Shown: piece after piece, positions 1 to 64,000 of the stretch | How the letters are laid out: each line of letters begins with the position of its first letter | Numbering within the stretch: the first letter of the stretch is position 1 | Assembly: GCA_938045445.1 (NCBI GenBank) | Contig: CALIMM010000015.1 | Coordinates: 122,648-186,647 of the forward strand | Direction of reading: 5' to 3' | Length of the DNA: 64,000 nucleotides | DNA from: an uncultured Candidatus Saccharibacteria bacterium | Lineage (GTDB): Bacteria; Patescibacteriota; Saccharimonadia; Saccharimonadales; Saccharimonadaceae | Made by a program: the position numbers and the translations under genes | Notes under the pieces: model-generated | What the model was told of the DNA's origin: nothing | Seen by the model: only the letters and a program-made list of their open reading frames with translations | Database searches by the model: none

Positions 1-2519
1 AGGATCGTGCCGTTGGCAGTGCCATCTTCGTCACCAAAGCCGCCGTCGGTCACATCGTAGGCAATTGTTGTGCGTGTACCGCTCGGGTTTGTGCCAAAGT
101 TGATCCGGCTTGTGATGTCTTCGATGATCGAGCCACCTTTGGCCAGCTTGAGCACGGTGAGGCGGCTTGGGTCACGGTAGTGCTTGCTCAGTGTGAGGGC
201 TACATGGGTAGTGTAGCCAGTGTGGGATGTGTGCTCAGCACAGGTGATGGTAAAGCGCACGCTATAGCGCAGCGCTCGGCCTTGGTACTGTGCGGGGGCG
301 GTTGCTGGCTCGGCTGAGGCAATGTGGCTGCACGGTTTGCCGGCCGTAGCGAGCGATACCGCACCGCCGTGTGGCTGGGTAATGGTAGTTGAGTTGGTTG
401 GCTGCTTTGGCTGCTTGGGTGTTGGTGTGGATGGGGCAGATGTGATGGCGTTAAGCCGAGCCTGGAGAGCGGCTTGTTTGCGTGCATCCTTAACGGCGGC
501 AATGCGGGCCTGGGCTGCGGCAATGTCTGCAGGGCTCTTGCTGGCTTCAGCTCGGGCCACAGCAGCTTCGGCAGCGGCCAGTGTGCCGTCCTCTACCGGT
601 GGGGTAGTGGTGTACACCATGCCACCGTAGGCAGCAGCTACCAGCTTGCTCCCATCAGCCGAGCTGGCAAGAGCCGACCAGTTGGGCACGCCAGGCGACG
701 TCTGAGCTACCCACGTTGCACCGCCGTCGGTCGATACGTAGATATAGCCACCACCGCCAGCTGTTGCAGCGAGGGTGCTGCCATCGGCCGAGATGGTTGC
801 TGCTGTCCAGTTGTGCCGGCCGTCCACACTGCGCTCCGTCCACGTCGCGCCACCATTGGTCGAGATGTAGACGTTACCGCCAGCAGCTGTTGCTACCAGC
901 TTTGTGCCATCGGGCGAGCTGGCAATTGACGTCCAGGTGCGCGTGCCAGCTTGGGCGCGTTCTGTCCAGGTCTTGCCGCCGTCTAAGGAGGTGTAGATAG
1001 CACCGTCTTCGACGACTGCAGCTAGTTTATTGCCATCAGCCGAGCTCGTTACGGCGCGCCATTTGCGGCTGCCCGAGCCTGGCTGCTCCGTCCAGGTTGC
1101 CCCGCCATCGCGCGAGGTATAAATCGCGTGGTCTTTGGCGACAGCCACCAGCTTATTGCCATCAGCCGAGCTCGCGATCGACATCCAGTTGATCGAGCCA
1201 CTCATCGCGTGCTTGTGCCACGTCGCGCCGCCGTCTTGTGATGTGATGATGTAGCCGCCCCAGTCGTAGAGTGCTGCAAGCTTGCTTCCATCGGCCGAGC
1301 TTGCGATGCTCACCCAGTTGCGCACCTCAGACTTTGGCTGCTCCGTCCAGGTTGCGCCACCATCGCGCGAGGTGTGGATTGTGCCACCCCAGGCGGCAGC
1401 CGCTAGGTTACTTCCATCGGCCGAGCTGGCAAGGGCCGACCATTTGCGGTCGCCCGCGGCATCATGCTTGGCCCATTTTGTGCCGGTTTCGGGCACTACT
1501 GTTGCAGGTGGCTGTGTGCCCGCACCCTTTTGGAAGACGCGCACATAGTCGATCAGCATCGTCTGGGTGGGGAATGGTTCGGATGGGTCGATAGGGCTGA
1601 GGTTTTTGCTAATCTCTACATAGTCGTTGAGGATAAATTGCCAGCCACGGTGGAATGCCCCATTGATATTCTCTTGGCTCGCAACCTTCGTGAGTGGCTC
1701 AGAGTCCTTCCGAGGAGTGATGTTGCCGTCATTGGTAGGGCTCACATGGTAGCGATACACCTTGATGGGCTGGTCGTCTACAAAGTACTTCACCATCGTG
1801 CCGTCGTACTCAACGGCCCAGGTGTGCCACTCGTAGGCAAATGAGCCTGGCCGCGCACCAGCATAGTGCTCACCACTGTGCGAGAGGGAGCGTGTCCGCC
1901 AGCCAGTCTTCCATTTGCCATCGACGCCGTGGTGGTAGCACGACATGTGGGTGGTCGACCACGCGTAATTTGGTGTGGATGAATACCACTCAATGATGTC
2001 TAGCTCGCCGTATGGATCGTTGGCTTTGGGGTTGTCGTTGCAGTTTTGTAGCGTATTGCCACTCACCATCCACAGCGATGGCCGCGTGCCACGCTTGCCA
2101 TTCCAATTAAACTTCGCCCGAATCTCGGCTCGGAATGGCTTGGTGCCGTCCACAACCTTGCCCTTGTTTTTGACCCGTCCACTAAGGTAGCGCGTTGTGG
2201 TGCCGCTGGGGCAGGGCTGCTCACTCATGTTGGCACTGGTGAGCGGCTCGTTCAAATTGCTCACGCAGTGGCGCTGCGTGGTAATCTCGAGGTGGCTGTT
2301 GGCAACCTTGAGATTATTTGGGCTGTAGGCGAGGTGGGTATTGCGCAAATTATCAGTATTTTGCTTCAGTATGTCCCACTCGCCAGACACAGCCGAGCCA
2401 GTAAACTCATCGTGCCACACCATACCCCATTGGTCGGCATGTGTTGTGCCATGATAGAGAAGTGCAAGCAACACAACACTACCAAGTGCCGCAAGCACAA
2501 TAATTGCCTTTTTTATCAC
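1..2519 (-). CDS. Secreted GH16-type glycoside hydrolase fused to BNR/Asp-box-like beta-propeller repeats; C-terminus lies outside the window
   Basis: The minus-strand frame is open from the window edge up to 2561. It is absent from the ORF track because its stop is outside the window. From GTG 2519 the N-terminus reads (M)IKKAIIVLAALGSVVLLALL, a signal/anchor. PYGELDIIEW (about 1985-2012) fits the GH16 E-x-D-x-x-E catalytic motif. At least six S/T-x-D/N-G-G-x-T-W repeats lie between about 700 and 1400. The sequence reads ...DGGFGDEDGTANGTIL at the window edge. ATG 2561 is an alternative start. Confidence 0.8.
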   Translation of the reverse strand, partial: MIKKAIIVLAALGSVVLLALLYHGTTHADQWGMVWHDEFTGSAVSGEWDILKQNTDNLRNTHLAYSPNNLKVANSHLEITTQRHCVSNLNEPLTSANMSEQPCPSGTTTRYLSGRVKNKGKVVDGTKPFRAEIRAKFNWNGKRGTRPSLWMVSGNTLQNCNDNPKANDPYGELDIIEWYSSTPNYAWSTTHMSCYHHGVDGKWKTGWRTRSLSHSGEHYAGARPGSFAYEWHTWAVEYDGTMVKYFVDDQPIKVYRYHVSPTNDGNITPRKDSEPLTKVASQENINGAFHRGWQFILNDYVEISKNLSPIDPSEPFPTQTMLIDYVRVFQKGAGTQPPATVVPETGTKWAKHDAAGDRKWSALASSADGSNLAAAAWGGTIHTSRDGGATWTEQPKSEVRNWVSIASSADGSKLAALYDWGGYIITSQDGGATWHKHAMSGSINWMSIASSADGNKLVAVAKDHAIYTSRDGGATWTEQPGSGSRKWRAVTSSADGNKLAAVVEDGAIYTSLDGGKTWTERAQAGTRTWTSIASSPDGTKLVATAAGGNVYISTNGGATWTERSVDGRHNWTAATISADGSTLAATAGGGGYIYVSTDGGATWVAQTSPGVPNWSALASSADGSKLVAAAYGGMVYTTTPPVEDGTLAAAEAAVARAEASKSPADIAAAQARIAAVKDARKQAALQARLNAITSAPSTPTPKQPKQPTNSTTITQPHGGAVSLATAGKPCSHIASAEPATAPAQYQGRALRYSVRFTITCAEHTSHTGYTTHVALTLSKHYRDPSRLTVLKLAKGGSIIEDITSRINFGTNPSGTRTTIAYDVTDGGFGDEDGTANGTI

Positions 2520-2562
2520 CGTTTTGTCCCCCCTGTTTTTGTCTAAAAACGTTATGAGCATG

Positions 2563-2592
2563 ATTATAACGCTTATGGTTAGTTTTTTGCAA
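2563..2592 (-). promoter_or_regulatory. Sigma-70-type promoter of the GH16/BNR gene (TTGCAA - 18 nt - TATAAT, read on minus strand)
   Basis: The -35 is at 2592-2587 and the -10 at 2568-2563. The -10 ends 1 nt from ATG 2561, so the transcript probably starts downstream of that ATG. This favours GTG 2519, which has a G-rich SD 8 nt upstream. Confidence 0.45.
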
Positions 2593-2824
2593 GGGGTTAG
2601 TCCCATAATCTTGCAAGACTCGCTGTATAATGCATATTTTTGCCAGGGCGAGAGAGCACTGTATATTCTCGCAGTGTGGGCAGTTATCCACGTGATTTCC
2701 ACAGCACGATGTGGTTTTTACACCGCTACAGAGATGGGGTAATAAGGGGTGGTCTTTTGGGCTATTACAGCAGAGGATAGTGGGGTATACTAGAGGCACA
2801 ACAACCTAACACACAGGAGGGTGT

Positions 2825-3685
2825 ATGACGAAGTTAATTAGCTATTCGCTGGCAGGCGTGGCAGTGGCCGCAGCCATGGTGTGCCTGAGTGGTGCGCCAG
2901 CTCATGCTACCGAGCAAGAGCTGAGTGCGGCGCGGGCAGCGTGTAGCACAGTGGTAGGGCAGGTCAAGGCAGCCAAAGCATATGCCTACTGGAAGATGCC
3001 GGAGGGCTATCCGGAGGATCACAGCGCCGATGCAACCAACAGCTTCCGCCAGCAGCATGGCTGGGTGGTGGCCGGCACAGAGGTGTACGACTGGGCGTCT
3101 AACGAATCATTTGCCAACAGCGGGCGCTTTGTCTGGGGTAGCAAGACGGTCAACTTTGCGCCAGGCAACTTCTGCTTGAGCAGTGGCAAGACGACGGGTG
3201 GCCGCGAGCTCCTTCTCACCTTCCAAAAGGATGGCAACCTCGTGCTCTACAGCCACACCGGTACAGCTCAGTGGGCATCGAATACTCAAGGTAAGGGTGC
3301 ACGCTTAGCCTTCCAGGGCGATCGCAATATCGTCGTGTACGACAAGAACGACAAAGCTATCTGGGCATCGAGCTGGCAGTGGAGCACACCACGCCGCGGT
3401 GCCAAGATTGCTCAGCCTGGCCAGCGCTGGTGGCATGGCTATGGCAAGGCGCAGCAAACACCAGAGTGGTTCCACGCGTTGCGCCGCACCACAACCAAGC
3501 CACAAGACACTGGCGTGCTCACCCTGCGTGCCACCGACCGCACTATCGAGGGTATCCCCGAGACCAACTGGGCCTCGCCACAGTACCCACAGCGCGCTAC
3601 CTATGGCTCGGTAGTGGTAACCAACGAAGCACGAGGCGATGGCATACGAAACCACGTCAACATCGTTGGGACGTTTGATAACTAA
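2825..3685 (+). CDS. Secreted bulb-type (B-) lectin domain protein
   Basis: 286-aa ORF with SD AGGAGG at 2815-2820. The signal peptide is MTKLISYSLAGVAVAAAMVCLSGAPAHA. There are two copies of the bulb-lectin mannose-binding signature Q-x-D-x-N-x-V-x-Y (QKDGNLVLY, QGDRNIVVY). The C-terminal ~120 aa are unassigned. Confidence 0.8.
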   Translation: MTKLISYSLAGVAVAAAMVCLSGAPAHATEQELSAARAACSTVVGQVKAAKAYAYWKMPEGYPEDHSADATNSFRQQHGWVVAGTEVYDWASNESFANSGRFVWGSKTVNFAPGNFCLSSGKTTGGRELLLTFQKDGNLVLYSHTGTAQWASNTQGKGARLAFQGDRNIVVYDKNDKAIWASSWQWSTPRRGAKIAQPGQRWWHGYGKAQQTPEWFHALRRTTTKPQDTGVLTLRATDRTIEGIPETNWASPQYPQRATYGSVVVTNEARGDGIRNHVNIVGTFDN

Positions 3686-3709
3686 GCGACGCCCCGCAGT
3701 ATGCACAAG

Positions 3710-3742
3710 CAACCCCACGCTATCATTGTGTGGGGTTGTTGG
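3710..3742 (+). terminator. Stem-loop after the lectin gene (weak U-tract)
   Basis: CAACCCCAC (3710-3718) pairs with GTGGGGTTG (3730-3738) and is followed by TTGGGTGTT. Confidence 0.45.
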
Positions 3743-3850
3743 GTGTTAGGTGTCTATTGAATAATGGAGATATAGGATACTAGAAGTGGATTTGCATGTG
3801 TGGTTGCTTTGTATTATTATAAAAACGACACCAAACAGGGATTATACAAG

Positions 3851-4609
3851 ATGAAAACAATCTGCGTTGATGAATCTGGTACACTAGGCTTTAGCTCCCA
3901 CGAGCCATACTTTGTCATGGCAGCGCTGATGATTGACGACGAGAAGGCGCTCAAACGGATGAAGAATTTGATCCGGCGGGTAAATGCGTCTGCAATGCGT
4001 CGGCGTCAACAACCATCGCATAAGCCGTGGTATGATAACCGTGTCCCATTCCATGAAAAGCAACGCGCTCAGCGGCAGATCGTTACTGGTCTATCGGCAC
4101 GGGCAGACCATCGAATCGCATACACCGTTATTGATAAGACGGTGCGGACACCGGTCTTTCAACGTAATCGACGCGTGCGTCACAAGCTGCGGCAGAGAAT
4201 TTTGCTACGACTCATTGCACAGTGGGTTTTGCAATACAATGATGATGTGCGTATTGTGGTAAGTAACAAGACAATGAAGGCAGCGGCTGCTCGCAAGATG
4301 GAAAAATACGTCCAAAAGCTGCTTAGTGATGAACAACGATTTCCGATGGCTCGCTATCGCCATCGGATAGAAATTGTACCAGTTGATCCACAGACTCACT
4401 ACGGCCTGCGGACGATTGATTACATTGCGCGGTTGATCCACCAAACGTACACAAGGCCCATCCAGCATCGCTTCCCACCGCAAAAGGAGGCGCTGCATAA
4501 GCTGAGCATTGCCAAGCTTCGCATTGTCAATGGCGAATTCATTACTGCGCACAACGTTGGAGTGCGGCCGCTAAGCGATACATTTCACACTGGCTTATTC
4601 TTGTGGTAA
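3851..4609 (+). CDS. DUF3800-like protein
   Basis: The ORF track starts at GTG 3800. I prefer ATG 3851 because MKTICVDESGTLGF matches the DUF3800 N-terminal 'x-D-E-S-G' signature. The gene is visibly AT-richer than its neighbours. Confidence 0.6.
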   Translation: MKTICVDESGTLGFSSHEPYFVMAALMIDDEKALKRMKNLIRRVNASAMRRRQQPSHKPWYDNRVPFHEKQRAQRQIVTGLSARADHRIAYTVIDKTVRTPVFQRNRRVRHKLRQRILLRLIAQWVLQYNDDVRIVVSNKTMKAAAARKMEKYVQKLLSDEQRFPMARYRHRIEIVPVDPQTHYGLRTIDYIARLIHQTYTRPIQHRFPPQKEALHKLSIAKLRIVNGEFITAHNVGVRPLSDTFHTGLFLW

Positions 4610-4745
4610 GGAGTGTCTTGTATAGCGCGAGTGAGTCGTATATACTAGGTGCTAGAGTCAGTCATATCGTCAGCTTATCTTACCAATAAGTGAAGTAGTG
4701 TGAGAGGTTTCCTCTATGGAGCACTACCTGGCGGTGTGCATCTGT

Positions 4746-4776
4746 GGCGTGTTTGGGAAACACGCCTTTTTGTTTT
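4746..4776 (+). terminator. Rho-independent terminator
   Basis: GGCGTGTTT (4746-4754), loop GGG, AAACACGCC (4758-4766), then TTTTTGTTTT. Confidence 0.7.
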
Positions 4777-4833
4777 ATCTATAAATGCTCATTTGTTCGC
4801 ATACACTACCACCTTGTGATATAATCTATCTCC

Positions 4834-5388
4834 ATGACAGAGAAGTTCCAGACATCAGCACACCCATCACCTGAAGAACCCAACGTGCAGATACATCTGC
4901 GCAATTTGCGAGCAAACGATGATGCGGATAAGGCACGCCTTGGTGTGTGGTACGGTCTACACCGAAGTGTGGGTGATGTCTATGTGGCAGATATTGGGGT
5001 AGGGAATCAGCCGCATCATAAGGATTTGCGGGCTGAGATTGGCTTTAAATCTAAGGACTCATACCTGGTATTACCAGAGGATTTTGCTTATACACTTGGT
5101 TTTGCGTTTGGGCGCTACAATCCAGACAAGGCCGAGCAAGATGCTTATGGCGCTTCTTACGACTTGCAGGCAGAGCGCTTCCAACAGGCAGAGGTATCTG
5201 CCGCAACGACCAACGCCATTGTCCGCACAGCAATGCTTGGAATGAAGTATGCGCTTGTGGTTGACACAAAGCAGCTAGCCGATCTGCCACCAACCATGCA
5301 GCACGCCGATACACAGCTCCTCACACCCAAGGATTGGCAGGGCAAGGTCGACACGACAGGCATCGACCGCAGTGGCCGCCCAATATAG
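4834..5388 (+). CDS. Hypothetical protein (184 aa)
   Basis: The ORF has protein-like composition. TATAAT (4820-4825) lies 8 nt before the ATG, a leaderless-type start. I recognise no motif. Confidence 0.6.
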   Translation: MTEKFQTSAHPSPEEPNVQIHLRNLRANDDADKARLGVWYGLHRSVGDVYVADIGVGNQPHHKDLRAEIGFKSKDSYLVLPEDFAYTLGFAFGRYNPDKAEQDAYGASYDLQAERFQQAEVSAATTNAIVRTAMLGMKYALVVDTKQLADLPPTMQHADTQLLTPKDWQGKVDTTGIDRSGRPI

Positions 5389-5400
5389 CGTAGAGCACTC

Positions 5401-5937
5401 TTACCGATACACCTCAGGCCTCAGCACACCAATATACGGCAGGTTGCGGTAGTGCTGGCGGTAGTCAAGGCCGTAGCCCACCACGAATTCATTGGGGGTG
5501 GGGATGCCGATGTAGTCTGCCTGCACATCCACCGTGCGGCGCTCGGGCTTATCCAACAGAGTGCAGAGCTTAGTGCTGGCGGTGTGGCGCTCGGCAAATA
5601 AATCAAACAGCGCCTGGGCGGTATGGCCTGTATCCACAATGTCTTCTACCAGCAGCACATGCCGGCCAGCCACGTCCGTATCGAGGTCCTTCAGGATGCG
5701 CACATTGCCGGTCGAGGTCAGCTCATCGCCGTAGCTCGAGACATCCATAAAGTCGATTTCCAGCATGCAATCCATCGCCCGCACCAGGTCGATCATAAAG
5801 GGCGCCGCCCCGCGCAAAATCCCCACCACCAGCGGGTTTTTATCGGCATATTCCTGGCTCAGCTGCTGGCCCAGGCGCGCCACCGCCCGCGCAATGTCAT
5901 CGTTGGTAAAGAGGATTGTTTCGATATCATTATGCAT
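5401..5937 (-). CDS. hpt: Hypoxanthine(-guanine) phosphoribosyltransferase
   Basis: From ATG 5937 the protein reads [11 protein letters not shown]...[13 protein letters not shown]...[13 protein letters not shown] (PRPP-binding loop)...[25 protein letters not shown] lies 7 nt upstream. The 5' extension in the track (to 6087) is not protein-like. Confidence 0.9.
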
Positions 5938-6035
5938 AAGGATTATTGTAGCAGATATGGGGTGCGGGGGCGAATTTTTGGAAGATGGGTGCAGTGAGAA
6001 ATGTGTGAAAACGTGAACAATGCTACAATACCACC

Positions 6036-6605
6036 ATGACACAACGTACCATTCCACCCCATGCTCGGCTGATTCCGCCCGAGGCACAGTGTGTCTTTGT
6101 GGGCGAGATATTTAGTGTTTATCAGTGGCCACAGCAGCTGTATGATGGCTCGGTGGCAACCTTCGAGATGGTGCGCCGGCCCGATACAGTGTTCGTTATT
6201 GCAGTGGATGATGCGGGCAACGTACTGGTGAATGACGAGGAGCAGCCAGGCGGCATTGTGCGGCGTGGCCACCTGCCAGCGGGGCGGGTCGACCCTGAGG
6301 ATGCGACCATCATTGCAGCAGCCCAGCGCGAACTGCGCGAGGAGACAGGCTGGGAATTTGCCGACTGGCAGCTGCTGGAGGTGGTGCAGCCCGAAACAAA
6401 AATGGAATGGTTTGAACATCTCGTACTAGCCCGGCGACCAGTGCGCCACATGCCACCGTGCTGTGATGCGGGCGAGCGGATTACTACTCGCGCAATCTCC
6501 TGGCAAGAACTTGTGCAATCAGCGGCGCTGCTGCGGCATTTCCCGTGGCTGCGCGATGTTGCCTCGGTAGAGGAGCTTGCGCCGCACCATAGGGGTAGCC
6601 TATAG
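6036..6605 (+). CDS. NUDIX hydrolase
   Basis: Nudix box G-x5-E-x7-REUxEExGU is present as [32 protein letters not shown] lies 6 nt upstream of the ATG. Confidence 0.85.
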
Positions 6606-6756
6606 AGGGAGTAGGGGTGTGGGTATAGCATAAGTCAGCATGGAGCGTGCTTGGTTTTATCTCACACAATGAATAATAAATTGCCGCATCAGGTTTCGTC
6701 ATATCGCTAGGCAAGACAATTGCTCTCCCCGCCAGATACGGTATAATAAAGAAATT

Positions 6757-7560
6757 ATGAATCGACCTATCAAGCAGATAAAACAGATCAAGCAGCAGGG
6801 TAAGCTCCTGCGGATTTTTTGGCAGGCATTGGCAGTGGCGACAGTGGTGGTGAGCGTGAAGTTCGTCCTGCACCGCCTGGGGTGGGAGCCGATCGAGCAG
6901 AGCTCGCTGCACAATAGCGTCATATCCAGCGTGACCTTTGTGATTGGTTTTTTGCTCTCGGCCACGATTGCGGATTACAAAGAGTCGGAGCGGATCCCAG
7001 CGGAGTTTGCAGCACTGCTAGAGGATATGTATGATGACGCCGCGGCGATTCATCAGAGCTATCCGGTGTTTGATCTCGATGGCTTTCGCCGCCAGCTGCA
7101 CGCTGTGGCCCAAGGGTTTTCGGACGATGTGCGCCACTCGGCCTACGATGCTCGGCAGGATATCCGGGGCTTAACGCCGTATTTTGCCACGATGGAGCAG
7201 GGCAATGTGCCGCCCAACTTCATCGTCAAGCTCAAGCAGCAGCAGACCATCTTGCTCCGCCATCGCCATCGGGTGGACTACATTCAGCGGATCCGCTTTA
7301 TCCCCTCGGCATCCATCTTGGCGCGCTCCATTGTGGTGGCGTTGCTTGGCTTGTTGCTCATTACCAACATCGACCCATTTGTCGCTAGCCTGACGGTGGT
7401 GGGGCTGATTAGCTTCGTCTTGGTGTATATGATCATCCTCATCCACGTCATCAGCACGCCCTTCCACAAGGCGGGCAAGACGCGCGACGACGTAAGCCTC
7501 TTTCTTATCCGCGACGCGGAGGAATATCTGAGCAGCCCAAGCGATGCAGTGAGCAAATAG
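6757..7560 (+). CDS. Integral membrane protein of unknown function
   Basis: 267 aa with hydrophobic helices near the N-terminus (LLRIFWQALAVATVVVSV, VISSVTFVIGFLLSATI) and the C-terminus (IVVALLGLLLITNI, LISFVLVYMIILIHVI). TATAAT lies 9 nt upstream. Confidence 0.7.
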   Translation: MNRPIKQIKQIKQQGKLLRIFWQALAVATVVVSVKFVLHRLGWEPIEQSSLHNSVISSVTFVIGFLLSATIADYKESERIPAEFAALLEDMYDDAAAIHQSYPVFDLDGFRRQLHAVAQGFSDDVRHSAYDARQDIRGLTPYFATMEQGNVPPNFIVKLKQQQTILLRHRHRVDYIQRIRFIPSASILARSIVVALLGLLLITNIDPFVASLTVVGLISFVLVYMIILIHVISTPFHKAGKTRDDVSLFLIRDAEEYLSSPSDAVSK

Positions 7561-7874
7561 GCCGGGCTCGGTGTATCAATAGGGGTATGAGAAGCGCGAT
7601 ATTTCTCGTGATAATCTCGGCCATTACGCTCCTTGCTGGAGTGGCATAGAGGCTACTATGCACCAGGTGTTACACGCCAGTAAAATATGAGAATTTGTGG
7701 CGTCTATGAATCACTGTGTGTTACCAAGAGTCACCGTCAGCAACAGATATACGACCTGTAGAACAGGGGATTGAAGCTATAACGGCCACCCCTTTTGCTT
7801 ATTGGATATCTAGCTATTATCGCCCAACATTGCTATAATACAACTGTACTAACACTAACCATGGAGGACCTCAC

Positions 7875-8069
7875 ATGGGACTTACTGACGACATCAAAGC
7901 CAAAGCTCAAAAAGTAGCTGATGACGTACAAGACAAAGCCGAAGAAGTGGCTGAGAAGGCTAAAGACGCTGCAGAAGACGCCGTCGACACCGTAAAGGAA
8001 AAGGCAAACGACGCCAAGAACAAAGCTCACGAAACCGAGGGCTACGTAAAGGGCAAGATGGATCAATAA
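7875..8069 (+). CDS. Small hydrophilic K/D/E/A-rich helical protein (stress/LEA-like)
   Basis: 64 aa, MGLTDDIKAKAQKVADDVQDKAEEVAEKAKDAAEDAVD... SD GGAGG is at 7863-7867, and a strong terminator follows directly. Confidence 0.7.
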   Translation: MGLTDDIKAKAQKVADDVQDKAEEVAEKAKDAAEDAVDTVKEKANDAKNKAHETEGYVKGKMDQ

Positions 8070-8092
8070 ATCCTGCGCTTTTTATGGCTACC

Positions 8093-8124
8093 AGAGCTGC
8101 TCCATGTATAGGAGCAGCTCTTTT
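8093..8124 (+). terminator. Rho-independent terminator
   Basis: AGAGCTGCTCC (8093-8103) pairs with GGAGCAGCTCT (8111-8121), followed by TTTT. Confidence 0.8.
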
Positions 8125-8276
8125 GGTGTGAATGCACATTTGCGGGGCGATGGCTGCCAGGATATTCGGCAAGTGAGTGTATCTTCTTGCGATGACCTCA
8201 CATGAATACCCTATACCCCATAGCGTACGTCTGCAGGGGGTATTAGCTACCGCTAGGCCGTGCTACACTAAGGAGT

Positions 8277-9017
8277 ATGACGAAACCATTTGTACTACTG
8301 CAGTCGCGCCCTGAGGATGAGGCGTCGGATAACGAATATCAGGCATTTTTGCACTTTGGTGGCCTTGCACCGGGTGACCTTGAGCGAGTGCGTATCGAGG
8401 CAGGGCAGCGCCCCACGCAGCCGCTCAGCGCCTACAGTGGTGTGCTGATGGGTGGTGGCCCAGCCAACTTTGCCTACCGGCCAGAGGAGAAATCAGCCGA
8501 GCAGCGCCGGTTCGAAGCCGTGATGATGCCACTCCTGCGCGAGATTATTACCCATGATATGCCATTTCTTGGCGCTTGCCTAGGCGTTGGCGCACTGGTC
8601 TCGGCACTGGGTGGTACGCCCAGCTTTGCCTATGGCGAGGCAATTGGTGCTGTGCCCATCACTCTCACGCCAGCGGCTAGGGACGACCCACTCCTCGCTG
8701 ACTTGTCCACTACCTTCGACGGCTTCGTTGGGCACAAAGAAGGGGTGCTCGAGCCACCAGCTGCCTGCACCGTCTTAGCACGCTCGCGTACCTGTGTGCA
8801 GATGCTGCGCGTGGGGCGCAACGTGTATGCCACGCAGTTCCATCCCGAGCTCGACCCCGAGAGCCTTGCTTTGCGCATCGACATCTACCGCCACGCTGGC
8901 TACTGTGCTCCGGACGAAGCTGATACCCTCATTGCCAACGCCCGCCAGCAAACCGTCACCGAACCAGTCAAGATCCTGCGCCGGTTTGTGCAGCGGTATC
9001 GGCAGGAAGAGCTCTAG
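8277..9017 (+). CDS. Class I glutamine amidotransferase-like protein
   Basis: FLGACLGVGAL carries the nucleophile Cys. ATQFHPELD carries the His/Glu region typical of GATase1/GuaA-like domains. SD AAGGAG lies before the ATG. Confidence 0.85.
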   Translation: MTKPFVLLQSRPEDEASDNEYQAFLHFGGLAPGDLERVRIEAGQRPTQPLSAYSGVLMGGGPANFAYRPEEKSAEQRRFEAVMMPLLREIITHDMPFLGACLGVGALVSALGGTPSFAYGEAIGAVPITLTPAARDDPLLADLSTTFDGFVGHKEGVLEPPAACTVLARSRTCVQMLRVGRNVYATQFHPELDPESLALRIDIYRHAGYCAPDEADTLIANARQQTVTEPVKILRRFVQRYRQEEL

Positions 9018-9298
9018 GCTCGATCTTACTCATCTTCCGCTTGCATATACTTTTACCAAGCTATGAATGGCCGACGTATTCGTTATATTGACCGCTAAGA
9101 GTTGGAGGAAAGTTAGCTTATGTGGCGCACTTATTATTTACCAAATGAGATGGTAGGGAATAGGCTCGCATAGGCAAAAATGGTTTTGATGTAAGGACGC
9201 GTACTATTTGTCTACTTCTTGTGCAAAAACATACCCCCTCCCCCATATAGGCAGTAGGCCATAGCATATATCTCTATGCGATACTGGCAGTGAAATGT

Positions 9299-9336
9299 AA
9301 GAAGCTCGGTATTTATATACGGGCTTCTTTGCTTTT
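9299..9336 (+). terminator. Rho-independent terminator with no annotated gene directly upstream
   Basis: AAGAAGCTCG (9299-9308) pairs with CGGGCTTCTT (9320-9329), including one T-G wobble that exists only on the plus strand. TGCTTTT follows. It lies about 280 nt downstream of the amidotransferase stop. Confidence 0.55.
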
Positions 9337-9456
9337 GGCAGTGGCTAAAGAATCGCTACTCGCGGAGTGATCAAACTACCGTGCTCGGCTACTATTGATT
9401 GGCAACAGGATCTTCGCATAGATACCCTGCCACCCACTGATAGGGTAGGGGTATCC

Positions 9457-9831
9457 CTATGCATCAGCGTGACACACTGCCTCAATGTTATGCCCGTTTG
9501 GGTCGATGAGGAAGGCACCATAATAGTCTGGATGATAGATCGCTCGCACGCCTGGTGCGCCATTGTCCTGTGCTCCTGCTGCTAGGCCAGCTGCATAGAA
9601 TGCATCAACTGCTGCCCGCGACGGTGCAGCAAAAGCAAAGTGTAGTGGCGATGATGGCTCGCCTTGCCCAAGCCAAAATATCCTGGTGTGTTGCGTCCGG
9701 TCTGGATTACTAAAGCCTACGCCATATGATTCGTCAATTGTCTTGGCATACCCCAGTGGTGCCAATACCGCTTCATAAAAGGCCTTGCTTGCTTCAATGT
9801 CTTGAACGATGATGCCGAAGTGGTCGATCAT
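9457..9831 (-). CDS. VOC (glyoxalase/bleomycin-resistance/dioxygenase) family protein
   Basis: From ATG 9831 the protein reads MIDHFGIIVQDIEASKAFYEAVLAPLGY...YYGAFLIDPNGHNIEAV. SD GGAGG is at 9838-9842 on the minus strand. Confidence 0.85.
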   Translation of the reverse strand: MIDHFGIIVQDIEASKAFYEAVLAPLGYAKTIDESYGVGFSNPDRTQHTRIFWLGQGEPSSPLHFAFAAPSRAAVDAFYAAGLAAGAQDNGAPGVRAIYHPDYYGAFLIDPNGHNIEAVCHADA

Positions 9832-9905
9832 GAGGTACCTCCTTGTGATATATCGATTAGTGTATTGCCTCTTAAGTATACGCCACAAATGATGACAACA
9901 GTGTG

Positions 9906-10043
9906 TCAGTATTGAATATTTTTTTGTGTCTTTTGAATCACCCTGCGCTTCGACACCTCAAAGCGATCTGCTAACTCCTGAGCAGTGGCTTTGTCTCGCT
10001 CGCAGAGGAGAGATAGAATGGCGAGTAGACGCTGGAGTTTCAT
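9906..10043 (-). pseudogene. 45-codon remnant of a YafY/DeoR-type HTH regulator (N-terminal wHTH only)
   Basis: My own translation gives MKLQRLLAILSLLCERDKATAQELADRFEVSKRRVIQKTQKNIQY*. The first ~37 aa look like the HTH_11-type N-terminus of YafY-family regulators. The WYL/effector part is missing. The ORF is below the ORF-track cut-off. Confidence 0.45.
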
Positions 10044-10612
10044 AATAACCTTACCAGATAATTCGTATAGCAATTATATACCACTATTGTAGCAACGTAT
10101 GGCTCATCATGACAAAGAAAGATGTTTGTGAGAACAGATTATAAATAGGCTAATGGTATATAGATAGTAGGGGTATAGGTATTATTGCAGGATATACAGT
10201 CCCGTGTGCTGCGTGGCTGCCTGGTAAGATAGCGGCATCTCGGTATGTAGATACGTGTTGCGAGGCTTATGAGATGGTTGCTTTGCGTGATGGGGGTGCT
10301 ACCTTATTTTTTACTTCCTAGCATCACCCCCCGGCGAAAGACATAGTGGATTTAGATAGAATATATAGCAGTGTAAAAGCGAAAAATAACCACCTAACAG
10401 TGGTCTAGTGTCGGTAAAAAATCTCCACGACTTTTCCACATGACCCTAGACACTAGATATGGGCACGCTATATATAGTGTGGGTGAGACGAAACTCTTGA
10501 TACTAACAGAGGTAATAATATACAAAACTTGCACAATACTGTATTTAACGAGCACCCTGCGCACCATATGGTATAATTACCTCGATAACCCCATAAACAA
10601 GGAGATAAGCAG

Positions 10613-10990
10613 ATGAGTAATTTTCCGGTAGTGCGCGTCGAGCGTGTTGATGTGCGGAATGAGAGCGCGTCGAAGATAGATGTATGGGCACGCATCAAGA
10701 ATGAGTCCGACCGGCAGGTGAAGGTTGTGAGCTGGGAGTATCTGGGGAATATGCGCAACGAGTCGCACACGCTCAACCCGGGGAACACAGTTGATGTGAT
10801 GCTCTATAGCGGTGCACCCAAGAATTATCCAGACCAAATGTACATTCGCTACGAAGCCGAGCATGATGGTGGCAGGCATTACTTCTTGGCGCGGCACCAG
10901 GCGAAATTTGACGAGCGCTATAACAATGACACGAAATGGTATCGGCCATCAGATTGGATGGAGTTCCAGCGCGTGGACCGCGGTAACTAG
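10613..10990 (+). CDS. Hypothetical small beta-rich protein (125 aa)
   Basis: SD AAGGAG precedes ATG 10613. The stop TAG (10988-10990) is 1 nt from the rnhA ATG. Confidence 0.7.
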   Translation: MSNFPVVRVERVDVRNESASKIDVWARIKNESDRQVKVVSWEYLGNMRNESHTLNPGNTVDVMLYSGAPKNYPDQMYIRYEAEHDGGRHYFLARHQAKFDERYNNDTKWYRPSDWMEFQRVDRGN

Positions 10991-10991
10991 C

Positions 10992-11432
10992 ATGGCAGCC
11001 GCTCCACGCATTTTCTACACCGATGGCAGCGCCAGCCCCAACCCTGGCCCGGGCGGCTATGCCGTCATCGAGCAGGGCAAGCCCGTAGCGCTGGGCAGTG
11101 AGCCAGGCAACACGACGAACATCCGCATGGAGGGGATGGCCCTCATCACAGCCATGCAGTTAGCTGGGGCTGAGAAATGCGAGATTCATACCGATAGCGA
11201 ATTTTGGGTTAATGTCCTCACCAAGTGGGCACCTGGCTGGGCAGCCAAGGGCTGGCGCAAGAGCAGCGGGCCCATCAAGAATCTCGAGCTCGTGCAAGAA
11301 GCCTATGCGCTTTATACCACCGTGCAGCCAAAGCTCATCTGGGTGCGCGGCCACAACGGCCATGAGCAAAATGAGCTCGCCGACCAATGGGCCAACCGAG
11401 CACGAGCCGGGGAGCGGCTAGAGGAAGAATGA
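10992..11432 (+). CDS. rnhA: Ribonuclease HI
   Basis: From ATG 10992 the protein reads MAAAPRIFYTDGSASPNPGPGGYAV...NIRMEGMALI...IHTDSEFWVN...VRGHNGHEQNELADQWA. These are the DEDD catalytic residues in canonical RNase H context. Confidence 0.9.
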   Translation: MAAAPRIFYTDGSASPNPGPGGYAVIEQGKPVALGSEPGNTTNIRMEGMALITAMQLAGAEKCEIHTDSEFWVNVLTKWAPGWAAKGWRKSSGPIKNLELVQEAYALYTTVQPKLIWVRGHNGHEQNELADQWANRARAGERLEEE

Positions 11433-11439
11433 GTAGCTA

Positions 11440-11466
11440 AAAACCGGTTGTAATGACCGGTTTTTA
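11440..11466. terminator. Bidirectional-type terminator hairpin AAAAACCGGT-TGTAATG-ACCGGTTTTT
   Basis: A perfect stem is flanked by an A-tract and a T-tract. A near-identical copy lies at 30846-30870. Confidence 0.85.
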
Positions 11467-11663
11467 GGTGCAGAGGATATTGCTGCGTGGCGGCTTATAT
11501 AAGAATGCAGCTCTATGTACCAGGCTCAAGCTTGTAGCCAAGCGGCTGAACAATGCGTTCTTCCTCTCATGTTGAGTTAGCTGTATCTTTCTCGTCGCGT
11601 TGTGCTACATCAACGAGGTAGATATTCCTAGCATAAATATATGCTATACTATTACCAATATCA

Positions 11664-11770
11664 CTAATATCCAGAGTGCGACGAGGGACTGGCCCGATGA
11701 CTCGCCAGCAACCTGCTCGGGAAGCGAGTAAGGTGCTAATTCCAGCCTGTGCGCAGGGAAGATATGAGAC
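11664..11770 (+). promoter_or_regulatory. SAM-I (S-box) riboswitch
   Basis: AUAUCCAGAG..GACGAGGGACUGGCCCGAUGACUCGCCAGCAACC...AAGGUGCUAAUUCCAGC...GGGAAGAUAU matches the conserved S-box core. The P1 halves are ATATC/GATAT. A TATACT -10 lies at 11645-11650. The element sits directly upstream of metK. Confidence 0.9.
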
Positions 11771-11784
11771 GCGTAAGAGAGCAG

Positions 11785-11829
11785 CTCCTTTCTCGCCTGG
11801 TAGTGCAGGATAAGAGAAGGGAGTTTTTT
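11785..11829 (+). terminator. Riboswitch expression-platform terminator that also sequesters the metK SD
   Basis: CTCCTTTCTC (11785-11794) pairs with GAGAAGGGAG (11814-11823), which contains the SD. TTTTTT (11824-11829) abuts ATG 11830. Confidence 0.7.
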
Positions 11830-12840
11830 ATGACAGCAACGACTATAGCATCAGCGCAGTTTCGCACCGCCGAGAGCGTAAGCCCAGGCCACCCCGACAA
11901 GCTGTGCGACCAAATGAGCGACGCCATCCTTGATGCCTATCTGGCCCGCGACCCACAGGCACGCGTGGCGGTGGAAGTGTGCGGCGGCCATGGCATGGTG
12001 TTTGTGACGGGCGAAGTGACGTCGCAGGCGACGGTGGCAGTGGCACCGATTGTGCAGCGTTTGGCGGGGAGTGAAGTAGAGATAATTGAGCATATTGCGC
12101 AGCAGAGCCCAGAGATTGCTCGCGGTGTGGACGATGGTGGGGCAGGTGACCAAGGCGTGATGATCGGCTATGCTTGCAACGAAACGCCTGAGCTGCTCCC
12201 ACTCGAAACAGTGTTGGCACGGCGATTGAACCAATTTTTGTATCAACGTTGGCCCTACGATGGCAAAACGCAAGTAACACTGCGTGGCGGGCAGATAACG
12301 GCAATTGTTGCAAGCTTCCAACACGCGCCAAAAGACGAATTAACAGAGGCGGTAGAGGAGTGGCTTCAGCAGCAGACGTATGTGAACACATTTTTTAAGG
12401 ATAAGCAATATGACGCGCCAGTGCTACATTGCAACCCAGCCGGGGACTGGCAGATTGGTGGCTTTGCGGCTGATGCTGGCCTGACCGGGCGCAAGCTCAT
12501 CGTCGATAATTATGGGCCACGCGTGCCGATTGGTGGCGGGGCCTTTAGTGGTAAGGATGCCACCAAGGTGGATCGCTCGGCGGCGTATATGGCGCGGCAC
12601 ATTGCGGTGGATTATCTGCGGCACCACCACGCACAGGAGGTGCTGGTACGCCTGGCGTATGCAATTGGCCACAACCAGCCCGTCGAGGCGACTGCCATCA
12701 TCGATGGTGTGGAGCAGCCCATTGCAGGCTACGATCTCAGCCCACATGGCATCATCACCACGCTCCAGCTCGCCCAGCCCATCTACGAGCCAACCGCTCG
12801 CTGGGGGCACTTTGGTGAGGGGTTTGTGTGGGATCGGTAG
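11830..12840 (+). CDS. metK: S-adenosylmethionine synthetase (short, 336 aa)
   Basis: The protein begins MTATTIASAQFRTAESVSPGHPDKLCDQMSDAILDAYL and continues ...GAGDQGVMIGYA...GGGAFSGKDATKVDRSAAY. Start ATG 11830 lies downstream of the riboswitch, and the track's upstream start falls inside the riboswitch. Confidence 0.9.
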   Translation: MTATTIASAQFRTAESVSPGHPDKLCDQMSDAILDAYLARDPQARVAVEVCGGHGMVFVTGEVTSQATVAVAPIVQRLAGSEVEIIEHIAQQSPEIARGVDDGGAGDQGVMIGYACNETPELLPLETVLARRLNQFLYQRWPYDGKTQVTLRGGQITAIVASFQHAPKDELTEAVEEWLQQQTYVNTFFKDKQYDAPVLHCNPAGDWQIGGFAADAGLTGRKLIVDNYGPRVPIGGGAFSGKDATKVDRSAAYMARHIAVDYLRHHHAQEVLVRLAYAIGHNQPVEATAIIDGVEQPIAGYDLSPHGIITTLQLAQPIYEPTARWGHFGEGFVWDR

Positions 12841-12982
12841 GGTGCTAGGTCGAGCCCTTACTGTGAGGGTGTGAGTATATAGTCTCTATACTATTCTTTT
12901 CTCATTCTGTTCCGTTACATCTCTCTCAAGAAATCACCTCACTATAGAGAAAGAGCGGTAGCATCTTTTGAGCGAGCAGCTA

Positions 12983-13723
12983 CTAAACTGTGCTATGAGT
13001 AGTATCGTGCTGCTCGTAGCTCTTGTACACTGCATCGAGGTGAGGAGAGAGTGTCTCGCGCACGTTATGTCGTAGTGTCTCGTAGCCAGATGGGTCGCGC
13101 AGCGCATCGCTTATTTCATACTGGGCAAGGAGGGCAGACTGATCTGGCATAACACAGTCCACGACTTGCGCCAGTGCAGCTGTGTCGAATGGGTTGATTA
13201 GTACGGATGAGTCTTGCTCGCTATTACGCTCGTTTATCATATGTTGCAAGTCTCGCACTGCGCTGGTGACAGGCTGGTATTGCTCACCGATGAGCTTGCG
13301 CAGCTGCTGTGTCTTCCGGTGGGCGCGCCAATGAGCAAATGGGCTATAATGCCCATGGTCGGCCAACATAGCTCGGCCGTAAACAGCAGCAGGAGTGCCA
13401 ATCAGTGATGTGGCAGACCCAATCGTAAAACCTGTTGTCAGCTCTTGCATTGGTGTACCGTCAAATCCATACGCGTAGGTTGCCGCAGCCATTGCACATG
13501 CACCGAGCGTAGCAATGCTTAGACCAGCCTCTGCATATTCTTCAGGCAGCGTCACATCTCGTTCGCCAAACTGTGGTGGCACTTTGTGATTGCGACTGCG
13601 GATGTAGGCGATGGCAACGTCTGGATCGACAGCATCGAGCATAGATTGTGAGCAATCGGCCCACACATGTACTCCGTCATTTATATCTTTGGGGGCGTAG
13701 TTGTATCGAGATAGCAGTGCCAT
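12983..13723 (-). CDS. Hypothetical protein (246 aa)
   Basis: Clean ORF with SD GAGGAGAG upstream. It has a central Gly/Ala/Thr-rich hydrophobic stretch and no motif I recognise. Confidence 0.65.
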   Translation of the reverse strand: MALLSRYNYAPKDINDGVHVWADCSQSMLDAVDPDVAIAYIRSRNHKVPPQFGERDVTLPEEYAEAGLSIATLGACAMAAATYAYGFDGTPMQELTTGFTIGSATSLIGTPAAVYGRAMLADHGHYSPFAHWRAHRKTQQLRKLIGEQYQPVTSAVRDLQHMINERNSEQDSSVLINPFDTAALAQVVDCVMPDQSALLAQYEISDALRDPSGYETLRHNVRETLSPHLDAVYKSYEQHDTTHSTV

Positions 13724-13906
13724 ATATCTCTCCTCTCGCTTAAATAAGTAATGTGTCTATGGTAGAAGGGTGTTGCTGCTATGTCAAGGTTGTGGATTTG
13801 TCAGTGAAGTAGGTGTTGGTGTGTTTTTGTTAATGATGAGTTGCCTATATATAGAGAACATACCCATACTTTGCCTCTCACCCCACAACCTTGTATACTA
13901 GAGCCT

Positions 13907-15439
13907 ATGGATCAGACACTTGCACAGGAGATTTTGCGTAGTGGTCAAAGTGCGCTGCTGACAGGGCCAGCGGGCACGGGCAAGACGTATGTGCTGGGGC
14001 AGTTCATCCGCCAGTGTAAGGCGGATGGCAAGTATGTGTCCGTCACCGCCACGACGGGGCTTGCGGCGACGCACCTGGGTGGTAGCACCATCCATGCATG
14101 GGCGGGGATTGGCATTCATGATAGCTTGCCGAACAATTTTTTTGATCACCTGTCGAAGACGCGGCGCGATATTATTGCCAAGACAGATGTGCTCATCATC
14201 GATGAGATTAGTATGTTGCACGACTACCGCCTGGATATGATCGACGAAGTGTGCCGCCGGGTGCGCGAGATGCCGAATCAGCCTTTTGGCGGATTGCAGG
14301 TGGTAATGAGTGGGGACTTCTTCCAGTTGCCACCGGTTAATCGCGATGGTGGGCGGCAGGGGAGCTTTGTGGTGCAGTCGCAAGCTTGGCGACAGCTCGA
14401 CCCAGCTATTCTGTATCTCGACCAGCAATACCGCCAGCAAAAGGGCGACGCTCTGCTAGATATCCTAACGGCTATGCGAGCTGGTGACCTGCGCCGACGC
14501 CATGCCGAGCAACTACTAGCTCGCACAGAGGTAGAGCCACCTCACGAGAGCGACCTAACCGAGCTTCATACCGTCAATATCGACGTTGATCGGATCAACC
14601 AAGCCCGCCTCGCTGAGCTGCCTGGCGACGAAGTATCGTACCAGCGCAGCAGCACTGGTGGGCAAAATTATGTCGACACCTTGCAGCGGAGCATCCTCGC
14701 GCCGGAGGTGCTGGTGCTCAAGCGGGGTGCGCTGGTGATGGCCATCAAGAACGACCAAGCGCGGCGCTTTGCTAATGGGAGCATTGGCCAGGTAACAGAC
14801 TTCGAGCCAGGCACAGACTACCCCGTGGTGGAGTTTCGTAATGGCCATGTGGTGACGATGCAGCCTGACACCTGGGAGCTGCGCGATGGTACGCGCAAGC
14901 GGGCCAGCATCTCGCAGTTGCCGCTGCGCCTGGCTTGGGCGATTACTGTGCACAAGAGCCAGGGGATGACGCTCGATAGCGCACGCATCGACCTACGCAA
15001 AGCCTTTGTCCCGGGCATGGGCTACGTGGCACTGAGCGGCGTTAAGGGCCTCGACAATATATATCTCACTGGTATCAATCGGATGGCACTTACCATGAGC
15101 GATGAAGCCTATATCATCGACACGCAGCTGCGCACTCGTGCCGCCCAAGATGCCGAGCGCTTTGCCCATCTGCGCGAACAGGCTGCTCAGCGTGCTACGA
15201 TGCCACAGAAGAAGCCGACGGGCAAAACTGGCAGCACTAGCTGGGCGGCCAAGATCGCCACAATGCGCCAGACTCACCCCAACGCCTACAAACCATGGAC
15301 AAAGGCCGATGATGAGACACTCAAGCAAGGCTTTGTCCAAGGCGTGAGTATCCGCCAGCTCAGTCGCGAGCTCGGCCGGCACGAAGGCTCGATAAAAATG
15401 CGATTGCAAAAGCATTTTGGTGAGGATGCGGTGCAGTAG
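13907..15439 (+). CDS. PIF1/RecD-like SF1 helicase with C-terminal HTH
   Basis: Walker A is LLTGPAGTGKTY, Walker B is VLIIDEISML, and the PIF1-signature-like region is GGLQVVMSGDFFQLPPV. The C-terminus KPWTKADDETLKQGFVQGVSIRQLSRELGR is Myb/HTH-like. TATACT (13894-13899) lies 7 nt before ATG 13907. Confidence 0.85.
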   Translation: MDQTLAQEILRSGQSALLTGPAGTGKTYVLGQFIRQCKADGKYVSVTATTGLAATHLGGSTIHAWAGIGIHDSLPNNFFDHLSKTRRDIIAKTDVLIIDEISMLHDYRLDMIDEVCRRVREMPNQPFGGLQVVMSGDFFQLPPVNRDGGRQGSFVVQSQAWRQLDPAILYLDQQYRQQKGDALLDILTAMRAGDLRRRHAEQLLARTEVEPPHESDLTELHTVNIDVDRINQARLAELPGDEVSYQRSSTGGQNYVDTLQRSILAPEVLVLKRGALVMAIKNDQARRFANGSIGQVTDFEPGTDYPVVEFRNGHVVTMQPDTWELRDGTRKRASISQLPLRLAWAITVHKSQGMTLDSARIDLRKAFVPGMGYVALSGVKGLDNIYLTGINRMALTMSDEAYIIDTQLRTRAAQDAERFAHLREQAAQRATMPQKKPTGKTGSTSWAAKIATMRQTHPNAYKPWTKADDETLKQGFVQGVSIRQLSRELGRHEGSIKMRLQKHFGEDAVQ

Positions 15440-15631
15440 TGCATCGTTATCCCAAAGCCTTGGCTCGTCTCATATTTTTCGCAAAATATAGCAAACAAAA
15501 ATGAATATTATTCTAGTATATTCAGCTCCTACACAAGAGCTGCGAACTTTCCAGTAGCTCCCGTAAGTTGCTAATTGACAAACCTCCTCGATATCTCTTA
15601 CAATAAGTAACCTAGACAATAAGGAGAAAAT

Positions 15632-16453
15632 ATGGCAAATCCAGAGAGAGAGAGAGCCTTAACAGGTAGCGCTGAGCGCCGAAGTATAAAAGACTCCATA
15701 ATCATCCAATCATTGGGCCAGTTGTCGACCCATCGTGTAATCACGCTAGAAAATACATCACCAAGTACAGCCAGTATCATAAAACAACCAACAGGCACTG
15801 CCTCCGTCCGGCAGAATAGTATTTTCCTTAGCGCTCGAGAAAAGATGAAAGACAGCTTCATTATGTTGGGGTATGTAAAGGAATCTCAAGCGACCATGCG
15901 GCTTAATTCACATGATATTGCCTATGTAGAGATGAACTCGTCTGGAAGGGTATCTCTTGAAAAAAACGAGACGGGTGTGATAGCGACAAGCGGGTTGGCA
16001 GGCTGCACTGGTGTGGCTGGTTTTGCAAAAAGTCGAGATGGGAAAATTCAATCGTTTGTTTCGCATTATGATGCTCTGAGTCAGAATAGCCGCATAACAG
16101 GAAAAGATAGTCCGGTTAATCGGGATCTCTATACTTTTCGCTACCAAGTAGAAAAAGACGACACCCAAAGTACGCCATTGTATGTTGTTTCATATCCTGC
16201 ATCGAGTTGCTATGATCAGGATTATGGTAAGCGACGGGGAGTGTTTCGAGAATGGCATTATATGGACCAGATCAATACTACAATAGCGCAGCTGGGCAAA
16301 AACGCACAAGTCCTCCTCTTGCCATATGAGCTTAACTCGCAAGGTCACTCTCTTGCGAGTGGCCGTATTGATGGCAAAGAAGGGATATTTTGGGATGGTG
16401 TCTATATTGATTTTGCTGACTATATTGGCGATACGGCAGCTAACAAACAGTAA
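15632..16453 (+). CDS. Hypothetical soluble protein with a candidate Cys-His active site (L-A-G-C ... S-H-Y-D)
   Basis: SD AAGGAG (15621-15626). 273 aa with no hydrophobic helices. IATSGLAGCTGVAGFAKSRDGKIQSFVSHYD is reminiscent of CheD/CNF1/BLF1-type deamidase Cys/His spacing, a weak similarity recalled from memory. The gene is visibly AT-richer than its flanks. Confidence 0.65.
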   Translation: MANPERERALTGSAERRSIKDSIIIQSLGQLSTHRVITLENTSPSTASIIKQPTGTASVRQNSIFLSAREKMKDSFIMLGYVKESQATMRLNSHDIAYVEMNSSGRVSLEKNETGVIATSGLAGCTGVAGFAKSRDGKIQSFVSHYDALSQNSRITGKDSPVNRDLYTFRYQVEKDDTQSTPLYVVSYPASSCYDQDYGKRRGVFREWHYMDQINTTIAQLGKNAQVLLLPYELNSQGHSLASGRIDGKEGIFWDGVYIDFADYIGDTAANKQ

Positions 16454-16494
16454 CAAGTTTAGTTATAAAGGTATAGTTGTAGTAGAATAGCTAC

Positions 16495-17610
16495 ATGCAT
16501 AACCAACCAAACACACAAACCCCCACTACCGATACCACCTCAGTAACGCCACCAGAGCTAGCTGCCACGCCGCAGAGTGATGCAGACGTGGCCGCCCATG
16601 CCGAGGCTCAGCCAACAGATACTACCGCACAGTCTACGGCTGACACATCTACCGACGCTACCGACATCTTCCTCTGGGCTAACCAAGCCGATCGCGACAA
16701 AGACCAGCTGGAGGTGGATCTCTTCCTCTTTACCAAGGGCTATACGGTGTATGCTACCAACTATGCGGCCGAGCTCAAGGCACAGCTCAAGGTGCTCTTC
16801 CTCTACGATATGATCACGGCGGTGCAGACAGGTGCAGCGACTGGCCTGATGGTGCGCGACTTCGAGGCGGCCAAGGCTGAGGAAAATGTCCTTGAGCGCA
16901 CCACGCTCGACCGGGTAGTGCATGCTCAGGAAGTCATCGAGCAGATCACCTATAGCGAGGCAGACCTCGAGACCTTCAACGAGGGTGACCATGAATTCAA
17001 GAAGGTTAAGGGTATCATTGCGCGCTTCCGGATGGGCACAGATGGTGAGCCATTCTTCGTGGCCAAGCTGCTGCCCCAGTCGCAGGTGCTCAAGGGGGCA
17101 ACCGCCTGGATGTACAGCGGTGGGTCGTTCCAGCCATTTGTGGCTGATGCGGGGCTGCGCATTACGCCAGATAATCAGGTGTTGATCGTCGGCAACGATA
17201 TTTTTGCCTTTAGCGAGAGCAAATTCGTCCGGCTCTTTGGCTACGATGCCAAGAAGCACGCTGTGGCGGAGGAGAAGATCGCTGCCATCACGCAGCAGTT
17301 CAAACTTACCTTGCCTGAGGGGCTCACGCTCGACCGCCTAGTGCGCGATACGCCAGCGCTGGTGACTAAACTGCAAAAGCTCGACCCCGCCCAGGTGACA
17401 CAAGACCAACTGATCGACCACGCCGACGAAATGGGCCTGGGCCTGATGACGGACGACGCGGCAGGGAGCATCATTATCATGGATGCCAAGGATGCAGCCG
17501 TTTTTGTCAATCTCCTCAACGACGACTACGTCACGAGCGACCTGACCGGCGTCAAATACGAAATGCGCGGCAAGAAGATCTTGCGCGAGAACGAGCAATT
17601 GCCGGAGTAG
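16495..17610 (+). CDS. DUF4868/KwaB-like protein with a low-complexity N-terminus
   Basis: 371 aa. The N-terminal 60 aa are T/A/D/Q-rich. The C-terminal part (...QVLIVGNDIFAFSESKFVRLFGYD ... AAVFVNLLNDDYVTSDLTGVKYE...) resembles the DUF4868 family as I remember it. TAGAAT (16483-16488) lies 6 nt before the ATG. The CDS is confident; the family call is moderate. Confidence 0.6.
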   Translation: MHNQPNTQTPTTDTTSVTPPELAATPQSDADVAAHAEAQPTDTTAQSTADTSTDATDIFLWANQADRDKDQLEVDLFLFTKGYTVYATNYAAELKAQLKVLFLYDMITAVQTGAATGLMVRDFEAAKAEENVLERTTLDRVVHAQEVIEQITYSEADLETFNEGDHEFKKVKGIIARFRMGTDGEPFFVAKLLPQSQVLKGATAWMYSGGSFQPFVADAGLRITPDNQVLIVGNDIFAFSESKFVRLFGYDAKKHAVAEEKIAAITQQFKLTLPEGLTLDRLVRDTPALVTKLQKLDPAQVTQDQLIDHADEMGLGLMTDDAAGSIIIMDAKDAAVFVNLLNDDYVTSDLTGVKYEMRGKKILRENEQLPE

Positions 17611-17653
17611 GGGAGCGGTATTCTTTGTATCTAGCTAGCTCATGCCATCAGAC

Positions 17654-17712
17654 AAGAAAATATCTGGAGGCCAGCGACCAAGCAAGCGGGAGAGCTCTGT
17701 ATTTCGTCATAG
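17654..17712. repeat. Copy A of a ~60-nt intergenic repeat (AAGAA..TATCTGRAGGCCAGCGA...AAGCGGGAGMGCTCTGT...TCG.CAT)
   Basis: It aligns by eye at roughly three-quarters identity with 55708-55772. It aligns with an internal insertion to 32708-32788. Confidence 0.5.
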
Positions 17713-17824
17713 GGTGTTGATCTCAAAACTCTCATGTATTCTCACACTCCACCTCCACACTCCCTCCTCCGGAACACTATAAGGGTTGATATTCACTGGA
17801 TATCGATCTCTTGACGCCAGGGCT

Positions 17825-17851
17825 GAAAACAGATTATTGTAATCTGTTTTC
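17825..17851. terminator. Perfect 12-bp hairpin GAAAACAGATTA-TTG-TAATCTGTTTTC
   Basis: The stem has A-tract/T-tract arms, so it could terminate in either direction. It lies between the KwaB-like gene and the GH1 gene. Confidence 0.5.
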
Positions 17852-17966
17852 ACACTCCATCGGATGAAGTGATGGGGAGGTGGAGCGAGCGCAAAGAAAG
17901 AGAGACGATGCATCCACCCAATAATTCTATTTTTCTTAATCCTCAGCTGATGGTACAATAAGCATT

Positions 17967-19511
17967 ATGGCTAAGCAACAATCTACGGTGCAATTTCCAA
18001 AACATTTCCTCTGGGGCGCTGCCACGAGCGCGCATCAGGTCGAGGGTGGTATGCACAACCAGTGGTCGGAGTGGGAAAAAGCTCAGGCCAAGACCCTCGC
18101 TGCTCAGAGCCAATATCAATATGGCGACTTGCCCAACTGGCCGCACATAGCTAGTGCCGCCAAAGATCCAAACAATTATATCTCGGGCAAAGCTGCCAAC
18201 CACGCCGAGCTCTACGCCCAAGACTTCGCCCTGGCCAAGAAGATGGGCCTGACCTCGTGGCGCTTTAGTGTGGAGTGGTCGCGCATCGAGCCAGAAGAGG
18301 GCGCGTGGAATGCTGAGGCGATCAAATATTACAAGGCGTACTTGGCCGCGCTGGCCGATGCTGGGCTAGAGCCAGTTATAACACTGTTTCACTTCACACT
18401 GCCGGTGTGGTTTGCTGCCCGTGGGGGCTTTGCGAAGCGCGATAATGTGAAGTATTTCGTGCGCTTCGCTGATAAACTGATGGATGAGATTGGCGCCACG
18501 GTGCGCTATGTCATTACCATTAACGAACCCTGCGTCTACGTGACCGAGAGTTACTACAATGGCACTTGGCCACCCAACGTCCGCAGCAAGTGGCAAACCT
18601 ACCGCGTGCTGAGCAACCTTGCCTATGCACACAACCAAGTAGCCAAAGTCCTCCATGCCAAGAGCCGGCGCTTCAAGGTGGCGGTGGCCAAGAATTCGGC
18701 CTATACCTACCCGGGCGACGACGCCTGGCTCAGCCGAGCAACGGCGCGGGTGGTGCAGTTCTTCCAGGATGATTATTTCCTACGCAAGGTGGTGCGGCAG
18801 AGTGATTACATCGCCGTCAATTATTACTTTAGCAATCGCATCTATGGCTACCGCATCCACAACCCCGAGACCACGCCAAATGATCTCGGCTGGACAATGC
18901 AGCCCGACCATCTCGAGCTTGTGCTGGAGCGTCTCTGGGGCCGCTACAAGCTGCCGCTGCTCGTGACAGAGAACGGTGTGGCCGACGAGCGTGACCAGTT
19001 CCGCAAGCAATGGCTCACTCAGTCTATCCTTGCTATGCAGCGCGCCCTTGGCAGTGGGGTAGAGCTGCTGGGGTATATGCACTGGAGCTTCCTCGATAAC
19101 TTTGAGTGGGACAAAGGGTTTTGGCCGCGTTTTGGCCTCTTTGCGGTCGACTACAAGACGTATAAGCGGACACCACGCCCGAGTGCAGTGTGGTTTGCTC
19201 GCGTATTGCAACAGCAGAAGAAACAGGCAGAGCAGCCCATTGAGCCATTGCCGTCTGTACCAGCGCGCAAGAAGCCGAGTACTAAGCCAGCTACTGCACA
19301 GGCGCAAGCTACATCATCATCGCCGCGCTCTACTCGCTCTACGCCAGCAGTGCCACCCAAACCGACGCCGCCAACGCCACCCCAAACACCCCAAATGCCA
19401 CCATCTACACCAGGGCCAGCGGCACGCTCTAGCGGGGTGATTGCACCGCCGCGCCGACCAGCAGTCGCATCACGCAGTCGTTCACGTAGTCATAATAATC
19501 GGGAGGAATAA
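17967..19511 (+). CDS. GH1 beta-glucosidase with a ~100-aa Pro/Thr/Ser/Ala-rich C-terminal tail
   Basis: FLWGAATSAHQVEGG is the N-terminal GH1 signature. TINEP carries the acid/base Glu and VTENG the nucleophile Glu. The tail reads ...PPKPTPPTPPQTPQMPPSTPGPAARS.... TACAAT lies 7 nt upstream. Confidence 0.9.
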   Translation: MAKQQSTVQFPKHFLWGAATSAHQVEGGMHNQWSEWEKAQAKTLAAQSQYQYGDLPNWPHIASAAKDPNNYISGKAANHAELYAQDFALAKKMGLTSWRFSVEWSRIEPEEGAWNAEAIKYYKAYLAALADAGLEPVITLFHFTLPVWFAARGGFAKRDNVKYFVRFADKLMDEIGATVRYVITINEPCVYVTESYYNGTWPPNVRSKWQTYRVLSNLAYAHNQVAKVLHAKSRRFKVAVAKNSAYTYPGDDAWLSRATARVVQFFQDDYFLRKVVRQSDYIAVNYYFSNRIYGYRIHNPETTPNDLGWTMQPDHLELVLERLWGRYKLPLLVTENGVADERDQFRKQWLTQSILAMQRALGSGVELLGYMHWSFLDNFEWDKGFWPRFGLFAVDYKTYKRTPRPSAVWFARVLQQQKKQAEQPIEPLPSVPARKKPSTKPATAQAQATSSSPRSTRSTPAVPPKPTPPTPPQTPQMPPSTPGPAARSSGVIAPPRRPAVASRSRSRSHNNREE

Positions 19512-19514
19512 TAT

Positions 19515-20513
19515 ATGGCACAGAGCAATGGTGGAGCACGTGTCGTCGTCATCGGCGGCGGGACGGGGAGCTTTACGCTCCTGACAGGCCTGAGGCAGTA
19601 TGCCTCGCAGGTCACAGCGCTCGTCAATATGGCAGATGATGGCGGCTCGACGGGCCAACTGCGCGATGAGCTCGGCGTCTTGCCGCCTGGTGATGTGCGG
19701 CAGTGCCTGGTGGCGCTGAGCAATAGTCCCAAGGTGCGCGACCTCTTTAATTATCGCTTCGATGAAGGGAGTTTTAAGGGGCATGCCTTTGGTAATCTCT
19801 TCCTCACAGCCCTTGAGAAAATGACCGGCAGCTTTGCCGAGGCGGTGGCACTAGCCAGTCAGGTGCTTAATATCGATGGGTGCGTTGTGCCCGCAACACT
19901 CAGCAATGTGACGCTTTGCGCAGAAGGCGAGGATGGTCAGCCTATCAAGGGAGAGTATGTCATCTCGCAGCAGGCACTAGCGCGTCGGCCCAAGATTTGG
20001 CTCGAGCCAGAAGCCCAGGCTAACCCCGCCGCGGTGGAGGCAATTCGCACCGCCGATATGGTCGTCGTGGCTCCCGGCAACCTCTATGGCAGCTTGGCAC
20101 CTGTCTTGGTCATTCGCGAGATCCAAGAGGCACTTGCCGCCACCAAGGCGCGCTGTGTCTTTGTCTGCAACCTCGTCACCAAGCCCGGCCCAACAGACGG
20201 CTTTTCGGTGAGTGACTTCGCGAGTGAGATCGAGCGCCTAGCGGGTAGTCAGTTCCTCGACTATGTCGTCTTTAACAACACGCGCCCCAGCCCCGAGCTG
20301 ATGGATAAGTACGCCCACGATGGCGAGCTGATGGTCGAGTACGATATGGACGAGATGCACCGCCAGCACTACCGCTACCGCGCCGCACCAGTCCTCGCAC
20401 AAGACGTGTGGGATGGTGCCCAGGCTAGCGATCCATTGGCTAGCACGCGCAGCTTCATCCGGCACGACCCCGATGTTGTGGCGCGCCAGCTGATGCGGAT
20501 ATACTTTGCATAA
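19515..20513 (+). CDS. YvcK/CofD-family (UPF0052, gluconeogenesis-factor-like) protein
   Basis: VVVIGGGTGSFTLLTGLR...VNMADDGGSTGQLRDELGVLPPGDVRQCLVAL is the canonical family N-terminus. SD GGGAGGAA. Confidence 0.9.
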   Translation: MAQSNGGARVVVIGGGTGSFTLLTGLRQYASQVTALVNMADDGGSTGQLRDELGVLPPGDVRQCLVALSNSPKVRDLFNYRFDEGSFKGHAFGNLFLTALEKMTGSFAEAVALASQVLNIDGCVVPATLSNVTLCAEGEDGQPIKGEYVISQQALARRPKIWLEPEAQANPAAVEAIRTADMVVVAPGNLYGSLAPVLVIREIQEALAATKARCVFVCNLVTKPGPTDGFSVSDFASEIERLAGSQFLDYVVFNNTRPSPELMDKYAHDGELMVEYDMDEMHRQHYRYRAAPVLAQDVWDGAQASDPLASTRSFIRHDPDVVARQLMRIYFA

Positions 20514-20543
20514 ATATCAAGGACTGGCTATACTGTAATAATT

Positions 20544-21332
20544 ATGGAATACCCATCGAGCCATTACCATATCTACGTCGACCTCGATCGGACGATCATC
20601 AACACCACGCAGTGGTTGCGCGAGATAGCGGAGGCACTCGCCCAGCTCTACCCGGCGCAGGTGACCGCTCAGGAATTCTTGGCGGCGCAGCCTCGCTACA
20701 TGCTCCGGCCAAGGACCAATCCTACTGCGCCGACCTATGTCTTGGCAGCGCAGCTTGCGGCGCTTGGTCTCGATGCGGCATCTGTTATTGAGCAGCTCGA
20801 GCAGACGACGCTCGCCGATGGCCACCTCCAGTATCCCGGTGTGGCACAGATGCTGCGCACGCTCAGCCACTATGGTACGGTGCAGGTGCTAACCTACGGC
20901 GACCCCATCACCCCGCACTGCAAAGCCCGTCTGTGCCCAGCAGTGCGTGCGCTCGTGGCTCAGCAGGGTGGGCAGGTAATCATTACCACCTTGCAAGATA
21001 AAGCCCAGTGGCTGCGCCGTGCTGCCGCTGCAAACCCCGGCCAAACAATCTACCTGATCGACGATAAGCCCGTTGCCGTTGCCTTTGCGCCCGAGCCAGA
21101 CCCGCCCATCCGCTGCGTGCAGATCGACCACACTGGCCAGCTTACGCCGCGCTCTATCAATTGGCGCTCGGGAGACTGGCCCATTTGTCATACGTTAGCT
21201 CAAGCAACTAATATCATACAAGGAGACATCGAGTATGCACTGCACCAAAGCAATCATCCCCGTAGCAGGCTGGGGGACACGGCGCCTGCCCGTCACCAAG
21301 ACGATCGAAAAATGCATGCTGCCGCTGGGTAA
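20544..21332 (+). CDS. HAD-superfamily hydrolase-like protein
   Basis: Motif I is YVDLDRT and late motif IV is IYLIDDKP. TATACT lies 9 nt upstream. The 3' end overlaps galU by 98 nt. Confidence 0.6.
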   Translation: MEYPSSHYHIYVDLDRTIINTTQWLREIAEALAQLYPAQVTAQEFLAAQPRYMLRPRTNPTAPTYVLAAQLAALGLDAASVIEQLEQTTLADGHLQYPGVAQMLRTLSHYGTVQVLTYGDPITPHCKARLCPAVRALVAQQGGQVIITTLQDKAQWLRRAAAANPGQTIYLIDDKPVAVAFAPEPDPPIRCVQIDHTGQLTPRSINWRSGDWPICHTLAQATNIIQGDIEYALHQSNHPRSRLGDTAPARHQDDRKMHAAAG

Positions 21333-22056
21333 CCGCCCGGTGGTAGACTACGCCGTGCAAGACTGCATCGCGGCGGGCATCCGCGATATCTACTTTGTGG
21401 TGAGCGAGCAAAGCACGCAGATTCGCGACTTCTACCGCTCCAACGTCGATCTCAACAATTACCTACGCCGCAACGGCAAGGCAGATCTCTTGCCCCTCAT
21501 CGCTCCACCAAAGGTTAATCTACACTACATGGTGCAGTCCAGCTATGGCAAGTACGGCACAGCCATCCCGGTGAGCCTGGTGGTGCCGCAGCTCGACCCT
21601 GGTGAGCCAGTGGTCGTGCTGATGGGTGATGACTGCGTGTACAATGCTGACGGCACATCAGAGGTGGCGCGCCTCATTGAGGCAGCGGGGGAGGATCGCT
21701 CGGCTATCCTGGGCGTGCACATGCCGCCCGACCAGCTGAGCCACTATGGTGTGCTGGATGTTGCCGATGATGGCCGGCTGCGCGGCGTGGTAGAGAAGCC
21801 AGCGCCAGGTGAGGCACCAAGCGAAATGATCAATGTCAGCAAATACGTCCTCAGCCACGACCTCTTGCAGCGCATTGCTGCCCACGCTGACCGCGATGAC
21901 GTCGCGGGTGAATACTACATCACCGACCCCTTCAACGACTACCTCGCCGCTGGTGGCCACATGGCCGTCGTCCCCACCAAGGGTCACTACCTCGACACTG
22001 GCACGCTCGAGACCTGGGTGGCAGCCAATAACTGGCTCCTCAAGCATCAGGGGTAG
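21235..22056 (+). CDS. galU: UTP--glucose-1-phosphate uridylyltransferase-like nucleotidyltransferase
   Basis: AIIPVAGWGTRRLPVTK is the nucleotide-binding loop. KYGTAIP and EKP motifs are present. SD AAGGAG lies before the ATG. Confidence 0.85.
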   Translation: MHCTKAIIPVAGWGTRRLPVTKTIEKCMLPLGNRPVVDYAVQDCIAAGIRDIYFVVSEQSTQIRDFYRSNVDLNNYLRRNGKADLLPLIAPPKVNLHYMVQSSYGKYGTAIPVSLVVPQLDPGEPVVVLMGDDCVYNADGTSEVARLIEAAGEDRSAILGVHMPPDQLSHYGVLDVADDGRLRGVVEKPAPGEAPSEMINVSKYVLSHDLLQRIAAHADRDDVAGEYYITDPFNDYLAAGGHMAVVPTKGHYLDTGTLETWVAANNWLLKHQG

Positions 22057-22095
22057 GGGCTTAATACCAGCACTATTCTTAAAGGCGCACTTTCT

Positions 22096-22524
22096 ATGCC
22101 GCAACAGCCAATTCCAGCCCAGTCTCAACCACAGCCACCCCAGCAAGCACAGCCACGACAGCCCACAACATCACCCGCCTTGGCTCGTCAGTACGCATCC
22201 CTAGGTACGGTGCTTGGTGTAGGTGGTGTGTGCAGTGGCATTATTAGCATTCTCATGCTAATTGCGAGTACTACTTCAGATGAATCTACTAATATGAATC
22301 GTGCTGCTTTTTCTGCTGCCGTTGTTGCCAGTATTGCTGGTATTGTCCTTGGCATCAACTCTTACGATAAGCTACGCGAAGCAGGCGCATCGCGTGCGTG
22401 GGGTATAGCAAGTATTGTGTGCAGCGCTGTCGTGGTTGGGTGGATTGTGCTATGGCTTTTATTCCTTATTGCAATGATAGCCCTTTTTCTTGTTAAGTTC
22501 TTGATCGATTCTCTGCAGAAGTAG
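22096..22524 (+). CDS. Membrane protein with a P/Q-rich N-terminus
   Basis: MPQQPIPAQSQPQPPQQAQPRQP... is followed by three or four hydrophobic helices. Confidence 0.65.
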   Translation: MPQQPIPAQSQPQPPQQAQPRQPTTSPALARQYASLGTVLGVGGVCSGIISILMLIASTTSDESTNMNRAAFSAAVVASIAGIVLGINSYDKLREAGASRAWGIASIVCSAVVVGWIVLWLLFLIAMIALFLVKFLIDSLQK

Positions 22525-22690
22525 GTGGAGAGCTCGTAGCATGGCTATTTATATCGCTGGCGGCGAGAAACTCGCCTTGTTTTGCCGCCCGCTCTACTAA
22601 TCCCCCAGCCTCATTAGGGTTCTTTACGGTCCTGGTAAGGATGTAAACGCTTCCGTCGGTCATTGTAACCTCAACCTTGTAACGCGTCAT
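22493..22690 (-). CDS. Small hypothetical protein (65 aa)
   Basis: SD AGGAG precedes ATG 22690. MTRYKVEVTMTDGSVYILTRTVKNPNEAGGLVERAAKQGEF looks protein-like. Its 3' end overlaps the convergent gene by 32 nt. Confidence 0.4.
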   Translation of the reverse strand: MTRYKVEVTMTDGSVYILTRTVKNPNEAGGLVERAAKQGEFLAASDINSHATSSPPTSAENRSRT

Positions 22691-22921
22691 GATGATCTCC
22701 TAAGATCAGCAGAGGCCAAAGAGCTGCTTTTCGCTCTTTGAGGAGACCTCTGAGCTAAAAAGCTAATATATATATCAATATATGAGAGCGGCGTCAAGCT
22801 ATTTTGCCTGTAATGCCATAAAATCGGCGTACTTTCTATTTTTGTGCGTATAAGATAGTAAGGTACGCCTACCGTAGGTGCACCTAGAGTAGAGCAAAAC
22901 GCTCACCAATATCGCTTATTT

Positions 22922-22997
22922 TTATCCACATTGTGCAGAGTGGGGAAAACCACCGACCCCTGATACTGGTTGAGCTTTTCCACAGATTTGTGGATAA
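22922..22997. promoter_or_regulatory. Cluster of three DnaA boxes
   Basis: TTATCCACA (22922-22930) is a perfect match. TTTTCCACA (22976-22984) has one mismatch. TGTGGATAA (22989-22997) is a perfect match in inverted orientation. An AT-rich tract lies at about 22757-22785. Confidence 0.6.
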
Positions 22998-23020
22998 GCG
23001 CCGACGCGGCGGGGAATACC

Positions 23021-23086
23021 GTGGGTAAAAGGGGTTGCGTGTGGGTGAGAGTGGGTAGTATAGTGGGAGTAGTGGAAGAAAGTGGG
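23021..23086 (+). promoter_or_regulatory. MraZ-operator-like array of direct GTGGG repeats upstream of mraZ
   Basis: GTGGG occurs at 23021, 23041, 23051, 23063 and 23082, with GTGGA at 23072. The last five are spaced 9-12 nt apart. TAGTAT (23056-23061) is embedded as a possible -10. Confidence 0.6.
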
Positions 23087-23155
23087 TAACCACGAGAAAA
23101 ACAAACACCACTGCACAAAAACAAAATAATTCATCTGTAAGGATCACCACACCCC

Positions 23156-23518
23156 ATGGATTACTTCGAACGCAAGCTGGATGACAAGCGTCGGCTCACC
23201 ATACCGACGGAGCTTCGGGCAGAGTTCGCCAGTGGCGTGGTCCTGACGCGCGGCTTTGGCAGCTACCTCCACCTGTATGCGCAGGATGTGTGGGATAGCC
23301 AGGTAGAGCCAGCGTTGACGGGCAGCATCCTGGATGAACATGTCGCCGACCTCAACGTCAAGTTCCGGCGCGGCAAGACGGCTGCCACTCTGGACCAGAA
23401 GCAGGGCAGGGTAACGGTAGAGCAGCATCTGCTGGATTATGCTGGGATATCGCGCGAGGTTGTGGCGGTGCGCGCCGGCCAGTATTGGCGCCTCATGGCA
23501 CCGGAGCAGGCTGAGTAG
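23156..23518 (+). CDS. mraZ: Transcriptional regulator MraZ
   Basis: There are two SpoVT/AbrB-like halves, each with the DxxxR signature (LDDKRRLTIP and LDQKQGRVTV). It is the first gene of the dcw cluster. Confidence 0.9.
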   Translation: MDYFERKLDDKRRLTIPTELRAEFASGVVLTRGFGSYLHLYAQDVWDSQVEPALTGSILDEHVADLNVKFRRGKTAATLDQKQGRVTVEQHLLDYAGISREVVAVRAGQYWRLMAPEQAE

Positions 23519-23659
23519 CAAGGCTGTTTTTGTGACGCTCTTTAACAAGTACGTGTAACTGATATCCTCGAGATCAACCATCTGGTAGTGAGCCATGTGG
23601 GCACCCGACCCACGCAAAACCTTGTCGGGCGCACCTTCCTCACAAACACCTCCCAAAAA

Positions 23660-24000
23660 CTCCACCTCACATAATTGCTGCGGCAATTATACACATAAGT
23701 CTCTCAAACGATCTTTGGCGGGCTCTCTCGGCCTGGTACAAGCAAAGATCGTCAACAAAAACAAACACATTTTATGCGAAAACAAACAGGTTTCGCTACC
23801 AGGTGGGTGATCTCGAACCCGCATCGGACTATCTCGCAGTAGCCTGAGCGGGGCGTATCTTTATGGAAAAGCATAGCTATACCTATCGGTAGCATTGCCG
23901 TGCCACCCTCCTGCCGAGGGAGTGTGATAATCCGTTGCAATAACGGATTATCAGCCCAGCGCAAGAGGTCAACATCTGGGAGATGTTGACCCTTATAGTG
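23660..24000. other. Hairpin-dense non-coding spacer (candidate structured RNA or decayed insertion; strand unresolved)
   Basis: Stems lie at 23671-23690, 23710-23750, 23776-23796, 23803-23822 and 23904-23924. Two perfect 11-bp hairpins lie at 23926-23952 and 23967-23991. There is no credible ORF. Confidence 0.4.
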
Positions 24001-24143
24001 ATCCCGAGTGCAGGAGGTGGTGAGGCAAGGCGTGAGACGGCGTATAGCTAGCCAGCTTAGTATTGGTTTCTCTGTTGTTCTTTGGCTAAATAGGCCATGA
24101 CCAGTAGGGGAGGAAAGCAATATTATGCTACCATAAGAAACGT

Positions 24144-25034
24144 ATGAGTATCAAAGCACATCCACCACTTCATGTTCCGGTATTGCTGGAGGCAGTGTTG
24201 GCCCAGCTCCAGCCACGCCCAGGTGAGCGCTATCTCGACCTGACGGCGGGGTATGGCGGCCATGCCACAGCGATTCTCGAGCAGACCCAGACGTATACCA
24301 CGGCGTGTTTGGTCGATCGCGACCAGTATGCTTTGTCGCAGCTTGGTAGCTTGGTAGGGCAGGGCGCACGGCTTATGCATTGCGATTTTTTGCATGCCGC
24401 ACAGCAGTTGGTTCGCGAGGGTGAGCAGTTTGATTTATTGCTGCTGGATTTGGGGGTGTCGTCACCGCAGCTCGATCGAGCTGACCGAGGGTTTTCCTTT
24501 ACACACACTGGCCCGCTTGATATGCGGATGGATCAACGCCAGGCGATGACTGCCGAGCAGATTGTCAACCACATGGCAGAGGCAGAGCTTGCCCGACTGA
24601 TCGCCCGCTACGGCGAAGAACCGCCGGCGATAGCACGGCGCTATGCTACTGCTATTTGCGCGGCCCGGCCACTGTCGAGTACTGGAGAACTCGCGCGCGT
24701 CATCGAGCACGCTACCCGTGGCAAGCGGGGCAAGACCCATCCGGCCACGCGTACCTTTCAGGCAGTCCGCATTGCCGTCAATGACGAATTGACGCAGGTA
24801 GAGCAGACGCTCCAGCTGGTGCCAGCCTTGCTGCGCACTGGTGGACGGGTGGGAGTGATTAGCTTCCATAGCCTCGAGGATCGGCTCGTCAAGCGCTTCT
24901 TCGCGGAGCAGCGCCAGGCAGGCTACGAGGCCGAGCTGCGCATCCTCACCAAGAAGCCTATCGCGGGCAGCCATGACGATGCTTACAATCCGCGTGCCCG
25001 CAGCGCCAAGCTGCGAGCCGCCGCAAAAATATAA
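24144..25034 (+). CDS. rsmH: 16S rRNA (cytosine1402-N4)-methyltransferase RsmH
   Basis: HVPVLLEAVL...YLDLTAGYGGHA...LLLDLGVSSPQLD...RGFSF...DMRMD...SFHSLEDRLVK are canonical MraW/RsmH motifs. Confidence 0.92.
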   Translation: MSIKAHPPLHVPVLLEAVLAQLQPRPGERYLDLTAGYGGHATAILEQTQTYTTACLVDRDQYALSQLGSLVGQGARLMHCDFLHAAQQLVREGEQFDLLLLDLGVSSPQLDRADRGFSFTHTGPLDMRMDQRQAMTAEQIVNHMAEAELARLIARYGEEPPAIARRYATAICAARPLSSTGELARVIEHATRGKRGKTHPATRTFQAVRIAVNDELTQVEQTLQLVPALLRTGGRVGVISFHSLEDRLVKRFFAEQRQAGYEAELRILTKKPIAGSHDDAYNPRARSAKLRAAAKI

Positions 25035-25227
25035 AAAAACAAAAAAAGGAGTAGGGACATGCCAGTTCGTATCCCCGTACAAAATCAATCAATCACGACA
25101 ACCGTATTGGTCCGCCACGGCAAATAGCCCTTGGCCTAAGACCTCGCGCTGGGGCGGCGCGCTATCCGCCCCACTTAGACCTAGAAACGACCCCATACCA
25201 ACGCTAAACAACACAAACACCACCACA

Positions 25228-25581
25228 ATGACAACCTACACACGGACAATGCAATTTAATAGTCGACGCCAGAGCACCTGGAAGCGCAACCGCAACACCG
25301 TTGCTTTTGCTTCGGCTATCAAACTTGGGCCAATCACCCACACAGTGCTGATTGCCCTCCTTATCACCATCCTTGGCTTGATATATCTGGCGCAGGCAAC
25401 GCATACAGTCAGCTATGGCTACGAGGCCAGCAAGATCGACGACAAGATCTCTGCTCTCAGCGAGCAAAAGAAAGACCTGGAGGTCGATAATGCCCGCCTG
25501 ACTGCCCTTAAGGAAGTGCAGGGTAGTAGTGTGGCCAAAACAATGACAACACCAGCCAATACAGCGTACGCCAGCGAGTAG
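25228..25581 (+). CDS. ftsL: FtsL-like division protein
   Basis: It sits between rsmH and ftsI. It has a single TM helix (ITHTVLIALLITILGLIYLAQA) followed by a coiled-coil-like segment (KIDDKISALSEQKKDLEVDNARLTALKE). ATG 25228 is the first in-frame Met after rsmH, ATG 25249 is an alternative, and there is no obvious SD. Confidence 0.6.
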   Translation: MTTYTRTMQFNSRRQSTWKRNRNTVAFASAIKLGPITHTVLIALLITILGLIYLAQATHTVSYGYEASKIDDKISALSEQKKDLEVDNARLTALKEVQGSSVAKTMTTPANTAYASE

Positions 25582-25584
25582 CCC

Positions 25585-27339
25585 ATGCTGCAGCGCCATC
25601 TTGCTACGCCACGCGCTCAGGCGCTCGCCACTGTGCTCGGCGGGCTACTTGTGGTGTTTGTGTTGCGCCTGGGGTATGTGCAGTTGCTGCAGCACGACTA
25701 CTATGTGTCGCAGGCTGATAGCGAGCAGGTCAAGCAATTTCGTCTGCGTGCCCAGCGCGGTGAGATATACACCATGGATGGTACTACTCCCGCCAAACTT
25801 GTCATGAATGAGACGGTCTATACCGTGTGGGCCGACCCAATGGCTGTGACGGATGCAGATAAGATCGTAGCGGTCCTCAACCAGGTGGCTGGTGGCAATG
25901 TGCGTGAGAACTTTCGCCAGTACATTACGCGCAAGCCAAGCCGCTACCAAGTGCTTGCCACCAAGGTGAACCGCAAGCAGGCTGAACTTATTAAGAAAGA
26001 GAATCTTGCTGGGGTGGGCTTTGATGCGATGAGCCAGCGCGTCTACCCAGAAGGGCAGCTGGCCAGCCAAGTGCTGGGCTTTGTTGATGCCGAGGGCAAG
26101 GGGAAGTACGGCTTCGAGCAAGCCAACGATGATAAGCTGCGCGGCACGGATGGCGTGCTCAAGACGGTGACGGACATCCGCTCAGTACCGCTGACGATTG
26201 GCCGGACGAACATCAACCAGCCCGCCAAGAATGGAACTAACATGGTGCTGACAATCGATCGCAACATCCAGACGAGGGTCGAGCAAGCGCTTGTCGATGG
26301 AGCCAAGCGCAGTGGCGCTACCGATGTCAGTGCCGTTGTGATGAACCCACAGAATGGCCAAGTCTTAGCCATGGCCAACCTCCCTACCTATGATCCGTCC
26401 AACCTCAAGACGATCAAAAGCGTCGCTGCACTCAACAACAACACCATCACCACACCATACGAGCCAGGCTCTGATATCAAGACATTCACAGTAGCAACGG
26501 GCATCGACAAAGGGGTTATCACGCCGCAAACGACGTACAATAATACCGATAGCATCAAGGTAGACGACATCACTATCGGCAATGCCAGCAAGGGCCAGAC
26601 GGGCAACATTACCATGCAGCACGCCCTTAATTGGTCGCTCAACACCGGTATGGTTACGGTGGCGCAGCGCTTGGGCAATGGCAGCTACATCACGCGCCAA
26701 GCGCGCGATACGATGTATGATTACTTCCACAAGCGCTTTCGCCTTGGGCAGTTGACGGGGATAGAGCTGGCTGGTGAGGCCAAGGGCAATATCATCTCGC
26801 CCACCCAGCAGCAGGGCAATGCCGTGCGCTACTCCAATATGTCCTTTGGCCAGGGGATGGATGCGACGATGCTGCAGGTCTCGGCTGGCTTTAGTGCGAT
26901 TATTAATGGTGGGACGTACTATAGCCCCACCGTCATTGCGGGGACGATTGACGACAATGGTACCTTTGCCAAGGCTGCGCGCAAAGCTTCGTATGCTCAT
27001 GTTATCAAGCCGCAATCATCTACCACTGTGCGCGAAATGGTACACCAAGCGCGCCAGGCCTTTTATGCGGGTGGCGATCGTGCGGGGTTCTACATTGGTG
27101 GCAAGACGGGCACATCGCAAACCATCAAAGACGGCAAGTATATTTCCAACCAAACCATTGGCACGTACCTCGGTTTTGGTGGGGAGGTTGGCAAAACACC
27201 AGCGTATGTTATTATGGTGGAGGTTTCGGGCAAAGGGCTGAATATGCAGGGGGGTCGAGACGCTCACCCGATTTTCACGGATATATCTAATTGGTTGCTC
27301 GACTACATGAAGCTCGAGCCGAAAGGAAACACACCATAA
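25585..27339 (+). CDS. ftsI: Penicillin-binding protein (FtsI/PBP2-type transpeptidase)
   Basis: N-terminal TM anchor. SxxK is present as GSDIKTF, SxN as WSLNTG and KTG as GGKTGTSQ. Confidence 0.9.
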   Translation: MLQRHLATPRAQALATVLGGLLVVFVLRLGYVQLLQHDYYVSQADSEQVKQFRLRAQRGEIYTMDGTTPAKLVMNETVYTVWADPMAVTDADKIVAVLNQVAGGNVRENFRQYITRKPSRYQVLATKVNRKQAELIKKENLAGVGFDAMSQRVYPEGQLASQVLGFVDAEGKGKYGFEQANDDKLRGTDGVLKTVTDIRSVPLTIGRTNINQPAKNGTNMVLTIDRNIQTRVEQALVDGAKRSGATDVSAVVMNPQNGQVLAMANLPTYDPSNLKTIKSVAALNNNTITTPYEPGSDIKTFTVATGIDKGVITPQTTYNNTDSIKVDDITIGNASKGQTGNITMQHALNWSLNTGMVTVAQRLGNGSYITRQARDTMYDYFHKRFRLGQLTGIELAGEAKGNIISPTQQQGNAVRYSNMSFGQGMDATMLQVSAGFSAIINGGTYYSPTVIAGTIDDNGTFAKAARKASYAHVIKPQSSTTVREMVHQARQAFYAGGDRAGFYIGGKTGTSQTIKDGKYISNQTIGTYLGFGGEVGKTPAYVIMVEVSGKGLNMQGGRDAHPIFTDISNWLLDYMKLEPKGNTP

Positions 27340-28367
27340 TGAACCTCACCACACTCGTTCGCGAGCTCAACGCGACATTTCTTCTCAGCGTCGCGGCTTT
27401 TTTGCTGGCGATGGCCCTCACGCCGCTCTATACCTACTTTGCGTATCGTTATAAGTTCTGGAAAAAACAGCGGGCCGCGAGCACGACGGGCGAGGAATTG
27501 ACGGTCTTTACCAAGCTCCATGCCGATAAATTTACGCGCGATATCCCCACTATGGCAGGGATGGTTGGCATTGTGGCCATTGCTGTGGTGACGCTGGGGT
27601 TTAATCTCGACCGAGCCCAGACCTGGCTCCCACTGGCGGCATTGCTTGGTGGTGGGGCAGTGGGACTGCTGGACGATGTGATTAATATCAACAGTGATGG
27701 CTCGGGCTCGGCGGGTCTGCGTGCCTGGCTAAAGTTCTCGATGATCGCGGTGATGGCGGCAGTACTGGCCTGGTTCTTCTACGTTAAGCTGGGCTATACA
27801 ACGGTGCATGTGCCATACCTTGGCGACTGGCAGCTGGGCCCGTGGATTGTCCCGCTCTTTATCTTTGCGGTGGTAGCAACTGGCAATGCAGTGAATATTA
27901 GCGATGGCCTGGATGGTTTGGCTGGTGGACTGCTGGCGGTAAGCTATTGCATCTTCGGGGTGATTGCTTTGCTGCAGGGGCATTTGCAGCTGGCGGGCTT
28001 TTGCTTCACCGTGGTGGGGGCGCTGCTGAGCTACCTGTGGTTTAATATCTATCCAGCACGGTTCTTTATGGGCGATGTGGGGAGCTTTGCCTTTGGGACG
28101 AGCCTAGGCGTGGTAGCGATGCTGACGAATACGTTGTTTTTGCTGCCAGTGATTGGTGTGCTGTTTGTGGTAGAGGCGGGCTCGAGCTTGATTCAGATCC
28201 TGAGTAAGAAGTTCTTTCACCGTAAGGTGTTTATCTCAGCACCAATTCACCAGCACTTCCAAGCGATTGGTTGGCCAGAGGTGAAGGTGACGATGCGTTT
28301 CTGGGTGATCTCTTGCGTGACGGGATTTATTGGTCTGATGATGGCGCTTGGTGGGGGGCATATCTAG
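27339..28367 (+). CDS. mraY: Phospho-N-acetylmuramoyl-pentapeptide transferase
   Basis: ATG 27339 overlaps the ftsI stop (TAATG). NAVNISDGLDGLAGG and FMGDVGSFAFG motifs are present, and the protein is multi-pass membrane. Confidence 0.92.
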   Translation: MNLTTLVRELNATFLLSVAAFLLAMALTPLYTYFAYRYKFWKKQRAASTTGEELTVFTKLHADKFTRDIPTMAGMVGIVAIAVVTLGFNLDRAQTWLPLAALLGGGAVGLLDDVININSDGSGSAGLRAWLKFSMIAVMAAVLAWFFYVKLGYTTVHVPYLGDWQLGPWIVPLFIFAVVATGNAVNISDGLDGLAGGLLAVSYCIFGVIALLQGHLQLAGFCFTVVGALLSYLWFNIYPARFFMGDVGSFAFGTSLGVVAMLTNTLFLLPVIGVLFVVEAGSSLIQILSKKFFHRKVFISAPIHQHFQAIGWPEVKVTMRFWVISCVTGFIGLMMALGGGHI

Positions 28368-28368
28368 A

Positions 28369-29727
28369 ATGGCTGCTGCTCGCCGCACTCGTGCTGCTCA
28401 CCGATCGGCTTCGGCTCGGTCGGCTCAGCCAGTGCGCCGCGAGCAACGGAGTGCTACCTCTGCTCCATCTGCCGCTGTGCCGCGTTTGCACCGGCCGGAT
28501 TATCAGATTATCCTCTGGGTGGGGCTGCTCATGCTGCTTGGTTTGGTGGTAATGTATGCCATTGGCCCGCAGCGTGCTAATGTACTCAACTCTGCACACA
28601 ACACCAACTACTACACCGATGGCTACTTCGCCATTAAGCAGACGGTGAGCTTGCTCCTGTCAATTAGCGCTTTTGTGGGGTTGTCGCTCGTACCCTTTGC
28701 ATGGCTGCGCCAGAAGGCGGGTACGCTGCTAGCGAGCGGCTTCGTGCTGTGTGCACTGCTGTTTGTTCTTGGCAATATGCTACATGTCTCGGCGATTGCT
28801 CAGTGTAGCCTTGGGGCGTGCCGCTGGTTCTCGCTGGGGCCACTAGGGAGCTTCCAGCCAGCCGAGATGCTGAAGTTTGGCATGCTTATCTATATGGCGC
28901 TCTTCCTCGGCACACGGGCGCGCCAGGGGGTGATAAACGACCTCCATCAGACGATCATCCCCATGGTAATTATGATGTGCGCCGCGCTCTTCTTCGTGAT
29001 ATTTTTGCAAAAGGATATGGGCACAGGCCTGGCGCTCACTGCCATGGTGGCGTGTATGCTGGTGATGAGTGGTATGAGCTGGCGCTGGCTGGCCTACCTA
29101 GCGGCGGGCTGTGTGGCATTGGTGCTACTGCTTATCGTTATCGCGCCGCACCGCATGGAGCGGGTGGCGACCTTCTTCCAGGGGGATGACCACGCCGCCA
29201 GCAGCAATGATGATGGCTACCACATCAAGAATGCGAAGATTGCGCTGGGTACAGGAGGGCTATTTGGCCTGGGTATTGGCAACAGCATCCAAGCAACGGG
29301 TTACCTCCCCGAGGCAATTAACGACTCAGTCTTTGCTATCATTGGTGAGACGTTTGGCTTTGTGGGGGCGGTAGTGGTGCTGGCGTTGTTTGCAGCGCTG
29401 CTGCTGCGCTTGCTGAGGATTGCCGAGCGTTTGCCCGATATGACAATGCGCCTGGTGGTAGTTGGAGTCTTTGGCTGGCTGGGCGCACATGTTATGCTAA
29501 ATGTAGCGTCGATGATTGGAGTCTTCCCGCTGACGGGTATTACGCTGCCATTGCTGAGCTTTGGTGGCACCAGTATGGTATTTATTGCTGGTGCGCTTGG
29601 TCTGGCCTTCCAATTATCACGCCAGGCAGCTTACCAACCAATCAACGAAAAGGAGACCTCTCATGAAGCTACTGGCAGTCGGCGGTGGATCGGGCGGGCA
29701 CGTTACGCCGGTCGTCGCCGTCATTAA
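28369..29727 (+). CDS. ftsW: SEDS-family peptidoglycan polymerase FtsW/RodA
   Basis: ATG 28369 is 1 nt after the mraY stop. The N-terminus is Arg-rich. GLGIGNSIQATGYLPEAINDSVFAIIGETFGFVG is the conserved SEDS block. Confidence 0.88.
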   Translation: MAAARRTRAAHRSASARSAQPVRREQRSATSAPSAAVPRLHRPDYQIILWVGLLMLLGLVVMYAIGPQRANVLNSAHNTNYYTDGYFAIKQTVSLLLSISAFVGLSLVPFAWLRQKAGTLLASGFVLCALLFVLGNMLHVSAIAQCSLGACRWFSLGPLGSFQPAEMLKFGMLIYMALFLGTRARQGVINDLHQTIIPMVIMMCAALFFVIFLQKDMGTGLALTAMVACMLVMSGMSWRWLAYLAAGCVALVLLLIVIAPHRMERVATFFQGDDHAASSNDDGYHIKNAKIALGTGGLFGLGIGNSIQATGYLPEAINDSVFAIIGETFGFVGAVVVLALFAALLLRLLRIAERLPDMTMRLVVVGVFGWLGAHVMLNVASMIGVFPLTGITLPLLSFGGTSMVFIAGALGLAFQLSRQAAYQPINEKETSHEATGSRRWIGRARYAGRRRH

Positions 29728-30814
29728 TGAAATCGCAGCCCTCCAGCCCGATGTGCAGGTGACCTTCGTCTGCGATAAGGCCTTCGCTAGCCAATCGCGC
29801 GGGCTCATGCAGCACGCTGCAGTGCCAGTGCGGGTGCGGACAATCGCTGCGGGCAAGTTCCGGCGCTACCAGCACCTCAGCGTAGTGCGCCAGTTGCTCA
29901 TGCCGAGTATTGTCCTGGCTAATATACTAGATATCTTTAAGATCCTGGCTGGCATATGCCAGAGCCTCTGGCTGGTGCTGCGCTGGCGGCCAGATGTGAT
30001 CTTTGCCAAAGGGGGGTTTGTGTGTTTGCCTGTTGGCATTGCGGCGCGCTGCCTGCGCGTGCCAGTAGTCATCCACGACTCCGATGCTCGCCCTGGCCTG
30101 ACTAACCGTGTGATGGCACGCTGGGCGGCAGCGATTGCTACGGGCTGGCCACTCAAGCATTATCACTATCCAGCATCGCGTAGCCGCTATGTGGGGGTGC
30201 CGATTGGCGCTGATTTTCGCCCGCTCACCCCAGCGCAGCGGCAGCAAGCACGGCAGACCTTCTCGCTTGATCCACACAAGCCATTAGTTGTCGCTACCGG
30301 TGGTGGTCTTGGTTCGGCTATTATCAATCACGCGGTGCTGCGCGCTGCCGATGACCTGCTGGCTGCTGGCATGCAGGTTTATCTGGTGGCAGGCAAGGGC
30401 AATTACGATGCCGCCCAAGCCAAAGCGCCGCAGCACCCCGATTTTCACTGCGTACCCTTCGTTTTTGAGCATATGGCGCAATTGCTCGGCGCGGCCGATG
30501 TCGTGGTATCTCGCGCCAGTGCCACCTTCACACAGGAGCTTGCTGGCCTCGCGCAGGCGGCTATCTTGGTGCCGGCCCATCACCTGGGCGACCAACGCAA
30601 AAATGCCGCCATCTATGCCGAAGCCAAGGCTGCGCTGGTCTTGCAAGATGGTGCCTTAGAGCAGAGCGATGCCCTTGGCCAAGCCATTCTTACCCTCATG
30701 CGCGACCCTGCGCAGCGCCAGCAGCTTGCTCAGCGCCTTCACACCTATGCACGTCCCTACGCTGCCCGCGATGTAGCGCAAATGGTGGTAGAGACGGCTC
30801 GGCGTCAGAAGTAG
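29663..30814 (+). CDS. murG: UDP-N-acetylglucosamine--N-acetylmuramyl-(pentapeptide) pyrophosphoryl-undecaprenol GlcNAc transferase
   Basis: MKLLAVGGGSGGHVTPVVAV is the G-loop. SD AAAGGAG lies at 29649-29655. The gene overlaps the ftsW 3' end by 65 nt. Confidence 0.9.
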   Translation: MKLLAVGGGSGGHVTPVVAVINEIAALQPDVQVTFVCDKAFASQSRGLMQHAAVPVRVRTIAAGKFRRYQHLSVVRQLLMPSIVLANILDIFKILAGICQSLWLVLRWRPDVIFAKGGFVCLPVGIAARCLRVPVVIHDSDARPGLTNRVMARWAAAIATGWPLKHYHYPASRSRYVGVPIGADFRPLTPAQRQQARQTFSLDPHKPLVVATGGGLGSAIINHAVLRAADDLLAAGMQVYLVAGKGNYDAAQAKAPQHPDFHCVPFVFEHMAQLLGAADVVVSRASATFTQELAGLAQAAILVPAHHLGDQRKNAAIYAEAKAALVLQDGALEQSDALGQAILTLMRDPAQRQQLAQRLHTYARPYAARDVAQMVVETARRQK

Positions 30815-30845
30815 GGTAGAGCACTCGCGTATCATATAGACAAAC

Positions 30846-30870
30846 AAAACCGGTTGGAATGACCGGTTTT
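30846..30870. terminator. Bidirectional-type terminator AAAACCGGT-TGGAATG-ACCGGTTTT
   Basis: It lies between convergent murG and the small minus-strand genes. It is 24/25 identical to the hairpin at 11441-11465. Confidence 0.85.
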
Positions 30871-30902
30871 AGTATAATTTTATTATAAGCTTGCATAGTG
30901 AC

Positions 30903-31118
30903 TCACCAAATGACAGCACGTCTGGAGACTAGCGACAATGATGCGGATAGGGCTGTATCAGCGCTGTTGAGGTCGCTCATCGCAGCGTTCCCAAATTCTT
31001 CGCGGCTAGCCCATGGGATGTCGCCGCCGTGCTTTTCGTAACCATGGTCCATGATTCCTTCGATGGCGGCAAACTGGGCGTCGCTCCCAGGCGTTAGGTA
31101 ATCGTTTATTGAATACAA
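30903..31118 (-). CDS. Small hypothetical protein (71 aa; TTG start uncertain)
   Basis: The ORF follows the 74-aa gene by 10 nt. The only start is TTG 31118 or the internal ATG 31052, and the SD is weak. Confidence 0.35.
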   Translation of the reverse strand: MYSINDYLTPGSDAQFAAIEGIMDHGYEKHGGDIPWASREEFGNAAMSDLNSADTALSASLSLVSRRAVIW

Positions 31119-31128
31119 TTATCTCATC

Positions 31129-31353
31129 TTACTTGGATAAGGCGTTTACGGCCTTGACAATGTCATGAAACTTGTACAATATTTCGCCAGATTGCTCAAA
31201 TGGAATTGGCATAGCAACAGTAGTCCAAAGACGTTTGCATTCTTGTCGAAAGGCTCCGTAAAACACTTCAATACCTAATGACCCAATAAGGCGAAGCTCA
31301 TCTTTCGTTAGTTGAACAGTTGCCCCTTCCTTCGTTGTTTCTAGTACTTTCAT
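31129..31353 (-). CDS. Small hypothetical protein (74 aa)
   Basis: SD GGAGAAA lies upstream of ATG 31353. MKVLETTKEGATVQLTKDELRLIGSLGIEVFYGAFRQE... looks protein-like. It is AT-richer than the dcw genes. Confidence 0.6.
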   Translation of the reverse strand: MKVLETTKEGATVQLTKDELRLIGSLGIEVFYGAFRQECKRLWTTVAMPIPFEQSGEILYKFHDIVKAVNALSK

Positions 31354-31537
31354 CGCAGTTTCTCCGATTATGTTGATGATGCCATTAGTATGGAGAAAAC
31401 TGGGGTATAAGTCAAGGGCGTGTTATGTGTTAGCCTGTGGGAACTTCTTGACGATGGTGCCCCAGATGGGATCGAAAATGAAGTGGCGCAGACTTTGCCA
31501 ACAACCAACCATCTACGGTATAATGGCCTGTAGCATC

Positions 31538-32464
31538 ATGGGCTTTCGCACAAAACAAACACCACCACCCGCGCGCCGCCGAGCTGCCAAAAACAAGAGG
31601 GAAGAGCAGCCCCAGCGCACCGCCTACACCTACCGGCGTAACCGGACGCTGACCGGTAGCTTGGTGAGCCGTGTGCCGAGTGCGAGCGAGCCCAAGGCGC
31701 AGCTGCGGTCGCCGCGTATGCATGCGCATGATTTGCGCCGGACGCGCCGCCGCGTGGTATTGTCGCTTGGAGTAGTGATGGGGCTGCTGGCTGCAGTGTG
31801 GTTTGCGCTTGATAACGTCATTGCGACACCAGTTGTTGCAGGCAATCTCACCAGCAACCATCAGCTCTACCAAGCCAAGATCAACGACTATCTCACTGCC
31901 CATCCGCTGGAGCGTTTTCGCTTTGCACTCAATACTAGTCGGCTGGCGGCCTATCTCCAGACGCATGATTGCCCCGAGGTGGCCGCAGTGCTTCCAGCCA
32001 CGCAGCAAGCTGGCTTGGGGCGTAGCACCATCACCCTCGCTATGCGCCAGGCAGCAGTGGTCTGGACGGTTAATCGCCAGCAGCTCTTTGTCGATACCGA
32101 GGGCCACGCCTTCCGCCGCGCTTATGGGTCACGGCCAAGCATTGAAGTAGTGGACGACAGTGGTATCGGCACGCGCAATAACCAAGTCGTCGCGAGCAAC
32201 CAATTCCTCGGTTTTATCGGTAAAGTCGTCGGCGCAGTCCGCCGCCACCAGCTCACCGTCCAAAAGATCACGCTGCCTGCTGGCACGACGCGTCAAATCT
32301 ACGTTTGGTTTACAGGGGTGGAGTATCCTGTTAAGTTCTCGGTCGATCGCTCGGCTGGCTTGCAGAGCGAGGACGCCGCCCGGGCCATCCGCTACCTGGC
32401 GCAGCACCACATCACCCCCAAATACCTCGACGTCCGCGTCAGTGGCCGAGCAGCGTATCGGTAA
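31538..32464 (+). CDS. ftsQ: FtsQ/DivIB-like division protein
   Basis: It has a basic N-terminus, one TM helix (VVLSLGVVMGLLAAVWFAL), then a POTRA/FtsQ-like ectodomain, and its position in the dcw cluster fits. The start is uncertain: TATAAT (31519-31524) precedes ATG 31538, and the track's start at 31370 would overlap the divergent promoter. Confidence 0.7.
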   Translation: MGFRTKQTPPPARRRAAKNKREEQPQRTAYTYRRNRTLTGSLVSRVPSASEPKAQLRSPRMHAHDLRRTRRRVVLSLGVVMGLLAAVWFALDNVIATPVVAGNLTSNHQLYQAKINDYLTAHPLERFRFALNTSRLAAYLQTHDCPEVAAVLPATQQAGLGRSTITLAMRQAAVVWTVNRQQLFVDTEGHAFRRAYGSRPSIEVVDDSGIGTRNNQVVASNQFLGFIGKVVGAVRRHQLTVQKITLPAGTTRQIYVWFTGVEYPVKFSVDRSAGLQSEDAARAIRYLAQHHITPKYLDVRVSGRAAYR

Positions 32465-32538
32465 TGGGGAACTTGTTAATAACAAAGGTATTAGCGCTTG
32501 TAAAGTACAGGACCAACAAGGAAACTGGTCTATAGTAT

Positions 32539-32562
32539 GGATATTGAGATATCCGCTTTTTC
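32539..32562 (+). terminator. Weak AT-rich terminator after ftsQ
   Basis: GGATAT (32539-32544), loop TGAG, ATATCC (32549-32554), then GCTTTTT. Confidence 0.4.
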
Positions 32563-32707
32563 TATAGCGTCTTCACCGTCATTGATGGGACGAGATCGAT
32601 TGTCATGAGTAACGACCAGAGGATGATTAGTTTTGACGTAAGAGTCCGACATCCTGATATTCACGAGAGGTATTAAGCTATAAACCTTTCTGAGAATGGA
32701 GCGGCAT

Positions 32708-32788
32708 AAGAGAAATTACTGAGGTTATGAAGCATCGGTTTCGTCGCTAACTGCAGCGCATCCAGCAAAGGGTAGGGGAGCTCTGTAA
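32708..32788. repeat. Copy C (with internal insertion) of the ~60-nt intergenic repeat
   Basis: AAGAGAAATTACTGAGG ... CCAGCAAAGGGTAGGGGAGCTCTGTA corresponds to the ends of copies A and B. Confidence 0.4.
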
Positions 32789-34388
32789 AACAAGAACAAA
32801 TTTACAACACTTTACATAACAAAGCATAAAAAATGCAAATAATATATTTATACTACAAAATCGACAAAATGCAAAAAAGAGTAGGGGAGATGTTTTTTGC
32901 GAAAAAGTCAAATCATGATATTGTATAGATTTTTAATCTCGGTCAACTCAAGCAGGGTAGAAAACATAGCAAAAATACCAAGCAAACAAAATGTCAAACA
33001 ACGCAACCATGGCTCAGAATCTGTGGGGCTCAGGTTAGTATTAGTATTGGTATGACGTCAGGCAAACACGAGACCGGAATACGTATGTCTAGTTCTGCGG
33101 CCAAGCTCATTTGTTCGATATCGAGCCACTGCACAGACAAGTTACAAACCTTGCGCAGCAAACAAACACATTCACACGAACAAACGTACATAACTTTGCA
33201 CGCATGAATGTTCATGAACATATACACAGTGTGTTCCCTCCAATAGAACAAGCGTCTGCTTTTACTTTTGCAGGACGTATAAGTGCCCGCAGCTCTATCC
33301 TTACTCTCCCCATTGGATGGCGCGGATATCTTAAGTGAACCTGCTGAACAAGAAGCAAGATCGATCAATAATCGAAGATCTATATACCGGATATATACGT
33401 TTTATGCTCATGAAGCCCATAACCGCCAAACCCAGCTCAATTCGGGCCGCATCTGGGGTCAGATCTATATATGCATCGTAAAAGGATTATTGTGCGAAGT
33501 TATATTACACTCCTAAAGATGATCAATGATACATCCTTTGCGTCTACCCTACTGCTGCGTGGATGTGAATTATTGTGTACGCGTTGATTGCGATACATGG
33601 CGACTCATCATTCCCTTGTCTATGGGCGCTGATGTTTATGCTTATGCTTATGCTTTGCTGCTAGCTGCTACTTTTGCTGTGCATGGTTGCTTGCTATATT
33701 GTGTAGTATAGTTAATCAGCGCGGTAAGATTGTGAGCTTTCTGGGTATATTTCTATGCGGCTTTAGGTTGTTATTGATTGCTAGCTTAATAGCTTTCATC
33801 TAAGCCGAAACCTATATGCTGTGTGCTGCTGCCAGGACAAGTATGACTCTCTGACTGGCCTAAGAGATATAGGCAGAGAGATGGCCTGACGGTGAGCAGA
33901 GAGCTACAGCTCAGGTGAGGTATGTCACGAGAACACAGCTCTCGAATATGAGCTTATCAGTGGTAGGTGTTAGTGAAATGAGGCAGAAACAGGGGTAGGG
34001 CGGTTGCCGGGGATTTTTTGGCGAAAGGGTGGCAGACTCCCCTGCCTTGCCCTGCCCTTTTTGTTTGCTTTTGCTGTGTACTTGAGATGCTCTCTGCAAA
34101 AGGAATAGATGCAAGAGGTATATATGAGCAAATTGTAGCTGCGATGGAATTATCTTGCATACAAACGGTCGATACATAAGCCTATGAGTGCAAAATCACA
34201 CGCGAATATCCGCAGCCATCATGTGTATACGATATTTGTCCAGGCGGCAAATTACCTCTGTTATAGCTGAGTATATGTAGTGTTCGGGGCGGGAGGGGAA
34301 GGCCACTTCCCTATCGTTATTTCTCTCAACCTGTAGACTCGAGCTCTCACTTATTTTCAGGCTGTTTATGATCCACCAAAATAAAGAC

Positions 34389-35126
34389 TTATGCTCTTGT
34401 GAGGATGAGTACTGAGATGCGTTTGGCTCGCCCAACACCAATGTGCTCGGGCACAGAGAGATTCGACACCGCTAATCCTGCCTCCGTAGCCGCAGCAATA
34501 TACTCCTTCATTGGCCGATGAAAGAAAAGAACTCGCTCTGGATGCGCGTCCTTGCCATGAATCCGGAACGGGATTTCAAAGACGTAAGATGTTTGCATGT
34601 TATAGTCAGATACATCTACATCGCTTCTTCCTGGCAGATAGGTATCTGGGTTGGGCAATGTTGCAATAAACGCACCGTCAGCCGCAAGAAGCCGAGCTGC
34701 TGCGGCAAAGAATGAATAATGGTTTGGCACACAATGCAACACCATATTTGCCACGAGTGCATCAAAGGAAGCGTTGGGATGGTTGTAGGCATAGTCTTCA
34801 AGAGACGTGGCTTCAAATTGAAGATGAGACTGCGTATGCGTTGTGGAAGCAATCTCAATACCTTGATCAGCCGGATCAATTCCAACTACCGTAAAACCAA
34901 GTGATGCAATATGGCTGGACAAAAACCCAATGCCACAGCCAACATCAAGTACGCTACCATGACCGTCCGGTAATAATCCGGTCAGTTTCTGTAGAATAAG
35001 ATGCGAGAGCGCCCGATACGACGGGTCGTCGTTTGATCCTAATTCGTGCAGACGTGCTGCGGAATTAGCGTTCCAGCGGGCTGCTTGGTCGGTGACAGTG
35101 TAGGTGTGAGATGAATGGATTGTCAT
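34389..35126 (-). CDS. Class I SAM-dependent methyltransferase
   Basis: VLDVGCGIGFLSSHIA...VVGIDPA is motif I and post I. TAGAAT lies 9 nt upstream of the ATG. Confidence 0.85.
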   Translation of the reverse strand: MTIHSSHTYTVTDQAARWNANSAARLHELGSNDDPSYRALSHLILQKLTGLLPDGHGSVLDVGCGIGFLSSHIASLGFTVVGIDPADQGIEIASTTHTQSHLQFEATSLEDYAYNHPNASFDALVANMVLHCVPNHYSFFAAAARLLAADGAFIATLPNPDTYLPGRSDVDVSDYNMQTSYVFEIPFRIHGKDAHPERVLFFHRPMKEYIAAATEAGLAVSNLSVPEHIGVGRAKRISVLILTRA

Positions 35127-35363
35127 AATGGCAGTATTCTAGCATGATATATATATATTCCACCTGTTATATCAAAATTGAATAAGAAATTACGTTTGCT
35201 ATGACCAAAACCAATAGCCAATACCCTGCCAGGCGCTTCATCTATTGAGATGAATTATCCTGGATAGACCTCGTACCATCATTGTAGCCACACTATATAA
35301 CCTAACCAAAAGAGACGAAGCTTTAATCACCTCGTCTCTTATTGGCGTATTGTTTATCTAGAG

Positions 35364-36464
35364 CTACGCTGTTGCGACCGCCTCTGCTTGCTCCTTGGGC
35401 GGTTCGAGGGCGTATGTGGCTTTGGCAACGCGCTTGAAGAGCGGTTTGCTTTGGAGGTTGAGGAGGATGGTGGTCTCCTTGACCTGGCGGCTCTTGAGAA
35501 CGCGCTTAACGATCTCGTCGCGGTGCAATGGGCCACCCTCGTCGCGCAAGATACCGGCAATGATGTCAGCTACAGTGCCTTGGCTATAGCCCCAGATGTC
35601 GAGCGCATAAATGCCACGGCCGATGAGGATGAAGCGCTTGTCTTTGATGAGCTCGTTGTGGATGGCTTGCTTGGTGACGTTGCGGCGCTTGAAGGTGCTC
35701 TCCTTGATGCGCTGGGCGATCTCGCTAAAGTGCAGTGGCTTGCCTTCGTCTAGCAGGACGACATAGATCTTGTCGCGGATGTTCTTGGGATTAACAGTTG
35801 GCCACTTACTCAGGCCCCACATATCTTTGAGGTGGGCCAGCTGGGTAGAAAGGCTGGCCAGGCCGCGCACTTGGTTGGGGTTCTCGTAGGTGAGTTGGTC
35901 ATGCAGCGCTTCGAGGCTGATAGGTGCACCATGCTGCTTAATAGCGGCAACGATCTCATCCACGCGGCTTCGCACTGCCTTCTCATCGCCGTATTCGGCA
36001 ATGGCCAGGCCTTGGTGGTATTTGTCGGTCTCGTTGATGGGGGTGAGGCGGGCCGAGACTTCGCCAATGAAGGCAATATGGGCACGCTGCTGCACCGTGG
36101 GTGTCTCGACGTCTAGCAGGCGCTGTGTGATGTCTGAGACGCGCCCCACGCGGCCATTCTCGGAGAGGTCGCGGATGATGAGACGCTCGGCGTCGTGCAG
36201 GCCCTCTAGCTCGCCTGCTTCGGCGGCAAGCTTGAGGCGCACCACGATAGCCTTCTCGAGCTGGCGGACGCGCTCGCGCGTAATGCCGAGCAGCTCGCCG
36301 ATCTGCTCGAGCGTTTCGCGGCGCTCTTTGAGGCCAAAGCGACGCACGATGATCTCGCGCTCGCGGTCGTGTTCTTCGCCGACTGCATCAAGGATGGTAG
36401 CGATCGACGCGGCAAAAATTTCGGTTGGTTGTTTGGTTGTTTGGTTCATGATTCGGTTCTCCAT
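35364..36464 (-). CDS. Sigma-70 region-4 HTH protein with C-terminal HARE-HTH-like repeats
   Basis: REREIIVRRFGLKERRETLEQIGELLGITRERVRQLEKAIVVRL is sigma region 4. It is followed by winged-helix units such as GKPLHFSEIAQRIK...DKRFILIGRGIYALDIWGY and GGPLHRDEIVKRVL...FKRVAKATYAL. ATG 36449, with GGAGAA upstream, is an alternative start. Confidence 0.75.
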   Translation of the reverse strand: MENRIMNQTTKQPTEIFAASIATILDAVGEEHDREREIIVRRFGLKERRETLEQIGELLGITRERVRQLEKAIVVRLKLAAEAGELEGLHDAERLIIRDLSENGRVGRVSDITQRLLDVETPTVQQRAHIAFIGEVSARLTPINETDKYHQGLAIAEYGDEKAVRSRVDEIVAAIKQHGAPISLEALHDQLTYENPNQVRGLASLSTQLAHLKDMWGLSKWPTVNPKNIRDKIYVVLLDEGKPLHFSEIAQRIKESTFKRRNVTKQAIHNELIKDKRFILIGRGIYALDIWGYSQGTVADIIAGILRDEGGPLHRDEIVKRVLKSRQVKETTILLNLQSKPLFKRVAKATYALEPPKEQAEAVATA

Positions 36465-36727
36465 TTCCTTCTCAGTTGTTTGCGAATGCCCACTCGCACT
36501 TCTTACATTTGATTATAGAATAATAGGTGATATAAGTCAATCGTTTCATCATAGAACTATTATAGCACACACTTTACGCTTATGGTAAACAATTTTTTGA
36601 GGCTTTTCATTTGCAAGTGATGTGGCGAGCATGACGGGGCAGTTGACGGGATCGCAGCAATGCAGGCTGGCATAGAAAAACCAGCGGCCAGTACAGAGGA
36701 GCCGCTGGTATATGAGAGGTCGCCGGG

Positions 36728-39103
36728 CTAGGCGGTGCGCTTCTTGCGTGTGGTGGTGGTGCGGGCTGCGGTCTTGCGCCGGCCGCGTTTGGGTGGTGCG
36801 GCGGCCAAGATTTCGCGGGCTTGCGCCTCATCCAGAGTTGTTGGATCGGTATCCTTGGGTACACGTGCGTTGGTCTTACCGTCAGTCACATATGGCCCCC
36901 AGCGTCCCTTGAGGATCTTGATAGTGCCAAAATCGGCAATGTGCTTCTCTGCCTCAGCCTTGAGCTTGGCGGCGTAGAGCACGCGAGCCTCAGCTTCGGT
37001 AATGTCGCGCGGGTCGTGCTCCTTCAGGCTGACGTAGAGCTTGCCTACCTGAATGTACGGCCCAAAGCGCCCGACGTTTGCCTTGATGGTCTGACCATCC
37101 TCGGTGGTGCCAACAGTGCGCGGTAGTTCAAAGGCCTTGAGAGCTTGCTCGAGCGTGACGGTCTCGATGCGCTCACCCTTGGGGAGCGGCGCAAACTGTG
37201 GCTTGGTCGTCTTATCCTCGCTGCTACCTAGCTGGAGCATCGGCCCAAAGCGCCCAAAGCGGGCGAAGATCGGCTTGCCAGTCTTGGGGTGGGTACCAAC
37301 CTCGCGGTGTGCGCCAACGGTGCTGCGGTCGATGTCGCCGGATTTTTCGATGAGCTCGTGGAAGGGCTCGTAAAATTGGCGCAGCATGGCATTGCGCGCG
37401 AGCTTACTGGCGGCGATGTCATCGAAATCGGTCTCGACGCGGGCGGTGAAGCCATAGTCGATGATAGGGTCGAAATGGTCAGTGAGAAAGCCAGCAATTA
37501 GCTCCCCCGCTGGGGTAGGCAGTAGCTTGCCACGAGTGGCACCAGTTTTTTCTTGGACGATGCGACGAGTGACGACAGGGGTATTGTCGCTCGGTGTCTC
37601 ACCGCTGCGCTCCAGGACGATGACATCACGTGGTTCGCCCTCGCTCTCGCCTCGCTCGGCATAGCCACGAGTCTGGATGGTGTTCATGATGGTGGCATAG
37701 GTGCTAGGCCGGCCAATGCCAAGCTCCTCAAGCTTCTTGACGAGCGTCCCCTCGGTATAGCGGGCTGGCGGGCGGGCAAAGACCTGCCGCGCCTCGGCCT
37801 GTGCGAGCTCGAGGGTGGTGTGCTGGCTAACTGATGGCAGGATGGTCGAATCCTTACCGCCATAGACACGCAAAAAGCCATCAAAAAGCACTGTCTGACC
37901 CTTAGCCTCAAAAACGAGCGTCTTCTCGGCCTTGAGCTGCGTGCTGTCGATACTGATGGTAATGGTGGTGTTCTCTAGCTTCGCAGCGGCCATTTGGCTG
38001 GCCAGGGTGCGCCGGCGGATGAGGTCGTAGAGTTTTTGGTCGTAGCTACTGCCAGTGATGGATTCGCGGGCGATGTCGGTCGGGCGGATGGCCTCGTGAG
38101 CCTCTTGGGCACCAGCCGACTTCGTGGCGAAGGTGCGGCTGTGCGAATAGTCAGCGCCAAACTGCTGAGTAATATATGTGCGGCTGGCGGCAATGGCCTG
38201 GCGGCTGAGATTGACGCTATCGGTACGCATATAGGTGATGAGCCCCTCTTGGTAGAGCTTTTGGGCACTCGCCATGGTAGCGCGGCTGCCCATGCCGAGC
38301 TTGCTATTGGCCTCTTGCTGGAGGGTACTGGTGGTAAATGGCGCAGCCGGGTTGCGCGTGCTGGGCGTCTTGGTAATGTTGCTAACGGTGAAACGAGCGC
38401 CACTCAGCCCCGTCAAGAAGTCGTGGGCGGCTTGCTCGCTGTCAAAGCGCTGCTTGAGCTCAGCCTTGAGCTCCTCGCCATCTACGGCAAAGTGCGCCGT
38501 TACGCGGAATTGTGCACTACTCGCAAAGTCGCGAATCTCGCGCTCGCGCTCCACGAGCAGGCGGACCGCTGGGCTTTGCACGCGGCCAGCCGATTTGCCG
38601 CCTGGCACCTTGCGCCACACCACAGGACTCAGCTCAAAGCCCACAATGCGGTCGAGGATCTGCCGTGCCTGCTGCGCCTCCACCAGCTGCATATCGACAG
38701 TGCGAGGTTGCTTGATAGCCGCCTCGATAGCGGGCTTGGTGATCTCATGGAAGGTAATGCGCTTGGTATGCTGCGGGTCTAGACCAAGCACTTCGCACAA
38801 GTGCCAGGCAATCGCCTCCCCTTCCCGGTCTTCATCGGTTGCGAGCCACACATTATCCGCGCCAACCGCCTTGACGGCCTTCTTGAGCTCGGTGATGACC
38901 TTCTTCTTATCTGGATCGATCTCGTAGACGGTCTTGAAGTCATTCTTGATATCGATCGGCGGCTGTCCATCCTTGGTCTTCTTGGGGATGGCGCGAATGT
39001 GCCCTACGCTCGAGAGCACCTGATATTCCCCGCCCAGGTAGCGCTCAATTGTCTTGGCCTTGGCGGGGCTCTCGACGATGACTAGTTGTGTGTGTTTGCT
39101 CAT
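36728..39103 (-). CDS. topA: DNA topoisomerase I
   Basis: The Toprim N-terminus reads [24 protein letters not shown]. The active-site region is [15 protein letters not shown]-terminal GRFGPY / [11 protein letters not shown] repeats replace Zn ribbons. The tail is basic ([20 protein letters not shown]). Confidence 0.95.
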
Positions 39104-39390
39104 TGATTATCTACTCGCTTGTTAGTTATAGTTATATGCTTGCTATTAACCTATCTAATCAAGCGCCTATGATACCGCAAAGTAGAATGGAATGCAAATG
39201 GGGTGCATCTTGAGCCGCAACACTTCACCATCAACTCTCTGGACAACTCACTGCACAAGAAAATATATGGAGGTTAGTTCGGATACCCTCTCCCCCTCCC
39301 TGGCTTATAGGCAGGGGTATTGCTGATAGTGTGGAAATATATAAGAAGCCTGGCTGCCAATAAAGAATGCTGCACGAATCATCAATCGCA

Positions 39391-40092
39391 TTACCCACGC
39401 ACGCGGCGTTTGCGACGCATACGGGTGCGAGGTTGCTGTGGTGAGGTGTTTGCTGCTGGAGTGGTTGAGCTATAATCTTCGGCTTTGGCATAGTGGCCAG
39501 TGAGATAGTCCTTCGCAGCGGCAATACCAAGGACAGTACCTACAGCAAACGACCCTAGTGCTGCTACACCAGCATAACGCTCAAGCTTACTACCCTCAGG
39601 AGCGAGCGACTTGAGAAAATAGGCAGCAATTGCTATATTATCTGCTGCCATACTGAACTTGCCGGATTTTGGCGTACGGAAGGCTTCATCATTTGTGAGA
39701 CCATGATAGATGGTTGCGCTAGCATTAACGGCATTCTTAGTGGCAATTGTTGCTAAAACTGATTTGGGTACAATATAGAGCTTGCCTGCTATTATACCAA
39801 TCACTGCCATACCGAATTTGTCGCAAAAAGCATCAAACCCTGCACCAAAGTCACTTTCTTGGCGAAGACGTCGTGCCGCTGGGCCATCTGCTGAGTCACA
39901 TGCACGACCACCAAGTATCATGAGTGCGCCAATGACTTGGCCGGTCTTATCATTTTCCCTTGTAGCGGTGTCAAATTTCTGAGCACCGGCAGCTACTAAC
40001 CCTAGCCCAGTAGCCGAGATGGCATTTGGCACAGTAGGAATATCTCTCATGTGATATTCGCGTTGTCTTGGGGGCTGCTCTGCTGTCGCCAT
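39391..40092 (-). CDS. CDP-alcohol phosphatidyltransferase family protein
   Basis: The D-x2-D-G-x2-A-R-x8-G-x3-D-x3-D motif is present as DSADGPAARRLRQESDFGAGFDAFCD. The protein has several TM helices and a basic C-terminal tail. ATG 40050 is an alternative start. Confidence 0.8.
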   Translation of the reverse strand: MATAEQPPRQREYHMRDIPTVPNAISATGLGLVAAGAQKFDTATRENDKTGQVIGALMILGGRACDSADGPAARRLRQESDFGAGFDAFCDKFGMAVIGIIAGKLYIVPKSVLATIATKNAVNASATIYHGLTNDEAFRTPKSGKFSMAADNIAIAAYFLKSLAPEGSKLERYAGVAALGSFAVGTVLGIAAAKDYLTGHYAKAEDYSSTTPAANTSPQQPRTRMRRKRRVRG

Positions 40093-40116
40093 AGTATATA
40101 GTACTGTACCATAATA

Positions 40117-40995
40117 CTAAGCCAATGTCCACTGGTTGGCACCAAGTGAGCGGATAACGCCGTTAATCTCCAGCATTGTCAGGGCAATGGTAAACTCGCT
40201 GATGGGTGTGCCTAGGCGGCGCTGCATTTCTTCGCCGTCGCGCAGGCCTTGGCGCAGTAGCTTGATAATGGCGGCCTCGAGCGGTGTATTACCCAGCGGC
40301 AGAGTGGCATTCTCGCTCTGCTGGCGTTGGGGCGGTGTGATGGTCATGACGGCGAGAACATCGGCTGGGCTGGTGGCGGGCAACGCGCCTTGCTTGAGGA
40401 GATTGTTGCAGCCCTGTGAGAGTGGGCTGGTGATGTTGCCCGGCACCGCAAAGACGTCCTTGCCTTGCTCGAGTGCGTGGGCAGCAGTGTTAAGTGTGCC
40501 ACTGCGCTCGGCTGCCTCGGTGATGACGACGACGTCGGCTAGGCCAGCGACGAGGCGGTTGCGCTCGAGGAAGCTCCAGCTGCCAAAGCGGTAGCCATCC
40601 CCCGCCAGGTGCTCCGACACCACTGCCCCACCCTTGGCCACGATATCACCCGCAAGCGCAGTATGATTGGCCGGATAGATCCGTGGCAAGCCATTGCCCA
40701 GCACAGCGATCGTCGTGCCACCCACCGCCACACAGGCCTGGTGCGCAATGCTGTCAATCCCAAGGGCGAGCCCGCTGATGATGATCACCCCTTGGCGGGT
40801 CAGCTCGCGGGCGAACTGCTCCGTCACTTCCCGACCATAGCGTGTGGGCCGGCGCGACCCAACGATTGCCACGCTGGGGCGGCGCTCCTCGGGCAGTGTA
40901 CCGAGATAGTGAATCTGCTGCGGTGGCTTGGCAATATGGCAGAGTGGATTGAGATATTGGTGGGCTTGTGGTGTGGTGTGATTGATCTGTTGCAT
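40117..40995 (-). CDS. dprA: DNA-processing protein DprA/Smf
   Basis: VAIVGSRRPTRYGREVTEQFARELTRQGVIIISGLALGIDSIAHQA is the Rossmann-like DprA core. The C-terminus is wHTH-like. I prefer ATG 40995 to the track's TTG 41028. Confidence 0.88.
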   Translation of the reverse strand: MQQINHTTPQAHQYLNPLCHIAKPPQQIHYLGTLPEERRPSVAIVGSRRPTRYGREVTEQFARELTRQGVIIISGLALGIDSIAHQACVAVGGTTIAVLGNGLPRIYPANHTALAGDIVAKGGAVVSEHLAGDGYRFGSWSFLERNRLVAGLADVVVITEAAERSGTLNTAAHALEQGKDVFAVPGNITSPLSQGCNNLLKQGALPATSPADVLAVMTITPPQRQQSENATLPLGNTPLEAAIIKLLRQGLRDGEEMQRRLGTPISEFTIALTMLEINGVIRSLGANQWTLA

Positions 40996-41013
40996 AATTT
41001 GTGCTGAAAAGTG

Positions 41014-41042
41014 TTGACATTTTGTCAAGCGGGTGCTAGTAT
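41014..41042 (+). promoter_or_regulatory. Near-consensus sigma-70 promoter TTGACA - 17 nt - TAGTAT with no ORF behind it
   Basis: The -35 is at 41014-41019 and the -10 at 41037-41042. It is divergent from dprA. Confidence 0.5.
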
Positions 41043-41048
41043 CATAAG

Positions 41049-41328
41049 TGATTGATTGAGCGCAAGCTCGTTCAAGTACCTTATACCCCCTATTTTAACA
41101 TAGTTACCCCAGTGTTTTCACGAAGGTAACGTGTTAGGTTGCACACAATCTGTGCTGTAGTTATCTACCCTCCACTGCAGCACCGTTAGACAGGGTTGTG
41201 TGCTTACTAACCCCTTTGTCCAGCGGATCTCGTATGTGTGAGTAGATCACGTATACCCTGATTGGGTGGGACGAAGGGCAAACCAAGCGCTCATAGTGAT
41301 GCCCACCCTTACTATGAGCGCTTTTTTG
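41049..41328 (+). ncRNA. Candidate ~280-nt non-coding transcript or cis-regulatory leader (unclassified)
   Basis: It is bounded by the promoter above and the terminator at 41286-41328. An internal helix pairs GCACACAA..TGT (about 41142-41154) with ACA..TTGTGTGC (about 41194-41207). GGGTGGG (41264-41270) can pair with CCCACCC (41302-41308) in the terminator loop, an alternative fold. There is no ORF. Confidence 0.35.
41286..41328 (+). terminator. Rho-independent terminator
   Basis: AGCGCTCATAGT (41286-41297) pairs with ACTATGAGCGCT (41311-41322), followed by TTTTTTG. Confidence 0.75.
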
Positions 41329-41411
41329 TTGGGGTGAGTTGGTGATGGTCTACTCTTGCAGGGGCTATTTTTTAAGCTGATATACTTTGGCATGCATAGA
41401 GGAGTTATGAA

Positions 41412-41726
41412 TTGCTTTGGTTTGTGACATGCGCTACCAAGGCAAAGGTAGCTGGTATCTGTGGTAGTGGCCACGATCCTGGCGGATTTGCCCTGCTTGT
41501 AGAACTTACTGCAGGGACTGTGAGACTTACATGTAAAGGTTTAATAAAAGGCCTTCTCCGCGTTGCTACGCTCTCTGGCGCAGTATACAATACCTTGTGT
41601 GTTGATAATTTTTCACCCTCAACTACATACTTCTCAATGAGAAAAACGAGCATCGAGAAGTATAGTTGCTATAGCAACATTGTGGCTTGCGATGGGCGCA
41701 CGTATGTGCGCGTCACAGACAAGTAG
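41412..41726 (+). CDS. Possible small Cys-rich protein (104 aa, TTG start)
   Basis: TATACT lies at 41381-41386. SD GGAG (41401-41404) is 7 nt before TTG 41412. The protein has six Cys and no recognisable motif. A 6-codon ATG ORF (41407) in another frame competes. Confidence 0.35.
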   Translation: MLWFVTCATKAKVAGICGSGHDPGGFALLVELTAGTVRLTCKGLIKGLLRVATLSGAVYNTLCVDNFSPSTTYFSMRKTSIEKYSCYSNIVACDGRTYVRVTDK

Positions 41727-42056
41727 AGGTGCAAGCTGAAACGCTATGTGATTGACACACGCTTACACCAGGCATACCTATATAGCCCAGCACGCACAAA
41801 ATCTATGACTGAACAATACTTTTCACCATGTTTTCCTCTGTTATTGCGCAGTGAACTTGTTTTTTGTTCAAGTAGGCGATGAGCGAGAGGGGTGTTTGCT
41901 ATTACTATGATAATACGTACCAGAGTTTGACTATTATATTGATTGCTTTTACTTGTTCAGCGTGATACTGGGCGATGTAAATATATTAAACTACTTATAT
42001 TAAACTACTTTGCTAAATTTGTATTTAGTCCCGCAAAGCGCTATAATGGCCAAACC

Positions 42057-43253
42057 ATGACAGAAATGGCAGTTCGAGAACATAATTCTCATTCATGTTC
42101 GCCTCGCCCCGGGACGCGAATGGAGCGTCTGCAACTCCAGCGGGAGAAGAAAACGAATTTGGGCAAAAAGGTAATTAGTGCAGTGGTAGGCGCAACAATT
42201 GGCTGCATGCCAATGGCTGGTGTGGTCTATGCCAAGCATGCTCAGCACGAGGCGCGGCGGCCATATGAGCCACTGCCGCCGTGTATGGCAGTTGGCCAGC
42301 CTTCGTCGCTTGACCTCACGCAGCCTGAGACGGTAGCCCAGCGCTCACCGGTGGGCATAGCTGAAGCGTTGGGCAATCGCGAGTCGCTGGAGCAGCAAAA
42401 GCAGGAGGCTCTGCAAGCAGTGCAGCACTCCATCGTCAAGATAGAAGCTCATTCTCATAATATGGCGGAGGCAGGCAGCGTGGATATCACTGGCAGTGGC
42501 TACATCATAGCAATGCCAAATGGCAAACCGATGGTGATGACGGCTGCCCATGTGGTGTCTAATAAATATACTATTCGCCAAGCCGACATCACCTTCCAAA
42601 CAACTGACGGCCAGACTCATAAGATACAAAAAGGCTGCCATAATGGCGAAGCACCGCCCGAAGGCCAGTGGAGCTCTGGCATGCCTGATGTAGCGGCACT
42701 GAGGCCGCGTGATGAGCTGCCAGGTAGCTCATCACTCCAGCTTGCAACAGATGAGGAGATAGCGGCAGCGACACAGGCTGGCCAGCCATTCTTTGCGGTG
42801 GGCTTCCCTGCTAATGCGCCGGTGGAGTGGGGGCAACCGATCGCCACGCCACAGGTCGATGTGCTCCTCCCTGCTGGGCAGCGTGGGGCTAATGGCAAGA
42901 TGGTCGTGATCTCGGGCCTTGAGCGGTCGGCTAAAGACGCAAATGATGTTGACGGGCTAGATGATGCAGTTTTGCCTGGTATGTCGGGCGGTGTGGTTGT
43001 TGTACGCACTCCATCTGGCGAGATGAAGGTTGTTGGGATGGTGCAAGCAGTAGCTCAGCCAGCAACGGCGGTTGAGCTCAGTGCGTATGGCATTAAAGAT
43101 GACCCAGAGACAGTGCGCGCATATGAGCCGCGCATTGCCTATCTTGGGAGCATCACAGAGATGCAAGAAGCGTTTACGAGCCTACAAGCAGAAGACGAGT
43201 GGTCGGCAACGAGAGTAATAATGTACCTTGGTGCGGTCTTTCACGAAGATTAG
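42057..43253 (+). CDS. Membrane-anchored trypsin-like (S1) serine protease
   Basis: TAAHVV carries the His, PDVAAL the Asp and GMSGGVVV the Ser. An N-terminal TM segment is present. TATAAT (42042-42047) lies 9 nt before ATG 42057. Confidence 0.8.
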   Translation: MTEMAVREHNSHSCSPRPGTRMERLQLQREKKTNLGKKVISAVVGATIGCMPMAGVVYAKHAQHEARRPYEPLPPCMAVGQPSSLDLTQPETVAQRSPVGIAEALGNRESLEQQKQEALQAVQHSIVKIEAHSHNMAEAGSVDITGSGYIIAMPNGKPMVMTAAHVVSNKYTIRQADITFQTTDGQTHKIQKGCHNGEAPPEGQWSSGMPDVAALRPRDELPGSSSLQLATDEEIAAATQAGQPFFAVGFPANAPVEWGQPIATPQVDVLLPAGQRGANGKMVVISGLERSAKDANDVDGLDDAVLPGMSGGVVVVRTPSGEMKVVGMVQAVAQPATAVELSAYGIKDDPETVRAYEPRIAYLGSITEMQEAFTSLQAEDEWSATRVIMYLGAVFHED

Positions 43254-43309
43254 CTTAGAAGGCCATAGAAGGTGAAGCTCTACCTTATTCTGTGCTATAC
43301 TAAATCACT

Positions 43310-44368
43310 ATGAAACATCTCTGGCATTCTCATCACCCTTTTCGTATTTTTTGGTTTTCGGCACTGCTAACGGTGCTGCTGGGTGGGGCGGTCTTTGGCT
43401 ATTTGGGGACGAGCGGTTTGTGGGTGTTTGCCATCCTGGTGCTGCTGGAGGTGACCTTCAGCTTTGATAACGCCATCATCAATAGCCGCGTCTTGGCAAC
43501 CCTAAGCCCCTTCTGGCAAAAGATCTTCCTGACGGTGGGGATCTTTATTGCGGTGTTTGTGGTGCGATTTGTGCTGCCGATTGTGATTGTGATGATTGCC
43601 GCCCACCTGGGGTTTGGCGATGTGGTGCAGCTTGCTCTACACGACCCAGCCCGCTACGGCCAGGTGCTACACCACGCTGCGCCGATGATCGATGCCTTTG
43701 GCGGTGCCTTCCTTTTGATGATTGGTATTCACTACTTTATGGATCGGCGCAAAACCACCCACTGGCTTAAGGGTGAATCCTGGCTGGCCCGGGCGGGGCG
43801 GTTCGAAAATCTCAAAATCTGCCTAATGCTGAGCGTGGCAGTGGCGCTGTACTTTACGGTGGCGCCGGAGTACCAAACCATCGTGCTGATATCGAGTATT
43901 TTGGGGATTCTGCTGCATATTGGTATAGAGCTGTTTGGCTCGTTCTTCCACGATGATGAGCACGGCGCGGCGCACCAAGCCGGTGCCCAGGTGGGCTGGG
44001 CGGCTTTTGCCAGCTTCCTCTACCTTGAGGTGCTGGATGCTAGCTTTAGCTTTGATGGTGTGATTGGGGCCTTTGCTATTACCACTAGCCTACTGCTGAT
44101 TATCGCGGGCCTGGGTGTGGGGGCAATCTGGGTGCGAGCGCTGACGGTGTATTTGATGCGGGCTGGCACCCTAACCCAGTACCGCTACCTTGAGCACGGT
44201 GCCCACTGGGCGATTATGGCTCTGGGCGCCATGATGTACATTAAGCTCTACCAGGTGGAGCCACCAGAGTGGATTACCGGGAGCATTGGCCTAGTGTTTA
44301 TTGTGACGGCTATCTGCTCGAGCATGTACGAAAAGCGCCGGCTGGCCCGGCGGCAGCAGGCACAGTAG
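43310..44368 (+). CDS. DUF475/TerC-related integral membrane protein
   Basis: LLEVTFSFDNAIINS and LEVLDASFSFDGVIGAF form the duplicated signature. The protein has more than 8 TM helices. TATACT lies 8 nt upstream. Confidence 0.8.
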   Translation: MKHLWHSHHPFRIFWFSALLTVLLGGAVFGYLGTSGLWVFAILVLLEVTFSFDNAIINSRVLATLSPFWQKIFLTVGIFIAVFVVRFVLPIVIVMIAAHLGFGDVVQLALHDPARYGQVLHHAAPMIDAFGGAFLLMIGIHYFMDRRKTTHWLKGESWLARAGRFENLKICLMLSVAVALYFTVAPEYQTIVLISSILGILLHIGIELFGSFFHDDEHGAAHQAGAQVGWAAFASFLYLEVLDASFSFDGVIGAFAITTSLLLIIAGLGVGAIWVRALTVYLMRAGTLTQYRYLEHGAHWAIMALGAMMYIKLYQVEPPEWITGSIGLVFIVTAICSSMYEKRRLARRQQAQ

Positions 44369-44370
44369 GG

Positions 44371-44895
44371 CTAGCGGGGGTTGCCTTCTTCGGCGCCGTG
44401 TGCGTGCCCGCGGGTATGCGTATGGGTGCTGGCACTATGCTGGCAGCGCGGGCAGATACCACTAAGCGCAACGCTATGCTGGCCTAGGCTATAGCCGTGG
44501 CTCCTGGCGGCGGCTTGCAGGGCGGCCTCCAGCTCTGGTGTGGCCACATCCTGGTGTGCGCCACACATCGTACAGGTAATATGGTGGTGGTGCGGCCGGA
44601 AGGGCTCTGCCAGGCTAATGTACGGTGTCCAGCCGCGCATGTGCACGGTGGTAATGCCAATACGCTCGAATACCTGCAGCGCCCGGTAGACACTAGCACG
44701 GTTGCAGCGTGGCGTAGCGGCTGTAGGCTGGGAGCTACCTGCGGCCGGCGCGGCGGTGGCCCGCTCGGCGATGTAGGCCCGCCTAAGCGGCTCATCGGCC
44801 TGCTGCAGCACACGCAGGACTGCCAGGCGCGGTGCGGTAATGCTATAGCCATGGTGGCGTAGATGCTGGGTGATGGGGGTGGTAGTGACTGCCAT
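44371..44895 (-). CDS. Fur-family (Zur-like) metalloregulator with a His-rich tail
   Basis: RLAVLRVLQQ...ASVYRALQVFERIGI is the wHTH, interrupted by an A/P/S/T-rich insertion. HHHHITCTMCG...CPRC are the Cys pairs. The tail reads HSASTHTHTRGHAHG. The start is ATG 44895. Confidence 0.85.
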   Translation of the reverse strand: MAVTTTPITQHLRHHGYSITAPRLAVLRVLQQADEPLRRAYIAERATAAPAAGSSQPTAATPRCNRASVYRALQVFERIGITTVHMRGWTPYISLAEPFRPHHHHITCTMCGAHQDVATPELEAALQAAARSHGYSLGQHSVALSGICPRCQHSASTHTHTRGHAHGAEEGNPR

Positions 44896-44927
44896 ACTAG
44901 CTTTTATAGTAGCGCATGGGCCGTTTT

Positions 44928-44953
44928 GTTGCAATAATACGCAGTTTTGCAAC
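44928..44953. promoter_or_regulatory. Inverted repeat GTTGCAA-N12-TTGCAAC in the fur/ATPase divergent promoter (candidate Fur/Zur operator)
   Basis: The repeat arms are at 44928-44934 and 44947-44953. It lies between the two divergent starts (44895 and 44995). It does not match any Fur/Zur consensus I know. Confidence 0.35.
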
Positions 44954-44994
44954 ATTTTTGCGAAAGGGGGCTGCGAGGAGTACAATTTGCCCAT

Positions 44995-45917
44995 ATGAGA
45001 ATTGCATTTTTAGGAAAGGGTGGCAGCGGCAAAACGACCCTATCGTCGCTGGCAACCCGCTTAGCGCCAGAGCTCTTTACCGAGATCTACGCTATTGACG
45101 CCGATATCAACCTGCACCTGGCGGGGGCTTTGGGCCGGACGCACGCCCAGGCCAGTGCGTTTACGCCGATCTACAAATACGTCGAGGCGACTATTCGCCA
45201 GGCGCGCCCGGAGCTGGCTGAGCTACCCAGCCTGCCCCGTACACTCCCGCCCTATAGCGACGGCGACCGCCTGCCACTTGGGTTCCAGGTGGAGCCGTGG
45301 CGCGGTCTCCCCCACCCGTGCTGCTGGAGCTTGGCTCTTACAGCCAGGAGACCATGGGCTGGTCCTGTCACCACGGGGCACTGGGCAAGCTACAGCTAGT
45401 GCTGGCCCACACGCAGGATAGCCCTGATCAGCTGATTATTGCTGATCTCACGGCTGGTGCTGATGTGTTTGGTGTTGGCATGCTGGGGCTGTTCGACATG
45501 GTGTTCGTGGCGGTTGAGCCAACCATCAAGAGCACGACCATTTACCAGCAGTTGGCCGAGCTTGCAGCCCACGATGACGTCACATTAGTGCCCGTGGGTA
45601 ATAAAATTATTGATGAAACTGACACGGCGTTTATTACTGCGCAGTTGGGCCAGGCACCGGCCTATAGCATTGGTATGTCGAATTTTGTGCGCCGGCTGGA
45701 GCGTGGCGAGCAGCTCGCAACCAGTGATATTGAGCCCACTACAGCCGCCACGGTGCGCCAGCTGCTTGCCGCAGTTGCTGCCCATACCCGCGATGACGCA
45801 GCCATGCGGGCCGCAGCCGTCAAAGCCCATATTCGCGCCGCCCAAAACTGGCCAAAGGCGAAGTTCCCGATTGACCTGCTGAGCCTGCTACCGCCCCAGG
45901 AGCGCCCCGGTGCGTAG
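44995..45917 (+). pseudogene. CooC/MinD-superfamily P-loop ATPase interrupted by a frameshift
   Basis: The N-terminal part (MRIAFLGKGGSGKTT...) is in one frame. The C-terminal part (...VLLELGSYSQETMGWSCHHG...IIADLTAGADVFG...FVAVEPTIKS) is in the frame of ORF 45297-45917. The second frame opens at 45258, and the switch must lie before about 45315 (C5 run at 45309-45313). Confidence 0.7.
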
Positions 45918-47001
45918 CCGCGGTTCTGGCGCTGCGTCGCCACAATCATCCCCCACCCACAGCCTGGCCCCCGGCCAGGTGTTGTGGCTCAGCCGGCAGG
46001 ATGTGCTGGATGCTGGTGGCGGCGATATGGCGCTGGCTACCCAGGCGGTGCAGGAAGCCTTTACGGCCTGGCGGGCTGGCCAGGCACTGCAGCCGGCTAA
46101 GACATCGCTCCGGCTAGCACACAAGCAGCAAGAGGCCCAGGCTGGTGTGGTGAATGTGCTGCCAGCTGCTGTCGCCACACCCGTGGGGACGGTGTTTGGC
46201 GTCAAGGCCCTGGGCGCGATGCCTGGTAACCTCGCCCAGAATGTGCCGCGAGCAACTGGCACCATCACCCTATTTGATGATGCCCACAAAATGCCGATTG
46301 CCATTATGGACGCCCAGGTCGTTAGCGCTATGCGCACCGGGGCGGTTAGTGCACTGGCGGCGCCCAAGCTAGTCCGTACGGATGCCCGTAGCCTGGGCTG
46401 TGTGGGGGCGGGCGTCAATATGATGACGCAAATTCGTGGCTTGCTGCATGCCTTGCCAGGTCTTGATATTATCCGCATCTATAGCCGGGGCGCCAGCAAG
46501 CACCAGTTGGCTGAGCGGCTGCGCCAGCGTTACCCGGCCCTGGCGGTCAGTGCCGTTGATAGTGCCGACGCTGCCGCCGCCGATGCCGATATCGTTGTAA
46601 CCTGCGCGGCTAATGTTAATCAGCCAGTGGTGCCCCTGCAGGCGGTGAACCGGCCGGGGATGACGATATGTAACATCGGCTGCCTCGAAAATGAGCCCCA
46701 GCTGCTGGCCCATATGGATGTGATTGTATCTGATAACTGGCAGCAGAGTAAGCACCGCGGCGTGCAGACCCACGCGGTGGCCTTTAGCCAGGGTATTATT
46801 GCCGATAGCGACGTTACCAACCTAGGTGATATCCTGGCTGGCCAGGCACCAGGCCGCACCACCCCGGCGCAGAAGGTCTTCTTTGGCCCGACTGGCCTGG
46901 GGATTGAAGACATCAGCCTGGCGGCGCATATCTACACCCAAGCCCTGGCGCGAGGCTGCGGCACCGTGCTTGACTTATGGAGTAACCAGCCGTGGATATA
47001 G
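45910..47001 (+). CDS. Ornithine cyclodeaminase/mu-crystallin family protein
   Basis: VLWLSRQDVLDAG...AVQEAFTAW and the Rossmann segment LGCVGAGVNMMTQIRGL...IRIYSR are family-typical. SD AGGAG (45898-45902) is 7 nt before GTG 45910, which overlaps the upstream stop. Confidence 0.8.
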   Translation: MRSRGSGAASPQSSPTHSLAPGQVLWLSRQDVLDAGGGDMALATQAVQEAFTAWRAGQALQPAKTSLRLAHKQQEAQAGVVNVLPAAVATPVGTVFGVKALGAMPGNLAQNVPRATGTITLFDDAHKMPIAIMDAQVVSAMRTGAVSALAAPKLVRTDARSLGCVGAGVNMMTQIRGLLHALPGLDIIRIYSRGASKHQLAERLRQRYPALAVSAVDSADAAAADADIVVTCAANVNQPVVPLQAVNRPGMTICNIGCLENEPQLLAHMDVIVSDNWQQSKHRGVQTHAVAFSQGIIADSDVTNLGDILAGQAPGRTTPAQKVFFGPTGLGIEDISLAAHIYTQALARGCGTVLDLWSNQPWI

Positions 47002-48395
47002 CGGCCCTGGCGCAGTGGACGAGCGCCCTGCAGGCCCTGACGCCGCCCCAGCAGCGTGAGCTCACCCAGCAGCTGGCCAGCATCCCACCGATTACAATTG
47101 CCGGCAAGCAGGCTAGTGTGCTGCTGGCTCCCCTGCCCCTGACGCCGCCAGCCGCGGCCCAGCTTACCCAGGCCATCTATACCCTGCAGGATGCCCTGGT
47201 GGCGATTGAATCCCACCCAAGCTTTATGCCTGGCCAGGTGGTGTACGACCGGCTGTACCAGTCGCTCAGTGCCCAGGGTAAATATTTGGTCGATCACGCG
47301 CCGCCGGTTAGCCCACGCACCATGCGCCGCCGCTTTCGCCGGATTGATGGCTTTTTGCCGCTTGCGCCCCACAGCCCTGGGCCGCAGTTTATTGAGGTGA
47401 ATCAATCCGCGCCCTTAGCAATCAGCTTTTATGAGCGTGCCCGCCAGGCGCTCGCTATAGCTGCCGGGTACGTACCGGCTGTTCAGGCCGCCCCGGCCCC
47501 TAGCGCACCGAACACACCGGGCGTGGCTGATTCGCCATCACTCTACGCAGCGCTGGCAGACTGGTTTATAGACGCTGCCCCGGGCCGATCAAGCCTGACG
47601 GTGGCCGTGAGCATGGAGCGTGGCTACCCAGCAAAGTTTGTCGATCTACCCACCGCCACCGCTGGCATTACCCAGGCTGCCCGGGAGCGTGGTGTAGAGA
47701 TTCGCTTTGTGCTGGCGCAGCCGCCGGAATTTGGCTACCAATCGGGGCGCATGACGGTGCGTGGCCATAGCTTTGATGTGCTGTGGCGTAATACCGTGTA
47801 CCTGGCGAATTATGATGTCGATATTGCCGACTACCAGGCTATCCGCTACAGCCCGGCTGTGGTGCAGCAGAATGACCTGCGGGCCTGGCTGCTGCGCTCG
47901 AAGGAGCTCTTTGCCCTCGCGTGGGACGATACGGTGCAGGCGGTGCTCGCTGATATGGGGGTGGATGTGGCGGCCCTGCGGCGCATCATGCCACCGACCT
48001 ATAGCCTGGCAGCAGCCCAGCAGCTGGATTGGCAGCACACCCACCGCCGGCAGGACTATATTGCAAAACGCTGCGACGATGGCTTTGGCCAGGGGCTGGT
48101 GTTTGGCCACCAGTGCACGGCAAGCCAGTGGCACACCCTGCTGGCAGGCAGCCGCGGCCAGGATTGGGTGGTGCAGCGGCTGGTGCCAGTTGCCCCGGTG
48201 GAGGTGCCGCTGTATACACCAGGCCATGGCATCCACACCCAGGCAGTCACGCTTGATTGCAACCCCTACACCGCTAGCGGTAAGCTGGCCGGGGTGCTCG
48301 CCCGGGCAATGCCGGCAGCACAGCAAACGGCTGGCCCGCAGGCTATGAATATTGTGGCGGGGGCGGCCATCGGTGCCTATACTGGCGTGGTATAG
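46992..48395 (+). CDS. ATP-grasp-like ligase (glutathionylspermidine-synthase / circularly permuted ATP-grasp type)
   Basis: RRIDGFLP...GPQFIEVNQSAPLAISFYE, NDLRAWLLRSKELFALAWD, DYIAKRCDDGFGQGLVF and DWVVQRLVP resemble the conserved blocks of GspS-like/CP-ATP-grasp enzymes, recalled from memory. GTG 46992 overlaps the OCD stop by 10 nt. Confidence 0.55.
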   Translation: MDIAALAQWTSALQALTPPQQRELTQQLASIPPITIAGKQASVLLAPLPLTPPAAAQLTQAIYTLQDALVAIESHPSFMPGQVVYDRLYQSLSAQGKYLVDHAPPVSPRTMRRRFRRIDGFLPLAPHSPGPQFIEVNQSAPLAISFYERARQALAIAAGYVPAVQAAPAPSAPNTPGVADSPSLYAALADWFIDAAPGRSSLTVAVSMERGYPAKFVDLPTATAGITQAARERGVEIRFVLAQPPEFGYQSGRMTVRGHSFDVLWRNTVYLANYDVDIADYQAIRYSPAVVQQNDLRAWLLRSKELFALAWDDTVQAVLADMGVDVAALRRIMPPTYSLAAAQQLDWQHTHRRQDYIAKRCDDGFGQGLVFGHQCTASQWHTLLAGSRGQDWVVQRLVPVAPVEVPLYTPGHGIHTQAVTLDCNPYTASGKLAGVLARAMPAAQQTAGPQAMNIVAGAAIGAYTGVV

Positions 48396-48952
48396 ACGCG
48401 CTGGCTGGTATCGGCCAGGGTGCCCGCCACAAACTGCTCTACCAGGGCGGTAGTGGCTGGGATGATGGCTGTATTGAGTGCCTCCTGCTCTGCTTGGCTG
48501 AGGGGCTTGAGCACAAAGGTCGCATCGCCCATGCGCCGCCGCAGCGGGTTGTGGATACCAATCCGCAGCCGCGCGTAGCCTTGGCCCAGGTGGGCATTGA
48601 GCGATTTAATACCATTATTGCCAGCATCGCTACCACTGTGGCGCACACGAATGATGCCAAATTCCAGCGCTAGCTCGTCATGGATAACAAGCACGTCACT
48701 AAGCGATACTTTATAAAAATCCATAATTGCCCGAGCCGCCCGGCCGGTATCGTTATAAAAGGTGGTTGGCTTAGCCAGCAGCACTGGCTGGCCAGCAATG
48801 GTAGCACTGGCGGTGGCGGCGTGCAGCTTGGGCTTGGTGGCAAACTGGGCGCCGTGCGCGTGGGCCAGCGCGTCCAGGCACTGCCAGCCAATATTATGGC
48901 GGGTGCGGGCGTACTCGCTGCCAGGGTTGCCTTGGGCGAAGAGTAATTTCAT
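48377..48952 (-). CDS. pth: Peptidyl-tRNA hydrolase
   Basis: MKLLFAQGNPGSEYARTRHNIGW...VIHDELALEFG...GSDAGNNGIKS. TATACT lies 7 nt upstream. Confidence 0.92.
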   Translation of the reverse strand: MKLLFAQGNPGSEYARTRHNIGWQCLDALAHAHGAQFATKPKLHAATASATIAGQPVLLAKPTTFYNDTGRAARAIMDFYKVSLSDVLVIHDELALEFGIIRVRHSGSDAGNNGIKSLNAHLGQGYARLRIGIHNPLRRRMGDATFVLKPLSQAEQEALNTAIIPATTALVEQFVAGTLADTSQRVYTTPV

Positions 48953-49212
48953 ACGTATTAGTATAGCATGGATGAGGTCTTGTCGTGGCTGTAGTGCAAG
49001 GCTGCGATTATATAAAAAGCATTAGCACCATTGCTGGTGCTATAACTGAACCGAAAATGTTCCGGCTAGATTATACTACAGCGATCATTCGCCTGCTGTA
49101 TGGCTGGCCTCCATATATTTTCTTGTTCAACTTTTCACCGTACCCCAGTAGTCTTGCTATCAAGATGCCCGTTAGAGCGAGCGGGCATGCCCTGCCATGC
49201 TATACTAAACTC

Positions 49213-50181
49213 ATGGCCCAGCGCGATAACGATCTTGAATTTAGCCTCAATGCTGCCTTTGATGAGCAGCGCACCCAGCCTGGCCTGGTACCACTCTACC
49301 TCATCAATGGCTCGCTCGGGGCGGGCAAGACAAGCGTGCTGGAGTATCTTTTGCGTCAGCCGGAGTTTGCTGGCTCGCGCGTGATTGAGAATGAATATGC
49401 CAACGAGAATGTCGATGGCTACCGGCTAGAAGGCCTGGCGGAGCTTGTAACGACGCTGGCGGGCGACTGCGTGTGCTGCTCGTCCAAGCATGCCTTGACG
49501 CGCATGCTGCTGGATTTTTGCCAGTCGTCCCCTGCCCCAGTTTTTATCGAGGCAACAGGGGTCGCGCGGACGATGAACTTGGTGGAGAAGCTCATCAATG
49601 CCCGGATCTTCGACAAATACGAGCTGCTGCAGAGCTATTATGTCATCACGGCGCACGAGATTTTGCACGGTATTGAGCCAGCCCACGAGGTGGAGCTGCA
49701 AGCCGCCGATACAATCCTTATTACCAAAGAAGATCTTCTGCACGGTGATGATCGCACTACCTATGATACCAAGCGCCGCGCCCTGCCCTACGCGCGGGTG
49801 CTGTCTGCGCCGCATGGGTATTTTGACCTTAGTAAGATCACAACGCCGTCGAGTCTGCTCACCTTCTTCGATACCTATGATGGCGAGCTTGCCGTGCCAG
49901 ATAACCCAACCTATAGCGTCATCGATATGTCGCAGCTCACTGCTACCGAGGCAGCCTTTGAGACGCTGTGGCTCGAGCTCTTTGCGACGTATGAGCTGCG
50001 CCGGCTCAAGGGGTGCTTTATTGATGAGCATGGCGCGCGCCGGCACATCGAGGCTACGCCTGAGCAAATTCAGATCACCACTGGCCAGTCTGGCGAAGCA
50101 CCCAAGCTGGTATGTATTGGTACCCATGCCAGCAGCATCACCCGCGATGGGTTGGCGGCGCAGCTGATGATGTTTGGGTAA
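49213..50181 (+). CDS. CobW/YjiA/ZigA-type G3E GTPase (metallochaperone family)
   Basis: The P-loop is INGSLGAGKTS and the metal-binding CxCC is GDCVCCS. TATACT (49201-49206) lies 6 nt before ATG 49213. The track's upstream extension is not protein-like. Confidence 0.85.
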   Translation: MAQRDNDLEFSLNAAFDEQRTQPGLVPLYLINGSLGAGKTSVLEYLLRQPEFAGSRVIENEYANENVDGYRLEGLAELVTTLAGDCVCCSSKHALTRMLLDFCQSSPAPVFIEATGVARTMNLVEKLINARIFDKYELLQSYYVITAHEILHGIEPAHEVELQAADTILITKEDLLHGDDRTTYDTKRRALPYARVLSAPHGYFDLSKITTPSSLLTFFDTYDGELAVPDNPTYSVIDMSQLTATEAAFETLWLELFATYELRRLKGCFIDEHGARRHIEATPEQIQITTGQSGEAPKLVCIGTHASSITRDGLAAQLMMFG

Positions 50182-50556
50182 GGTAGGCCTGAGGAGTCTC
50201 TCGGGCTTATCCACTAACTCCACTGGTAGGATCTATTGCAGAGGATGAGGGTTGATTATTATTGGCTTGGATGTAAAAATTTTTCCTCTTTTGCGTCATT
50301 CTCTCTTCTCTGTAGCGCCAGTACGAGAGGTTGGTATTGAGTCTTATATACATCAGAGGAGGATGATATGGCAAGAAGCAGTATCGAAAGATAGATCTAT
50401 ACCATAATAAAACCCCACCTACCCCTACTTTGTTGCACGCAAAAACAGAGGTAGATGGGTGTGATATTATGGGTCTTGCGATTTCTTAGCCCTTCCTTAA
50501 GCGAGGAGTATTCGTCGACCTGGATTGCTTGGCCGTATAGGCCACTAGAAGCCACA

Positions 50557-50763
50557 CTACTGATTCTTATCAAGGAATTCGCTCAGCTTCTCATCGATCG
50601 ATGTGAGCGATTGGCTCATCTGATTGACTCGCCGGACGAACCAAACAAGTAGCCAAATAGCCACCACAAATAGCACAACATGGAAGGCGACGGCCGACCA
50701 AAAAAGCGCATTTGCCTCGGGCGCGCGAATCAACAAAGCAAAATAAGCTGGTATATGAGTCAT
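50557..50763 (-). CDS. Small membrane protein (68 aa)
   Basis: SD AAGGAG lies 7 nt before ATG 50763. There are two hydrophobic helices, then SLTSIDEKLSEFLDKNQ. Confidence 0.55.
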   Translation of the reverse strand: MTHIPAYFALLIRAPEANALFWSAVAFHVVLFVVAIWLLVWFVRRVNQMSQSLTSIDEKLSEFLDKNQ

Positions 50764-50806
50764 GGTACAACTCCTTGTGTTATTAGTTATTACTGAATGT
50801 TGTTTG

Positions 50807-50844
50807 CCCACCCAGCCTTATGTTACACAATAAGGCTGGGTGGG
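50807..50844 (-). terminator. 14-bp perfect hairpin after the secreted-protein gene (no U-tract)
   Basis: CCCACCCAGCCTTA (50807-50820) pairs with TAAGGCTGGGTGGG (50831-50844). Confidence 0.4.
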
Positions 50845-50855
50845 CGTTCCGGTGG

Positions 50856-51194
50856 CTAGTCCAGCTTCAGGCAGGACCAGCCCTCAGCGAGCGCGGCGTT
50901 CGTTACCTCGGCCTTGGAACCGGGGTAGAATCGGTTGCAGTAGCCCTGGATGTCGACACTACCAGCCGACCCAAACGACACACCGAACGGGAACGTGTAC
51001 GACATGTCGTAACACGTCCATGTGTACGGCTCGCCGAAGAAGTTGTAGACACCGGAGTGCCCCTGCAGGCGGCAAGCCTCCTCAATATCCGCCGGCCACT
51101 CGCCGTCGGCGGCGTTCGCCGGCGAGCTCAAAACGAACCCGCCCACCGCCAACGCAGCGGTAGCACCCAAGGACGCGATCTTCCGGAACTTCAT
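50856..51194 (-). CDS. Small secreted Cys-containing protein (112 aa)
   Basis: SD GAGGAGG. The signal peptide is MKFRKIASLGATAALAVGGFVLSSPANA. The mature part has four Cys. Confidence 0.7.
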   Translation of the reverse strand: MKFRKIASLGATAALAVGGFVLSSPANAADGEWPADIEEACRLQGHSGVYNFFGEPYTWTCYDMSYTFPFGVSFGSAGSVDIQGYCNRFYPGSKAEVTNAALAEGWSCLKLD

Positions 51195-51473
51195 GTTATC
51201 CTCCTCTAGGATTCCAGGAGCCCAAGATTTTTGGGCTCAACCAACATGACGATTTGATTGTAGCTGATATATATATATCAATACTTGTTATGATATATTG
51301 CAATAATACGGTAAAATAACAGTGGTAAGTGCTGTCTATTCTACAACGATTTTGTTCGAAAATAGGCGAACATGGTCAGGGCTATGCACCAACAGGAAGA
51401 GAACGATACATACTCTACTAATTATGCCATAAAACACCCTAAGATAGGTTGCCCTGCAAGCGTCAGAAAGCAC

Positions 51474-52904
51474 TTACAAACGGCTCTTGCCTGGGCCCTG
51501 TGTGCTTTGCCCTTCGGCATTCTTGCGCTGCTTATATGCTTTCGTCACAGGTTCGAGACCGCGCTTGACGCGCTCGCGGTTGGCTTTGAGCTGCTTCTCG
51601 TCGCGGAAGGAGAGCTTGATGGGGGTGCCAGTGTAGTCGTAGGTGTCGCGGATGCGCCGCTCGAGGTAGCGCTTGTAGCTCCAGTGGACGAACTTGAGGT
51701 TGCTGCCGTAGATAACGAACCATGGTGGGTTGGTGTCTGTCTGGACGATGTAGCGCAGCTTGGGGTGGGTATTCTTGAGGCCAGCTGGTGGGTGCTTCTG
51801 CACAGAGCGCTGCAGGAGGTCGTTGAGGGTGCGCGTGGTGGTCTTTTGCTGGCGATGAGCAGCAATGCCAAGGGCGAGGTCGAATAATTTCGTCACATTC
51901 TGGCCCGTAACAGCACTGGTGAAGATGAGTGGTGCCCATGGTGTGAAGTCGAACTGGGCGGAGATCTGCGGGGCGAGTGCATCGCGCGTGTAGGCATCTT
52001 TGCCTTCCACGGCGTCCCATTTGCTCACGACGATGGCCATGCCCTTGCCTGCCTCGGCAATGATACCTGCAAGCCGCTGGTCGAGGGCGGTGTTGAGCTC
52101 GTTCACATCCATCAGGAGGAAGCAGATGTCAGCCTCCTCGATGGCAGCCAGGGTGCGCAAGACGCTAAATTTCTCGATGCCCACCTCCTGCTTGCCTTGG
52201 CGGCGAATGCCGGCGGTGTCGAGCAGCTCGATGGTTTGCCCCTGGTAGCGCAGGCGGATGCGATTGACATCGCGCGTGGTGCCTGCTACCCCAGCCACGA
52301 TGGCCTGCTGCTTGCCTGCCAGGGTGTTGAAGAGGCTGGATTTGCCGACATTGGGCCGGCCGATCAACGCAATCTTGAGCACATCACTTGGCTCTGCTTG
52401 GCGCTTCTCTGGGATGTGCTGGCAAATCTCATCCAGCGCATCGCTAATACCACTGTTGTGCTCGGCACTGGTACGGATGATACTCTTGATGCCAAGGCGG
52501 AGGAATTCACTGGTGGGCAGGCTGCCCCGCAGGTCGGTTTTGTTGGCGATGAGAATGACGGGTTTGCGGCTCTTGAGGGCGGTCTTGGCAACGCGCCGGT
52601 CTTCGTCACTGGGGTATTCGGTGCTATCCACCACCACGAGAATGACGTCGGCCGCGTCGGATGCATCGGTGATTTGCTCTTGGATACTTGCCTCAAACTC
52701 GTCTTCTGCTGGCTTGAGGCCAGCGGTGTCGACCAGCCAGAACTCATGCCCATGGTAGGCTGCCTTGCCCACCACCCGATCGCGCGTCGTACCGGCCTCG
52801 CGTGCCACGATAGCCTGCTGCGAGCGCATCATACGATTAAACAGCGAGCTCTTGCCAGCATTGGCACGCCCGATGATTGCAACGGTAGGAAGTTTGGTAG
52901 CCAT
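51474..52904 (-). CDS. der: Ribosome-biogenesis GTPase Der (EngA)
   Basis: There are two tandem G domains (GRANAGKSSLFN ... DTAG ... NKTD; GRPNVGKSSLFN ... DTAG ... SKWD) plus a KH-like C-terminus. TATAAT lies 9 nt upstream. Confidence 0.93.
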   Translation of the reverse strand: MATKLPTVAIIGRANAGKSSLFNRMMRSQQAIVAREAGTTRDRVVGKAAYHGHEFWLVDTAGLKPAEDEFEASIQEQITDASDAADVILVVVDSTEYPSDEDRRVAKTALKSRKPVILIANKTDLRGSLPTSEFLRLGIKSIIRTSAEHNSGISDALDEICQHIPEKRQAEPSDVLKIALIGRPNVGKSSLFNTLAGKQQAIVAGVAGTTRDVNRIRLRYQGQTIELLDTAGIRRQGKQEVGIEKFSVLRTLAAIEEADICFLLMDVNELNTALDQRLAGIIAEAGKGMAIVVSKWDAVEGKDAYTRDALAPQISAQFDFTPWAPLIFTSAVTGQNVTKLFDLALGIAAHRQQKTTTRTLNDLLQRSVQKHPPAGLKNTHPKLRYIVQTDTNPPWFVIYGSNLKFVHWSYKRYLERRIRDTYDYTGTPIKLSFRDEKQLKANRERVKRGLEPVTKAYKQRKNAEGQSTQGPGKSRL

Positions 52905-52951
52905 AATGCTCTCATTATATCATGAAAGCGCGCGAGCAGATTTGCAGCGCC

Positions 52952-53635
52952 CTACTGCTCGGCCACATCCTGCCACTTGCCTCGTGGTAGCTTGCCCAGG
53001 CTATAGCTGCCAAAGTGTGTGCGGTGCAGACGCACCACGGTGTAGCCTAGGGCAGCGAAGGTACGGCGGATCTGGCGGTTGCGGCCTTCACTCATGCTAA
53101 TGTGCCACTCGGTGCGGCTATCGGGCCGAAGACGAGTGAGGATGAGCCGGCTGGTGCCATCGGCCAGCTGGATGCCGTAGTCGCTGATCATCTGCTGGTG
53201 GAGGGGTTCAAGCGGGTGGTCGAGCCGGACGCGGTATTCTTTGACCTTGGCAAACTGCGGATGGGTCATGCGGTAAGCAAAGTCGCCATTGTTGCTGAGC
53301 AAAAGCAGGCCCGAGCTATCGGCATCGAGCCGGCCAACGGGCTTAAGCGTGTGCAATTCTGGCGGCAAAAGGCTGTAGATGGTCGGCTGCGACCCCTGTT
53401 GCTTGCGCGAGCAGACGTAGCCTACTGGCTTGTTGAGCATGATAGTGCGATAAGTAACCTGCTTGGGCAGTGGCGCGCCCTTGACTGCTACCAGGCTGCC
53501 TGGCTGGAGGCGGGCACCGAGCACAGCTACCTCGCCATCAACCACGACGTCTCCAGCGGCGATCAGGTCATCCGCTTGGCGGCGCGACAGGCCCAGCACA
53601 AGAGCAATGTGTTTGTTGAGGCGAGTAGTCGACAT
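52952..53635 (-). CDS. RsuA/RluB-family rRNA pseudouridine synthase
   Basis: The S4 domain is RLNKHIALVLGLSRRQADDLI. The catalytic motif is GRLDADSSGLLLLSNNG. TATAAT lies 6 nt upstream. Confidence 0.9.
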   Translation of the reverse strand: MSTTRLNKHIALVLGLSRRQADDLIAAGDVVVDGEVAVLGARLQPGSLVAVKGAPLPKQVTYRTIMLNKPVGYVCSRKQQGSQPTIYSLLPPELHTLKPVGRLDADSSGLLLLSNNGDFAYRMTHPQFAKVKEYRVRLDHPLEPLHQQMISDYGIQLADGTSRLILTRLRPDSRTEWHISMSEGRNRQIRRTFAALGYTVVRLHRTHFGSYSLGKLPRGKWQDVAEQ

Positions 53636-53701
53636 GCCCCTATTATATCACCCAGGACGTGCTGGCCGAAGGCTCGGCTCTGCGCTCATAACTCTCTCGG
53701 C

Positions 53702-53980
53702 TTAATGCTGATGGGTATGATGCGACCACGGCCGAGTAACCGCTGAAACAATGCTCCGCGTGCCGCGGAGAGCAGCCTTGCCAATGGCACGAATGCATGT
53801 GAAAAGTGGGCTATGTTTGACTTCTGGCACAACCAGTGGGTACTCAAGCGATGGATGCTGGCGGCTATCGGCTTGTAGTGGATCATTGCATCGCGTAGCA
53901 GGGCCAGTGACAGGGTCATCGGTAGGTTGTTCATGGAATGGGTAGTCGAATGGTGATCGATCGGGCATAACAGGCTCCAT
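53702..53980 (-). CDS. Doubtful hypothetical ORF (92 aa)
   Basis: It fills the gap between the response regulator and the pseudouridine synthase. A TATACT lies at 54001-53996 on the minus strand. The composition is low-complexity. Confidence 0.3.
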   Translation of the reverse strand: MEPVMPDRSPFDYPFHEQPTDDPVTGPATRCNDPLQADSRQHPSLEYPLVVPEVKHSPLFTCIRAIGKAALRGTRSIVSAVTRPWSHHTHQH

Positions 53981-54030
53981 GCATGATGATTACCTAGTAT
54001 AGCACGCGTGAAGCGATATGGATACGCTTT

Positions 54031-55578
54031 TTAGTGCGACCCGGCCGATGATGGTGTTGCCCGCTCAGTCTCTTCGAAACTGAGGTTGTCGTGGCTGTGC
54101 TGTATGGCCGGCGCTGGGCGCGAAGGTGTGGCTCCTGGCTGAGGCACTGATGCCGCATGATGAGTGGTTGATGGTTGCCCTGCTGCGGCGTTGACGGGCT
54201 GTGCTGGAGCAGAATGCGCTGCAGCAACGGGAGCTGGGCGGATGGCATCGTAGAGTGGATGATCGACTGGTGAGACCGACGGATGAGCGGCTGCACTGCC
54301 CTGGAGCAACGCCGCGGCTAGTGCATCAGACGGGTCTGCAGCAATGGCCTGTGGGCTGTGTGGCGTAATAGCTGCGCTATCAGCAGCCTCGTGATGTTCG
54401 TGGTGAGTAACTGGTGGCTGCGCTGAGGCTGCTGGTGCTGGATGGCTTGGCGCTGGTGTGCTATATGCTGTGGCGGCTGGCGGTTGCGGCTCAACAGGGG
54501 TTGGCATGGTATCCATCTGCTCATTAAGGCTGGCCACGGCGTCTGTGACGAGCTGGTTTTGGCTTGGCTGGTAGGTGGCTGCATCGGTGTCTGCCTCATC
54601 ATCGGTCTGCTGTGTGCTCATGTGGAGAGCTTCGGCCAATTCGGCTTCGTCGTCGGCTGGAGTGTGGGTGTAGTGAGCAGGCTGGCTCGCCACAATGTGG
54701 TGATGTACATCTGGAATACCTGATGGCGCTGTGCTGTGCGGCGCAATAATATCGTTAATAAGTGGCTGCGTAGCGGGAGTATCACTGGCTGGTGGTGTGT
54801 GCAGATGTGTAGCTTCTGCTGGGCTTGGTGCGCTATTAGCAGGGGCTGGGTGTTCATCGTGATGCCTGATGATCTCAGCCTCTGGTGTTTCTTCGGCTGG
54901 CGGCAAGGTGAATGGCTGTGGCGTGGTGGGCCCGGCCGGTGGCGTGGGCGTCGTGGGTTGTGGAGCGCCATTGGCGGCGTCCAGCTCGTCGTCTATTAAG
55001 CTGGCATAATCTGGCCTCGGCATCGAAGATTGCAGGGGGTGGATCACTCGCTCACCCAGGCTGGCTGGCCGCGGTGTAGAGAATGGCGCTGTGGGCTGCG
55101 GCAGTGTGGTAGGCTGGGGCTGACTGGCTAGTGGCACTGGGTTGGCTGGTGCGCTTGGCTGAGGTTCAGGAGTGGTATGTGCTGCTGGCCGGTGGCTCAC
55201 CCCTGTATCGCCAAGGACGTCGTGCACAGCACGCACTACATCTTCAATGCCAACCTGCGATTTGACGAGGTAGCGGTCTGCTCCCAGTGCCTCGCCGCGC
55301 ATGCGCTGGTCTTGGCTCGAGAGTGCTGTCATGATAATCACCTTGATGCCACGCGTCTCGGTGGTGCTGCGCAAGATATCGAGCATGTCGAAGCCACTAA
55401 TCTTGGGCATCATCACATCGCTGATGATGAGCTGTGGACGTTCTTTGATAGCCATGGCGAGTGCTTCTTCCCCATCGCCGGCCGACACGATGTCATACCC
55501 CTCGGCCAACAGGCGTACTCCGTATATTTCGCGCAGGCTTTTGTCGTCTTCGACAAGCAGAATCTTAACCTTTGTCAT
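54031..55578 (-). CDS. Response-regulator receiver domain fused to a ~390-aa P/A/T/H-rich low-complexity tail
   Basis: MTKVKILLVEDDKSLREIYG...LIISDVMMPKISGFDML...IIMTALS...YLVKS is a CheY-like receiver. The remainder has no recognisable output domain. Confidence 0.85.
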   Translation of the reverse strand: MTKVKILLVEDDKSLREIYGVRLLAEGYDIVSAGDGEEALAMAIKERPQLIISDVMMPKISGFDMLDILRSTTETRGIKVIIMTALSSQDQRMRGEALGADRYLVKSQVGIEDVVRAVHDVLGDTGVSHRPAAHTTPEPQPSAPANPVPLASQPQPTTLPQPTAPFSTPRPASLGERVIHPLQSSMPRPDYASLIDDELDAANGAPQPTTPTPPAGPTTPQPFTLPPAEETPEAEIIRHHDEHPAPANSAPSPAEATHLHTPPASDTPATQPLINDIIAPHSTAPSGIPDVHHHIVASQPAHYTHTPADDEAELAEALHMSTQQTDDEADTDAATYQPSQNQLVTDAVASLNEQMDTMPTPVEPQPPAATAYSTPAPSHPAPAASAQPPVTHHEHHEAADSAAITPHSPQAIAADPSDALAAALLQGSAAAHPSVSPVDHPLYDAIRPAPVAAAHSAPAQPVNAAAGQPSTTHHAASVPQPGATPSRPAPAIQHSHDNLSFEETERATPSSAGSH

Positions 55579-55707
55579 ATCACCCTCTATTGTACGCAAT
55601 TGTCAGCGAAAATACCATAGTGCTTGTGGTTTTTTTGAGAGGAATTGATAGAAAGAGCCGCCTCAGTGGTGGTGTGGGCGCACAATTGGATTTGCATAGA
55701 GAGATTG

Positions 55708-55772
55708 GAAGAACGTATCTGAAGGCCAGCGATGCAGGAAGCGGGAGCGCTCTGTGTATATCTTCGGCATGG
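55708..55772. repeat. Copy B of the ~60-nt intergenic repeat
   Basis: GAAGAACGTATCTGAAGGCCAGCGATGCAGGAAGCGGGAGCGCTCTGTGTATATCTTCGGCAT aligns with 17654-17712. Confidence 0.5.
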
Positions 55773-55890
55773 ATACTGTGAGCGTAGCTATAAGTATGAG
55801 AGGTTTGGAGGTTTTGGGCGTAGATGTGTAACTATTGACTATAAATCCATGCCGTGGTATTATATTGTCTCTAACAGAGGAAGATGAACT

Positions 55891-56349
55891 ATGACAACAA
55901 CATCACAAATGCGACATGCCGGAGCTTCATATAAGCACCGAGCACGGCACAAAAGTGAGAAGCCAAGCTGGGTCACGCGTTTTGCAGAAAAATTGCAATC
56001 GCCCGAGCGATCCTCACGGCGTGAGAAAGCAGCGCGGGCACTAGGGATGCTGGCCACCATTGGCGCCACGCTGACAGCTGCAACAGGTATTAGTCTCTAT
56101 CATGACAGTGGCAATATGGAGCCGGTGGGTAACCTGCTCAACCCAGTCGCTGAGCACGTGATGACGACGGATGAGGATATTGCCGCAGCAAATTTTTCGG
56201 ATAGTCTTGCGCTTGAAGGTCGCCAGATGGAAGAGACGGTCATGCACGGGGTAGCGCGTGGTACTGAGGCGACGGCTCTTAGCTCTATCACGCTATATCT
56301 GCTCAATGAGCGAGCGCACAGATCTTCACGCAAGAAGGCTCAGCCATAA
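55891..56349 (+). CDS. Hypothetical membrane protein (152 aa)
   Basis: SD-like GAGGAAG. It has a basic N-terminus and one TM helix (ALGMLATIGATLTAATGISLY). It lies between the response regulator and the histidine kinase on the opposite strand. Confidence 0.6.
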   Translation: MTTTSQMRHAGASYKHRARHKSEKPSWVTRFAEKLQSPERSSRREKAARALGMLATIGATLTAATGISLYHDSGNMEPVGNLLNPVAEHVMTTDEDIAAANFSDSLALEGRQMEETVMHGVARGTEATALSSITLYLLNERAHRSSRKKAQP

Positions 56350-56511
56350 GCGTGTGATGGACGAGAGCTTTACCTCCCAGTATTTGGTAGGGTTCACTCC
56401 CCTTCTCGCTTTTTGCTACAGGAGGGGTACTAGTAGCAGGTTTTAATATAAAAGAGGCCAGTATTGTGGAAAATATCGGCCTCTATAATTATTTCGAGAT
56501 AGGCGTGAGGT

Positions 56512-58575
56512 TTACCGCACTGCCCGTGGTGGCGCAGCAGAGCGCGGCGTGGTGAGGACATCACGGACGCGAGTAGGGCTGCGCTTGGGTTGGCTGGTGG
56601 CGATAATGTGCGCCGTGGGCGATGTACTGGGCGTAGGTTGCGGTGTGGTACTTAATGAGGCGGAAGGAGTAGTTTGGGCAGCGGTAACAGCGGTAGATTG
56701 CACGTTTTTTGCTGTGGATGGCGTAGCTGCGCGGCTGTTCTTTTGGGCTGGGTGCTGGGCGCGAGTAGCTAGGCTTGGCTGCGGCAAAAAGCCTTGGCCC
56801 TGGAGTGTGGCTGTGGCAAAAGTTGGCACTGGGCGAGGCGGGGTTGCCTCGGCTACTTGTACTGCTGTCTTGGCTTTGGCAGCGAGGGCGGTTTGAGCAT
56901 CGTGCTCGCTCAAGCGCGGGAGCTCAAGGAAGAAGGTACTTCCCTGCCGGTAAGCACTCTCCACCCACAAGCGGCCACCCATCACCTCTGTAAGGCGGCG
57001 ACTAAGATAGAGCCCTAGGCCAGTGCCGCCAATCTCGCGCGTGTCCGAATTATCTACTCGATAGAACTTTTGGAAGAGGTGTGACTGATCTTCTACTGGT
57101 ATGCCAATGCCAGTATCGGCAATGGCGATTGTCACGCGCCCACTACCACCAGTCACATCCACTGTTATATGCCCGCTGGGAGTGTACTTGATAGCATTCT
57201 CCACCAGATTATCGAGCACCTCACGCAGTTGGTCTGGGTCGACATAGACATAAAAGGCAGGGCTAAGCGTCCGGCTAGTAAAGGTAGCGCTATGCTCACC
57301 GCCAGTTGCACCAGGGCGTGGCTTGAAGATAAGCTGGAGCTTTTTGTCCTCAGCTTTGTGGCGCAGCCCCTCTACAATGTCGCTGACAAAGGGGATGAGG
57401 TCGATCGCTTCAGGATTGCTCTGCAAGCGGCCATCGTCGGCTTTGCTTACATCTAGCAGGTCTTGGAAGAGCCGGCCGAGGTGCTCAGCCGAGCGGTGGG
57501 CTTTGGTAATGAAGTCGCGAGCGCGCTGGTCGATGGTGGCGGTGGCGGGGTTAAGGGTGAGGCCAAGGTAGCCCTCGATTGACGCTACAGGGGTACGCAT
57601 CTCGTGGCTGGCGGTGCTAATGAACTCGGCTTTTTGGCGTTCCTCGGCCTTTTCCTTTGTCACGTCACGAAAGACGACGATGACTCCACTACCTGGCTCG
57701 CTGCTGACGGGCGAAATGACGAGTGAGATGATCGGTGTCTTGCCAGAGCTCGTCACGAGGCGTAGGCGGTCGGTGGTGAGGGGCTGGTTGTCCGCCAGGA
57801 CGGCAGCGATGGGGTCGGTATCATTGGTAATGGGGTCGTTCTTGGCGTCGATAAGCTTGAGGACGGATTGGTAGCTGAGGCCCAGAGCATCTTCGTCACC
57901 CCAGCCCACAAGACGTTGGGCTGCTGGATTGATAAGTTCAATCATCCCATCTGCGTCCAGCGCCATCACACCATCACCAATTGCATTGAGCACGATATCC
58001 GACTTGCCTGCCACCCGGCTGAGCGTGGCGGCAAGCTCGCGGTATGAGGTAGTGCGAGCCTGTGCGGCGCGATCATCTGGCCCCCAGAGCAAGCACCCCA
58101 CTAGGATGGGTAGCTCGCCCGTGAGCATGGCACTGGGGATCATTGTACTTGTAATATGCCCCGACAGCACTCCCCAACTGAGGTAGGCATTGACTAGCAA
58201 CAAGACGAGCGCTAGCCCTACCCAGCCAAAGAACATTGCAAAGACTGCTACCAAAAGCCAGGCTGCAATGAAGGGTGAGCTCAGCCCACCAGTGCCAATA
58301 ATGAGCGCGCCTGTTGTAGCAATGGCGCAGAGATACACTACCAGACTCGCCTGCCCAAGCCGCTGCTGTGGTGGCCAGATGTGAAGCACCGCTGCCACGA
58401 CCCCTGTTATACCGGCCAAGATAACGGCAATGAGTGGCATGCCAAGCACGAGGTTGTATTGATCCACCCCGCCAAAGTGCCGCCATGCCCACAGCGCCAC
58501 GATGATGACGGCATAGAGCATGCTTGCCTCGCACAAGCGCCGGTGCCAAAACCGGCTGATTTGTTGCACCCCCAT
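56512..58575 (-). CDS. Multi-pass membrane PAS/HisKA/HATPase sensor histidine kinase with a low-complexity C-tail
   Basis: The H-box is FISTASHEMRTPVASIEGY. The N, G1 and G2 boxes are NLVENAIKYTP, DTGIGIP and GGTGLGL. There are about 6 N-terminal TM helices. The C-terminal ~110 aa are A/T/P/S/Q-rich. Confidence 0.9.
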   Translation of the reverse strand: MGVQQISRFWHRRLCEASMLYAVIIVALWAWRHFGGVDQYNLVLGMPLIAVILAGITGVVAAVLHIWPPQQRLGQASLVVYLCAIATTGALIIGTGGLSSPFIAAWLLVAVFAMFFGWVGLALVLLLVNAYLSWGVLSGHITSTMIPSAMLTGELPILVGCLLWGPDDRAAQARTTSYRELAATLSRVAGKSDIVLNAIGDGVMALDADGMIELINPAAQRLVGWGDEDALGLSYQSVLKLIDAKNDPITNDTDPIAAVLADNQPLTTDRLRLVTSSGKTPIISLVISPVSSEPGSGVIVVFRDVTKEKAEERQKAEFISTASHEMRTPVASIEGYLGLTLNPATATIDQRARDFITKAHRSAEHLGRLFQDLLDVSKADDGRLQSNPEAIDLIPFVSDIVEGLRHKAEDKKLQLIFKPRPGATGGEHSATFTSRTLSPAFYVYVDPDQLREVLDNLVENAIKYTPSGHITVDVTGGSGRVTIAIADTGIGIPVEDQSHLFQKFYRVDNSDTREIGGTGLGLYLSRRLTEVMGGRLWVESAYRQGSTFFLELPRLSEHDAQTALAAKAKTAVQVAEATPPRPVPTFATATLQGQGFLPQPSLATRAQHPAQKNSRAATPSTAKNVQSTAVTAAQTTPSASLSTTPQPTPSTSPTAHIIATSQPKRSPTRVRDVLTTPRSAAPPRAVR

Positions 58576-58753
58576 TGGTTATCCCCCTTATGCTTTGTGT
58601 GTATTATAGCGGATTGCTTGGGTGATGGCAATGGAGTACTGGGCGAGATAGCCGCGCTCGCTGTCAGTCACTTCTTATAATCCTAGTAGTAATTTATTCG
58701 CCCATTTTTCTCCACAATGTGCTACAATAGTGCCAGAAAACAAAGGAGGCCAT

Positions 58754-59023
58754 ATGGCAAAAAAATCAACCAAAGCAGCGGCCAAAGCAGCCGCGCCAGC
58801 AACAACCACCACCAAGACGAAGGTCACGGTATCGACCGCTCGCAAAAAGACGCCCAAGCAAATGCTCGACATTCTGCTCATCGCAGCCTGCCTGGTGCTC
58901 AGCGTTATCGTAGTGGTACTGAGTATCTCGCACAGCATCGACCCGCACACCGCCATCGTCATGCTTAGCATCGGTCTGGCCTGTCTCAGTGCCTATGTGC
59001 TTAACCATGCAGCAAGCCGGTAG
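58754..59023 (+). CDS. Small membrane protein with a Lys/Ala/Thr-rich N-terminus (89 aa)
   Basis: SD AAAGGAGG (58743-58750) precedes ATG 58754. There are two TM helices. Confidence 0.7.
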   Translation: MAKKSTKAAAKAAAPATTTTKTKVTVSTARKKTPKQMLDILLIAACLVLSVIVVVLSISHSIDPHTAIVMLSIGLACLSAYVLNHAASR

Positions 59024-59047
59024 AACCCCTGCTCTACTGCTCTTAAT

Positions 59048-59080
59048 AAATAACCCGTTCACAATGGCGGGTTATTTTAC
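59048..59080 (+). terminator. Rho-independent terminator
   Basis: AAATAACCCG (59048-59057) pairs with CGGGTTATTT (59068-59077), followed by a T-rich run. Confidence 0.75.
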
Positions 59081-59151
59081 ATTTTGCTATAAACTGCGGC
59101 TATGTAGAGGAGATGTGGGTACGCTGTGTGCTGGAAACGTAAGGTGCAGCA

Positions 59152-60639
59152 CTACGTGCCTGGCACATACACCACAAGTGTGCCGTCCTTGCTGGTGCTA
59201 GCGATGAGGTTGCTGCGGATGGTGAGGCTGCGCATGTCGGTGGCTTTGATGGTGAGAACGGTGCTGCCATCGGCGACTTTGACGATCTTGAGGCCTTTGC
59301 TACCGCTGGCTTGGATACCGGCAGAGTGGAGGTTGCTCGTGAGGAGGAGTGAGCCATCCAGGCTGGCGGAGACAACATTACCGCCGTCGGCCAGGGTGAG
59401 TGTGCCACCGCCGGTGCGGCTATAGGTGGCCTGGCTGAGGGCGAAGTCTTGGGTGTTTTGGCTGGCAATACGCAGGAACTCTCTACCCTGCCCATTCACA
59501 ACAACGCGCGGCATATCTGTGGTGAGAGCCTCTCGGGGGTAGGTTGGCGCAGTAGTGCCAGCGGGGTTAGTAAAGGAACTGGCGGCTGGGCTGAGCTTGT
59601 AGGCGCTATTAACAGTGCTGCGGCCGCGTGGCGTGCCATCAAGGCCATAGCTCTCGAAGGTCTCTTGCCCGCTTGATTGGATGGTATTACTGCCAGCAGT
59701 GCCCTCCAGCCAGCCATCGCTTGCTAGGGTGACGTTGCTAGAGCTGGCTGTGCGCTGCACTTCGCGTGTGCCACTCGTGATGTCGTACACGGTGATGACA
59801 GTGGTCGATTGGTCTGCAGTGGTCGCCTGGCGCTCATTCGTAATGACGACACCGGTGGTGGTACGCGAAGTAGCATGCTTGCTGGGCGACTTCTGGGATG
59901 GCTTGGCACCGTGGTCTTTCTCGGTATTGCGGCGGCAGATGAGCTTGCTCCCGCCCGCCATAATGCAGGTGGCGGTGGGGTTCTGAAAATCACCACTGGT
60001 GATAGTGCGGATACCCCCTGCAGCGGCGTAGAAGGTGGCGGTGGCGCTCTCGCCAATAATGTCTTGCTGTTGGCTATCTGTGCCGTAATATGTAAGCGTA
60101 GTAGGCTGGGTAGCTACAGGGGTAGTATAGAGAACCTTGGCGGTAGCAAGCTCCACCGCCGTAATGACCGAGCGCCCCCGCTGTTGGCTGGCGCAATATA
60201 CTACTCCACGCGGCGTCACACTGCTGCAGGTACTGGCCGGCCAAGTGGCAACTGGCTGCTTGCGCCCAGTATCCCAAATGCGGAGCACTGGTGTGGTATC
60301 CTGCGCACCCTGCCCTGCAATGGCAAGCCGCGAGTGGTCGGCTGTGCTACCCAAGAAGCTCAAGCCACCCTGCCCCGCCGCAAATCGCACTGCGCGCTGG
60401 CCTGCTCCATAACCATTAGCCAGAAACATATCGGTGCGCGATGGCGTGGCCGACACTGCCGCTGCTTGCATGCGCTGCGGCGAGGAGAGAAGGGTTACTA
60501 CCGCAGCAATGGCCGAGAGCACCACAGTGATGGCCGCCGCAAGCATTACCCATAGCATGAGTGTGCTATGCCGCCGTTTGGCAGGGCGTTGTGGCGGGTG
60601 CTCTCCCAGCACAGATGTCGGAACGGGTGAAATATCCAT
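59152..60639 (-). CDS. Membrane-anchored extracytoplasmic protein, probably beta-rich (495 aa)
   Basis: It has an N-terminal cytoplasmic stub, one TM helix (LMLWVMLAAAITVVLSAIAAVVTLL), then a long S/T/G/A-rich ectodomain. I recognise no catalytic motif. Confidence 0.75.
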   Translation of the reverse strand: MDISPVPTSVLGEHPPQRPAKRRHSTLMLWVMLAAAITVVLSAIAAVVTLLSSPQRMQAAAVSATPSRTDMFLANGYGAGQRAVRFAAGQGGLSFLGSTADHSRLAIAGQGAQDTTPVLRIWDTGRKQPVATWPASTCSSVTPRGVVYCASQQRGRSVITAVELATAKVLYTTPVATQPTTLTYYGTDSQQQDIIGESATATFYAAAGGIRTITSGDFQNPTATCIMAGGSKLICRRNTEKDHGAKPSQKSPSKHATSRTTTGVVITNERQATTADQSTTVITVYDITSGTREVQRTASSSNVTLASDGWLEGTAGSNTIQSSGQETFESYGLDGTPRGRSTVNSAYKLSPAASSFTNPAGTTAPTYPREALTTDMPRVVVNGQGREFLRIASQNTQDFALSQATYSRTGGGTLTLADGGNVVSASLDGSLLLTSNLHSAGIQASGSKGLKIVKVADGSTVLTIKATDMRSLTIRSNLIASTSKDGTLVVYVPGT

Positions 60640-60800
60640 AGTAGCTTCGTGGTATGACGTAATTAGTGTGTCATTAGTATAGCAGATATTGCTGCAGCCA
60701 GAGCATGATTCTCAGCTCGCGCGGCAATAGAGCGGTATTATGGTGGACAAACCAGCGACTTTTTCGTATAATGGCACACAGCACTGCTACGTGCCTGCAC

Positions 60801-60875
60801 GGCCTCATCGTCTAACGGTTAGGACACCAGGTTTTCATCCTGGCAATCCGGGTTCGATTCCCGGTGAGGTCACCA
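60801..60875 (+). tRNA. tRNA-Glu (anticodon UUC), CCA encoded
   Basis: GGCCTCA-TC-GTCT-AACGGTT-AGGAC-A-CCAGG-TTTTCAT-CCTGG-CAAT-CCGGG-TTCGATT-CCCGG-TGAGGTC-A-CCA folds as a cloverleaf. The D-arm TCGTCTA..GG..AGGACAC is typical of tRNA-Glu. Confidence 0.93.
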
Positions 60876-60893
60876 CTATAGCTGCATTACGAT

Positions 60894-60920
60894 ACCTTGC
60901 CTCGGCGAGGTGTTTTTATT
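60894..60920 (+). terminator. Terminator after tRNA-Glu
   Basis: ACCTTGC (60894-60900), loop CTCG, GCGAGGT (60905-60911), then GTTTTTATTT. Confidence 0.65.
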
Positions 60921-61221
60921 TGCGGTATTATTTTGAGATATATAGCAAGAGCTAAAGCTTCAGAACTTCACCGTTGTATATAACGGACTGACCAAATAAG
61001 AAATATGGAGGTAGTGGCATATTGGCAAATATTCGCTATATCACTCTCGGCCGGAGTATACTTACTGCGATGCGCCTACTATGTGAGGGAAAGTTACCCC
61101 AATACGCTTGTTCGCTATTGCGTTCTACACAAAATGTAGTATAATCACCACATGACAACAGAGAGAGAGCAACAGAAGTAACACGCCGCACCCTGCTGAG
61201 TATGCAGCGCGGCAGGATAGA

Positions 61222-62097
61222 TTGAAGCGGTCGCTGGAGCTTATCTATACAGTAGCCGAGAGTACGCAGGCGCAAGATATGCTTGGTGTTCTTGCTGTAC
61301 GCCTAGTGGAGGCGATAGACTATGTGCGATTTCCAATGATTAACCACGATGGCTCTATACAAGAGATTCATCGGTGGGTACAAAAGCCAGTTATTCCGTT
61401 AATGGCGCTGCGCCCTGGTCAAGAAGTGCAGCTATCGATGGTAGGCATTACCGATCGACAGTACTTTGGAGCTAAAGAGCAAAATAATATTCATCCGATA
61501 GCACAAAATCAGATCACTCGCCACTTTTATAATGGAAAGACATCTGCAGCAAAACATAATGAAAAATTTAGTATAAGCAAGGGTGCTAGTGGATCGACGT
61601 ATACAAAACGATTCCCAATATTCATTGATCATCGTAAGAAAGGTAGTCCTGAGGTTGGAGCCGTGTTTGGTCAGCCTAGTGTAGCAGTCGATTATACTAG
61701 TGATAGTAACCCCGAAGATATATTATCTCATGAGCTAACTCATGCATTAGATATACTTGATGACCCAGTATGGCTCATGCAGCGTAACGAACCAAGAGAG
61801 AAACATACGTTAAGAAGAGAGTTACGAGGCTATGCCGTTGGTGCTCGAATTAGTCTATTAATTGCACAACGTCAAGGATTGAATATCATTGACGATGAGG
61901 AGTACTTTCGCAGCGTAGGTTTGTCTCATCACATTGAGAGAATACGAAACAGAATTAATGGCCCGATTGATTCCCCAAATGCTTTTGATCCAAACGACGA
62001 GATCATGCAGACACTAGATAGGGATGGGCTAAGCCGTATGTGGGATAAGAACAAGCGTAACGTTAAAAACGTCAGCTCTTCTTCATCCCCGCAATAA
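61222..62097 (+). CDS. Putative zinc metallopeptidase (HExxH), low-GC
   Basis: DILSHELTHALDIL contains HELTH (HExxH). The gene is AT-rich compared with its neighbours. The start is uncertain (TTG 61222 or ATG 61279). The 3' end overlaps the convergent response regulator by 26 nt. Confidence 0.6.
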   Translation: MKRSLELIYTVAESTQAQDMLGVLAVRLVEAIDYVRFPMINHDGSIQEIHRWVQKPVIPLMALRPGQEVQLSMVGITDRQYFGAKEQNNIHPIAQNQITRHFYNGKTSAAKHNEKFSISKGASGSTYTKRFPIFIDHRKKGSPEVGAVFGQPSVAVDYTSDSNPEDILSHELTHALDILDDPVWLMQRNEPREKHTLRRELRGYAVGARISLLIAQRQGLNIIDDEEYFRSVGLSHHIERIRNRINGPIDSPNAFDPNDEIMQTLDRDGLSRMWDKNKRNVKNVSSSSSPQ

Positions 62098-62449
62098 TCT
62101 CTAGCAATCGCCGTGGGGTGATCTCGGCTTTGATGAGGTAGCCGTCTACGCTGGCTTGGAGGGCGAGGCGGGTGGATTCGTCTTGGTCGAAGTTGGTCAT
62201 GATGACGATCTTCGTGCCAGCGATGTGTTGCGGCTCGGTGCGCAATGCCTCGAGGATCTCGCTGCCGCGCTTCTCGGGGAGCATGATGTCGAGCAGGATG
62301 AGGTCGTAGTGGTTGTTGCGTGCCGCCACGAGGCCGTCTGCCCCATCGATGAGCCAGTCTACCGCATAGCCTGCTTTGCGGAGGCTACGCACGTACATTT
62401 CGCCGATGAAGCGATCGTCTTCGATGACGAGAATCGTTTGAATTGCCAT
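62072..62449 (-). CDS. Single-domain (CheY-like) response regulator
   Basis: ILVIEDDRFIGEMY...LILLDIMLPEKRGSEIL...IVIMTNF...YLIKA. SD AGGAGAG. It lies 22 nt downstream of the kinase gene. Confidence 0.9.
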   Translation of the reverse strand: MAIQTILVIEDDRFIGEMYVRSLRKAGYAVDWLIDGADGLVAARNNHYDLILLDIMLPEKRGSEILEALRTEPQHIAGTKIVIMTNFDQDESTRLALQASVDGYLIKAEITPRRLLEIIAGMKKS

Positions 62450-62471
62450 AATTTCTCTCCTACTACCTCTG

Positions 62472-64000
62472 TTATCCCTTATACATCGTGTGGTTTTTTA
62501 TCCAGCCACTGCCGCTGGTGATGAGCTGACTATTGCTACCATCAGTGATTTTGTCTGCTACGCTGGCGTAGGTGGGGATGGTGATCGTGAAGGTGGAACC
62601 CTCCCCTTCGCGGCTTACCACGCCAATCTGCCCACCGTGTGACTCGACGATCGCCTTGCTAATGTAGAGCCCAATACCCGTGCCAGCTACAGTTTCGCGG
62701 CTGCGGTGTGAGCGGTAGAACTTGTGAAAGAGATTGCCCATGACATTGGCGGGGATGCCGATGCCGTGGTCTTGCACCTTGATGGCAACAAATACACCGT
62801 CTTGTTCTGCTGAGACGGCTACGAGCCCGCCTTCGTTGCTATATTTGAGCGCGTTATCAATGATATTGCTTAGCACCTCAGATAGACTGGAGTGATCGGC
62901 CGCAATAGTGGGCAGCGTGGTGGGGATATCTACTGTGAGCTGGCGACCTTGGGTGGTGGCGCGCAGCTGCATGTCGTCGCGGATGATATTGTAGATACTA
63001 GCCACTGACTCTTCTGCTAGGTGGACGCGGAGGTGGCGGCGGTCGAACTTGCTGGCGTTGAGGATGTTGTTGACATAGCCACTGAGACGGTTAGCTGAGA
63101 CGACCAGCCGCCCTAGTAGCTCTTGCTGGTCGCCAGCCAGCGCTGGGCCAACCTCCTCAGTGAGGACATCCAGATAGCCACGAATAACGGTGATGGGCCC
63201 GCGTAGCTCGTGAGCGGCAAAGGCGATGAAATCGAGGTCATCATCCTCGGGCTGGTAGAGGGTGGTGCGATCGTGTAGCACCAGTATAACCTCGGCGCTG
63301 CTTCCCTTCTCATAATTGGCCGTAATGTCGAAGATACGCCGCCCAGGCTCACCCGCCAGCTTGTTTGCAATGCGCAGCCAGGTCTTCTCGGCGTGGACAG
63401 CGCTGCGGCGGCAGTGTGCCAGCCACTCCGTCAGGCCATCGCCTGGCTCGAATAACAGCTCGAGCTCGGCCGCACCATCATGGCTCTGGCGCAGTGGGGT
63501 GTGGCGGTTGTGGTAGCGTACTTGCCCCTGGCCAGTGAGGATGGCAATGCCAGCACTGGTTTGATCGAGCGCGGCCTCGATCTGGGCAGCTTGTGCTTGA
63601 ACCTGGCTCGGCGGGTTTTGGCCAGCTAGTGCAGCCGTCTGGTAGATGTATTGCAGTAGTGGTTTGAAGCCATCGCGCTCGAAGTGGGCTGCATTGGGGT
63701 TGGGTGGTGTGATGGTACTGGGCTCACCCGCCACGTGGCTGAGAGCATGCGTGAGGTCTTTGAGCGGGGTGAGTAGCTGCATGAGCAGGAAAATATTGAG
63801 TGGGATACTCGCCAATACTACAACCATAATGACCAGCCAAAACTGCAGCTGGCTAGGGTTTAGGCCAATCATCCACAGCGTACTCGCCACGAGCCCGGCA
63901 ATAGTGCACTGCATCAGGATACTCGCGCCAATAGCACGGCGACTATAGCGCGGCCAATATTGCTTAATAAGGGTGGGTGGACGATGAGGTGGTAATGGCC
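62472..64000 (-). CDS. Sensor histidine kinase (5' end probably outside the window)
   Basis: The H-box is FIAFAAHELRGPITVIRGY. The HATPase boxes are NIIDNALKYSN, DHGIGIP and GTGIGLY. The frame stays open upstream of ATG 63914 to the window edge (...KQYWPRYSRRAIGASIL-MQCTIAG...). Confidence 0.85.
   Translation of the reverse strand, partial: PLPPHRPPTLIKQYWPRYSRRAIGASILMQCTIAGLVASTLWMIGLNPSQLQFWLVIMVVVLASIPLNIFLLMQLLTPLKDLTHALSHVAGEPSTITPPNPNAAHFERDGFKPLLQYIYQTAALAGQNPPSQVQAQAAQIEAALDQTSAGIAILTGQGQVRYHNRHTPLRQSHDGAAELELLFEPGDGLTEWLAHCRRSAVHAEKTWLRIANKLAGEPGRRIFDITANYEKGSSAEVILVLHDRTTLYQPEDDDLDFIAFAAHELRGPITVIRGYLDVLTEEVGPALAGDQQELLGRLVVSANRLSGYVNNILNASKFDRRHLRVHLAEESVASIYNIIRDDMQLRATTQGRQLTVDIPTTLPTIAADHSSLSEVLSNIIDNALKYSNEGGLVAVSAEQDGVFVAIKVQDHGIGIPANVMGNLFHKFYRSHRSRETVAGTGIGLYISKAIVESHGGQIGVVSREGEGSTFTITIPTYASVADKITDGSNSQLITSGSGWIKNHTMYKG

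What the first reader, a model, noticed from the sequence alone, without database searches (positions are those of the whole stretch)
15632..17610. KwaB/DUF4868-like gene partnered by a soluble Cys-His protein instead of KwaA: candidate non-canonical defence pair beside a PIF1-like helicase
The 371-aa product of 16495-17610 looks like the DUF4868/KwaB family over its C-terminal ~250 aa. The supporting stretches are ...QVLIVGNDIFAFSESKFVRLFGYD... and a near-C-terminal ...FVNLLNDDYVTSDLTGVKYE.... In the described Kiwa system, KwaB works with KwaA, a multi-pass membrane protein encoded directly upstream. Here the upstream same-strand neighbour is different. It lies at 15632-16453, 41 nt away, has no hydrophobic helix, is visibly AT-richer than its surroundings, and contains SGLAGC followed 19 residues later by SHYD. 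That Cys...His spacing and L-x-G-C context are reminiscent of CheD/CNF1/BLF1-type glutamine deamidases. A PIF1/RecD-like helicase (13907-15439) sits immediately upstream on the same strand. The KwaB-like gene also has its own leaderless-type -10 (TAGAAT, 16483-16488), so the two genes may be separately transcribed. A sensor-like KwaB homologue combined with a toxin-like enzymatic partner would be an undescribed architecture.
Basis: partly seen in the sequence, partly recalled or inferred. Interest (0 to 1): 0.8.

Follow-up and report, generated by a model that had tools for sequence, protein, structure and literature searches.

The report
Phase-variable deamidase cassette beside orphan KwaB
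The two genes are real but are not a defence pair: a conserved Saccharibacteria KwaB-like gene that normally sits next to a PIF1 helicase has, in this strain, a swappable, repeat-switched cassette encoding a likely protein deamidase inserted just upstream of it.

Summary
Every sequence-level observation holds. 16495-17610 encodes a full-length KwaB/DUF4868 homologue (Pfam 43 bits, cut-off 26.3; Foldseek hits only KwaB structures). 15632-16453 encodes a soluble, AT-rich protein. Its model has the CNF1/CheD/NTAN1 cysteine-hydrolase fold and a near-invariant Thr119-Cys125-His145 triad. A PIF1 helicase lies upstream.

The proposed defence pair is not supported.
- The KwaB-like gene is a conserved syntenic gene of Saccharibacteria (75-80 % identity). 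PIF1 is upstream in 76 of 76 informative species genomes, often under 100 bp away. It has its own conserved -10 element, and no KwaA is present.
- The Cys-His gene is one of at least six alternative cargos in that slot in sister genomes with 95 % or more identical flanks.
- It has three-fold lower synonymous divergence than its flanks, and 41-57 % homologues elsewhere never neighbour KwaB.

Unexpectedly, the cassette is driven by a near-consensus promoter, a ribosome-binding site and an ATG followed by an (AG)n tract. The tract is 8-20 nt long across strains and puts the ATG in or out of frame. The same leader also drives an unrelated AAA_5/DUF7192 cargo. I read this as a phase-variable expression site, ON in this window. 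The enzyme's activity and target are unknown.

The parts
13907..15439 (+). PIF1/RecD-like SF1B helicase with a C-terminal HTH-like tail; conserved upstream neighbour of the KwaB-like gene
   Evidence: Pfam PIF1 E=2.3e-37, Pif1_2B E=2e-5. PHROG Dda-like helicase E=2.4e-61. Found upstream of the KwaB-like gene in 76 of 80 loci; the other 4 lack upstream sequence.
15440..16479 (.). Strain-variable low-GC cassette slot between the two conserved genes. The left homology break is at 15438, 15506 or 15677 depending on the sister genome; the right break is always at 16480.
   Evidence: blastn against sister genomes. GC 37-45 % against 57-58 % in the flanks. At least 6 slot states within the clade whose flanks are 95 % or more identical.
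15575..15604 (+). Near-consensus sigma-70-type promoter (TTGACA, 18 nt spacer, TACAAT) in the leader shared by different cargos
   Evidence: 11 of 12 matches. It lies in the segment 15440-15677 shared with the AAA_5 cassettes.
15621..15626 (+). Shine-Dalgarno AAGGAG, 5 nt before the ATG
   Evidence: Read directly from the sequence; identical in 42 sister alleles.
15632..16453 (+). 273-aa soluble protein with a CNF1/CheD/NTAN1-like cysteine-hydrolase fold (putative protein Gln/Asn deamidase), a remote XopAK/HopK1-C relative. The first ~40 residues are a disordered leader absent from distant homologues.
   Evidence: AlphaFold pLDDT 81.6, pTM 0.80. Foldseek NTAN1 6e-5, CheD 1e-4. NCBIfam XopAK hit in 21 of 25 members. 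Family alignments.
15643..15656 (+). (AG)7 simple-sequence repeat after codon 4. Tract length decides whether the ATG is in frame with the enzyme domain; it is ON here.
   Evidence: It is the only such tract in 64 kb, with 0 expected. It is 8-20 nt long in 29 alleles: in frame at 8, 14 and 20 nt, out of frame at 10, 12, 16 and 18 nt. The same tract and rule apply in the AAA_5 cassettes.
15986..16066 (+). Codons of the putative catalytic triad: Thr119 (15986-15988), Cys125 (16004-16006), His145 (16064-16066)
   Evidence: Invariant in 25 family members and 90 % or more conserved in 38 distant members. The spacing matches CheD T21/C27/H44 and NTAN1 S69/C75/H92.
16483..16488 (+). -10-like TAGAAT, 6 nt before the KwaB-like ATG; part of the conserved flank (candidate leaderless promoter)
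   Evidence: A position-conserved TAGTA[CGA]A[CA]T is seen in divergent Saccharibacteria.
16495..17610 (+). Orphan KwaB/DUF4868 homologue, full-length (Rossmann-like N-domain plus DUF4868), with a 55-aa low-complexity N-terminal extension
   Evidence: Pfam, PADLOC and NCBIfam hits. Foldseek matches only KwaB structures. 75-80 % identity across Saccharibacteria.
17967..20513 (+). GH1 glycosidase and CofD/YvcK genes: the conserved downstream synteny that anchors the KwaB-like gene in the core block leading to mraZ/dcw
   Evidence: Pfam hits; synteny.

Best explanation
The window comes from a Nanosynbacter-like oral Saccharibacterium. Two unrelated things are juxtaposed here.

(1) A lineage-conserved gene pair, PIF1-type helicase followed by an orphan KwaB/DUF4868 homologue. 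It sits in a syntenic block that runs on to GH1, CofD/YvcK and the mraZ/dcw cluster. The KwaB-like gene has no KwaA partner and carries its own conserved -10 element a few nucleotides before its ATG. By inference from E. coli KwaB, it is most likely a DNA-binding protein acting without a membrane sensor, possibly together with the helicase.

(2) A strain-variable expression site inserted between these two genes in this clade. It consists of a near-consensus promoter, a Shine-Dalgarno sequence, an ATG, four codons and an (AG)n tract, followed by exchangeable cargo. Slipped-strand changes of the tract by 2 nt move the ATG in or out of frame with the cargo (inferred phase variation; n=7 here, so ON). 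In this genome the cargo is a soluble enzyme of about 230 aa with the CNF1/CheD/NTAN1 cysteine-hydrolase fold and a Thr119-Cys125-His145 triad. By inference it hydrolyses a side-chain amide (Gln or Asn deamidation) on a protein substrate.

No cognate immunity gene is conserved next to it, its distribution is patchy and recently exchanged, and its only sequence relatives with a name are XopAK/HopK1-C type III effectors. I therefore favour a target outside the bacterium's own essential machinery, for example in the actinobacterial host cell.

Shown: the gene identities, fold and triad conservation, non-conservation of the pairing, cassette boundaries, and tract-length polymorphism with its frame consequences. 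Inferred: enzyme activity, target, real-time switching, and the function of the KwaB-like and PIF1 genes.
For: KwaB identity.

No KwaA: the neighbours and all 6 multi-TM ORFs of the window have no KwaA hit, nor do slot genes in other genomes.

Conserved synteny:
- PIF1 is upstream in 76 of 80 loci; the other 4 have under 1.1 kb of upstream sequence.
- In 24 loci the gap is about 100 bp or less.
- CofD, and mostly GH1, lie downstream.
- The same order is seen in cultured Southlakia, SEML1_0264-0267.

Cassette nature:
- Six slot states in the clade with 95 % or more identical flanks.
- Sharp homology breaks at 15438, 15506 or 15677 on the left and at 16480 on the right.
- GC3 40.5 % against 67-71 %.
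- dS 0.082 against 0.25-0.29 in the flanks, and dN/dS 0.32 against 0.05.

Divergent homologues lie in unrelated contexts (L109).

Fold and triad: with the literature triads. Remote XopAK link.

Switch:
- The tract is unique in the window.
- Lengths of 8-20 nt correlate perfectly with frame in 29 Cys-His alleles (apart from one allele with a second frameshift and one with a decayed tract).
- The same holds in 13 AAA_5 alleles.
- Promoter with 11 of 12 matches.
Against: - Foldseek TM-scores are modest (0.3-0.5). No sequence profile reaches CheD, NTAN1 or CNF1.
- I could not access model coordinates, so the 3-D proximity of T119, C125 and H145 was not measured.
- Phase variation is inferred from differences between assemblies (MAG consensus sequences), not from heterogeneity within a population. 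OFF alleles keep an open frame over the whole conserved domain from internal TTG/GTG codons, so they may be leaky.
- No secretion signal is recognisable, so a host-directed role is speculative.
- There is no terminator between the cargo and the KwaB-like gene. Read-through could therefore couple their expression in this clade.
- Every sister genome of the clade has some cargo in the slot, which leaves room for a looser functional link.
Confidence: 0.7

Rival explanations
1. One reading: the KwaB-like protein (sensor or DNA binder) and the Cys-His enzyme (toxin or effector) form a two-gene non-canonical Kiwa-like defence system, with the deamidase replacing KwaA.
For: The genes are adjacent and co-directional, 41 nt apart, with no terminator between them. 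Both protein assignments are correct. The arrangement is kept in 15 species-level genomes of one clade.
Against: - Sister genomes with 95 % or more identical KwaB carry unrelated cargo in the same slot. 24 other species have no cargo at all.
- Homologues at 41-57 % identity never neighbour KwaB.
- Synonymous divergence is discordant.
- The KwaB-like gene has its own conserved promoter element, which lies outside the cassette.
- The Cys-His gene is frame-shifted OFF in about half of the alleles while KwaB stays intact.
- No PADLOC model matches the Cys-His protein.
Confidence: 0.06
2. The real functional unit is PIF1 helicase plus the KwaB-like protein: a KwaA-independent, lineage-fixed Kiwa-like module. 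It could be anti-phage or anti-plasmid, or it could handle incoming DNA in these naturally competent bacteria. The cassette is only an incidental insertion. This complements the best explanation rather than excluding it.
For: - PIF1 is upstream in all 76 loci with enough upstream sequence, in 24 of them about 100 bp or less away and co-directional.
- E. coli KwaB binds DNA, stalls replication forks and interplays with RecBCD.
- Both genes are dispensable in Southlakia Tn-seq, NE at all three passages, as expected for a conditional function.
Against: - Gene order is generally very stable in these reduced genomes. The whole block from RNase H to dcw is syntenic, so adjacency alone is weak evidence.
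- Insertions of up to 4 kb between the two genes are tolerated.
- The KwaB-like gene has its own promoter element.
- Its 75-80 % identity across the order and dN/dS of 0.05 look unlike a typical fast-evolving defence gene.
Confidence: 0.35
3. The slot is a phase-variable defence hotspot. The alternative cargos (Cys-His deamidase, AAA_5+DUF7192, the 282-299-aa protein) are stand-alone anti-phage effectors switched ON and OFF to limit autoimmunity, independently of KwaB.
For: - Hypervariable content lies between conserved genes, with low GC and recent exchange.
- SSR switching is known for restriction-modification and other defence genes (background knowledge; reviews listed).
- The AAA_5 and DUF7192 cargos are phage-like (phrog_249 at 1.5e-47, phrog_1909 at 4e-38).
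Against: - No cargo matches any of the 5027 PADLOC models beyond noise.
- In other clades the slot holds an ABC transporter or an FHA-PP2C phosphatase.
- The Cys-His protein has no recognisable sensor domain.
- There are no relatives on IMG/VR viral contigs.
Confidence: 0.15
4. The Cys-His ORF is a decaying remnant with no current function.
For: About half of the alleles have the ATG out of frame. One allele carries a second frameshift (L013) and one has a degenerate tract (L103). dN/dS is six-fold higher than in the flanks.
Against: - dN/dS of 0.32 still indicates purifying selection.
- The triad is intact in all 28 aligned alleles.
- Frame changes map to the repeat tract rather than to random positions.
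- The strong promoter and Shine-Dalgarno sequence are conserved.
- The family is conserved at 41-57 % identity in other Saccharibacteria.
Confidence: 0.04

Closest known systems
Kiwa defence system (KwaA + KwaB; E. coli O55:H7; PDB 9mrx, 9mtn, 9nyu)
   Same: The 371-aa protein is a full-length KwaB homologue, with the Rossmann-like N-domain and the DUF4868 DNA-binding domain.
   Different: - No KwaA anywhere in 64 kb.
- The score is far below the NCBIfam KwaB equivalog cut-off, 51 against 200 bits.
- It is a conserved syntenic gene of a whole order, not a sporadic island gene.
- Its constant neighbour is a PIF1 helicase.
- It has an extra 55-aa low-complexity N-terminus.
CNF1/YfiH-like cysteine hydrolases: CheD (2F9Z), NTAN1 (6A0E), CNF1/CNFy, BLF1
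   Same: These are the best structural matches. The Ser/Thr-6, Cys, His+17-20 arrangement on neighbouring beta-strands is shared, and the residues are near-invariant.
   Different: - No sequence-profile match to any of them.
- TM-scores are only 0.3-0.5.
- There is an extra C-terminal alpha/beta region of about 100 aa with its own conserved motifs (PY, GIFWDG).
- There is no chemotaxis context (no CheC or MCPs) and no toxin delivery domain.
XopAK / HopK1 C-terminal domain (Xanthomonas and Pseudomonas type III effectors; NCBIfam NF041406)
   Same: It is the only named family detected by sequence. 21 of 25 close and 15 of 38 broader family members hit it over the Thr-Cys-His core, best E=4.5e-7. 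XopAK is itself predicted to carry a deaminase/deamidase-type catalytic domain (PMC11116571).
   Different: - The score of 24 bits is far below the 150-bit family cut-off.
- Saccharibacteria have no T3SS.
- The host would be a bacterium, not a plant.
- XopAK's enzymology is itself untested.
SSR-driven contingency loci (Haemophilus, Neisseria, Campylobacter, Mycoplasma)
   Same: A short tandem repeat in the 5' coding region whose unit number sets the reading frame. Alleles differ almost only in repeat number.
   Different: - Here one switch leader serves interchangeable, unrelated cargos.
- The organism is an ultrasmall epibiont of the candidate phyla radiation. The searchable literature holds no report of SSR phase variation in it.
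- Switching within a population has not been shown.

Membership tests
Kiwa defence system | KwaB protein with a DUF4868 domain | tested here: met
   Pfam PF16162 43 bits against a 26.3 cut-off. PADLOC KwaB E=1.9e-12, near full length. Foldseek matches only KwaB structures, E=3e-9.
Kiwa defence system | KwaA, a four-helix membrane protein encoded next to KwaB | tested here: not met
   The upstream neighbour is soluble. There is no KwaA PADLOC hit for the neighbours, for all multi-TM ORFs in the window, or for slot genes in other genomes.
Kiwa defence system | Equivalog-level similarity to characterised KwaB (NCBIfam NF041623 cut-off) | tested here: not met
   51.3 bits against a cut-off of 200. 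phmmer against PDB KwaB gives only E=0.08.
Kiwa defence system | Protection against phage or plasmid | not testable with these tools
   The only indirect datum is that the Southlakia orthologue SEML1_0265 is non-essential in phage-free co-culture.
CNF1/YfiH-like cysteine hydrolase superfamily (CheD, NTAN1, CNF1, BLF1) | Alpha-beta-beta sandwich fold | tested here: met
   Model pLDDT 81.6. Foldseek probability 1.00 to NTAN1 (E=6e-5) and CheD (E=1e-4, TM 0.52 on CheD length), followed by CNF1, CNFy and YfiH. Giant-virus CheD-like proteins appear in BFVD. TM-scores are modest.
CNF1/YfiH-like cysteine hydrolase superfamily (CheD, NTAN1, CNF1, BLF1) | Conserved Cys nucleophile, His base and orienting Ser/Thr | tested here: met
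   T119, C125 and H145 are invariant in 25 members and 90 % or more conserved in 38 members. The spacing of -6/+20 compares with -6/+17 in CheD and NTAN1. Spatial proximity in the model could not be measured.
CNF1/YfiH-like cysteine hydrolase superfamily (CheD, NTAN1, CNF1, BLF1) | Amidohydrolase (deamidase) activity on a protein substrate | not testable with these tools
   Needs biochemistry.
CheD family (Pfam CheD) | Profile match above threshold | tested here: not met
   No CheD hit at E<=1 for any of the 25 members.
XopAK family T3SS effectors (NF041406) | Score above the family cut-off of 150 bits | tested here: not met
   24.3 bits, E=1.8e-5, core region only. It is a reproducible remote match in 21 of 25 members.
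SSR phase-variable (contingency) locus | Simple-sequence repeat within the 5' coding region or promoter | tested here: met
   (AG)7 at 15643-15656, codons 5-9; 0 expected by chance.
SSR phase-variable (contingency) locus | Repeat-number polymorphism that switches the reading frame between otherwise near-identical alleles | tested here: met
   Tract lengths of 8-20 nt. ON at 8, 14 and 20 nt; OFF at 10, 12, 16 and 18 nt, across 29 Cys-His and 13 AAA_5 alleles.
SSR phase-variable (contingency) locus | Reversible switching within a clonal population | not testable with these tools
   Needs read-level data or culture.
PIF1/RecD-like SF1B helicase | PIF1 helicase domain above threshold | tested here: met
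   PF05970 at 129 bits against a 25.9 cut-off, and the 2B domain at 24.6 against 23.9.

The most novel reading that the evidence does not exclude
Oral Saccharibacteria possess a phase-variable, cassette-swapping expression site. In this strain it switches ON a XopAK-like Cys-His deamidase that acts as an effector on the actinobacterial host cell. This would be the first contingency locus and the first enzymatic host-directed effector candidate in the candidate phyla radiation. It sits beside a lineage-fixed, KwaA-independent PIF1-KwaB module.
Probability: 0.25. Interest if true: 0.7.

Novelty: new variant of a known kind. Interest (0 to 1): 0.5.

Why it matters
The result matters in three ways.

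- **Annotation.** A DUF4868/KwaB hit in Saccharibacteria is a conserved syntenic gene, always next to a PIF1 helicase and without KwaA. It should not be scored as a Kiwa system or as evidence of a defence island. Because the orthologue is non-essential in the genetically tractable Southlakia, the role of a KwaA-less KwaB is directly testable.

- **Phase variation.** The repeat-switched leader with exchangeable cargo suggests that these ultrasmall epibionts use contingency-locus bet-hedging. That would give a genetic handle on cell-to-cell heterogeneity in how they treat their host bacteria.

- **A new enzyme family.** The cargo defines a small, uncharacterised family: 65 cluster representatives among 1.84 billion proteins. 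It has the CheD/CNF1/NTAN1 fold and links by sequence to the enzymatically unstudied XopAK/HopK1-C plant-pathogen effectors.

Tried and rejected
Searches on the Cys-His protein that found nothing useful:
- Pfam, PADLOC and PHROGs on the single protein, and Pfam on all 25 members.
- phmmer and profile hmmsearch against PDB sequences; only noise appeared (UvrB, SOD at E>1).
- IMG/VR viral contigs: no relatives.
- Cluster look-up of 10 distant members: no names except one hypothetical protein from Pandoraea sputorum.

Literature searches that found nothing:
- XopAK + deamidase.
- Saccharibacteria + DUF4868.
- Saccharibacteria + phase variation: no paper holds both.
- Kiwa + Patescibacteria.

Ideas considered and rejected:
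- KwaA hidden elsewhere in the window. All six multi-TM ORFs were scanned and none hit KwaA.
- A conserved immunity or partner gene next to the Cys-His homologues. Their neighbours differ in every locus.
- A phage origin for the Cys-His gene. There is no PHROG or IMG/VR match.
- Chance occurrence of the (AG)n tract.

Limitations:
- My first dN/dS script masked indels, so I rechecked ORF intactness separately.
- The KwaB-like model is only moderate (pLDDT 65) because the alignment is shallow in diversity. I use it only for fold assignment.
Full report

Yes. The three + strand ORFs exist as described.

The 371-aa product of 16495-17610 passes the Pfam KwaB (PF16162/DUF4868) gathering threshold: 43 bits against 26.3, E=6.5e-11, residues 170-351. 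It aligns almost end to end with a PADLOC KwaB model (E=1.9e-12, positions 15-318 of 320). It stays far below NCBI's KwaB equivalog cut-off, at 51 against 200 bits. An AlphaFold model of moderate quality (pLDDT 65) matches only KwaB structures in the PDB (9mrx, 9mtn, 9nyu) at E=3e-9 to 2e-7 over about 340 columns. The next hit is at E=2.

The upstream product of 15632-16453 has no hydrophobic segment. It is a sharp compositional island, with GC 44.6 % and GC3 40.5 % against 57-58 % and 67-71 % in both flanking genes. The helicase is a clear PIF1/RecD-like SF1B enzyme. TAGAAT at 16483-16488 is present.

**2. What is the Cys-His protein?**

No Pfam, PADLOC or PHROG family matches it, and no PDB sequence does.

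The family is small. The word-indexed search found 31 clusters. An exhaustive profile search of 1.84 billion representatives found only 65 at E<=1e-3. Where the source gives a name, nearly all are Saccharibacteria.

In 25 members, C125 and H145 are invariant within LAGCTGVAGFA...FVSHYD. In 38 members reaching down to about 20 % identity, V99, T119, C125, H145 and Y232 are the only nearly invariant positions.

A confident model (pLDDT 81.6, pTM 0.80) finds these as its best PDB matches:
- human NTAN1 (E=6e-5);
- Thermotoga CheD (E=1e-4, TM 0.52 on CheD's length);
- CNFy and CNF1 (about 1e-3);
- YfiH/PgeF.

[quoted passage not shown] The BFVD viral library returns giant-virus CheD-like proteins.

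The published triads are CheD Thr21/Cys27/His44 and NTAN1 Ser69/Cys75/His92 (PMC7022378). In both, the hydroxyl residue lies 6 before the Cys and the His 17 after it. Here Thr119/Cys125/His145 lie at -6 and +20, on consecutive beta-strands of the model.

The only named sequence relative is the XopAK type III effector family (NF041406). The score is far below its cut-off (24 against 150 bits). The match is nevertheless reproducible in 21 of 25 close and 15 of 38 broader members, and it covers exactly this core. XopAK and HopK1-C are themselves only predicted enzymes (PMC11116571).

Activity and substrate remain untested.

**3. Is it a partner of the KwaB-like gene?**

No.

(a) *From the Cys-His side.* Homologues at 41-57 % identity on long contigs lie in unrelated neighbourhoods, each different. 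They sit next to DUF5677, to unknown genes, to rRNA-methylase genes, or near IF3/L35/L20. None has a DUF4868 or PIF1 gene nearby (L109). No neighbour recurs that could be an immunity protein.

(b) *From the KwaB side.* The protein is 72-100 % identical across the 120 best clusters, which include complete Saccharibacteria genomes. In 80 species-representative loci:
- PIF1 lies upstream in 76, and the other four simply lack upstream sequence.
- CofD/YvcK, and usually GH1, lie downstream.
- The block continues to mraZ, rsmH, ftsL and a PBP gene.
- In 24 loci the tblastn match boundaries put PIF1 and the KwaB-like gene about 100 bp or less apart.
- The Cys-His gene is present in only 15 of the 80, all inside the window's own clade (KwaB 95 % or more identical).

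In that clade the slot occurs in at least six states:

| Slot state (PIF1-KwaB gap) | Cargo | Loci |
|---|---|---|
| ~1060 bp | Cys-His gene | 15 |
| ~1039 bp | unrelated 282-aa protein | 2 |
| ~1293 bp | 299-aa protein, a relative of the 282-aa one | 3 |
| ~2740 bp | AAA_5 ATPase + DUF7192 (phage CobS-like) | 2 |
| ~2937 bp | AAA_5 ATPase + DUF7192 (phage CobS-like) | 6 |
| ~3985 bp | AAA_5 ATPase + DUF7192 plus the 299-aa type | 5 |

Other clades carry an ABC transporter, an FHA-PP2C phosphatase or unknown genes in the slot. No cargo matches a PADLOC model.

(c) *Boundaries.* Homology with sister genomes always resumes at window 16480, 15 nt before the KwaB-like ATG. On the left it breaks at 15438, 15506 or 15677.

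(d) *Evolutionary tempo.* Among the same genomes the Cys-His gene has dS 0.082, against 0.25-0.29 for PIF1, the KwaB-like gene and GH1. Its dN/dS is 0.32 against about 0.05. The cassette is therefore younger than its flanks, or recently exchanged, and evolves under different constraint.

(e) *Promoter.* The KwaB-like gene keeps a position-conserved -10-like element, TAGTA[CGA]A[CA]T, 6-7 nt before its ATG in very divergent Saccharibacteria.

**4. An unexpected feature: a repeat-switched leader.**

The cassette has a near-consensus promoter (TTGACA, 18 nt, TACAAT; 15575-15604) and a Shine-Dalgarno sequence (AAGGAG). The ATG at 15632 is followed after four codons by (AG)7 at 15643-15656. That is the only such tract in 64 kb, with none expected by chance.

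Across 29 alleles (26 unique contigs) the flanking bases are nearly identical but the tract is 8, 10, 12, 14, 16, 18 or 20 nt long. The ATG is in frame with the enzyme domain at 8, 14 and 20 nt. That is 13 unique contigs, including this window. It is out of frame at 10, 12, 16 and 18 nt (11 unique contigs). Of the remaining two, one allele has a second frameshift and one has a degenerate tract.

The same leader, with the same tract and the same frame rule, heads the AAA_5 ATPase cargo in 13 sister genomes:
- ON at 14 nt, giving 594-597 aa, in three genomes.
- ON with an interrupted tract in one genome.
- OFF in nine genomes.

This explains why the window protein carries a disordered N-terminal extension of about 40 aa that distant homologues lack. 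The extension is the shared leader.

This is the sequence signature of SSR-mediated phase variation. Here the switch belongs to the site and the cargo is exchangeable. It is inferred from between-assembly variation, not yet from within-population data.

**5. What about the KwaB-like gene itself?**

There is no KwaA in the neighbourhood or anywhere in the window, so this is not a Kiwa system as defined.

In E. coli, KwaB binds DNA through DUF4868, stalls replication forks and is tethered and controlled by KwaA (bioRxiv 10.1101/2023.02.26.530102).

The Saccharibacterial protein behaves like a lineage-fixed gene rather than a sporadic defence gene:
- It is strongly conserved (dN/dS 0.05; 75-80 % identity across the order).
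- It is constantly next to a PIF1 helicase.
- In Southlakia epibionticum Tn-seq, the orthologue SEML1_0265 and the helicase SEML1_0264 are both non-essential at all passages in phage-free co-culture (PMC10633639 Table S1).

I consider a PIF1-KwaB DNA-transaction or defence module plausible (about 0.35). Adjacency in these highly syntenic genomes is weak evidence, however.

**6. Verdict.**

The proposed architecture, a KwaB sensor plus a deamidase toxin acting as a defence pair, is not supported.

What is there:
- an orphan, conserved KwaB homologue with its usual PIF1 neighbour;
- between them, a strain-variable, probably phase-variable expression site;
- in this genome, the site is ON and expresses a member of a small uncharacterised family with the CheD/CNF1/NTAN1 fold and remote XopAK similarity, a putative deamidase.

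Each element belongs to a known kind. The combination has not been described in the literature I could search: a swappable cargo behind one SSR switch in a CPR epibiont, beside a KwaA-less KwaB. I rate the interest as moderate.

Noticed in passing
window 15643-15656; sister loci L011-L045, L091-L103: An (AG)n tract after codon 4 of the cassette ORF varies from 8 to 20 nt between strains and sets the reading frame. The same leader drives unrelated cargo (AAA_5 ATPase) in sister genomes. It is a candidate phase-variable expression site.
   Followed up: yes
L012, L017, L020, L022, L024, L027, L030, L033, L034, L037, L038, L044, L045 (slot between PIF1 and the KwaB-like gene): The alternative cargo is an AAA_5 (MoxR/CobS-like, phrog_249) ATPase of 530-597 aa plus a DUF7192 protein (phrog_1909). 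This is a phage-like pair of unknown role. L023, L029 and L012 carry a 282-299-aa protein with no family.
   Followed up: partly
window 16480-16494 and the equivalent positions in L007-L010, L047-L090: The motif TAGTA[CGA]A[CA]T sits 6-7 nt upstream of the KwaB-like ATG across divergent Saccharibacteria. It is probably a leaderless-mRNA promoter signature and may be general in this phylum.
   Followed up: partly
window 16495-16660 and 19200-19511: In this clade the KwaB-like protein has a 55-aa T/A/Q/D-rich low-complexity N-terminal extension. The GH1 protein has a P/S/T/A-rich C-terminal tail of about 95 aa. Both are absent from orthologues in other Saccharibacteria (332 aa and 418-424 aa).
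   Followed up: no
window 22096-22524 (+): A 142-aa ORF with four TM-like segments and low GC3 (0.42) lies between the GalU-like gene and mraZ. It is not KwaA by PADLOC and has no equivalent gene call in L010. It may be another variable islet.
   Followed up: partly
window 56512-58575 (-): A 687-aa membrane protein whose residues 443-541 hit the PADLOC candidate-system model PDC-M43B (E=5e-8) and weakly hit CARF models.
   Followed up: no
window 12983-13723 (-): A 246-aa ORF between metK and the PIF1 gene has no family hit and intermediate GC3 (0.51). Other genomes have different genes at this position, so it may be a second variable slot.
   Followed up: no
window 9001-11000, 32001-35000, 41001-42000, 61001-62000: Further 1-3 kb stretches with GC 0.44-0.48 in a window that averages 0.55. 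They may be other acquired islets.
   Followed up: no
L064 (JBLMYW010000066.1): The contig is labelled as an Acidobacteriota MAG but carries the Saccharibacteria PIF1, KwaB-like, GH1 and CofD block at 72-76 % identity. This is probably a binning contaminant.
   Followed up: no
Southlakia epibionticum SEML1_0262-0267 (PMC10633639 Table S1): The same block (RNase H, hypothetical, PIF1-type helicase, DUF4868, GH1, YvcK) exists in a cultured, transformable Saccharibacterium. The helicase and DUF4868 genes are non-essential, so the KwaA-less KwaB can be studied genetically.
   Followed up: partly

Follow-up and report, generated by a model that had tools for sequence, protein, structure and literature searches.

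Related systems in other bacteria

The mraW RNA motif of Actinobacteria (Rfam RF01746) was reportedly described by Weinberg and colleagues in 2010, and we know of no report of a boxA, a pseudoknot or invariant G-poor strands in it. The eps-associated RNA (EAR, or epsC motif) of the Bacillales is said, from the work of Irnov and Winkler in 2010, to promote processive antitermination. Each small RNA of the RsaE/RoxS type has an independent gene, about 100 nt long and equipped with a promoter and a terminator. Saccharibacteria (TM7) live as ultrasmall epibionts, and their streamlined genomes measure about 1 Mb. The occurrence of boxA outside rRNA operons was reportedly also treated by Stringer and colleagues in 2020.

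The boxA consensus is GYTCTTTAANA, and boxA elements outside rRNA operons occur in the suhB leader and in CRISPR arrays (Baniulyte et al. 2017, PMC5725501). In two further papers, the boxA/Nus complex of rRNA leaders (rrnTAC) is given roles in protection from Rho and in help with long-range folding (PMC4807359, PMC10250234). A 2022 transcriptome paper on TM7x states that small RNAs had not been validated in that organism.

The mraZ-rsmH spacer

In the window, which is the whole 64-kb stretch of Saccharibacteria DNA analysed here, Pfam assigns MraZ to positions 23156-23518 (E = 2.7e-13) and RsmH (MraW) to 24144-25034 (E = 1.4e-87). The 625 nt between them (23519-24143) confirm the separation of the two genes that an earlier sequence-only reading of this DNA had pointed out. 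The spacer measures -11 to 77 nt in 10 of the 11 non-Saccharibacteria loci that have both genes, and 270-700 nt, with sequence blocks in common, in all 31 Saccharibacteria species genomes with mraZ. Candidate division FCPU426 (L073) has an mraZ-rsmH spacer of 422 nt.

The spacer folds much better than its shuffles on the plus strand (z = -7.56) and on the minus strand (z = -8.05), and none of 20 shuffles is as good. It is bipartite: a conserved element, the core, occupies 23537-23816 of the plus strand and is followed by clade-specific sequence at 23819-24143 (Table 1). Folded separately, the core has z = -7.27 and the 3' extension z = -8.20. The GC skew at 23600-23799 is -0.33. On the plus strand, neither an intrinsic terminator nor a convincing promoter lies between mraZ and the core, and no terminator was found after it. 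The anatomy of the element comprises a boxA, a long-range helix (P1), an H-type pseudoknot with an A-rich loop, a C-rich and G-poor strand of about 60 nt, a variable hairpin, and an A-rich strand.

The seven stem-loops first noticed in the spacer all exist where they were placed, but three of them are of chance length. The four long inverted repeats are perfect: 23925-36/23942-53 (12 nt), 23967-77/23981-91 (11 nt), 23708-17/23743-52 (10 nt), and 23671-78/23683-90 (8 nt). The other three, of 6-7 nt, were seen by direct reading and have a length expected from chance. According to the comparative data, the bases of GCGAAA/TTTCGC and GTGGGT/ACCCGC belong to helix P1. The pairing CACCCTC/GAGGGAGTG is in competition with the stem that closes the repeat module in the 3' extension.

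Table 1. Coordinates of the features of the mraZ-rsmH spacer, with the evidence for each
Feature	Position	Strand	Evidence
boxA-like element GCUCUUUAACAA	23537..23548	+	consensus match; 18 nt after mraZ stop codon, 20 nt before helix P1
P1 5' strand UCGAGAUCAACCAUCUGGUAGUGAGC	23568..23593	+	RNAalifold, pair counts, single-sequence MFE
H-type pseudoknot	23597..23629	+	position-constrained search and covariance-model alignment
Junction J, single-stranded, G-poor, C-rich	23630..23709	+	invariant blocks, composition
Optional hairpin AUAAUUGC/GCAAUUAU within J	23671..23690	+	perfect 8-bp inverted repeat; window's clade only
Variable hairpin domain P3, ACGAUCUUUG ... CAAAGAUCGU with inner hairpin	23708..23752	+	perfect 10-bp inverted repeat, MFE fold
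A-rich single strand, blocks CAAAAACAAA(C/A)AC and GAAAACAAACA	23753..23789	+	alignment columns 346-386 nearly invariant
P1 3' strand GUUUCGCUACCAGGUGGGUGAUCUCGA	23790..23816	+	RNAalifold, pair counts
Hairpin opening the 3' extension, directly after P1	23819..23851	+	MFE fold
Repeat module, about 145 nt	23893..24037	.	closing stem around two covarying hairpins, 23925-23953 and 23967-23991
Conserved 20 nt UAUGCUACCAUAAGAAACGU directly before rsmH start codon	24124..24143	+	100% identical in L093 and L163; flanks differ

Distribution and novelty of the element

All Saccharibacteria loci examined, on about 160 independent contigs, contain the element, and in each it lies a short way upstream of rsmH. 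A profile search detects it exactly once in each of 162 loci and in none of 38 loci from other phyla. An unbiased scan of metagenomes for the invariant motif gave 120 sites, 87 of them with mraZ upstream and rsmH downstream on the same strand; the remaining sites are mostly contig ends. A lineage without mraZ keeps the element upstream of rsmH, and in it a promoter predicted to be strong, TTGAAC-17-TATAAT, lies 6-7 nt ahead of the ATG of that gene. This suggests that rsmH there may not need read-through, which weakens a purely cis role. The division and cell-wall (dcw) operon is essential, and the at least 250 nt of non-coding RNA kept between its first two genes include more than 40 invariant nucleotides. 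Their invariance, despite an identity of only about 50% between the neighbouring proteins, implies an important function.

In a scan of the window against Rfam 15 at the gathering threshold, only a SAM riboswitch (11664-11768) and a tRNA-Glu were found. Between 23300 and 24350, the only match at E <= 10 is AgrB, with 23.6 bits against a gathering score of 40 (E = 0.23), and this weak match reflects only the hairpin at 23925-23953. Seven related loci give no match at E <= 1. Membership in any Rfam 15 family (mraW RF01746, 6S, EAR/epsC, raiA, riboswitches, ribozymes, RNase P, SRP, tmRNA, tRNA) was rejected, as no covariance-model match comes near the gathering score, and the literature searched holds no description of the element. 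The earlier suggestion of a new structured RNA therefore stands in that the RNA lies on the same strand as rsmH, lacks an Rfam match and has covarying homologs, but it applies to 23537-23816 only.

Open reading frames of 71 aa (23595-23810, plus strand) and 122 aa (23752-24120, minus strand) would allow an unannotated small protein, yet no ORF of the spacer, including 23144-23686 on the minus strand, has a Pfam match. The 122-aa frame, which had already been judged unlike a protein, lies wholly in a part that is unconserved even in sister strains. Insertions and deletions in the core are not multiples of three, and its variable hairpins stand at fixed sites; the conserved blocks are set apart by indels of 1, 2, 4 or more nt and by inserted hairpins that differ in length. 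The best-conserved stretches lack a conserved start codon. Between the blocks of junction J stand anything from 4 to 10 A residues, a variation that rules out coding there. A protein product of the spacer is thus close to incredible.

boxA

At 23537-23547, GCTCTTTAACA fits the boxA consensus without a mismatch and by this measure is a putative boxA ahead of untranslated RNA. The element is identical at 12 of 12 bases to the boxA of the E. coli rrnB leader (L205 217-228). It is the sole exact match in the window. Of 142 distinct loci, 104 have a boxA-like motif with at most two mismatches in the 100 nt before the core, against a background of 0.02 per 100 nt. The enrichment upstream of the core ranges from about 36-fold (at most two mismatches) to about 370-fold (at most one mismatch). 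The motif accompanies the core even in the lineage without mraZ. In relatives it is conserved as GYWCNTTAACAA; position 3 is often A, not T, and the binding of NusB and NusE is therefore an assumption. The boxA had been overlooked in the sequence-only reading, as were the long-range helix, the pseudoknot and the invariant G-poor strands.

Helix P1

Covariation in P1 was assessed on 83 sequences less than 80% identical. Across its 22 pairs, 96.7% of cells are paired, and compensatory changes occur at 19 of the 22. None of 500 shuffles reaches the observed value, and slid controls are 26-49% paired. The helix is also predicted by the single-sequence MFE. It is about 25 bp long (22-26 bp) in all lineages, and both strands are partly conserved in sequence. 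G-U pairs are frequent at 7/413 (GU:41), 22/399 (GU:45), 28/394 (UG:35) and 13/408 (UG:30). On the opposite strand these would be A-C mismatches, so the RNA is read on the plus strand. Homologous spacers in relatives and covariation between them, both of which the earlier reading had left to comparison, are thus found, and the covariation is strong.

The conserved part of the P1 3' strand, GAUCUCGAACC, pairs with CUCGAGAUC at 23567-23575. A supposed tRNA T-arm on the minus strand, GCGGGTTCGAGATC, is the complement of GAUCUCGAACC and so a coincidence, and the string GGTTCGAGATC is likewise the complement of the conserved P1 3' strand. A tRNA or T-arm in the spacer was rejected: ARAGORN finds only the tRNA-Glu at 60801-60875, and Rfam detects no tRNA in the spacer. 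A hidden Shine-Dalgarno-like AGGUGAUC in the P1 3' strand was also dismissed, as it is not universal (the mraZ-less lineage has UUGAACGAUC) and no start codon follows it.

With a duplex of at least about 20 bp, which flanks the enclosed RNA and lies downstream of the putative boxA, P1 has the predicted form of an rRNA-type leader-trailer helix.

Pseudoknot

The pseudoknot follows the P1 5' strand. In stem A, GUGGG (23597-23601) pairs with CCCAC (23609-23613), and in stem B, CCCGA (23604-23608) pairs with UCGGG (23625-23629); loop 3 (23614-23623) is A-rich. A position-constrained search recovers the pseudoknot in 82 of 83 sequences, and 80 of the 83 beat at least 95% of shuffles. The MAFFT register for stem B is inconsistent, and a covariance-model alignment was used in its place. 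In this alignment of 91 sequences, stem A, which is outside the model, is 93% paired. Stem B is 85% paired against at most 59% in slid controls, with none of 500 shuffles as good, although the alignment was fitted to a model containing stem B and carries some bias. Four pairs of stem B covary strongly (e.g., GC:44, AU:19, CG:10, UA:9). The order A5'-B5'-A3'-B3' and the covariation in both stems identify it as a pseudoknot of the H-type.

Single strands and variable hairpins

The invariant G-poor single strands of the element are ACACCUCCC, AUAAGUCUCUCAA and CAAAAACAAA. Junction J contains on average 37% C and 5% G, and its invariant blocks are ACACCUCCC (23646-23654), AAACUCCACCUCAC (23657-23670) and ACACAUAAGUCUCUCAA (23691-23707). 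These blocks are 90-100% identical in all relatives, whereas RsmH is only about 50% identical. Both ACACCUCCC and AUAAGUCUCUCAAC are kept in the diverged mraZ-less lineage, from which the second CACCUC block is missing. In most relatives, the blocks on either side of the optional hairpin are contiguous, and other lineages carry unrelated hairpins of different lengths at this insertion site. The position of P3 is conserved, and its sequence and length vary freely among relatives. The strand that follows P3 is on average 70% A and 2% G.

Similarity of J to rRNA was assessed by local alignment of three J variants to E. coli 16S, 23S and 5S rRNA and their complements, with E. coli as a proxy because the 2 Mb of DNA analysed contains no 16S ends. 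The best scores are matched by at least 13% of shuffles (13-20% for 16S), and the best 16S match falls at positions 47-63, not at 1396-1411. Mimicry of rRNA or pairing with it (C1402, the anti-Shine-Dalgarno, the 16S 5' region) was thus rejected, as nothing is significant against shuffles. The likenesses seen by eye are not supported, namely ACACCUCCC to 16S ACACCGCCC, CACCUCC to the 16S 3' end, and AAGUCUC, which also occurs in the E. coli rrn leader. Sequestration of an rsmH Shine-Dalgarno by the C-rich blocks was rejected too, because most lineages are A-rich before rsmH and have no Shine-Dalgarno.

H-type pseudoknots with an A-rich loop 3 beside invariant unpaired nucleotides are typical of small aptamers, and the element shows this arrangement. 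It might thus be a sensor leader, either a riboswitch (for a cell-wall precursor or SAM) or an operator for a protein encoded downstream (e.g., RsmH), which switches rsmH and the dcw operon. The element is tied to rsmH rather than to mraZ. In the RsmH version it would mimic the 16S C1402 site, ACACCGCCC...UCACAC, and by eye ACACCUCCC ... UCACAC ... AAGUC is colinear with 16S 1396-1404, 1406-1411 and 1492-1496. The local alignments, however, miss C1402, with best scores that 13-20% of shuffles equal. In spite of the aptamer-like pseudoknot and invariant junction, no terminator, anti-terminator or Shine-Dalgarno-sequestering alternative structure was found, and known riboswitch models give no match. 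The core has a fold energy of -86 kcal/mol, and P1 is far too stable for a switching helix. A sensor leader of either type is improbable.

The same strands and P1 bear on a trans-acting role, in which a stable RNA of about 220 nt would be freed from the operon through cleavage of P1 by RNase III. The C-rich, G-free loops of this RNA (ACACCUCCC and CCACCUC), both of which resemble the anti-Shine-Dalgarno CACCUCC, would bind G-rich ribosome-binding sites or a core machine, like the seeds of RsaE/RoxS-type RNAs. An rRNA operon is likewise built with a boxA and a two-turn leader-trailer helix, the length of P1 and the partial conservation of its strands hold across lineages, and invariant unpaired blocks suit a partner in trans. 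The lineage that has lost mraZ, in which a leaderless promoter of its own seems to serve rsmH, still has the element, and in most lineages the A-rich sequence before the start codon offers no Shine-Dalgarno to sequester. On the other side, the element keeps the same place and orientation directly upstream of rsmH without exception in about 160 contigs, and the lack of a terminator after the core means that release needs a putative processing step. The second CACCUC block is not universal, and comparison with E. coli 16S, 23S and 5S rRNA shows neither complementarity nor similarity at a significant level. Excision of a trans-acting RNA is therefore a possibility of lesser weight; it is compatible with a leader function and does not exclude it.

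In an extended and rather doubtful form of this idea, the element would be a miniature cassette in the style of an rRNA operon. A boxA-modified polymerase would transcribe it, P1 would form, and RNase III would free a stable RNA of about 220 nt, universal in Saccharibacteria, whose G-free strands would dock on the 30S subunit, Rho or RNA polymerase. If true, the cassette would be a new class of housekeeping or regulatory RNA of the Candidate Phyla Radiation, which couples transcription of the division and cell-wall operon to translation capacity.

Clade-specific 3' extension

The sequence at 23819-24143 is a recent clade-specific addition outside the conserved device. Its first 44 nt are 98-100% identical in L001-L004, L093 and L163 only. 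The two perfect hairpins of 11-12 bp belong to the repeat module and are thus outside the conserved RNA. They are separated by the conserved strings GGAGUGUGA, CAGCCC, CAAGAG and CCCUUAUAG. A paralog of the module lies about 6 kb upstream at 17741-17884, intergenic and on the opposite strand (nhmmer E = 5.6e-33). L093 and L163, with an RsmH that is 98% identical, carry the module in inverted orientation, and it was not found in the other Saccharibacteria loci examined. In Rfam it has only the sub-threshold AgrB match (E = 0.23). With two copies in 64 kb of genome, and an orientation that varies between close strains, it behaves as a mobile or repeat element (MITE/REP-like). Its functional strand could not be assigned from wobble pairs, as the copies contradict each other. 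A search for the two-hairpin module in viral contigs gave four pattern matches, all of them due to chance, with no hairpins and no profile match. A weak promoter-like sequence, ATGACC-18-TATTAT, is present at 24097-24126.

The behavior of this module as an inserted or invertible DNA segment raises the question of a DNA-level feature, which could be a second MraZ operator, a promoter within the spacer, or a scar left where a mobile element had entered a tRNA-like attachment site. The minus strand of the invariant block also reads GTGAGGTGGAGTTTTGGGAGGTG, which is loosely like the GTGGG boxes upstream of mraZ (23021-23086). Yet the spacing of the G-rich boxes differs from the 10-nt period of the true operator, and the element is present in genomes without mraZ. 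The long-range compensatory changes with G-U pairs indicate selection at the RNA level. No tRNA or tRNA fragment is detected, and the core occurs once per locus and never elsewhere, unlike a mobile element. A DNA-level role is very improbable for the element, and the scar proposed earlier fails for the core, where no tRNA is detected; an insertion origin is plausible only for the 3' repeat module.

Proposed function

The spacer holds a structured RNA element found across Saccharibacteria and absent from Rfam 15 and the papers searched. The evidence tips somewhat towards its serving as an untranslated leader and processing element of the dcw operon, protected from termination by boxA and Nus factors. 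The element would be transcribed on the plus strand within the mraZ to rsmH (dcw) transcript. Ribosomes would halt at the mraZ stop codon, and RNA polymerase would then cross 300-600 nt of untranslated RNA with a composition like that of a Rho loading site. The boxA would recruit NusB and NusE (S10), and hence the Nus antitermination complex, as in rRNA operons and CRISPR arrays, and transcription could thereby reach rsmH-ftsL-ftsI and beyond. The Nus complex may also aid the pairing of the distant P1 strands, as in an rRNA leader-trailer helix.

Looped out by P1, the pseudoknot and the invariant strands would offer a surface on which a conserved partner docks; this could be a protein, the ribosome or Rho. 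This partner might set the expression of rsmH and the downstream cell-division genes relative to mraZ, either by control of elongation or by RNase III cleavage of the two-turn P1 helix. Simple protection from Rho leaves at least 40 invariant unpaired nucleotides across the whole class unexplained; because of these nucleotides, a sequence-specific partner must exist. The element could be a cis regulator or an excised stable RNA.

The element represents a new RNA family for which a covariance model can be built and used to annotate CPR genomes, and it accounts for the gap that recurs before rsmH in the annotation of hundreds of metagenome-assembled genomes. It offers a concrete way to study how MraZ is balanced against RsmH and division proteins in organisms whose division takes place on a host surface. 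To our knowledge, it is the clearest example of a consensus boxA recruited inside a protein-coding operon outside the Proteobacteria. The boxA here would extend the idea that Nus-factor antitermination protects any long untranslated RNA.

Comparison with known systems

mraW motif: Both are conserved RNAs in the presumed 5' UTR of mraW (rsmH) and so share a syntenic position where the dcw cluster begins. The mraW motif differs in that it belongs to another phylum and is a much smaller hairpin motif, and RF01746 has no match here (E <= 10) or in seven relatives (E <= 1).

EAR: Like EAR, the element is a structured RNA between early genes of a long cell-envelope operon. In contrast, there is no similarity in sequence or structure and no Rfam match, and EAR has no boxA and belongs to another lineage.

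RsaE/RoxS-type RNAs: The invariant unpaired C-rich motifs able to pair with G-rich ribosome-binding sites are common to both. The element differs in being about 250 nt long, inside an operon and without a terminator.

rRNA operon leaders: The resemblance covers a boxA with the same sequence as in E. coli rrnB and, some 20 nt further on, the 5' strand of a helix of about 25 bp that forms over a long range, with the partner strand about 200 nt downstream; the enclosed RNA is untranslated and structured. In contrast to the 1.5-kb rRNA, only about 200 nt are enclosed by the helix, and the element follows a translated gene inside an operon of protein-coding cell-division genes. A boxB is not evident here. 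A boxC was considered and rejected, as the likeness to E. coli boxC (AUGUGGGCACCCGA against UGUGUGGGCACUCGA) is seen only in the window's own clade.

suhB leader and CRISPR arrays: In these, as here, a consensus boxA stands ahead of a long untranslated RNA or in a 5' UTR, with Nus factors acting on Rho-dependent termination. They are known from Gammaproteobacteria and others and have no conserved pseudoknotted domain after the boxA, whereas the boxA described here is one module of a larger conserved RNA.

Locus and neighbouring genes

The window is part of a Candidatus Saccharibacteria (TM7) genome. Among species-representative genomes, the closest relatives of its RsmH are found in 42 Saccharibacteria MAGs, four of which have an RsmH 97–99% identical to that of the window. 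The mraZ-rsmH-ftsI region is the start of the division and cell-wall (dcw) cluster. About seven GTGGG/GTGGA/GGGG boxes with a period of 10–11 nt lie 5′ of mraZ (23021–23086, + strand). This array looks like the classic MraZ operator, which makes autoregulation by MraZ probable. Between rsmH and ftsI, a 202-aa ORF (24973–25581, + strand) contains a transmembrane segment and, after it, a coiled-coil-like stretch. It has no Pfam match, overlaps the 3′ end of rsmH in its longest form, and is probably FtsL. The window also contains a SAM-I riboswitch at 11664–11768 (+ strand; Rfam RF00162, 76 bits, E = 4.6e-16).

Features of the mraZ-rsmH region (window positions; hairpins 1 to 7 are those of the sequence-only reading)
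Feature	Position	Strand	Remark
GTGGG-type box starts	23021, 23031, 23041, 23051, 23063, 23072, 23082	+	
MraZ	23156–23518		Pfam match
boxA GCUCUUUAACAA	23537–23548	+	18 nt 3′ of the mraZ stop codon
P1, long closing helix	23568–23593 with 23790–23816	+	covariation
Pseudoknot stem A	23597–23601 with 23609–23613	+	
Pseudoknot stem B	23604–23608 with 23625–23629	+	
J, single-stranded junction	23630–23709	+	about 60 nt when the clade-specific hairpin is left out
P3, variable hairpin domain	23708–23752	+	
A-rich strand	23753–23789	+	70% A
Repeat module	23893–24037		about 145 nt; centre of the 3′ extension, with two perfect hairpins
RsmH/MraW	24144–25034		Pfam match
FtsI-type PBP	25585–27339		Pfam match
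Hairpin 1			optional insertion in J
Hairpin 2			P3
Hairpins 3 and 4			by the comparative model, bases of P1 and the A-rich strand
Hairpin 5			competes with the closing stem of the module
Hairpins 6 and 7			within the repeat module

The spacer and its distribution

The mraZ-rsmH spacer (23519–24143) had been described from sequence alone as 625 nt long, without a protein-like ORF, and with at least seven stem-loops. Its length is confirmed, Pfam matches none of its ORFs, and all seven inverted repeats named are present where they had been placed, the four long ones being perfect. Against dinucleotide shuffles, the spacer folds far better than expected, with z-scores of −7.6 (+ strand) and −8.05 (− strand). 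In other phyla, the mraZ-rsmH gap measures −11 to 77 nt in 10 of 11 loci. The long, hairpin-dense spacer is thus real and not explained by chance. The sole long spacer among the non-Saccharibacteria loci, 422 nt in candidate division FCPU426 (locus L073, 3578–4001), has no match to the Saccharibacteria profile.

A spacer of 270–700 nt occurs in all 31 mraZ-carrying Saccharibacteria loci and is a class-wide trait. The comparison with relatives that the earlier reading had called for shows homologous blocks that are 90–100% identical. A profile built from the part common to these spacers matches once, and only once, in each of 162 loci, and has no match in 38 loci from Cyanobacteria, Firmicutes, Desulfovibrio, Verrucomicrobia, and other groups. 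A metagenome collection was also scanned with the invariant motif alone, which avoids conditioning on rsmH. Here, 87 of 120 sites are flanked, on the strand of the motif, by mraZ upstream and rsmH downstream, and the remainder are mostly contig-end cuts. In a diverged Nanosyncoccus-like lineage without mraZ (loci L009, L011, L013, L015, L019, L021, L022, L024, L033, and L038), the element still adjoins rsmH upstream with its architecture unchanged. The element therefore goes with rsmH and the dcw operon rather than with mraZ. Four further loci (L117, 4266–4577; L167, 4474–4788; L137; L192) have full upstream sequence, yet no MraZ by tblastn, and carry an unrelated short ORF (...MTDAAVSQSMYGRAGVLVCVPDAYVSRATLSLGA) 5′ of boxA and the core.

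Architecture of the conserved element

boxA: The boxA of the window perfectly matches the published consensus GYTCTTTAANA (Baniulyte et al. 2017, PMC5725501), is identical to that of the E. coli rrnB leader, and has no exact counterpart elsewhere in the 64 kb. Relatives have the form GYWCNTTAACAA, usually 8–35 nt 5′ of the core. In the 100 nt preceding the core, a boxA match with at most two mismatches is present in 104 of 142 distinct loci (background 0.02 per 100 nt), and one with at most one mismatch in 63 of them (background 0.0012 per 100 nt).

P1: Across 83 sequences that are less than 80% identical, P1 pairing holds in 96.7% of cells, and compensatory changes occur at 19 of its 22 pairs. 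None of 500 shuffles attains these values, and slid controls reach 26–49%. G-U pairs are common, for example in 41, 45, 35, and 30 sequences at four positions. Read from the opposite strand, these would become A-C mismatches, which places the function on the gene strand. A supposed minus-strand tRNA T-arm, GCGGGTTCGAGATC, is the complement of the P1 3′ strand, and tRNA detection in the spacer was negative.

Pseudoknot: An H-type pseudoknot with an A-rich loop 3 is present in 82 of the 83 sequences by a position-constrained search, and in 80 it outscores 95% or more of the shuffles. In a covariance-model alignment of 91 sequences, stem A is 93% paired although the model did not include it. Stem B has several Watson-Crick pair types at four positions (e.g., GC:44, AU:19, CG:10, UA:9), a covariation attained by none of 500 shuffles. 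Part of the pseudoknot, AUGUGGGCACCCGAC (23594–23610), resembles E. coli rrnB boxC, UGUGUGGGCACUCGA (rrnB leader sequence L205, 243–259), at 13 of 15 positions. This likeness is probably coincidence, as it is not common to other Saccharibacteria.

J and A-rich strand: J has the invariant blocks ACACCUCCC, AAACUCCACCUCAC, and ACACAUAAGUCUCUCAA, with a mean composition of 37% C and 5% G. The window's clade has an 8-bp hairpin (23671–23690) that splits two blocks contiguous elsewhere, and other lineages have unrelated hairpins at the same site. The A-rich strand contains the near-invariant blocks CAAAAACAAA(C/A)AC and AAAACAAACA. Between the conserved blocks, the A-run is 4 to 10 residues long. 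Because this run varies and the inserted hairpins are of arbitrary length, block conservation does not come from a reading frame, and a coding explanation is ruled out.

The anatomy, strand, and strict position of the element are shown by these data, and it is almost certainly a genuine conserved structured RNA. The structured RNA suspected from the sequence thus holds for the core (23537–23816), with its covariation and lack of an Rfam match, and not for hairpins 6 and 7.

Clade-specific 3′ extension

The 3′ extension (23819–24143, 325 nt) has homologs only in four near-identical genomes and partly in L093 and L163, two metagenome contigs; its fold has z = −8.2. The module in its centre has a paralog at 17741–17884 (− strand; 71% identity, nhmmer E = 5.6e-33), which lies in the intergenic region 17611–17966 and has a separate inverted repeat around it, CTCCACCTCC/GGAGGTGGAG. 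In L093 (1531–1687) and L163 (3539–3698), MraZ is 99–100% and RsmH 98% identical to those of the window, and the module is inverted relative to rsmH with different flanks, which points to either independent insertion or inversion. Both module hairpins covary across four versions. No copies were found in the other Saccharibacteria loci examined or in viral contigs. The module behaves as a small repeat, possibly a mobile or invertible one.

Proposed function

A scan of the + strand of this window gave no terminator in the spacer and nothing convincing as a promoter from mraZ to the core. A weak promoter-like site (24097–24126) is placed past the core, shortly ahead of rsmH. From what is established about boxA, it is bound by NusB-S10, which seeds the Nus complex; this makes RNA polymerase Rho-resistant on untranslated RNA and aids the formation of long-range helices, among them the leader-trailer helix of rRNA. 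By analogy, ribosomes would leave at the mraZ stop codon, and polymerase would meet 300–600 nt of untranslated RNA, including a C-rich, G-poor stretch that resembles a Rho loading site. boxA would then secure read-through into rsmH-ftsL-ftsI and beyond and favour formation of P1, which would display the pseudoknot and the invariant strands. Such a boxA/Nus antitermination step is somewhat more likely than not. Rho protection alone needs no invariant sequence, so a sequence-specific partner for these strands must exist.

The strict synteny and the absence of a terminator make a cis-acting regulatory or processing leader the preferred reading. The chances of a purely cis role are about even. Alternatively, though this is unlikely, RNase III may cut the two-turn helix and excise an rRNA-style stable RNA of about 220 nt, universal to Saccharibacteria. 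The rRNA-like architecture favours excision, as does a predicted leaderless rsmH promoter, TTGAAC-17-TATAAT, in the mraZ-less lineage. Its extended −10 (TGTATAAT) lies 6–7 nt before the rsmH ATG in L009 (3957–3995), L011, L013, L019, L021, L022, L024, and L033. In L009, the −35 TTGAAC is within the P1 3′ strand; of the loci named, it was confirmed there only, and the same scan applied to L022 did not report this promoter. These sites suggest a leaderless rsmH mRNA in that lineage. Excision is compatible with the preferred cis-acting leader.

Comparison with known RNAs

No Rfam 15 family matches the element, including EAR and the actinobacterial mraW motif, which occupies the same syntenic slot. 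EAR is an intercistronic antitermination RNA of Bacillus eps operons. Mimicry of rRNA or pairing with rRNA was tested against E. coli rRNAs and not confirmed. No description of the element was found in the literature searched, and according to a 2022 paper no small RNAs have been validated in TM7x. The element is real and, as far as determined, undescribed. It is a boxA-led, structured, untranslated operon element. In function, it is most like the rRNA operon leader with its boxA and leader-trailer helix; for a boxA outside rRNA, the suhB leader and CRISPR arrays come nearest. In contrast to these systems, the mraW motif, and EAR, it has boxA together with a pseudoknotted domain and long G-free strands that are invariant, and is set in a protein-coding operon of a CPR lineage.

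Follow-up and report, generated by a model that had tools for sequence, protein, structure and literature searches.

A syntenic non-coding region behind the dcw cluster

In the 64-kb stretch of an oral Candidatus Saccharibacteria chromosome analysed here (the window), the plus-strand genes mraW, ftsI, mraY, ftsW and murG are followed by an FtsQ-like gene that ends at 32464, and the next gene borders at 34389 on the minus strand, where a methyltransferase gene, a sigma70_r4/HARE-HTH protein gene, topA, a CDP-alcohol transferase gene and dprA lie. This confirms, overall, the gap and the strand switch described from the letters alone in an earlier, sequence-only reading, with the gene-strand bias converging on the gap from both sides. 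The features of the region are as follows.

31538-32464, plus strand: protein in the FtsQ position (308 aa), last dcw gene, left border of the gap
32465-34388, no strand assigned: AT-rich, ORF-poor non-coding region (ORF scan, GC, synteny)
32765-33004, plus strand: Block A, A-rich array of short boxes, conserved in the genus (alignment)
32770-32777, plus strand: GGGTAGGG, last plus-strand KOPS-type octamer before the dif-like site, pointing at it (octamer scan)
33425-33574, no strand assigned: Block B, most conserved part of the gap in the genus, holding the dif-like site (column conservation 0.89-0.99)
33473-33500, no strand assigned: dif-like 28-bp site GCATCGTAAAA-GGATTA-TTGTGCGAAGT, with left arm 33473-33483, central region 33484-33489 and right arm 33490-33500 (conservation and architecture)
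33526-33711, plus strand: hydrophobic 61-aa ORF, probably no gene (weak codon periodicity, indel, breaks)
33992-34078, plus strand: long G+C-rich hairpin with U-rich run, terminator-like on the plus strand (folding)
34050-34057, minus strand: GGGCAGGG, first minus-strand KOPS-type octamer, pointing back at the site (octamer scan)
34205-34294, no strand assigned: Block D, conserved in the genus (alignment)
34389-35126, minus strand: SAM-dependent methyltransferase, right border of the gap, variable cargo

The longest ORF in the gap comprises 112 aa (33030-33368, minus strand) and all others at most 88 aa, in line with the claim of an essentially ORF-free region. A gene caller places a single 65-aa gene in the gap (on a 99.98% identical ENA oral-metagenome contig). 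The low GC content that had been pointed out is also present: the GC fraction is 0.444 for the gap with 100 nt on either side and falls to a minimum of 0.285 at 32800-32999, i.e. about 0.44 for the gap compared to ~0.52-0.60 (about 0.55) for the flanking genes. Other stretches of 0.9-1.9 kb in the window are likewise uncovered by ORFs of at least 150 aa; the gap is not the sole one.

Comparison with related loci shows that the position of the gap is a property of the order. A syntenic gap of 700-1900 nt with a GC content of 0.33-0.44 lies 3' of the FtsQ-like gene throughout. The expectation that ftsA and ftsZ should follow ftsQ is not borne out, as ftsZ is found within 10 kb in none of the 79 related Saccharimonadales loci while all 79 have an AT-rich, ORF-poor gap at this place, ruling out that the gap is a hole left by ftsA/ftsZ. 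The FtsQ-like protein itself has no Pfam domain; its 382 homologues come from Saccharibacteria in every named case. On the other side, about 12 of 38 congeneric loci have the methyltransferase gene, and the rest carry different small genes in its place.

The 28-bp site and its conserved surroundings

The dif-like site at 33473-33500 consists of two 11-bp imperfect inverted arms separated by a 6-bp spacer (11-6-11). In the window the two arms agree at 7 of 11 positions, in the order-wide consensus at 8 of 11. A single copy is found in the window and in each 20-kb locus, apart from loci with a prophage. The core CGTAAAAGNNNTATTGTGCGA occurs exactly once per locus, at constant strand and position, in 60 of 85 loci, and nearly all of the remaining loci with enough downstream sequence carry a version with at most three changes. 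The motif is kept even where the FtsQ-like protein is only 40% identical, and within the genus ~38 nt at the site are almost invariant, compared to a third-codon-position diversity of 0.12-0.15 in neighbouring genes. Identity to the dif sites of E. coli and B. subtilis is moderate, amounting to 15-18 of 28 positions in either orientation, much of it owing to the AT-rich centre, and does not fix the orientation of the site. No xer or ftsK gene lies within the window or the loci examined, and a tyrosine recombinase gene was not observed up to 10 kb from the site.

The conservation extends beyond the site. About 110 nt of conserved DNA directly abut the left arm and further boxes reach out to ~450 nt, on one side only; this DNA may represent accessory or regulatory sequence. 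Conservation in Blocks A, B and D is about double that of third codon positions, and relatives with 63-65% identity in the FtsQ-like protein also retain the core of Block D (34217-34261). Block A contains GTAGGGGAG twice together with AAAATGCAAA(T) / AAAAGTCAAAT boxes and is homologous to the TAGGG / AAAAGCAAAT box array of more distant relatives. The two GTAGGGGAG 9-mers that had been noticed are indeed located at 32772 and 32881; further copies are found at 17607 and 24104, and all four are on the plus strand, compared to an expected number of 0.25. In contrast to the claim that the gap holds a copy of an intergenic repeat ("copy C"), no repeat family was reproduced, the 22-mer at 32775 having no second copy in the window. 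The terminator-like structure reported near 34025-34070 corresponds to a long hairpin that spans 33992-34062 and leads into a U-rich run (-53 kcal/mol, z = -3.2), and the region 33992-34078 bears KOPS-type octamers on both strands.

All 39 distant relatives have one DnaA box (TGTGGATAA or TGTGGAAAA) left of the motif, in constant orientation and at a distance of 192-315 nt (192-268 nt in all but one). No DnaA box with up to one mismatch is present in the window gap, the box having been lost in the genus of the window. At the motif the AT skew flips locally. A -10-like hexamer lies 4-9 nt upstream of the motif in most lineages (TATAAT in L049, L055, L063 and L064), and an ATG is found 20-25 nt downstream in many.

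Several other assignments were considered for this DNA and dropped. Alignments judged by eye do not support a parS site, a sigma-70 promoter with proper spacing or a true CIRCE operator. ARAGORN detects no tmRNA in the window or in 35 loci, and RNase P, SRP or other known RNAs give no Rfam match; a resemblance of GCUGAUUC...CGUAAAAG to the tmRNA 5' region is superficial and was abandoned because neither ARAGORN nor Rfam gave a match. Covarying column pairs from a brute-force search represent only noise from G-T permissiveness. The frames of minus-strand ORFs left of the motif differ by lineage, indicating that conservation acts at the nucleotide level.

Octamer polarity, skew and inovirus-like elements

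Octamers of the KOPS type are distributed asymmetrically about the site. In the window, GGGNAGGG occurs in a plus:minus ratio of 7:1 left of the site and 1:10 right of it (Fisher p = 0.0012), and the wider motif family in ratios of 13:1 and 1:14 (p = 3e-6), with the best switch point at 34.0 kb. Pooling the window with 41 more distant loci, which are homologous and therefore not independent, gives 73:2 left of the site and 3:23 right of it. The octamers on both sides thus read towards the dif-like site, being on the plus strand to its left and on the minus strand to its right. Their strand follows position and not gene orientation: the octamers at 47131, 49530 and 49781 are on the minus strand within plus-strand genes, while that at 23404 is on the plus strand within the minus-strand ORF 23144-23686. 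Right of the site the polarity also opposes the local G excess. KOPS are oriented from the origin towards dif (PMC2680272, PMC3384302).

The GC skew behaves differently. On the plus strand the sign of both GC skew and GC3 skew is constant throughout the 64 kb, with GC3 skew at ~+0.01 left of the gap and ~+0.19 right of it. The values in 26 distant loci are +0.078 on the left and +0.072 on the right, and no sign change was found within ~9 kb on either side in 56 related loci. There is hence no inflection at the gap, the outcome that the sequence-only reading had itself named as speaking against its proposal, and a replication terminus in the sense of skew is unsupported; the skew-defined terminus lies elsewhere. 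As dif is usually found at or near the switch in GC skew, reading the site as dif places it more than 30 kb from that switch (~3% of a genome of ~1 Mb).

Further evidence for a dif-type (Xer) site comes from relatives in which inovirus-like prophages of 5-6 kb abut it exactly, bounded by one full and one hybrid site. A 5.0-kb block follows the site directly in L076 (sites at 11410 and 16394) and a 5.9-kb block in L066 (sites at 11310 and 17259); in both, the second copy differs in its left arm but shares the central region and the right arm. The blocks code for a Zot / protein-I-like ATPase (PF05707; phrog_197, phrog_1675) and an inovirus rolling-circle Rep (PF23343; phrog_3419), while no integrase domain was found among the scanned ORFs of at least 110 aa. 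Kinship to known inoviruses is distant (Pfam and PHROG E-values of 1e-5 to 1e-16). The boundary is well defined by an empty-site comparison, in which L066 and L072 are 97% identical through the last base of the site and unrelated past it. L081 retains just the first gene of such an element.

This is further supported by 44 IMG/VR viral contigs that carry the 17-mer of the site, many of them 4-6 kb long, with a Zot homologue in 20 and a Rep homologue in 11. In three of the contigs (L114, L121 and L124), zot and rep are enclosed by a full and a hybrid copy that lie 5.4-5.9 kb from each other, and some viral copies show nearly perfect arm symmetry (ACGTCGCAAAA...TTGTGCGACGT). The window itself harbours no prophage. 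Filamentous phages without an integrase are known to enter dif by means of XerCD (PMC4246890, PMC5357621).

Interpretation and relation to known Xer systems

Taken together, the gap is probably the dif region of this Candidatus Saccharibacteria chromosome. In the corresponding mechanism, the Xer-type tyrosine recombinase or recombinases of the cell would bind the site, and at division a septum-anchored translocase of the FtsK type would be guided to it by the polar octamers, so that a crossover within the central region could resolve chromosome dimers. In relatives, inovirus-like phages with an attP that reproduces the central region and the right arm integrate at the same site, presumably in an Xer-mediated manner, which corresponds to the behaviour of integrative mobile elements exploiting Xer (IMEX). 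Repeated integration, partial excision and decay on the right may then have led to the variable non-coding DNA and the changing cargo there. Of the earlier proposal of a terminus or dif region, or of a recombination or insertion hotspot, the hotspot and dif parts are supported, given the dif-type site, the convergence of KOPS-type octamers, prophages exactly at this position in relatives and the variable right side, whereas a terminus defined by skew is not.

The site resembles the dif sequences of E. coli (XerC/XerD) and B. subtilis (CodV/RipX) in its length of 28 bp, its 11-bp imperfect inverted arms and its AT-rich 6-bp centre, as well as in being a single copy per locus at the convergence of gene orientation. 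GGGNAGGG is moreover the same octamer as the E. coli KOPS, with polarity converging on the site (PMC2680272). The arms differ, reading GTCGTAAAA / TTGTGCGAC here and ...GCGCATAA / TTATGTTAAAT in classical dif. Unlike classical dif, the site has no sign change of GC skew within 30 kb, and conserved non-coding DNA of 0.7-1.9 kb surrounds it at a constant syntenic position directly after the dcw cluster. In the E. coli and B. subtilis systems, guidance is provided by FtsK/SpoIIIE and KOPS/SRS motifs.

The elements share several properties with IMEX such as CTXphi, VGJphi and TLCphi of Vibrio cholerae or the GGI of Neisseria: they are small, filamentous-phage-like and have no integrase that could be found, their dif-like attP has one arm and the central region in common with the host site (PMC4246890, PMC5357621), and they are integrated exactly at the site with a full and a hybrid copy as bounds. 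They differ from these examples in that the hosts, where known, are Saccharibacteria, the phages are distant from known inoviruses and the window carries no element. A run of A at the end of an arm beside the centre, as in difH (AGTTATGAAAA) and difSL (TTTCCGAAAA; PMC5357621), is also seen here, where the left arm ends in TAAAA. The near-perfect arm symmetry of some viral copies would suit a single recombinase, as with XerS or XerH. In contrast to XerS/difSL and XerH/difH, where the recombinase gene adjoins the site, none was seen within 10 kb, and the central region comprises 6 bp compared to 11 bp in difSL. The combination of a core Xer-type site with long one-sided conserved DNA recalls the plasmid sites cer and psi; the locus is however chromosomal and the flank sequences are unrelated.

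Alternatively, the motif might be a mere attB, or a conserved promoter or leader targeted by phages, with no role in dimer resolution. GC skew without inversion at the site is consistent with this, as are the -10-like hexamer and the ATG at short distance on either side of the motif and a real small gene after it in L066, L076 and L081. This gene is however part of the inserted element, no integrase is present among the scanned prophage ORFs, the inverted 11-6-11 arms with a crossover in the spacer have the architecture of an Xer site, and the convergence of KOPS-type polarity and gene orientation would be unexplained by an ordinary attB, so that we judge this explanation improbable. The same-oriented DnaA box in 39 of 39 distant relatives, the AT-rich DNA with iterated short boxes, the local AT-skew flip and the rise of GC3 skew from ~0 to +0.19 across the gap might suggest a replication origin or an element through which DnaA controls replication, a reading that we consider highly improbable. 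The DnaA box is single in the distant relatives, with no cluster as expected for oriC, and lost in the genus of the window; total GC skew is positive on both sides; genes and octamers converge on the site, while at an origin they diverge; and a Pfam scan of window ORFs with 150 aa or more shows neither dnaA nor dnaN. A closed Saccharibacteria genome replicates bidirectionally from a skew-defined origin between dnaN and dnaA (PMC6031116). Simple decay of former genes or of a prophage is very unlikely as an explanation of the gap. Relatives at 63-65% identity carry AdoMet_dc and a 940-aa VirD4/TraG-like ATPase after the gap, both absent here, the right edge is variable, and L081 demonstrates that decay of this kind occurs at the site. 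Nevertheless, AdoMet_dc, the VirD4/TraG-like ATPase and the alternative cargo genes from congeners reveal no relic in the gap when used as tblastn queries, comparison with the 44 viral contigs yields no nucleotide match and two weak translated matches (E = 7e-4 and 8e-3), and the gap is at the same position in all lineages with blocks under constraint. For the decayed prophage or gene proposed earlier there is thus no detectable relic in the window, the relatives showing how such decay could arise at the site; decay may account for part of the right-hand 0.9 kb.

That non-coding RNA(s) or a small membrane protein constitute the main function of the gap appears rather unlikely. The candidate would be a plus-strand transcript of ~600 nt from ~33476 to the hairpin at 34062, acting either as an independent RNA or as mRNA for the 61-aa ORF. 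The -10-like element 5' of the motif, the strong hairpin with its U-run, the fold of the 611-nt segment (z = -2.1), the twofold conservation of the three blocks and a hydrophobic ORF that stays open in many congeners are consistent with such a transcript. With Rfam 15, at the gathering score or an E-value threshold, there is however no match in the window gap or in seven relatives, the best sub-threshold match in the gap being a miRNA model on the hairpin (E = 0.3). RNAalifold of 43 sequences (~200 nt around the motif) returns six invariant or nearly invariant pairs and no compensatory ones at -1.9 kcal/mol. The large non-coding RNA put forward in the sequence-only reading thus finds neither a family match nor a covarying structure. 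As to the protein, the DNA of the ORF is poor in A, so that few stop codons are expected by chance, and the diversity of the ORF at the three codon positions (0.078 / 0.118 / 0.135) differs from that of a neighbouring gene (0.015 / 0.009 / 0.152). A 1-nt indel between congeners shifts the C-terminal frame, several congeners have an interrupted ORF, and the frame in which homologous DNA is read varies across lineages. We therefore rejected the 61-aa membrane protein as the main explanation on the basis of codon-position diversity, frameshifts and A-poor composition. An RNA or small protein is compatible with the dif reading.

The order-wide conserved flank of 0.5-1 kb might also be a functional module of its own, combined with a dif site far from the skew-defined terminus across the order, which we consider unlikely. 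The parts of this module would be the single, precisely positioned DnaA box, the TAGGG / AAAAGCAAAT array, the CCCC/GGGG hairpin and a CIRCE-like TTAGCACTC-N9-GTATGCTGA element. Placed directly behind the dcw operon, it could make dimer resolution and cell division responsive to replication status (through DnaA) or to stress signals, as an accessory or regulatory region; alternatively, an undescribed RNA could be encoded there.

Work on dif, KOPS and Xer-exploiting phages has been carried out mainly in Proteobacteria and Firmicutes. Our literature search turned up no account of them in Saccharibacteria or in further ultrasmall CPR bacteria, and nothing relevant on non-coding RNA at this locus. 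If the dif reading is correct, it would provide the dif sequence for an order of Saccharibacteria, indicate that the E. coli-type GGGNAGGG guide motif is in use in this group, and identify a family of 4-6 kb filamentous phages integrating at the site. It would account for a striking "empty" stretch in which automatic annotation places no features and draw attention to the conserved flank with its DnaA box. The site would further represent a natural, integrase-free insertion point, which could help the genetics of these hard-to-manipulate epibionts.

The gap and its conservation

The gap behind the FtsQ-like gene is confirmed as the sequence-only reading had outlined it (window positions 32465-34388): its longest ORF has 112 aa and its GC content is 0.44 with a minimum of 0.29, compared to a window value of about 0.55. 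That reading had also placed the GTAGGGGAG 9-mers and the hairpin correctly, while its intergenic repeat could not be reproduced. On the twin contig from a human oral metagenome, 99.98% identical to the window across 18.6 kb, a gene caller predicts a single 65-aa gene in the gap. Named homologues of the window genes belong to Candidatus Saccharibacteria or Saccharimonas. Based on Pfam, the plus-strand genes before the gap are, in order, CofD, a nucleotidyl transferase, mraW, a possible ftsL, ftsI, mraY, ftsW and murG, followed by the FtsQ-position gene; behind the methyltransferase gene follow, on the minus strand, a sigma70_r4/HARE-HTH protein, topA, a CDP-alcohol phosphatidyltransferase and dprA. 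Gene orientation thus converges on the gap, as noted earlier.

The gap and its borders (window positions; blocks from a MAFFT alignment of congeners)
31538-32464, plus strand, FtsQ-position protein, 308 aa, without Pfam domain, last gene before the gap
32765-33004, conserved block A
33425-33574, conserved block B, holding the motif
33473-33500, candidate dif-like site (the motif), GCATCGTAAAA-GGATTA-TTGTGCGAAGT
33905-34054, conserved block C
34205-34294, conserved block D
34389-35126, minus strand, methyltransferase (Pfam), first gene past the gap

The gap had been taken for the place of missing ftsA and ftsZ genes. An FtsZ tblastn probe gave no match in the window or in any of the 85 loci, and a survey of 79 loci (one genome per GTDB species scanned) found an AT-rich, ORF-poor stretch of about 0.7-1.9 kb with a GC content of 0.33-0.44 in every lineage with downstream DNA present. 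Together these two observations argue for a conserved gap that is ancestral to the order rather than for an ftsA/ftsZ deletion. Relatives with a 63-65% identical FtsQ-like protein keep the gene order, with a gene-poor gap of 1.2-1.5 kb behind that gene. Past the gap, the surveyed lineages usually carry a minus-strand VirD4/TraG-like ATPase (~940 aa), then a sigma-like gene and topA.

This membrane-anchored ATPase adjoins the dif-like region in most Saccharimonadales (e.g. 9758-12538, minus strand, in L085; 12608-15436, plus strand, in L002), is inverted in the L002/L004 clade and is absent from the locus in the window's genus. It comprises DUF8128, DUF87/HerA and TrwB/TraG/VirD4-type domains, and no FtsK_SpoIIIE domain was matched in it. 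In two loci, long tandem arrays built of short units are inserted behind the FtsQ-like stop, ahead of the conserved boxes (AGAACTT/AGAACTC-type in L055; CTAAGCT, broken by a run of N, in L059).

Across its full length the gap aligns at 79-90% identity in 38 species of the genus, with indel-rich DNA between the four blocks. Diversity is 0.04-0.10 in blocks A, B and D versus 0.16-0.18 in the spacers and 0.12-0.15 at third codon positions of neighbouring genes, which points to moderate constraint on these blocks and about neutral change in the remaining gap. What distant relatives share is the core of block B alone. In 60 of the 85 loci the exact pattern CGTAAAAGNNNTATTGTGCGA is present as one copy, always on the same strand and some 400-490 nt past the FtsQ-like stop, and nearly all others with enough sequence have it with at most three changes; within the genus some 38 nt around the motif are almost invariant.

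A dif-like site, filamentous phages and polar octamers

The motif consists of two 11-bp arms with imperfect dyad symmetry and a 6-bp spacer between them (order consensus ATGTCGTAAAA-GATATA-TTGTGCGACGT), a layout that corresponds to the architecture of Xer/dif sites (PMC5357621). It is identical to E. coli and B. subtilis dif at 15-18 of 28 positions. We read it as a candidate dif site because of three independent observations, namely prophages at the site, polar octamers and the converging gene orientation. The earlier proposal of a dif region or recombination-insertion hotspot is thus supported, by evidence beyond that on which it was made.

In the relatives L066 and L076, and as a remnant in L081, a plus-strand gene block directly to the right of the motif replaces the usual spacer. 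It encodes a small conserved protein, a 481-520-aa protein, a Zot/protein-I-like ATPase (PF05707; phrog_197, phrog_1675) and a rolling-circle Rep (PF23343; phrog_3419), and no integrase was found among the scanned ORFs of at least 110 aa in the L066 and L076 blocks. Both of these blocks stop at a second motif copy, 5.0 and 5.9 kb downstream, in which the central region and right arm are identical and the left arm is different. L066 and L072 are 97% identical up to the motif's last base and unrelated beyond. Moreover, 44 viral contigs of IMG/VR, many of them 4-6 kb long, contain the 17-mer AAGATATATTGTGCGAC. Zot homologues (36-60% identity) are encoded in 20 of these contigs and Rep homologues in 11, and three have a full and a hybrid site copy separated by 5.4-5.9 kb, with zot and rep in the interval. 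Classic IMEX elements are integrase-less filamentous phages that use the host XerCD to integrate at dif (PMC4246890, PMC5357621).

The viral contigs form a family of 4-6 kb inovirus-like genomes with a dif-like site, some copies of which have almost perfectly symmetric arms (ACGTCGCAAAA-GATATA-TTGTGCGACGT). The central region and inner right arm recur as a degenerate second copy some 85 nt downstream of the window site (33569-33579; GAATTATTGTG versus GGATTATTGTG) and about 80 nt right of the L002 site (GGGATTTTGTCC versus GGGTTATTGTGC); judged by eye, this copy could be what an ancient integration, since deleted almost completely, left behind as a hybrid-site scar.

When k-mers were screened without bias for a strand preference that flips at the motif, the G-rich words AGGGGAG, GCAGGGGA, CAGGGAAG and GGGCAGGG emerged. 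In E. coli, GGGNAGGG is the KOPS motif that orients FtsK towards dif (PMC2680272, PMC3384302). Its plus:minus counts in the window are 7:1 left of the site and 1:10 right of it (p = 0.0012), those of a wider motif family 13:1 and 1:14 (p = 3e-6), with the best strand-switch point at 34.0 kb; the window and 41 distant loci together give 73:2 and 3:23. Octamer strand tracks position and not gene orientation, as seen for three minus-strand octamers in plus-strand genes (47-50 kb) and one plus-strand octamer in a minus-strand ORF (23.4 kb). Within 600 nt, AGGG-type words point at the site from both sides, which also accounts for the TAGGGG boxes and for the TTCCCT that is conserved some 130 nt to the right.

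GC skew and other readings of the gap

A replication terminus marked by GC skew, as had been suggested, finds no support: cumulative skew climbs across the whole window and its sign is unchanged. Plus-strand third-position skew is about +0.01 left and +0.19 right of the gap in genes of either strand, and in 26 distant loci both flanks are equally positive (+0.078 and +0.072). The rise at the gap (1-32 kb versus 34-64 kb) opposes the GGGNAGGG polarity on the right-hand side. Unidirectional replication offers no way out of the discrepancy, since a closed Saccharibacteria genome reportedly has ordinary bidirectional skew with the origin between dnaN and dnaA (PMC6031116). The discrepancy would be reconciled most simply by a distance of more than 30 kb between the site and the point where forks meet. 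The B. subtilis dif is also displaced from its terminus.

A replication origin is ruled out by the converging genes and octamers, the positive skew on both sides and the presence of at most one DnaA box. The proposed large non-coding RNA is not supported: ARAGORN found no RNA genes, Rfam gave no matches and RNAalifold detected no covarying structure around the motif in 43 sequences. A plus-strand transcript may nonetheless start at about 33476 and run to the hairpin and U-run at 33992-34078. A 61-aa ORF is probably not a gene, given its A-poor DNA, weak codon periodicity, frameshifts and lack of protein conservation across lineages. Simple decay is likewise unsupported, as no relics of genes present in relatives were found in the gap. 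Right of the site the DNA is variable and cargo genes differ among congeners; relatives carry a filamentous phage insertion there, and one such phage has decayed in L081. Phage insertion and decay may plausibly have given rise to part of the right-hand non-coding DNA.

Elsewhere in the window, a SAM riboswitch (RF00162, 76 bits; 11664-11768) lies directly upstream of an S-adenosylmethionine synthetase gene (11749-12840). At 16495-17610 the window encodes a KwaB-like protein (PF16162, Kiwa anti-phage defence); the 273-aa ORF in front of it has no Pfam domain and could be KwaA (region 15632-17610), and a PIF1-family helicase (13841-15439) lies just upstream of this pair. At 600-1460, in DNA covered by no ORF of at least 150 aa, tandem repeats of about 126 nt that have diverged to 61-76% identity look like a minus-strand repeat protein running towards the window edge, possibly a beta-propeller.

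The left flank and the dif reading

The DNA left of the site is conserved order-wide. Moving away from the site it comprises a -10-like hexamer, AGACGTATGCTGATTCATCT, a CIRCE-like TTAGCACTC-N9 element, a CCCC/GGGG hairpin, about 150 nt of variable DNA, a single DnaA box (distant relatives), an A-rich array of TAGGG and AAAAGCAAAT boxes that is the counterpart of the window's block A, and a conserved ATGTTCTATTTTTGTTC just past the FtsQ-like stop. The DnaA box (TGTGGATAA or TGTGGAAAA) is found in 39 of 39 distant relatives, 192-315 nt left of the motif at nearly fixed distance and in fixed orientation (e.g. L085 ~9161, L050 ~11129), and is absent from the window's genus and the L002/L004/L043 clade.

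A separate DnaA-box cluster occupies non-coding DNA that precedes the dcw cluster at its mraZ/mraW end (22922-22997), with two perfect TTATCCACA (22922, plus; 22989, minus) and TTTTCCACA (22976) within 75 bp and a further TTATACACA at 23687. Because GC skew does not switch there, these boxes may mark a promoter under DnaA control or simply a box cluster, rather than oriC.

The left flank may be accessory or regulatory DNA, and its conservation leaves some further interest in the locus. As GC skew keeps its sign and the displacement of the site from the fork-meeting point is conjectural, we hold our confidence short of certainty and make no claim of a replication terminus. For an order of Saccharibacteria the motif is quite probably the dif site, accompanied by a KOPS motif and IMEX-like phages.
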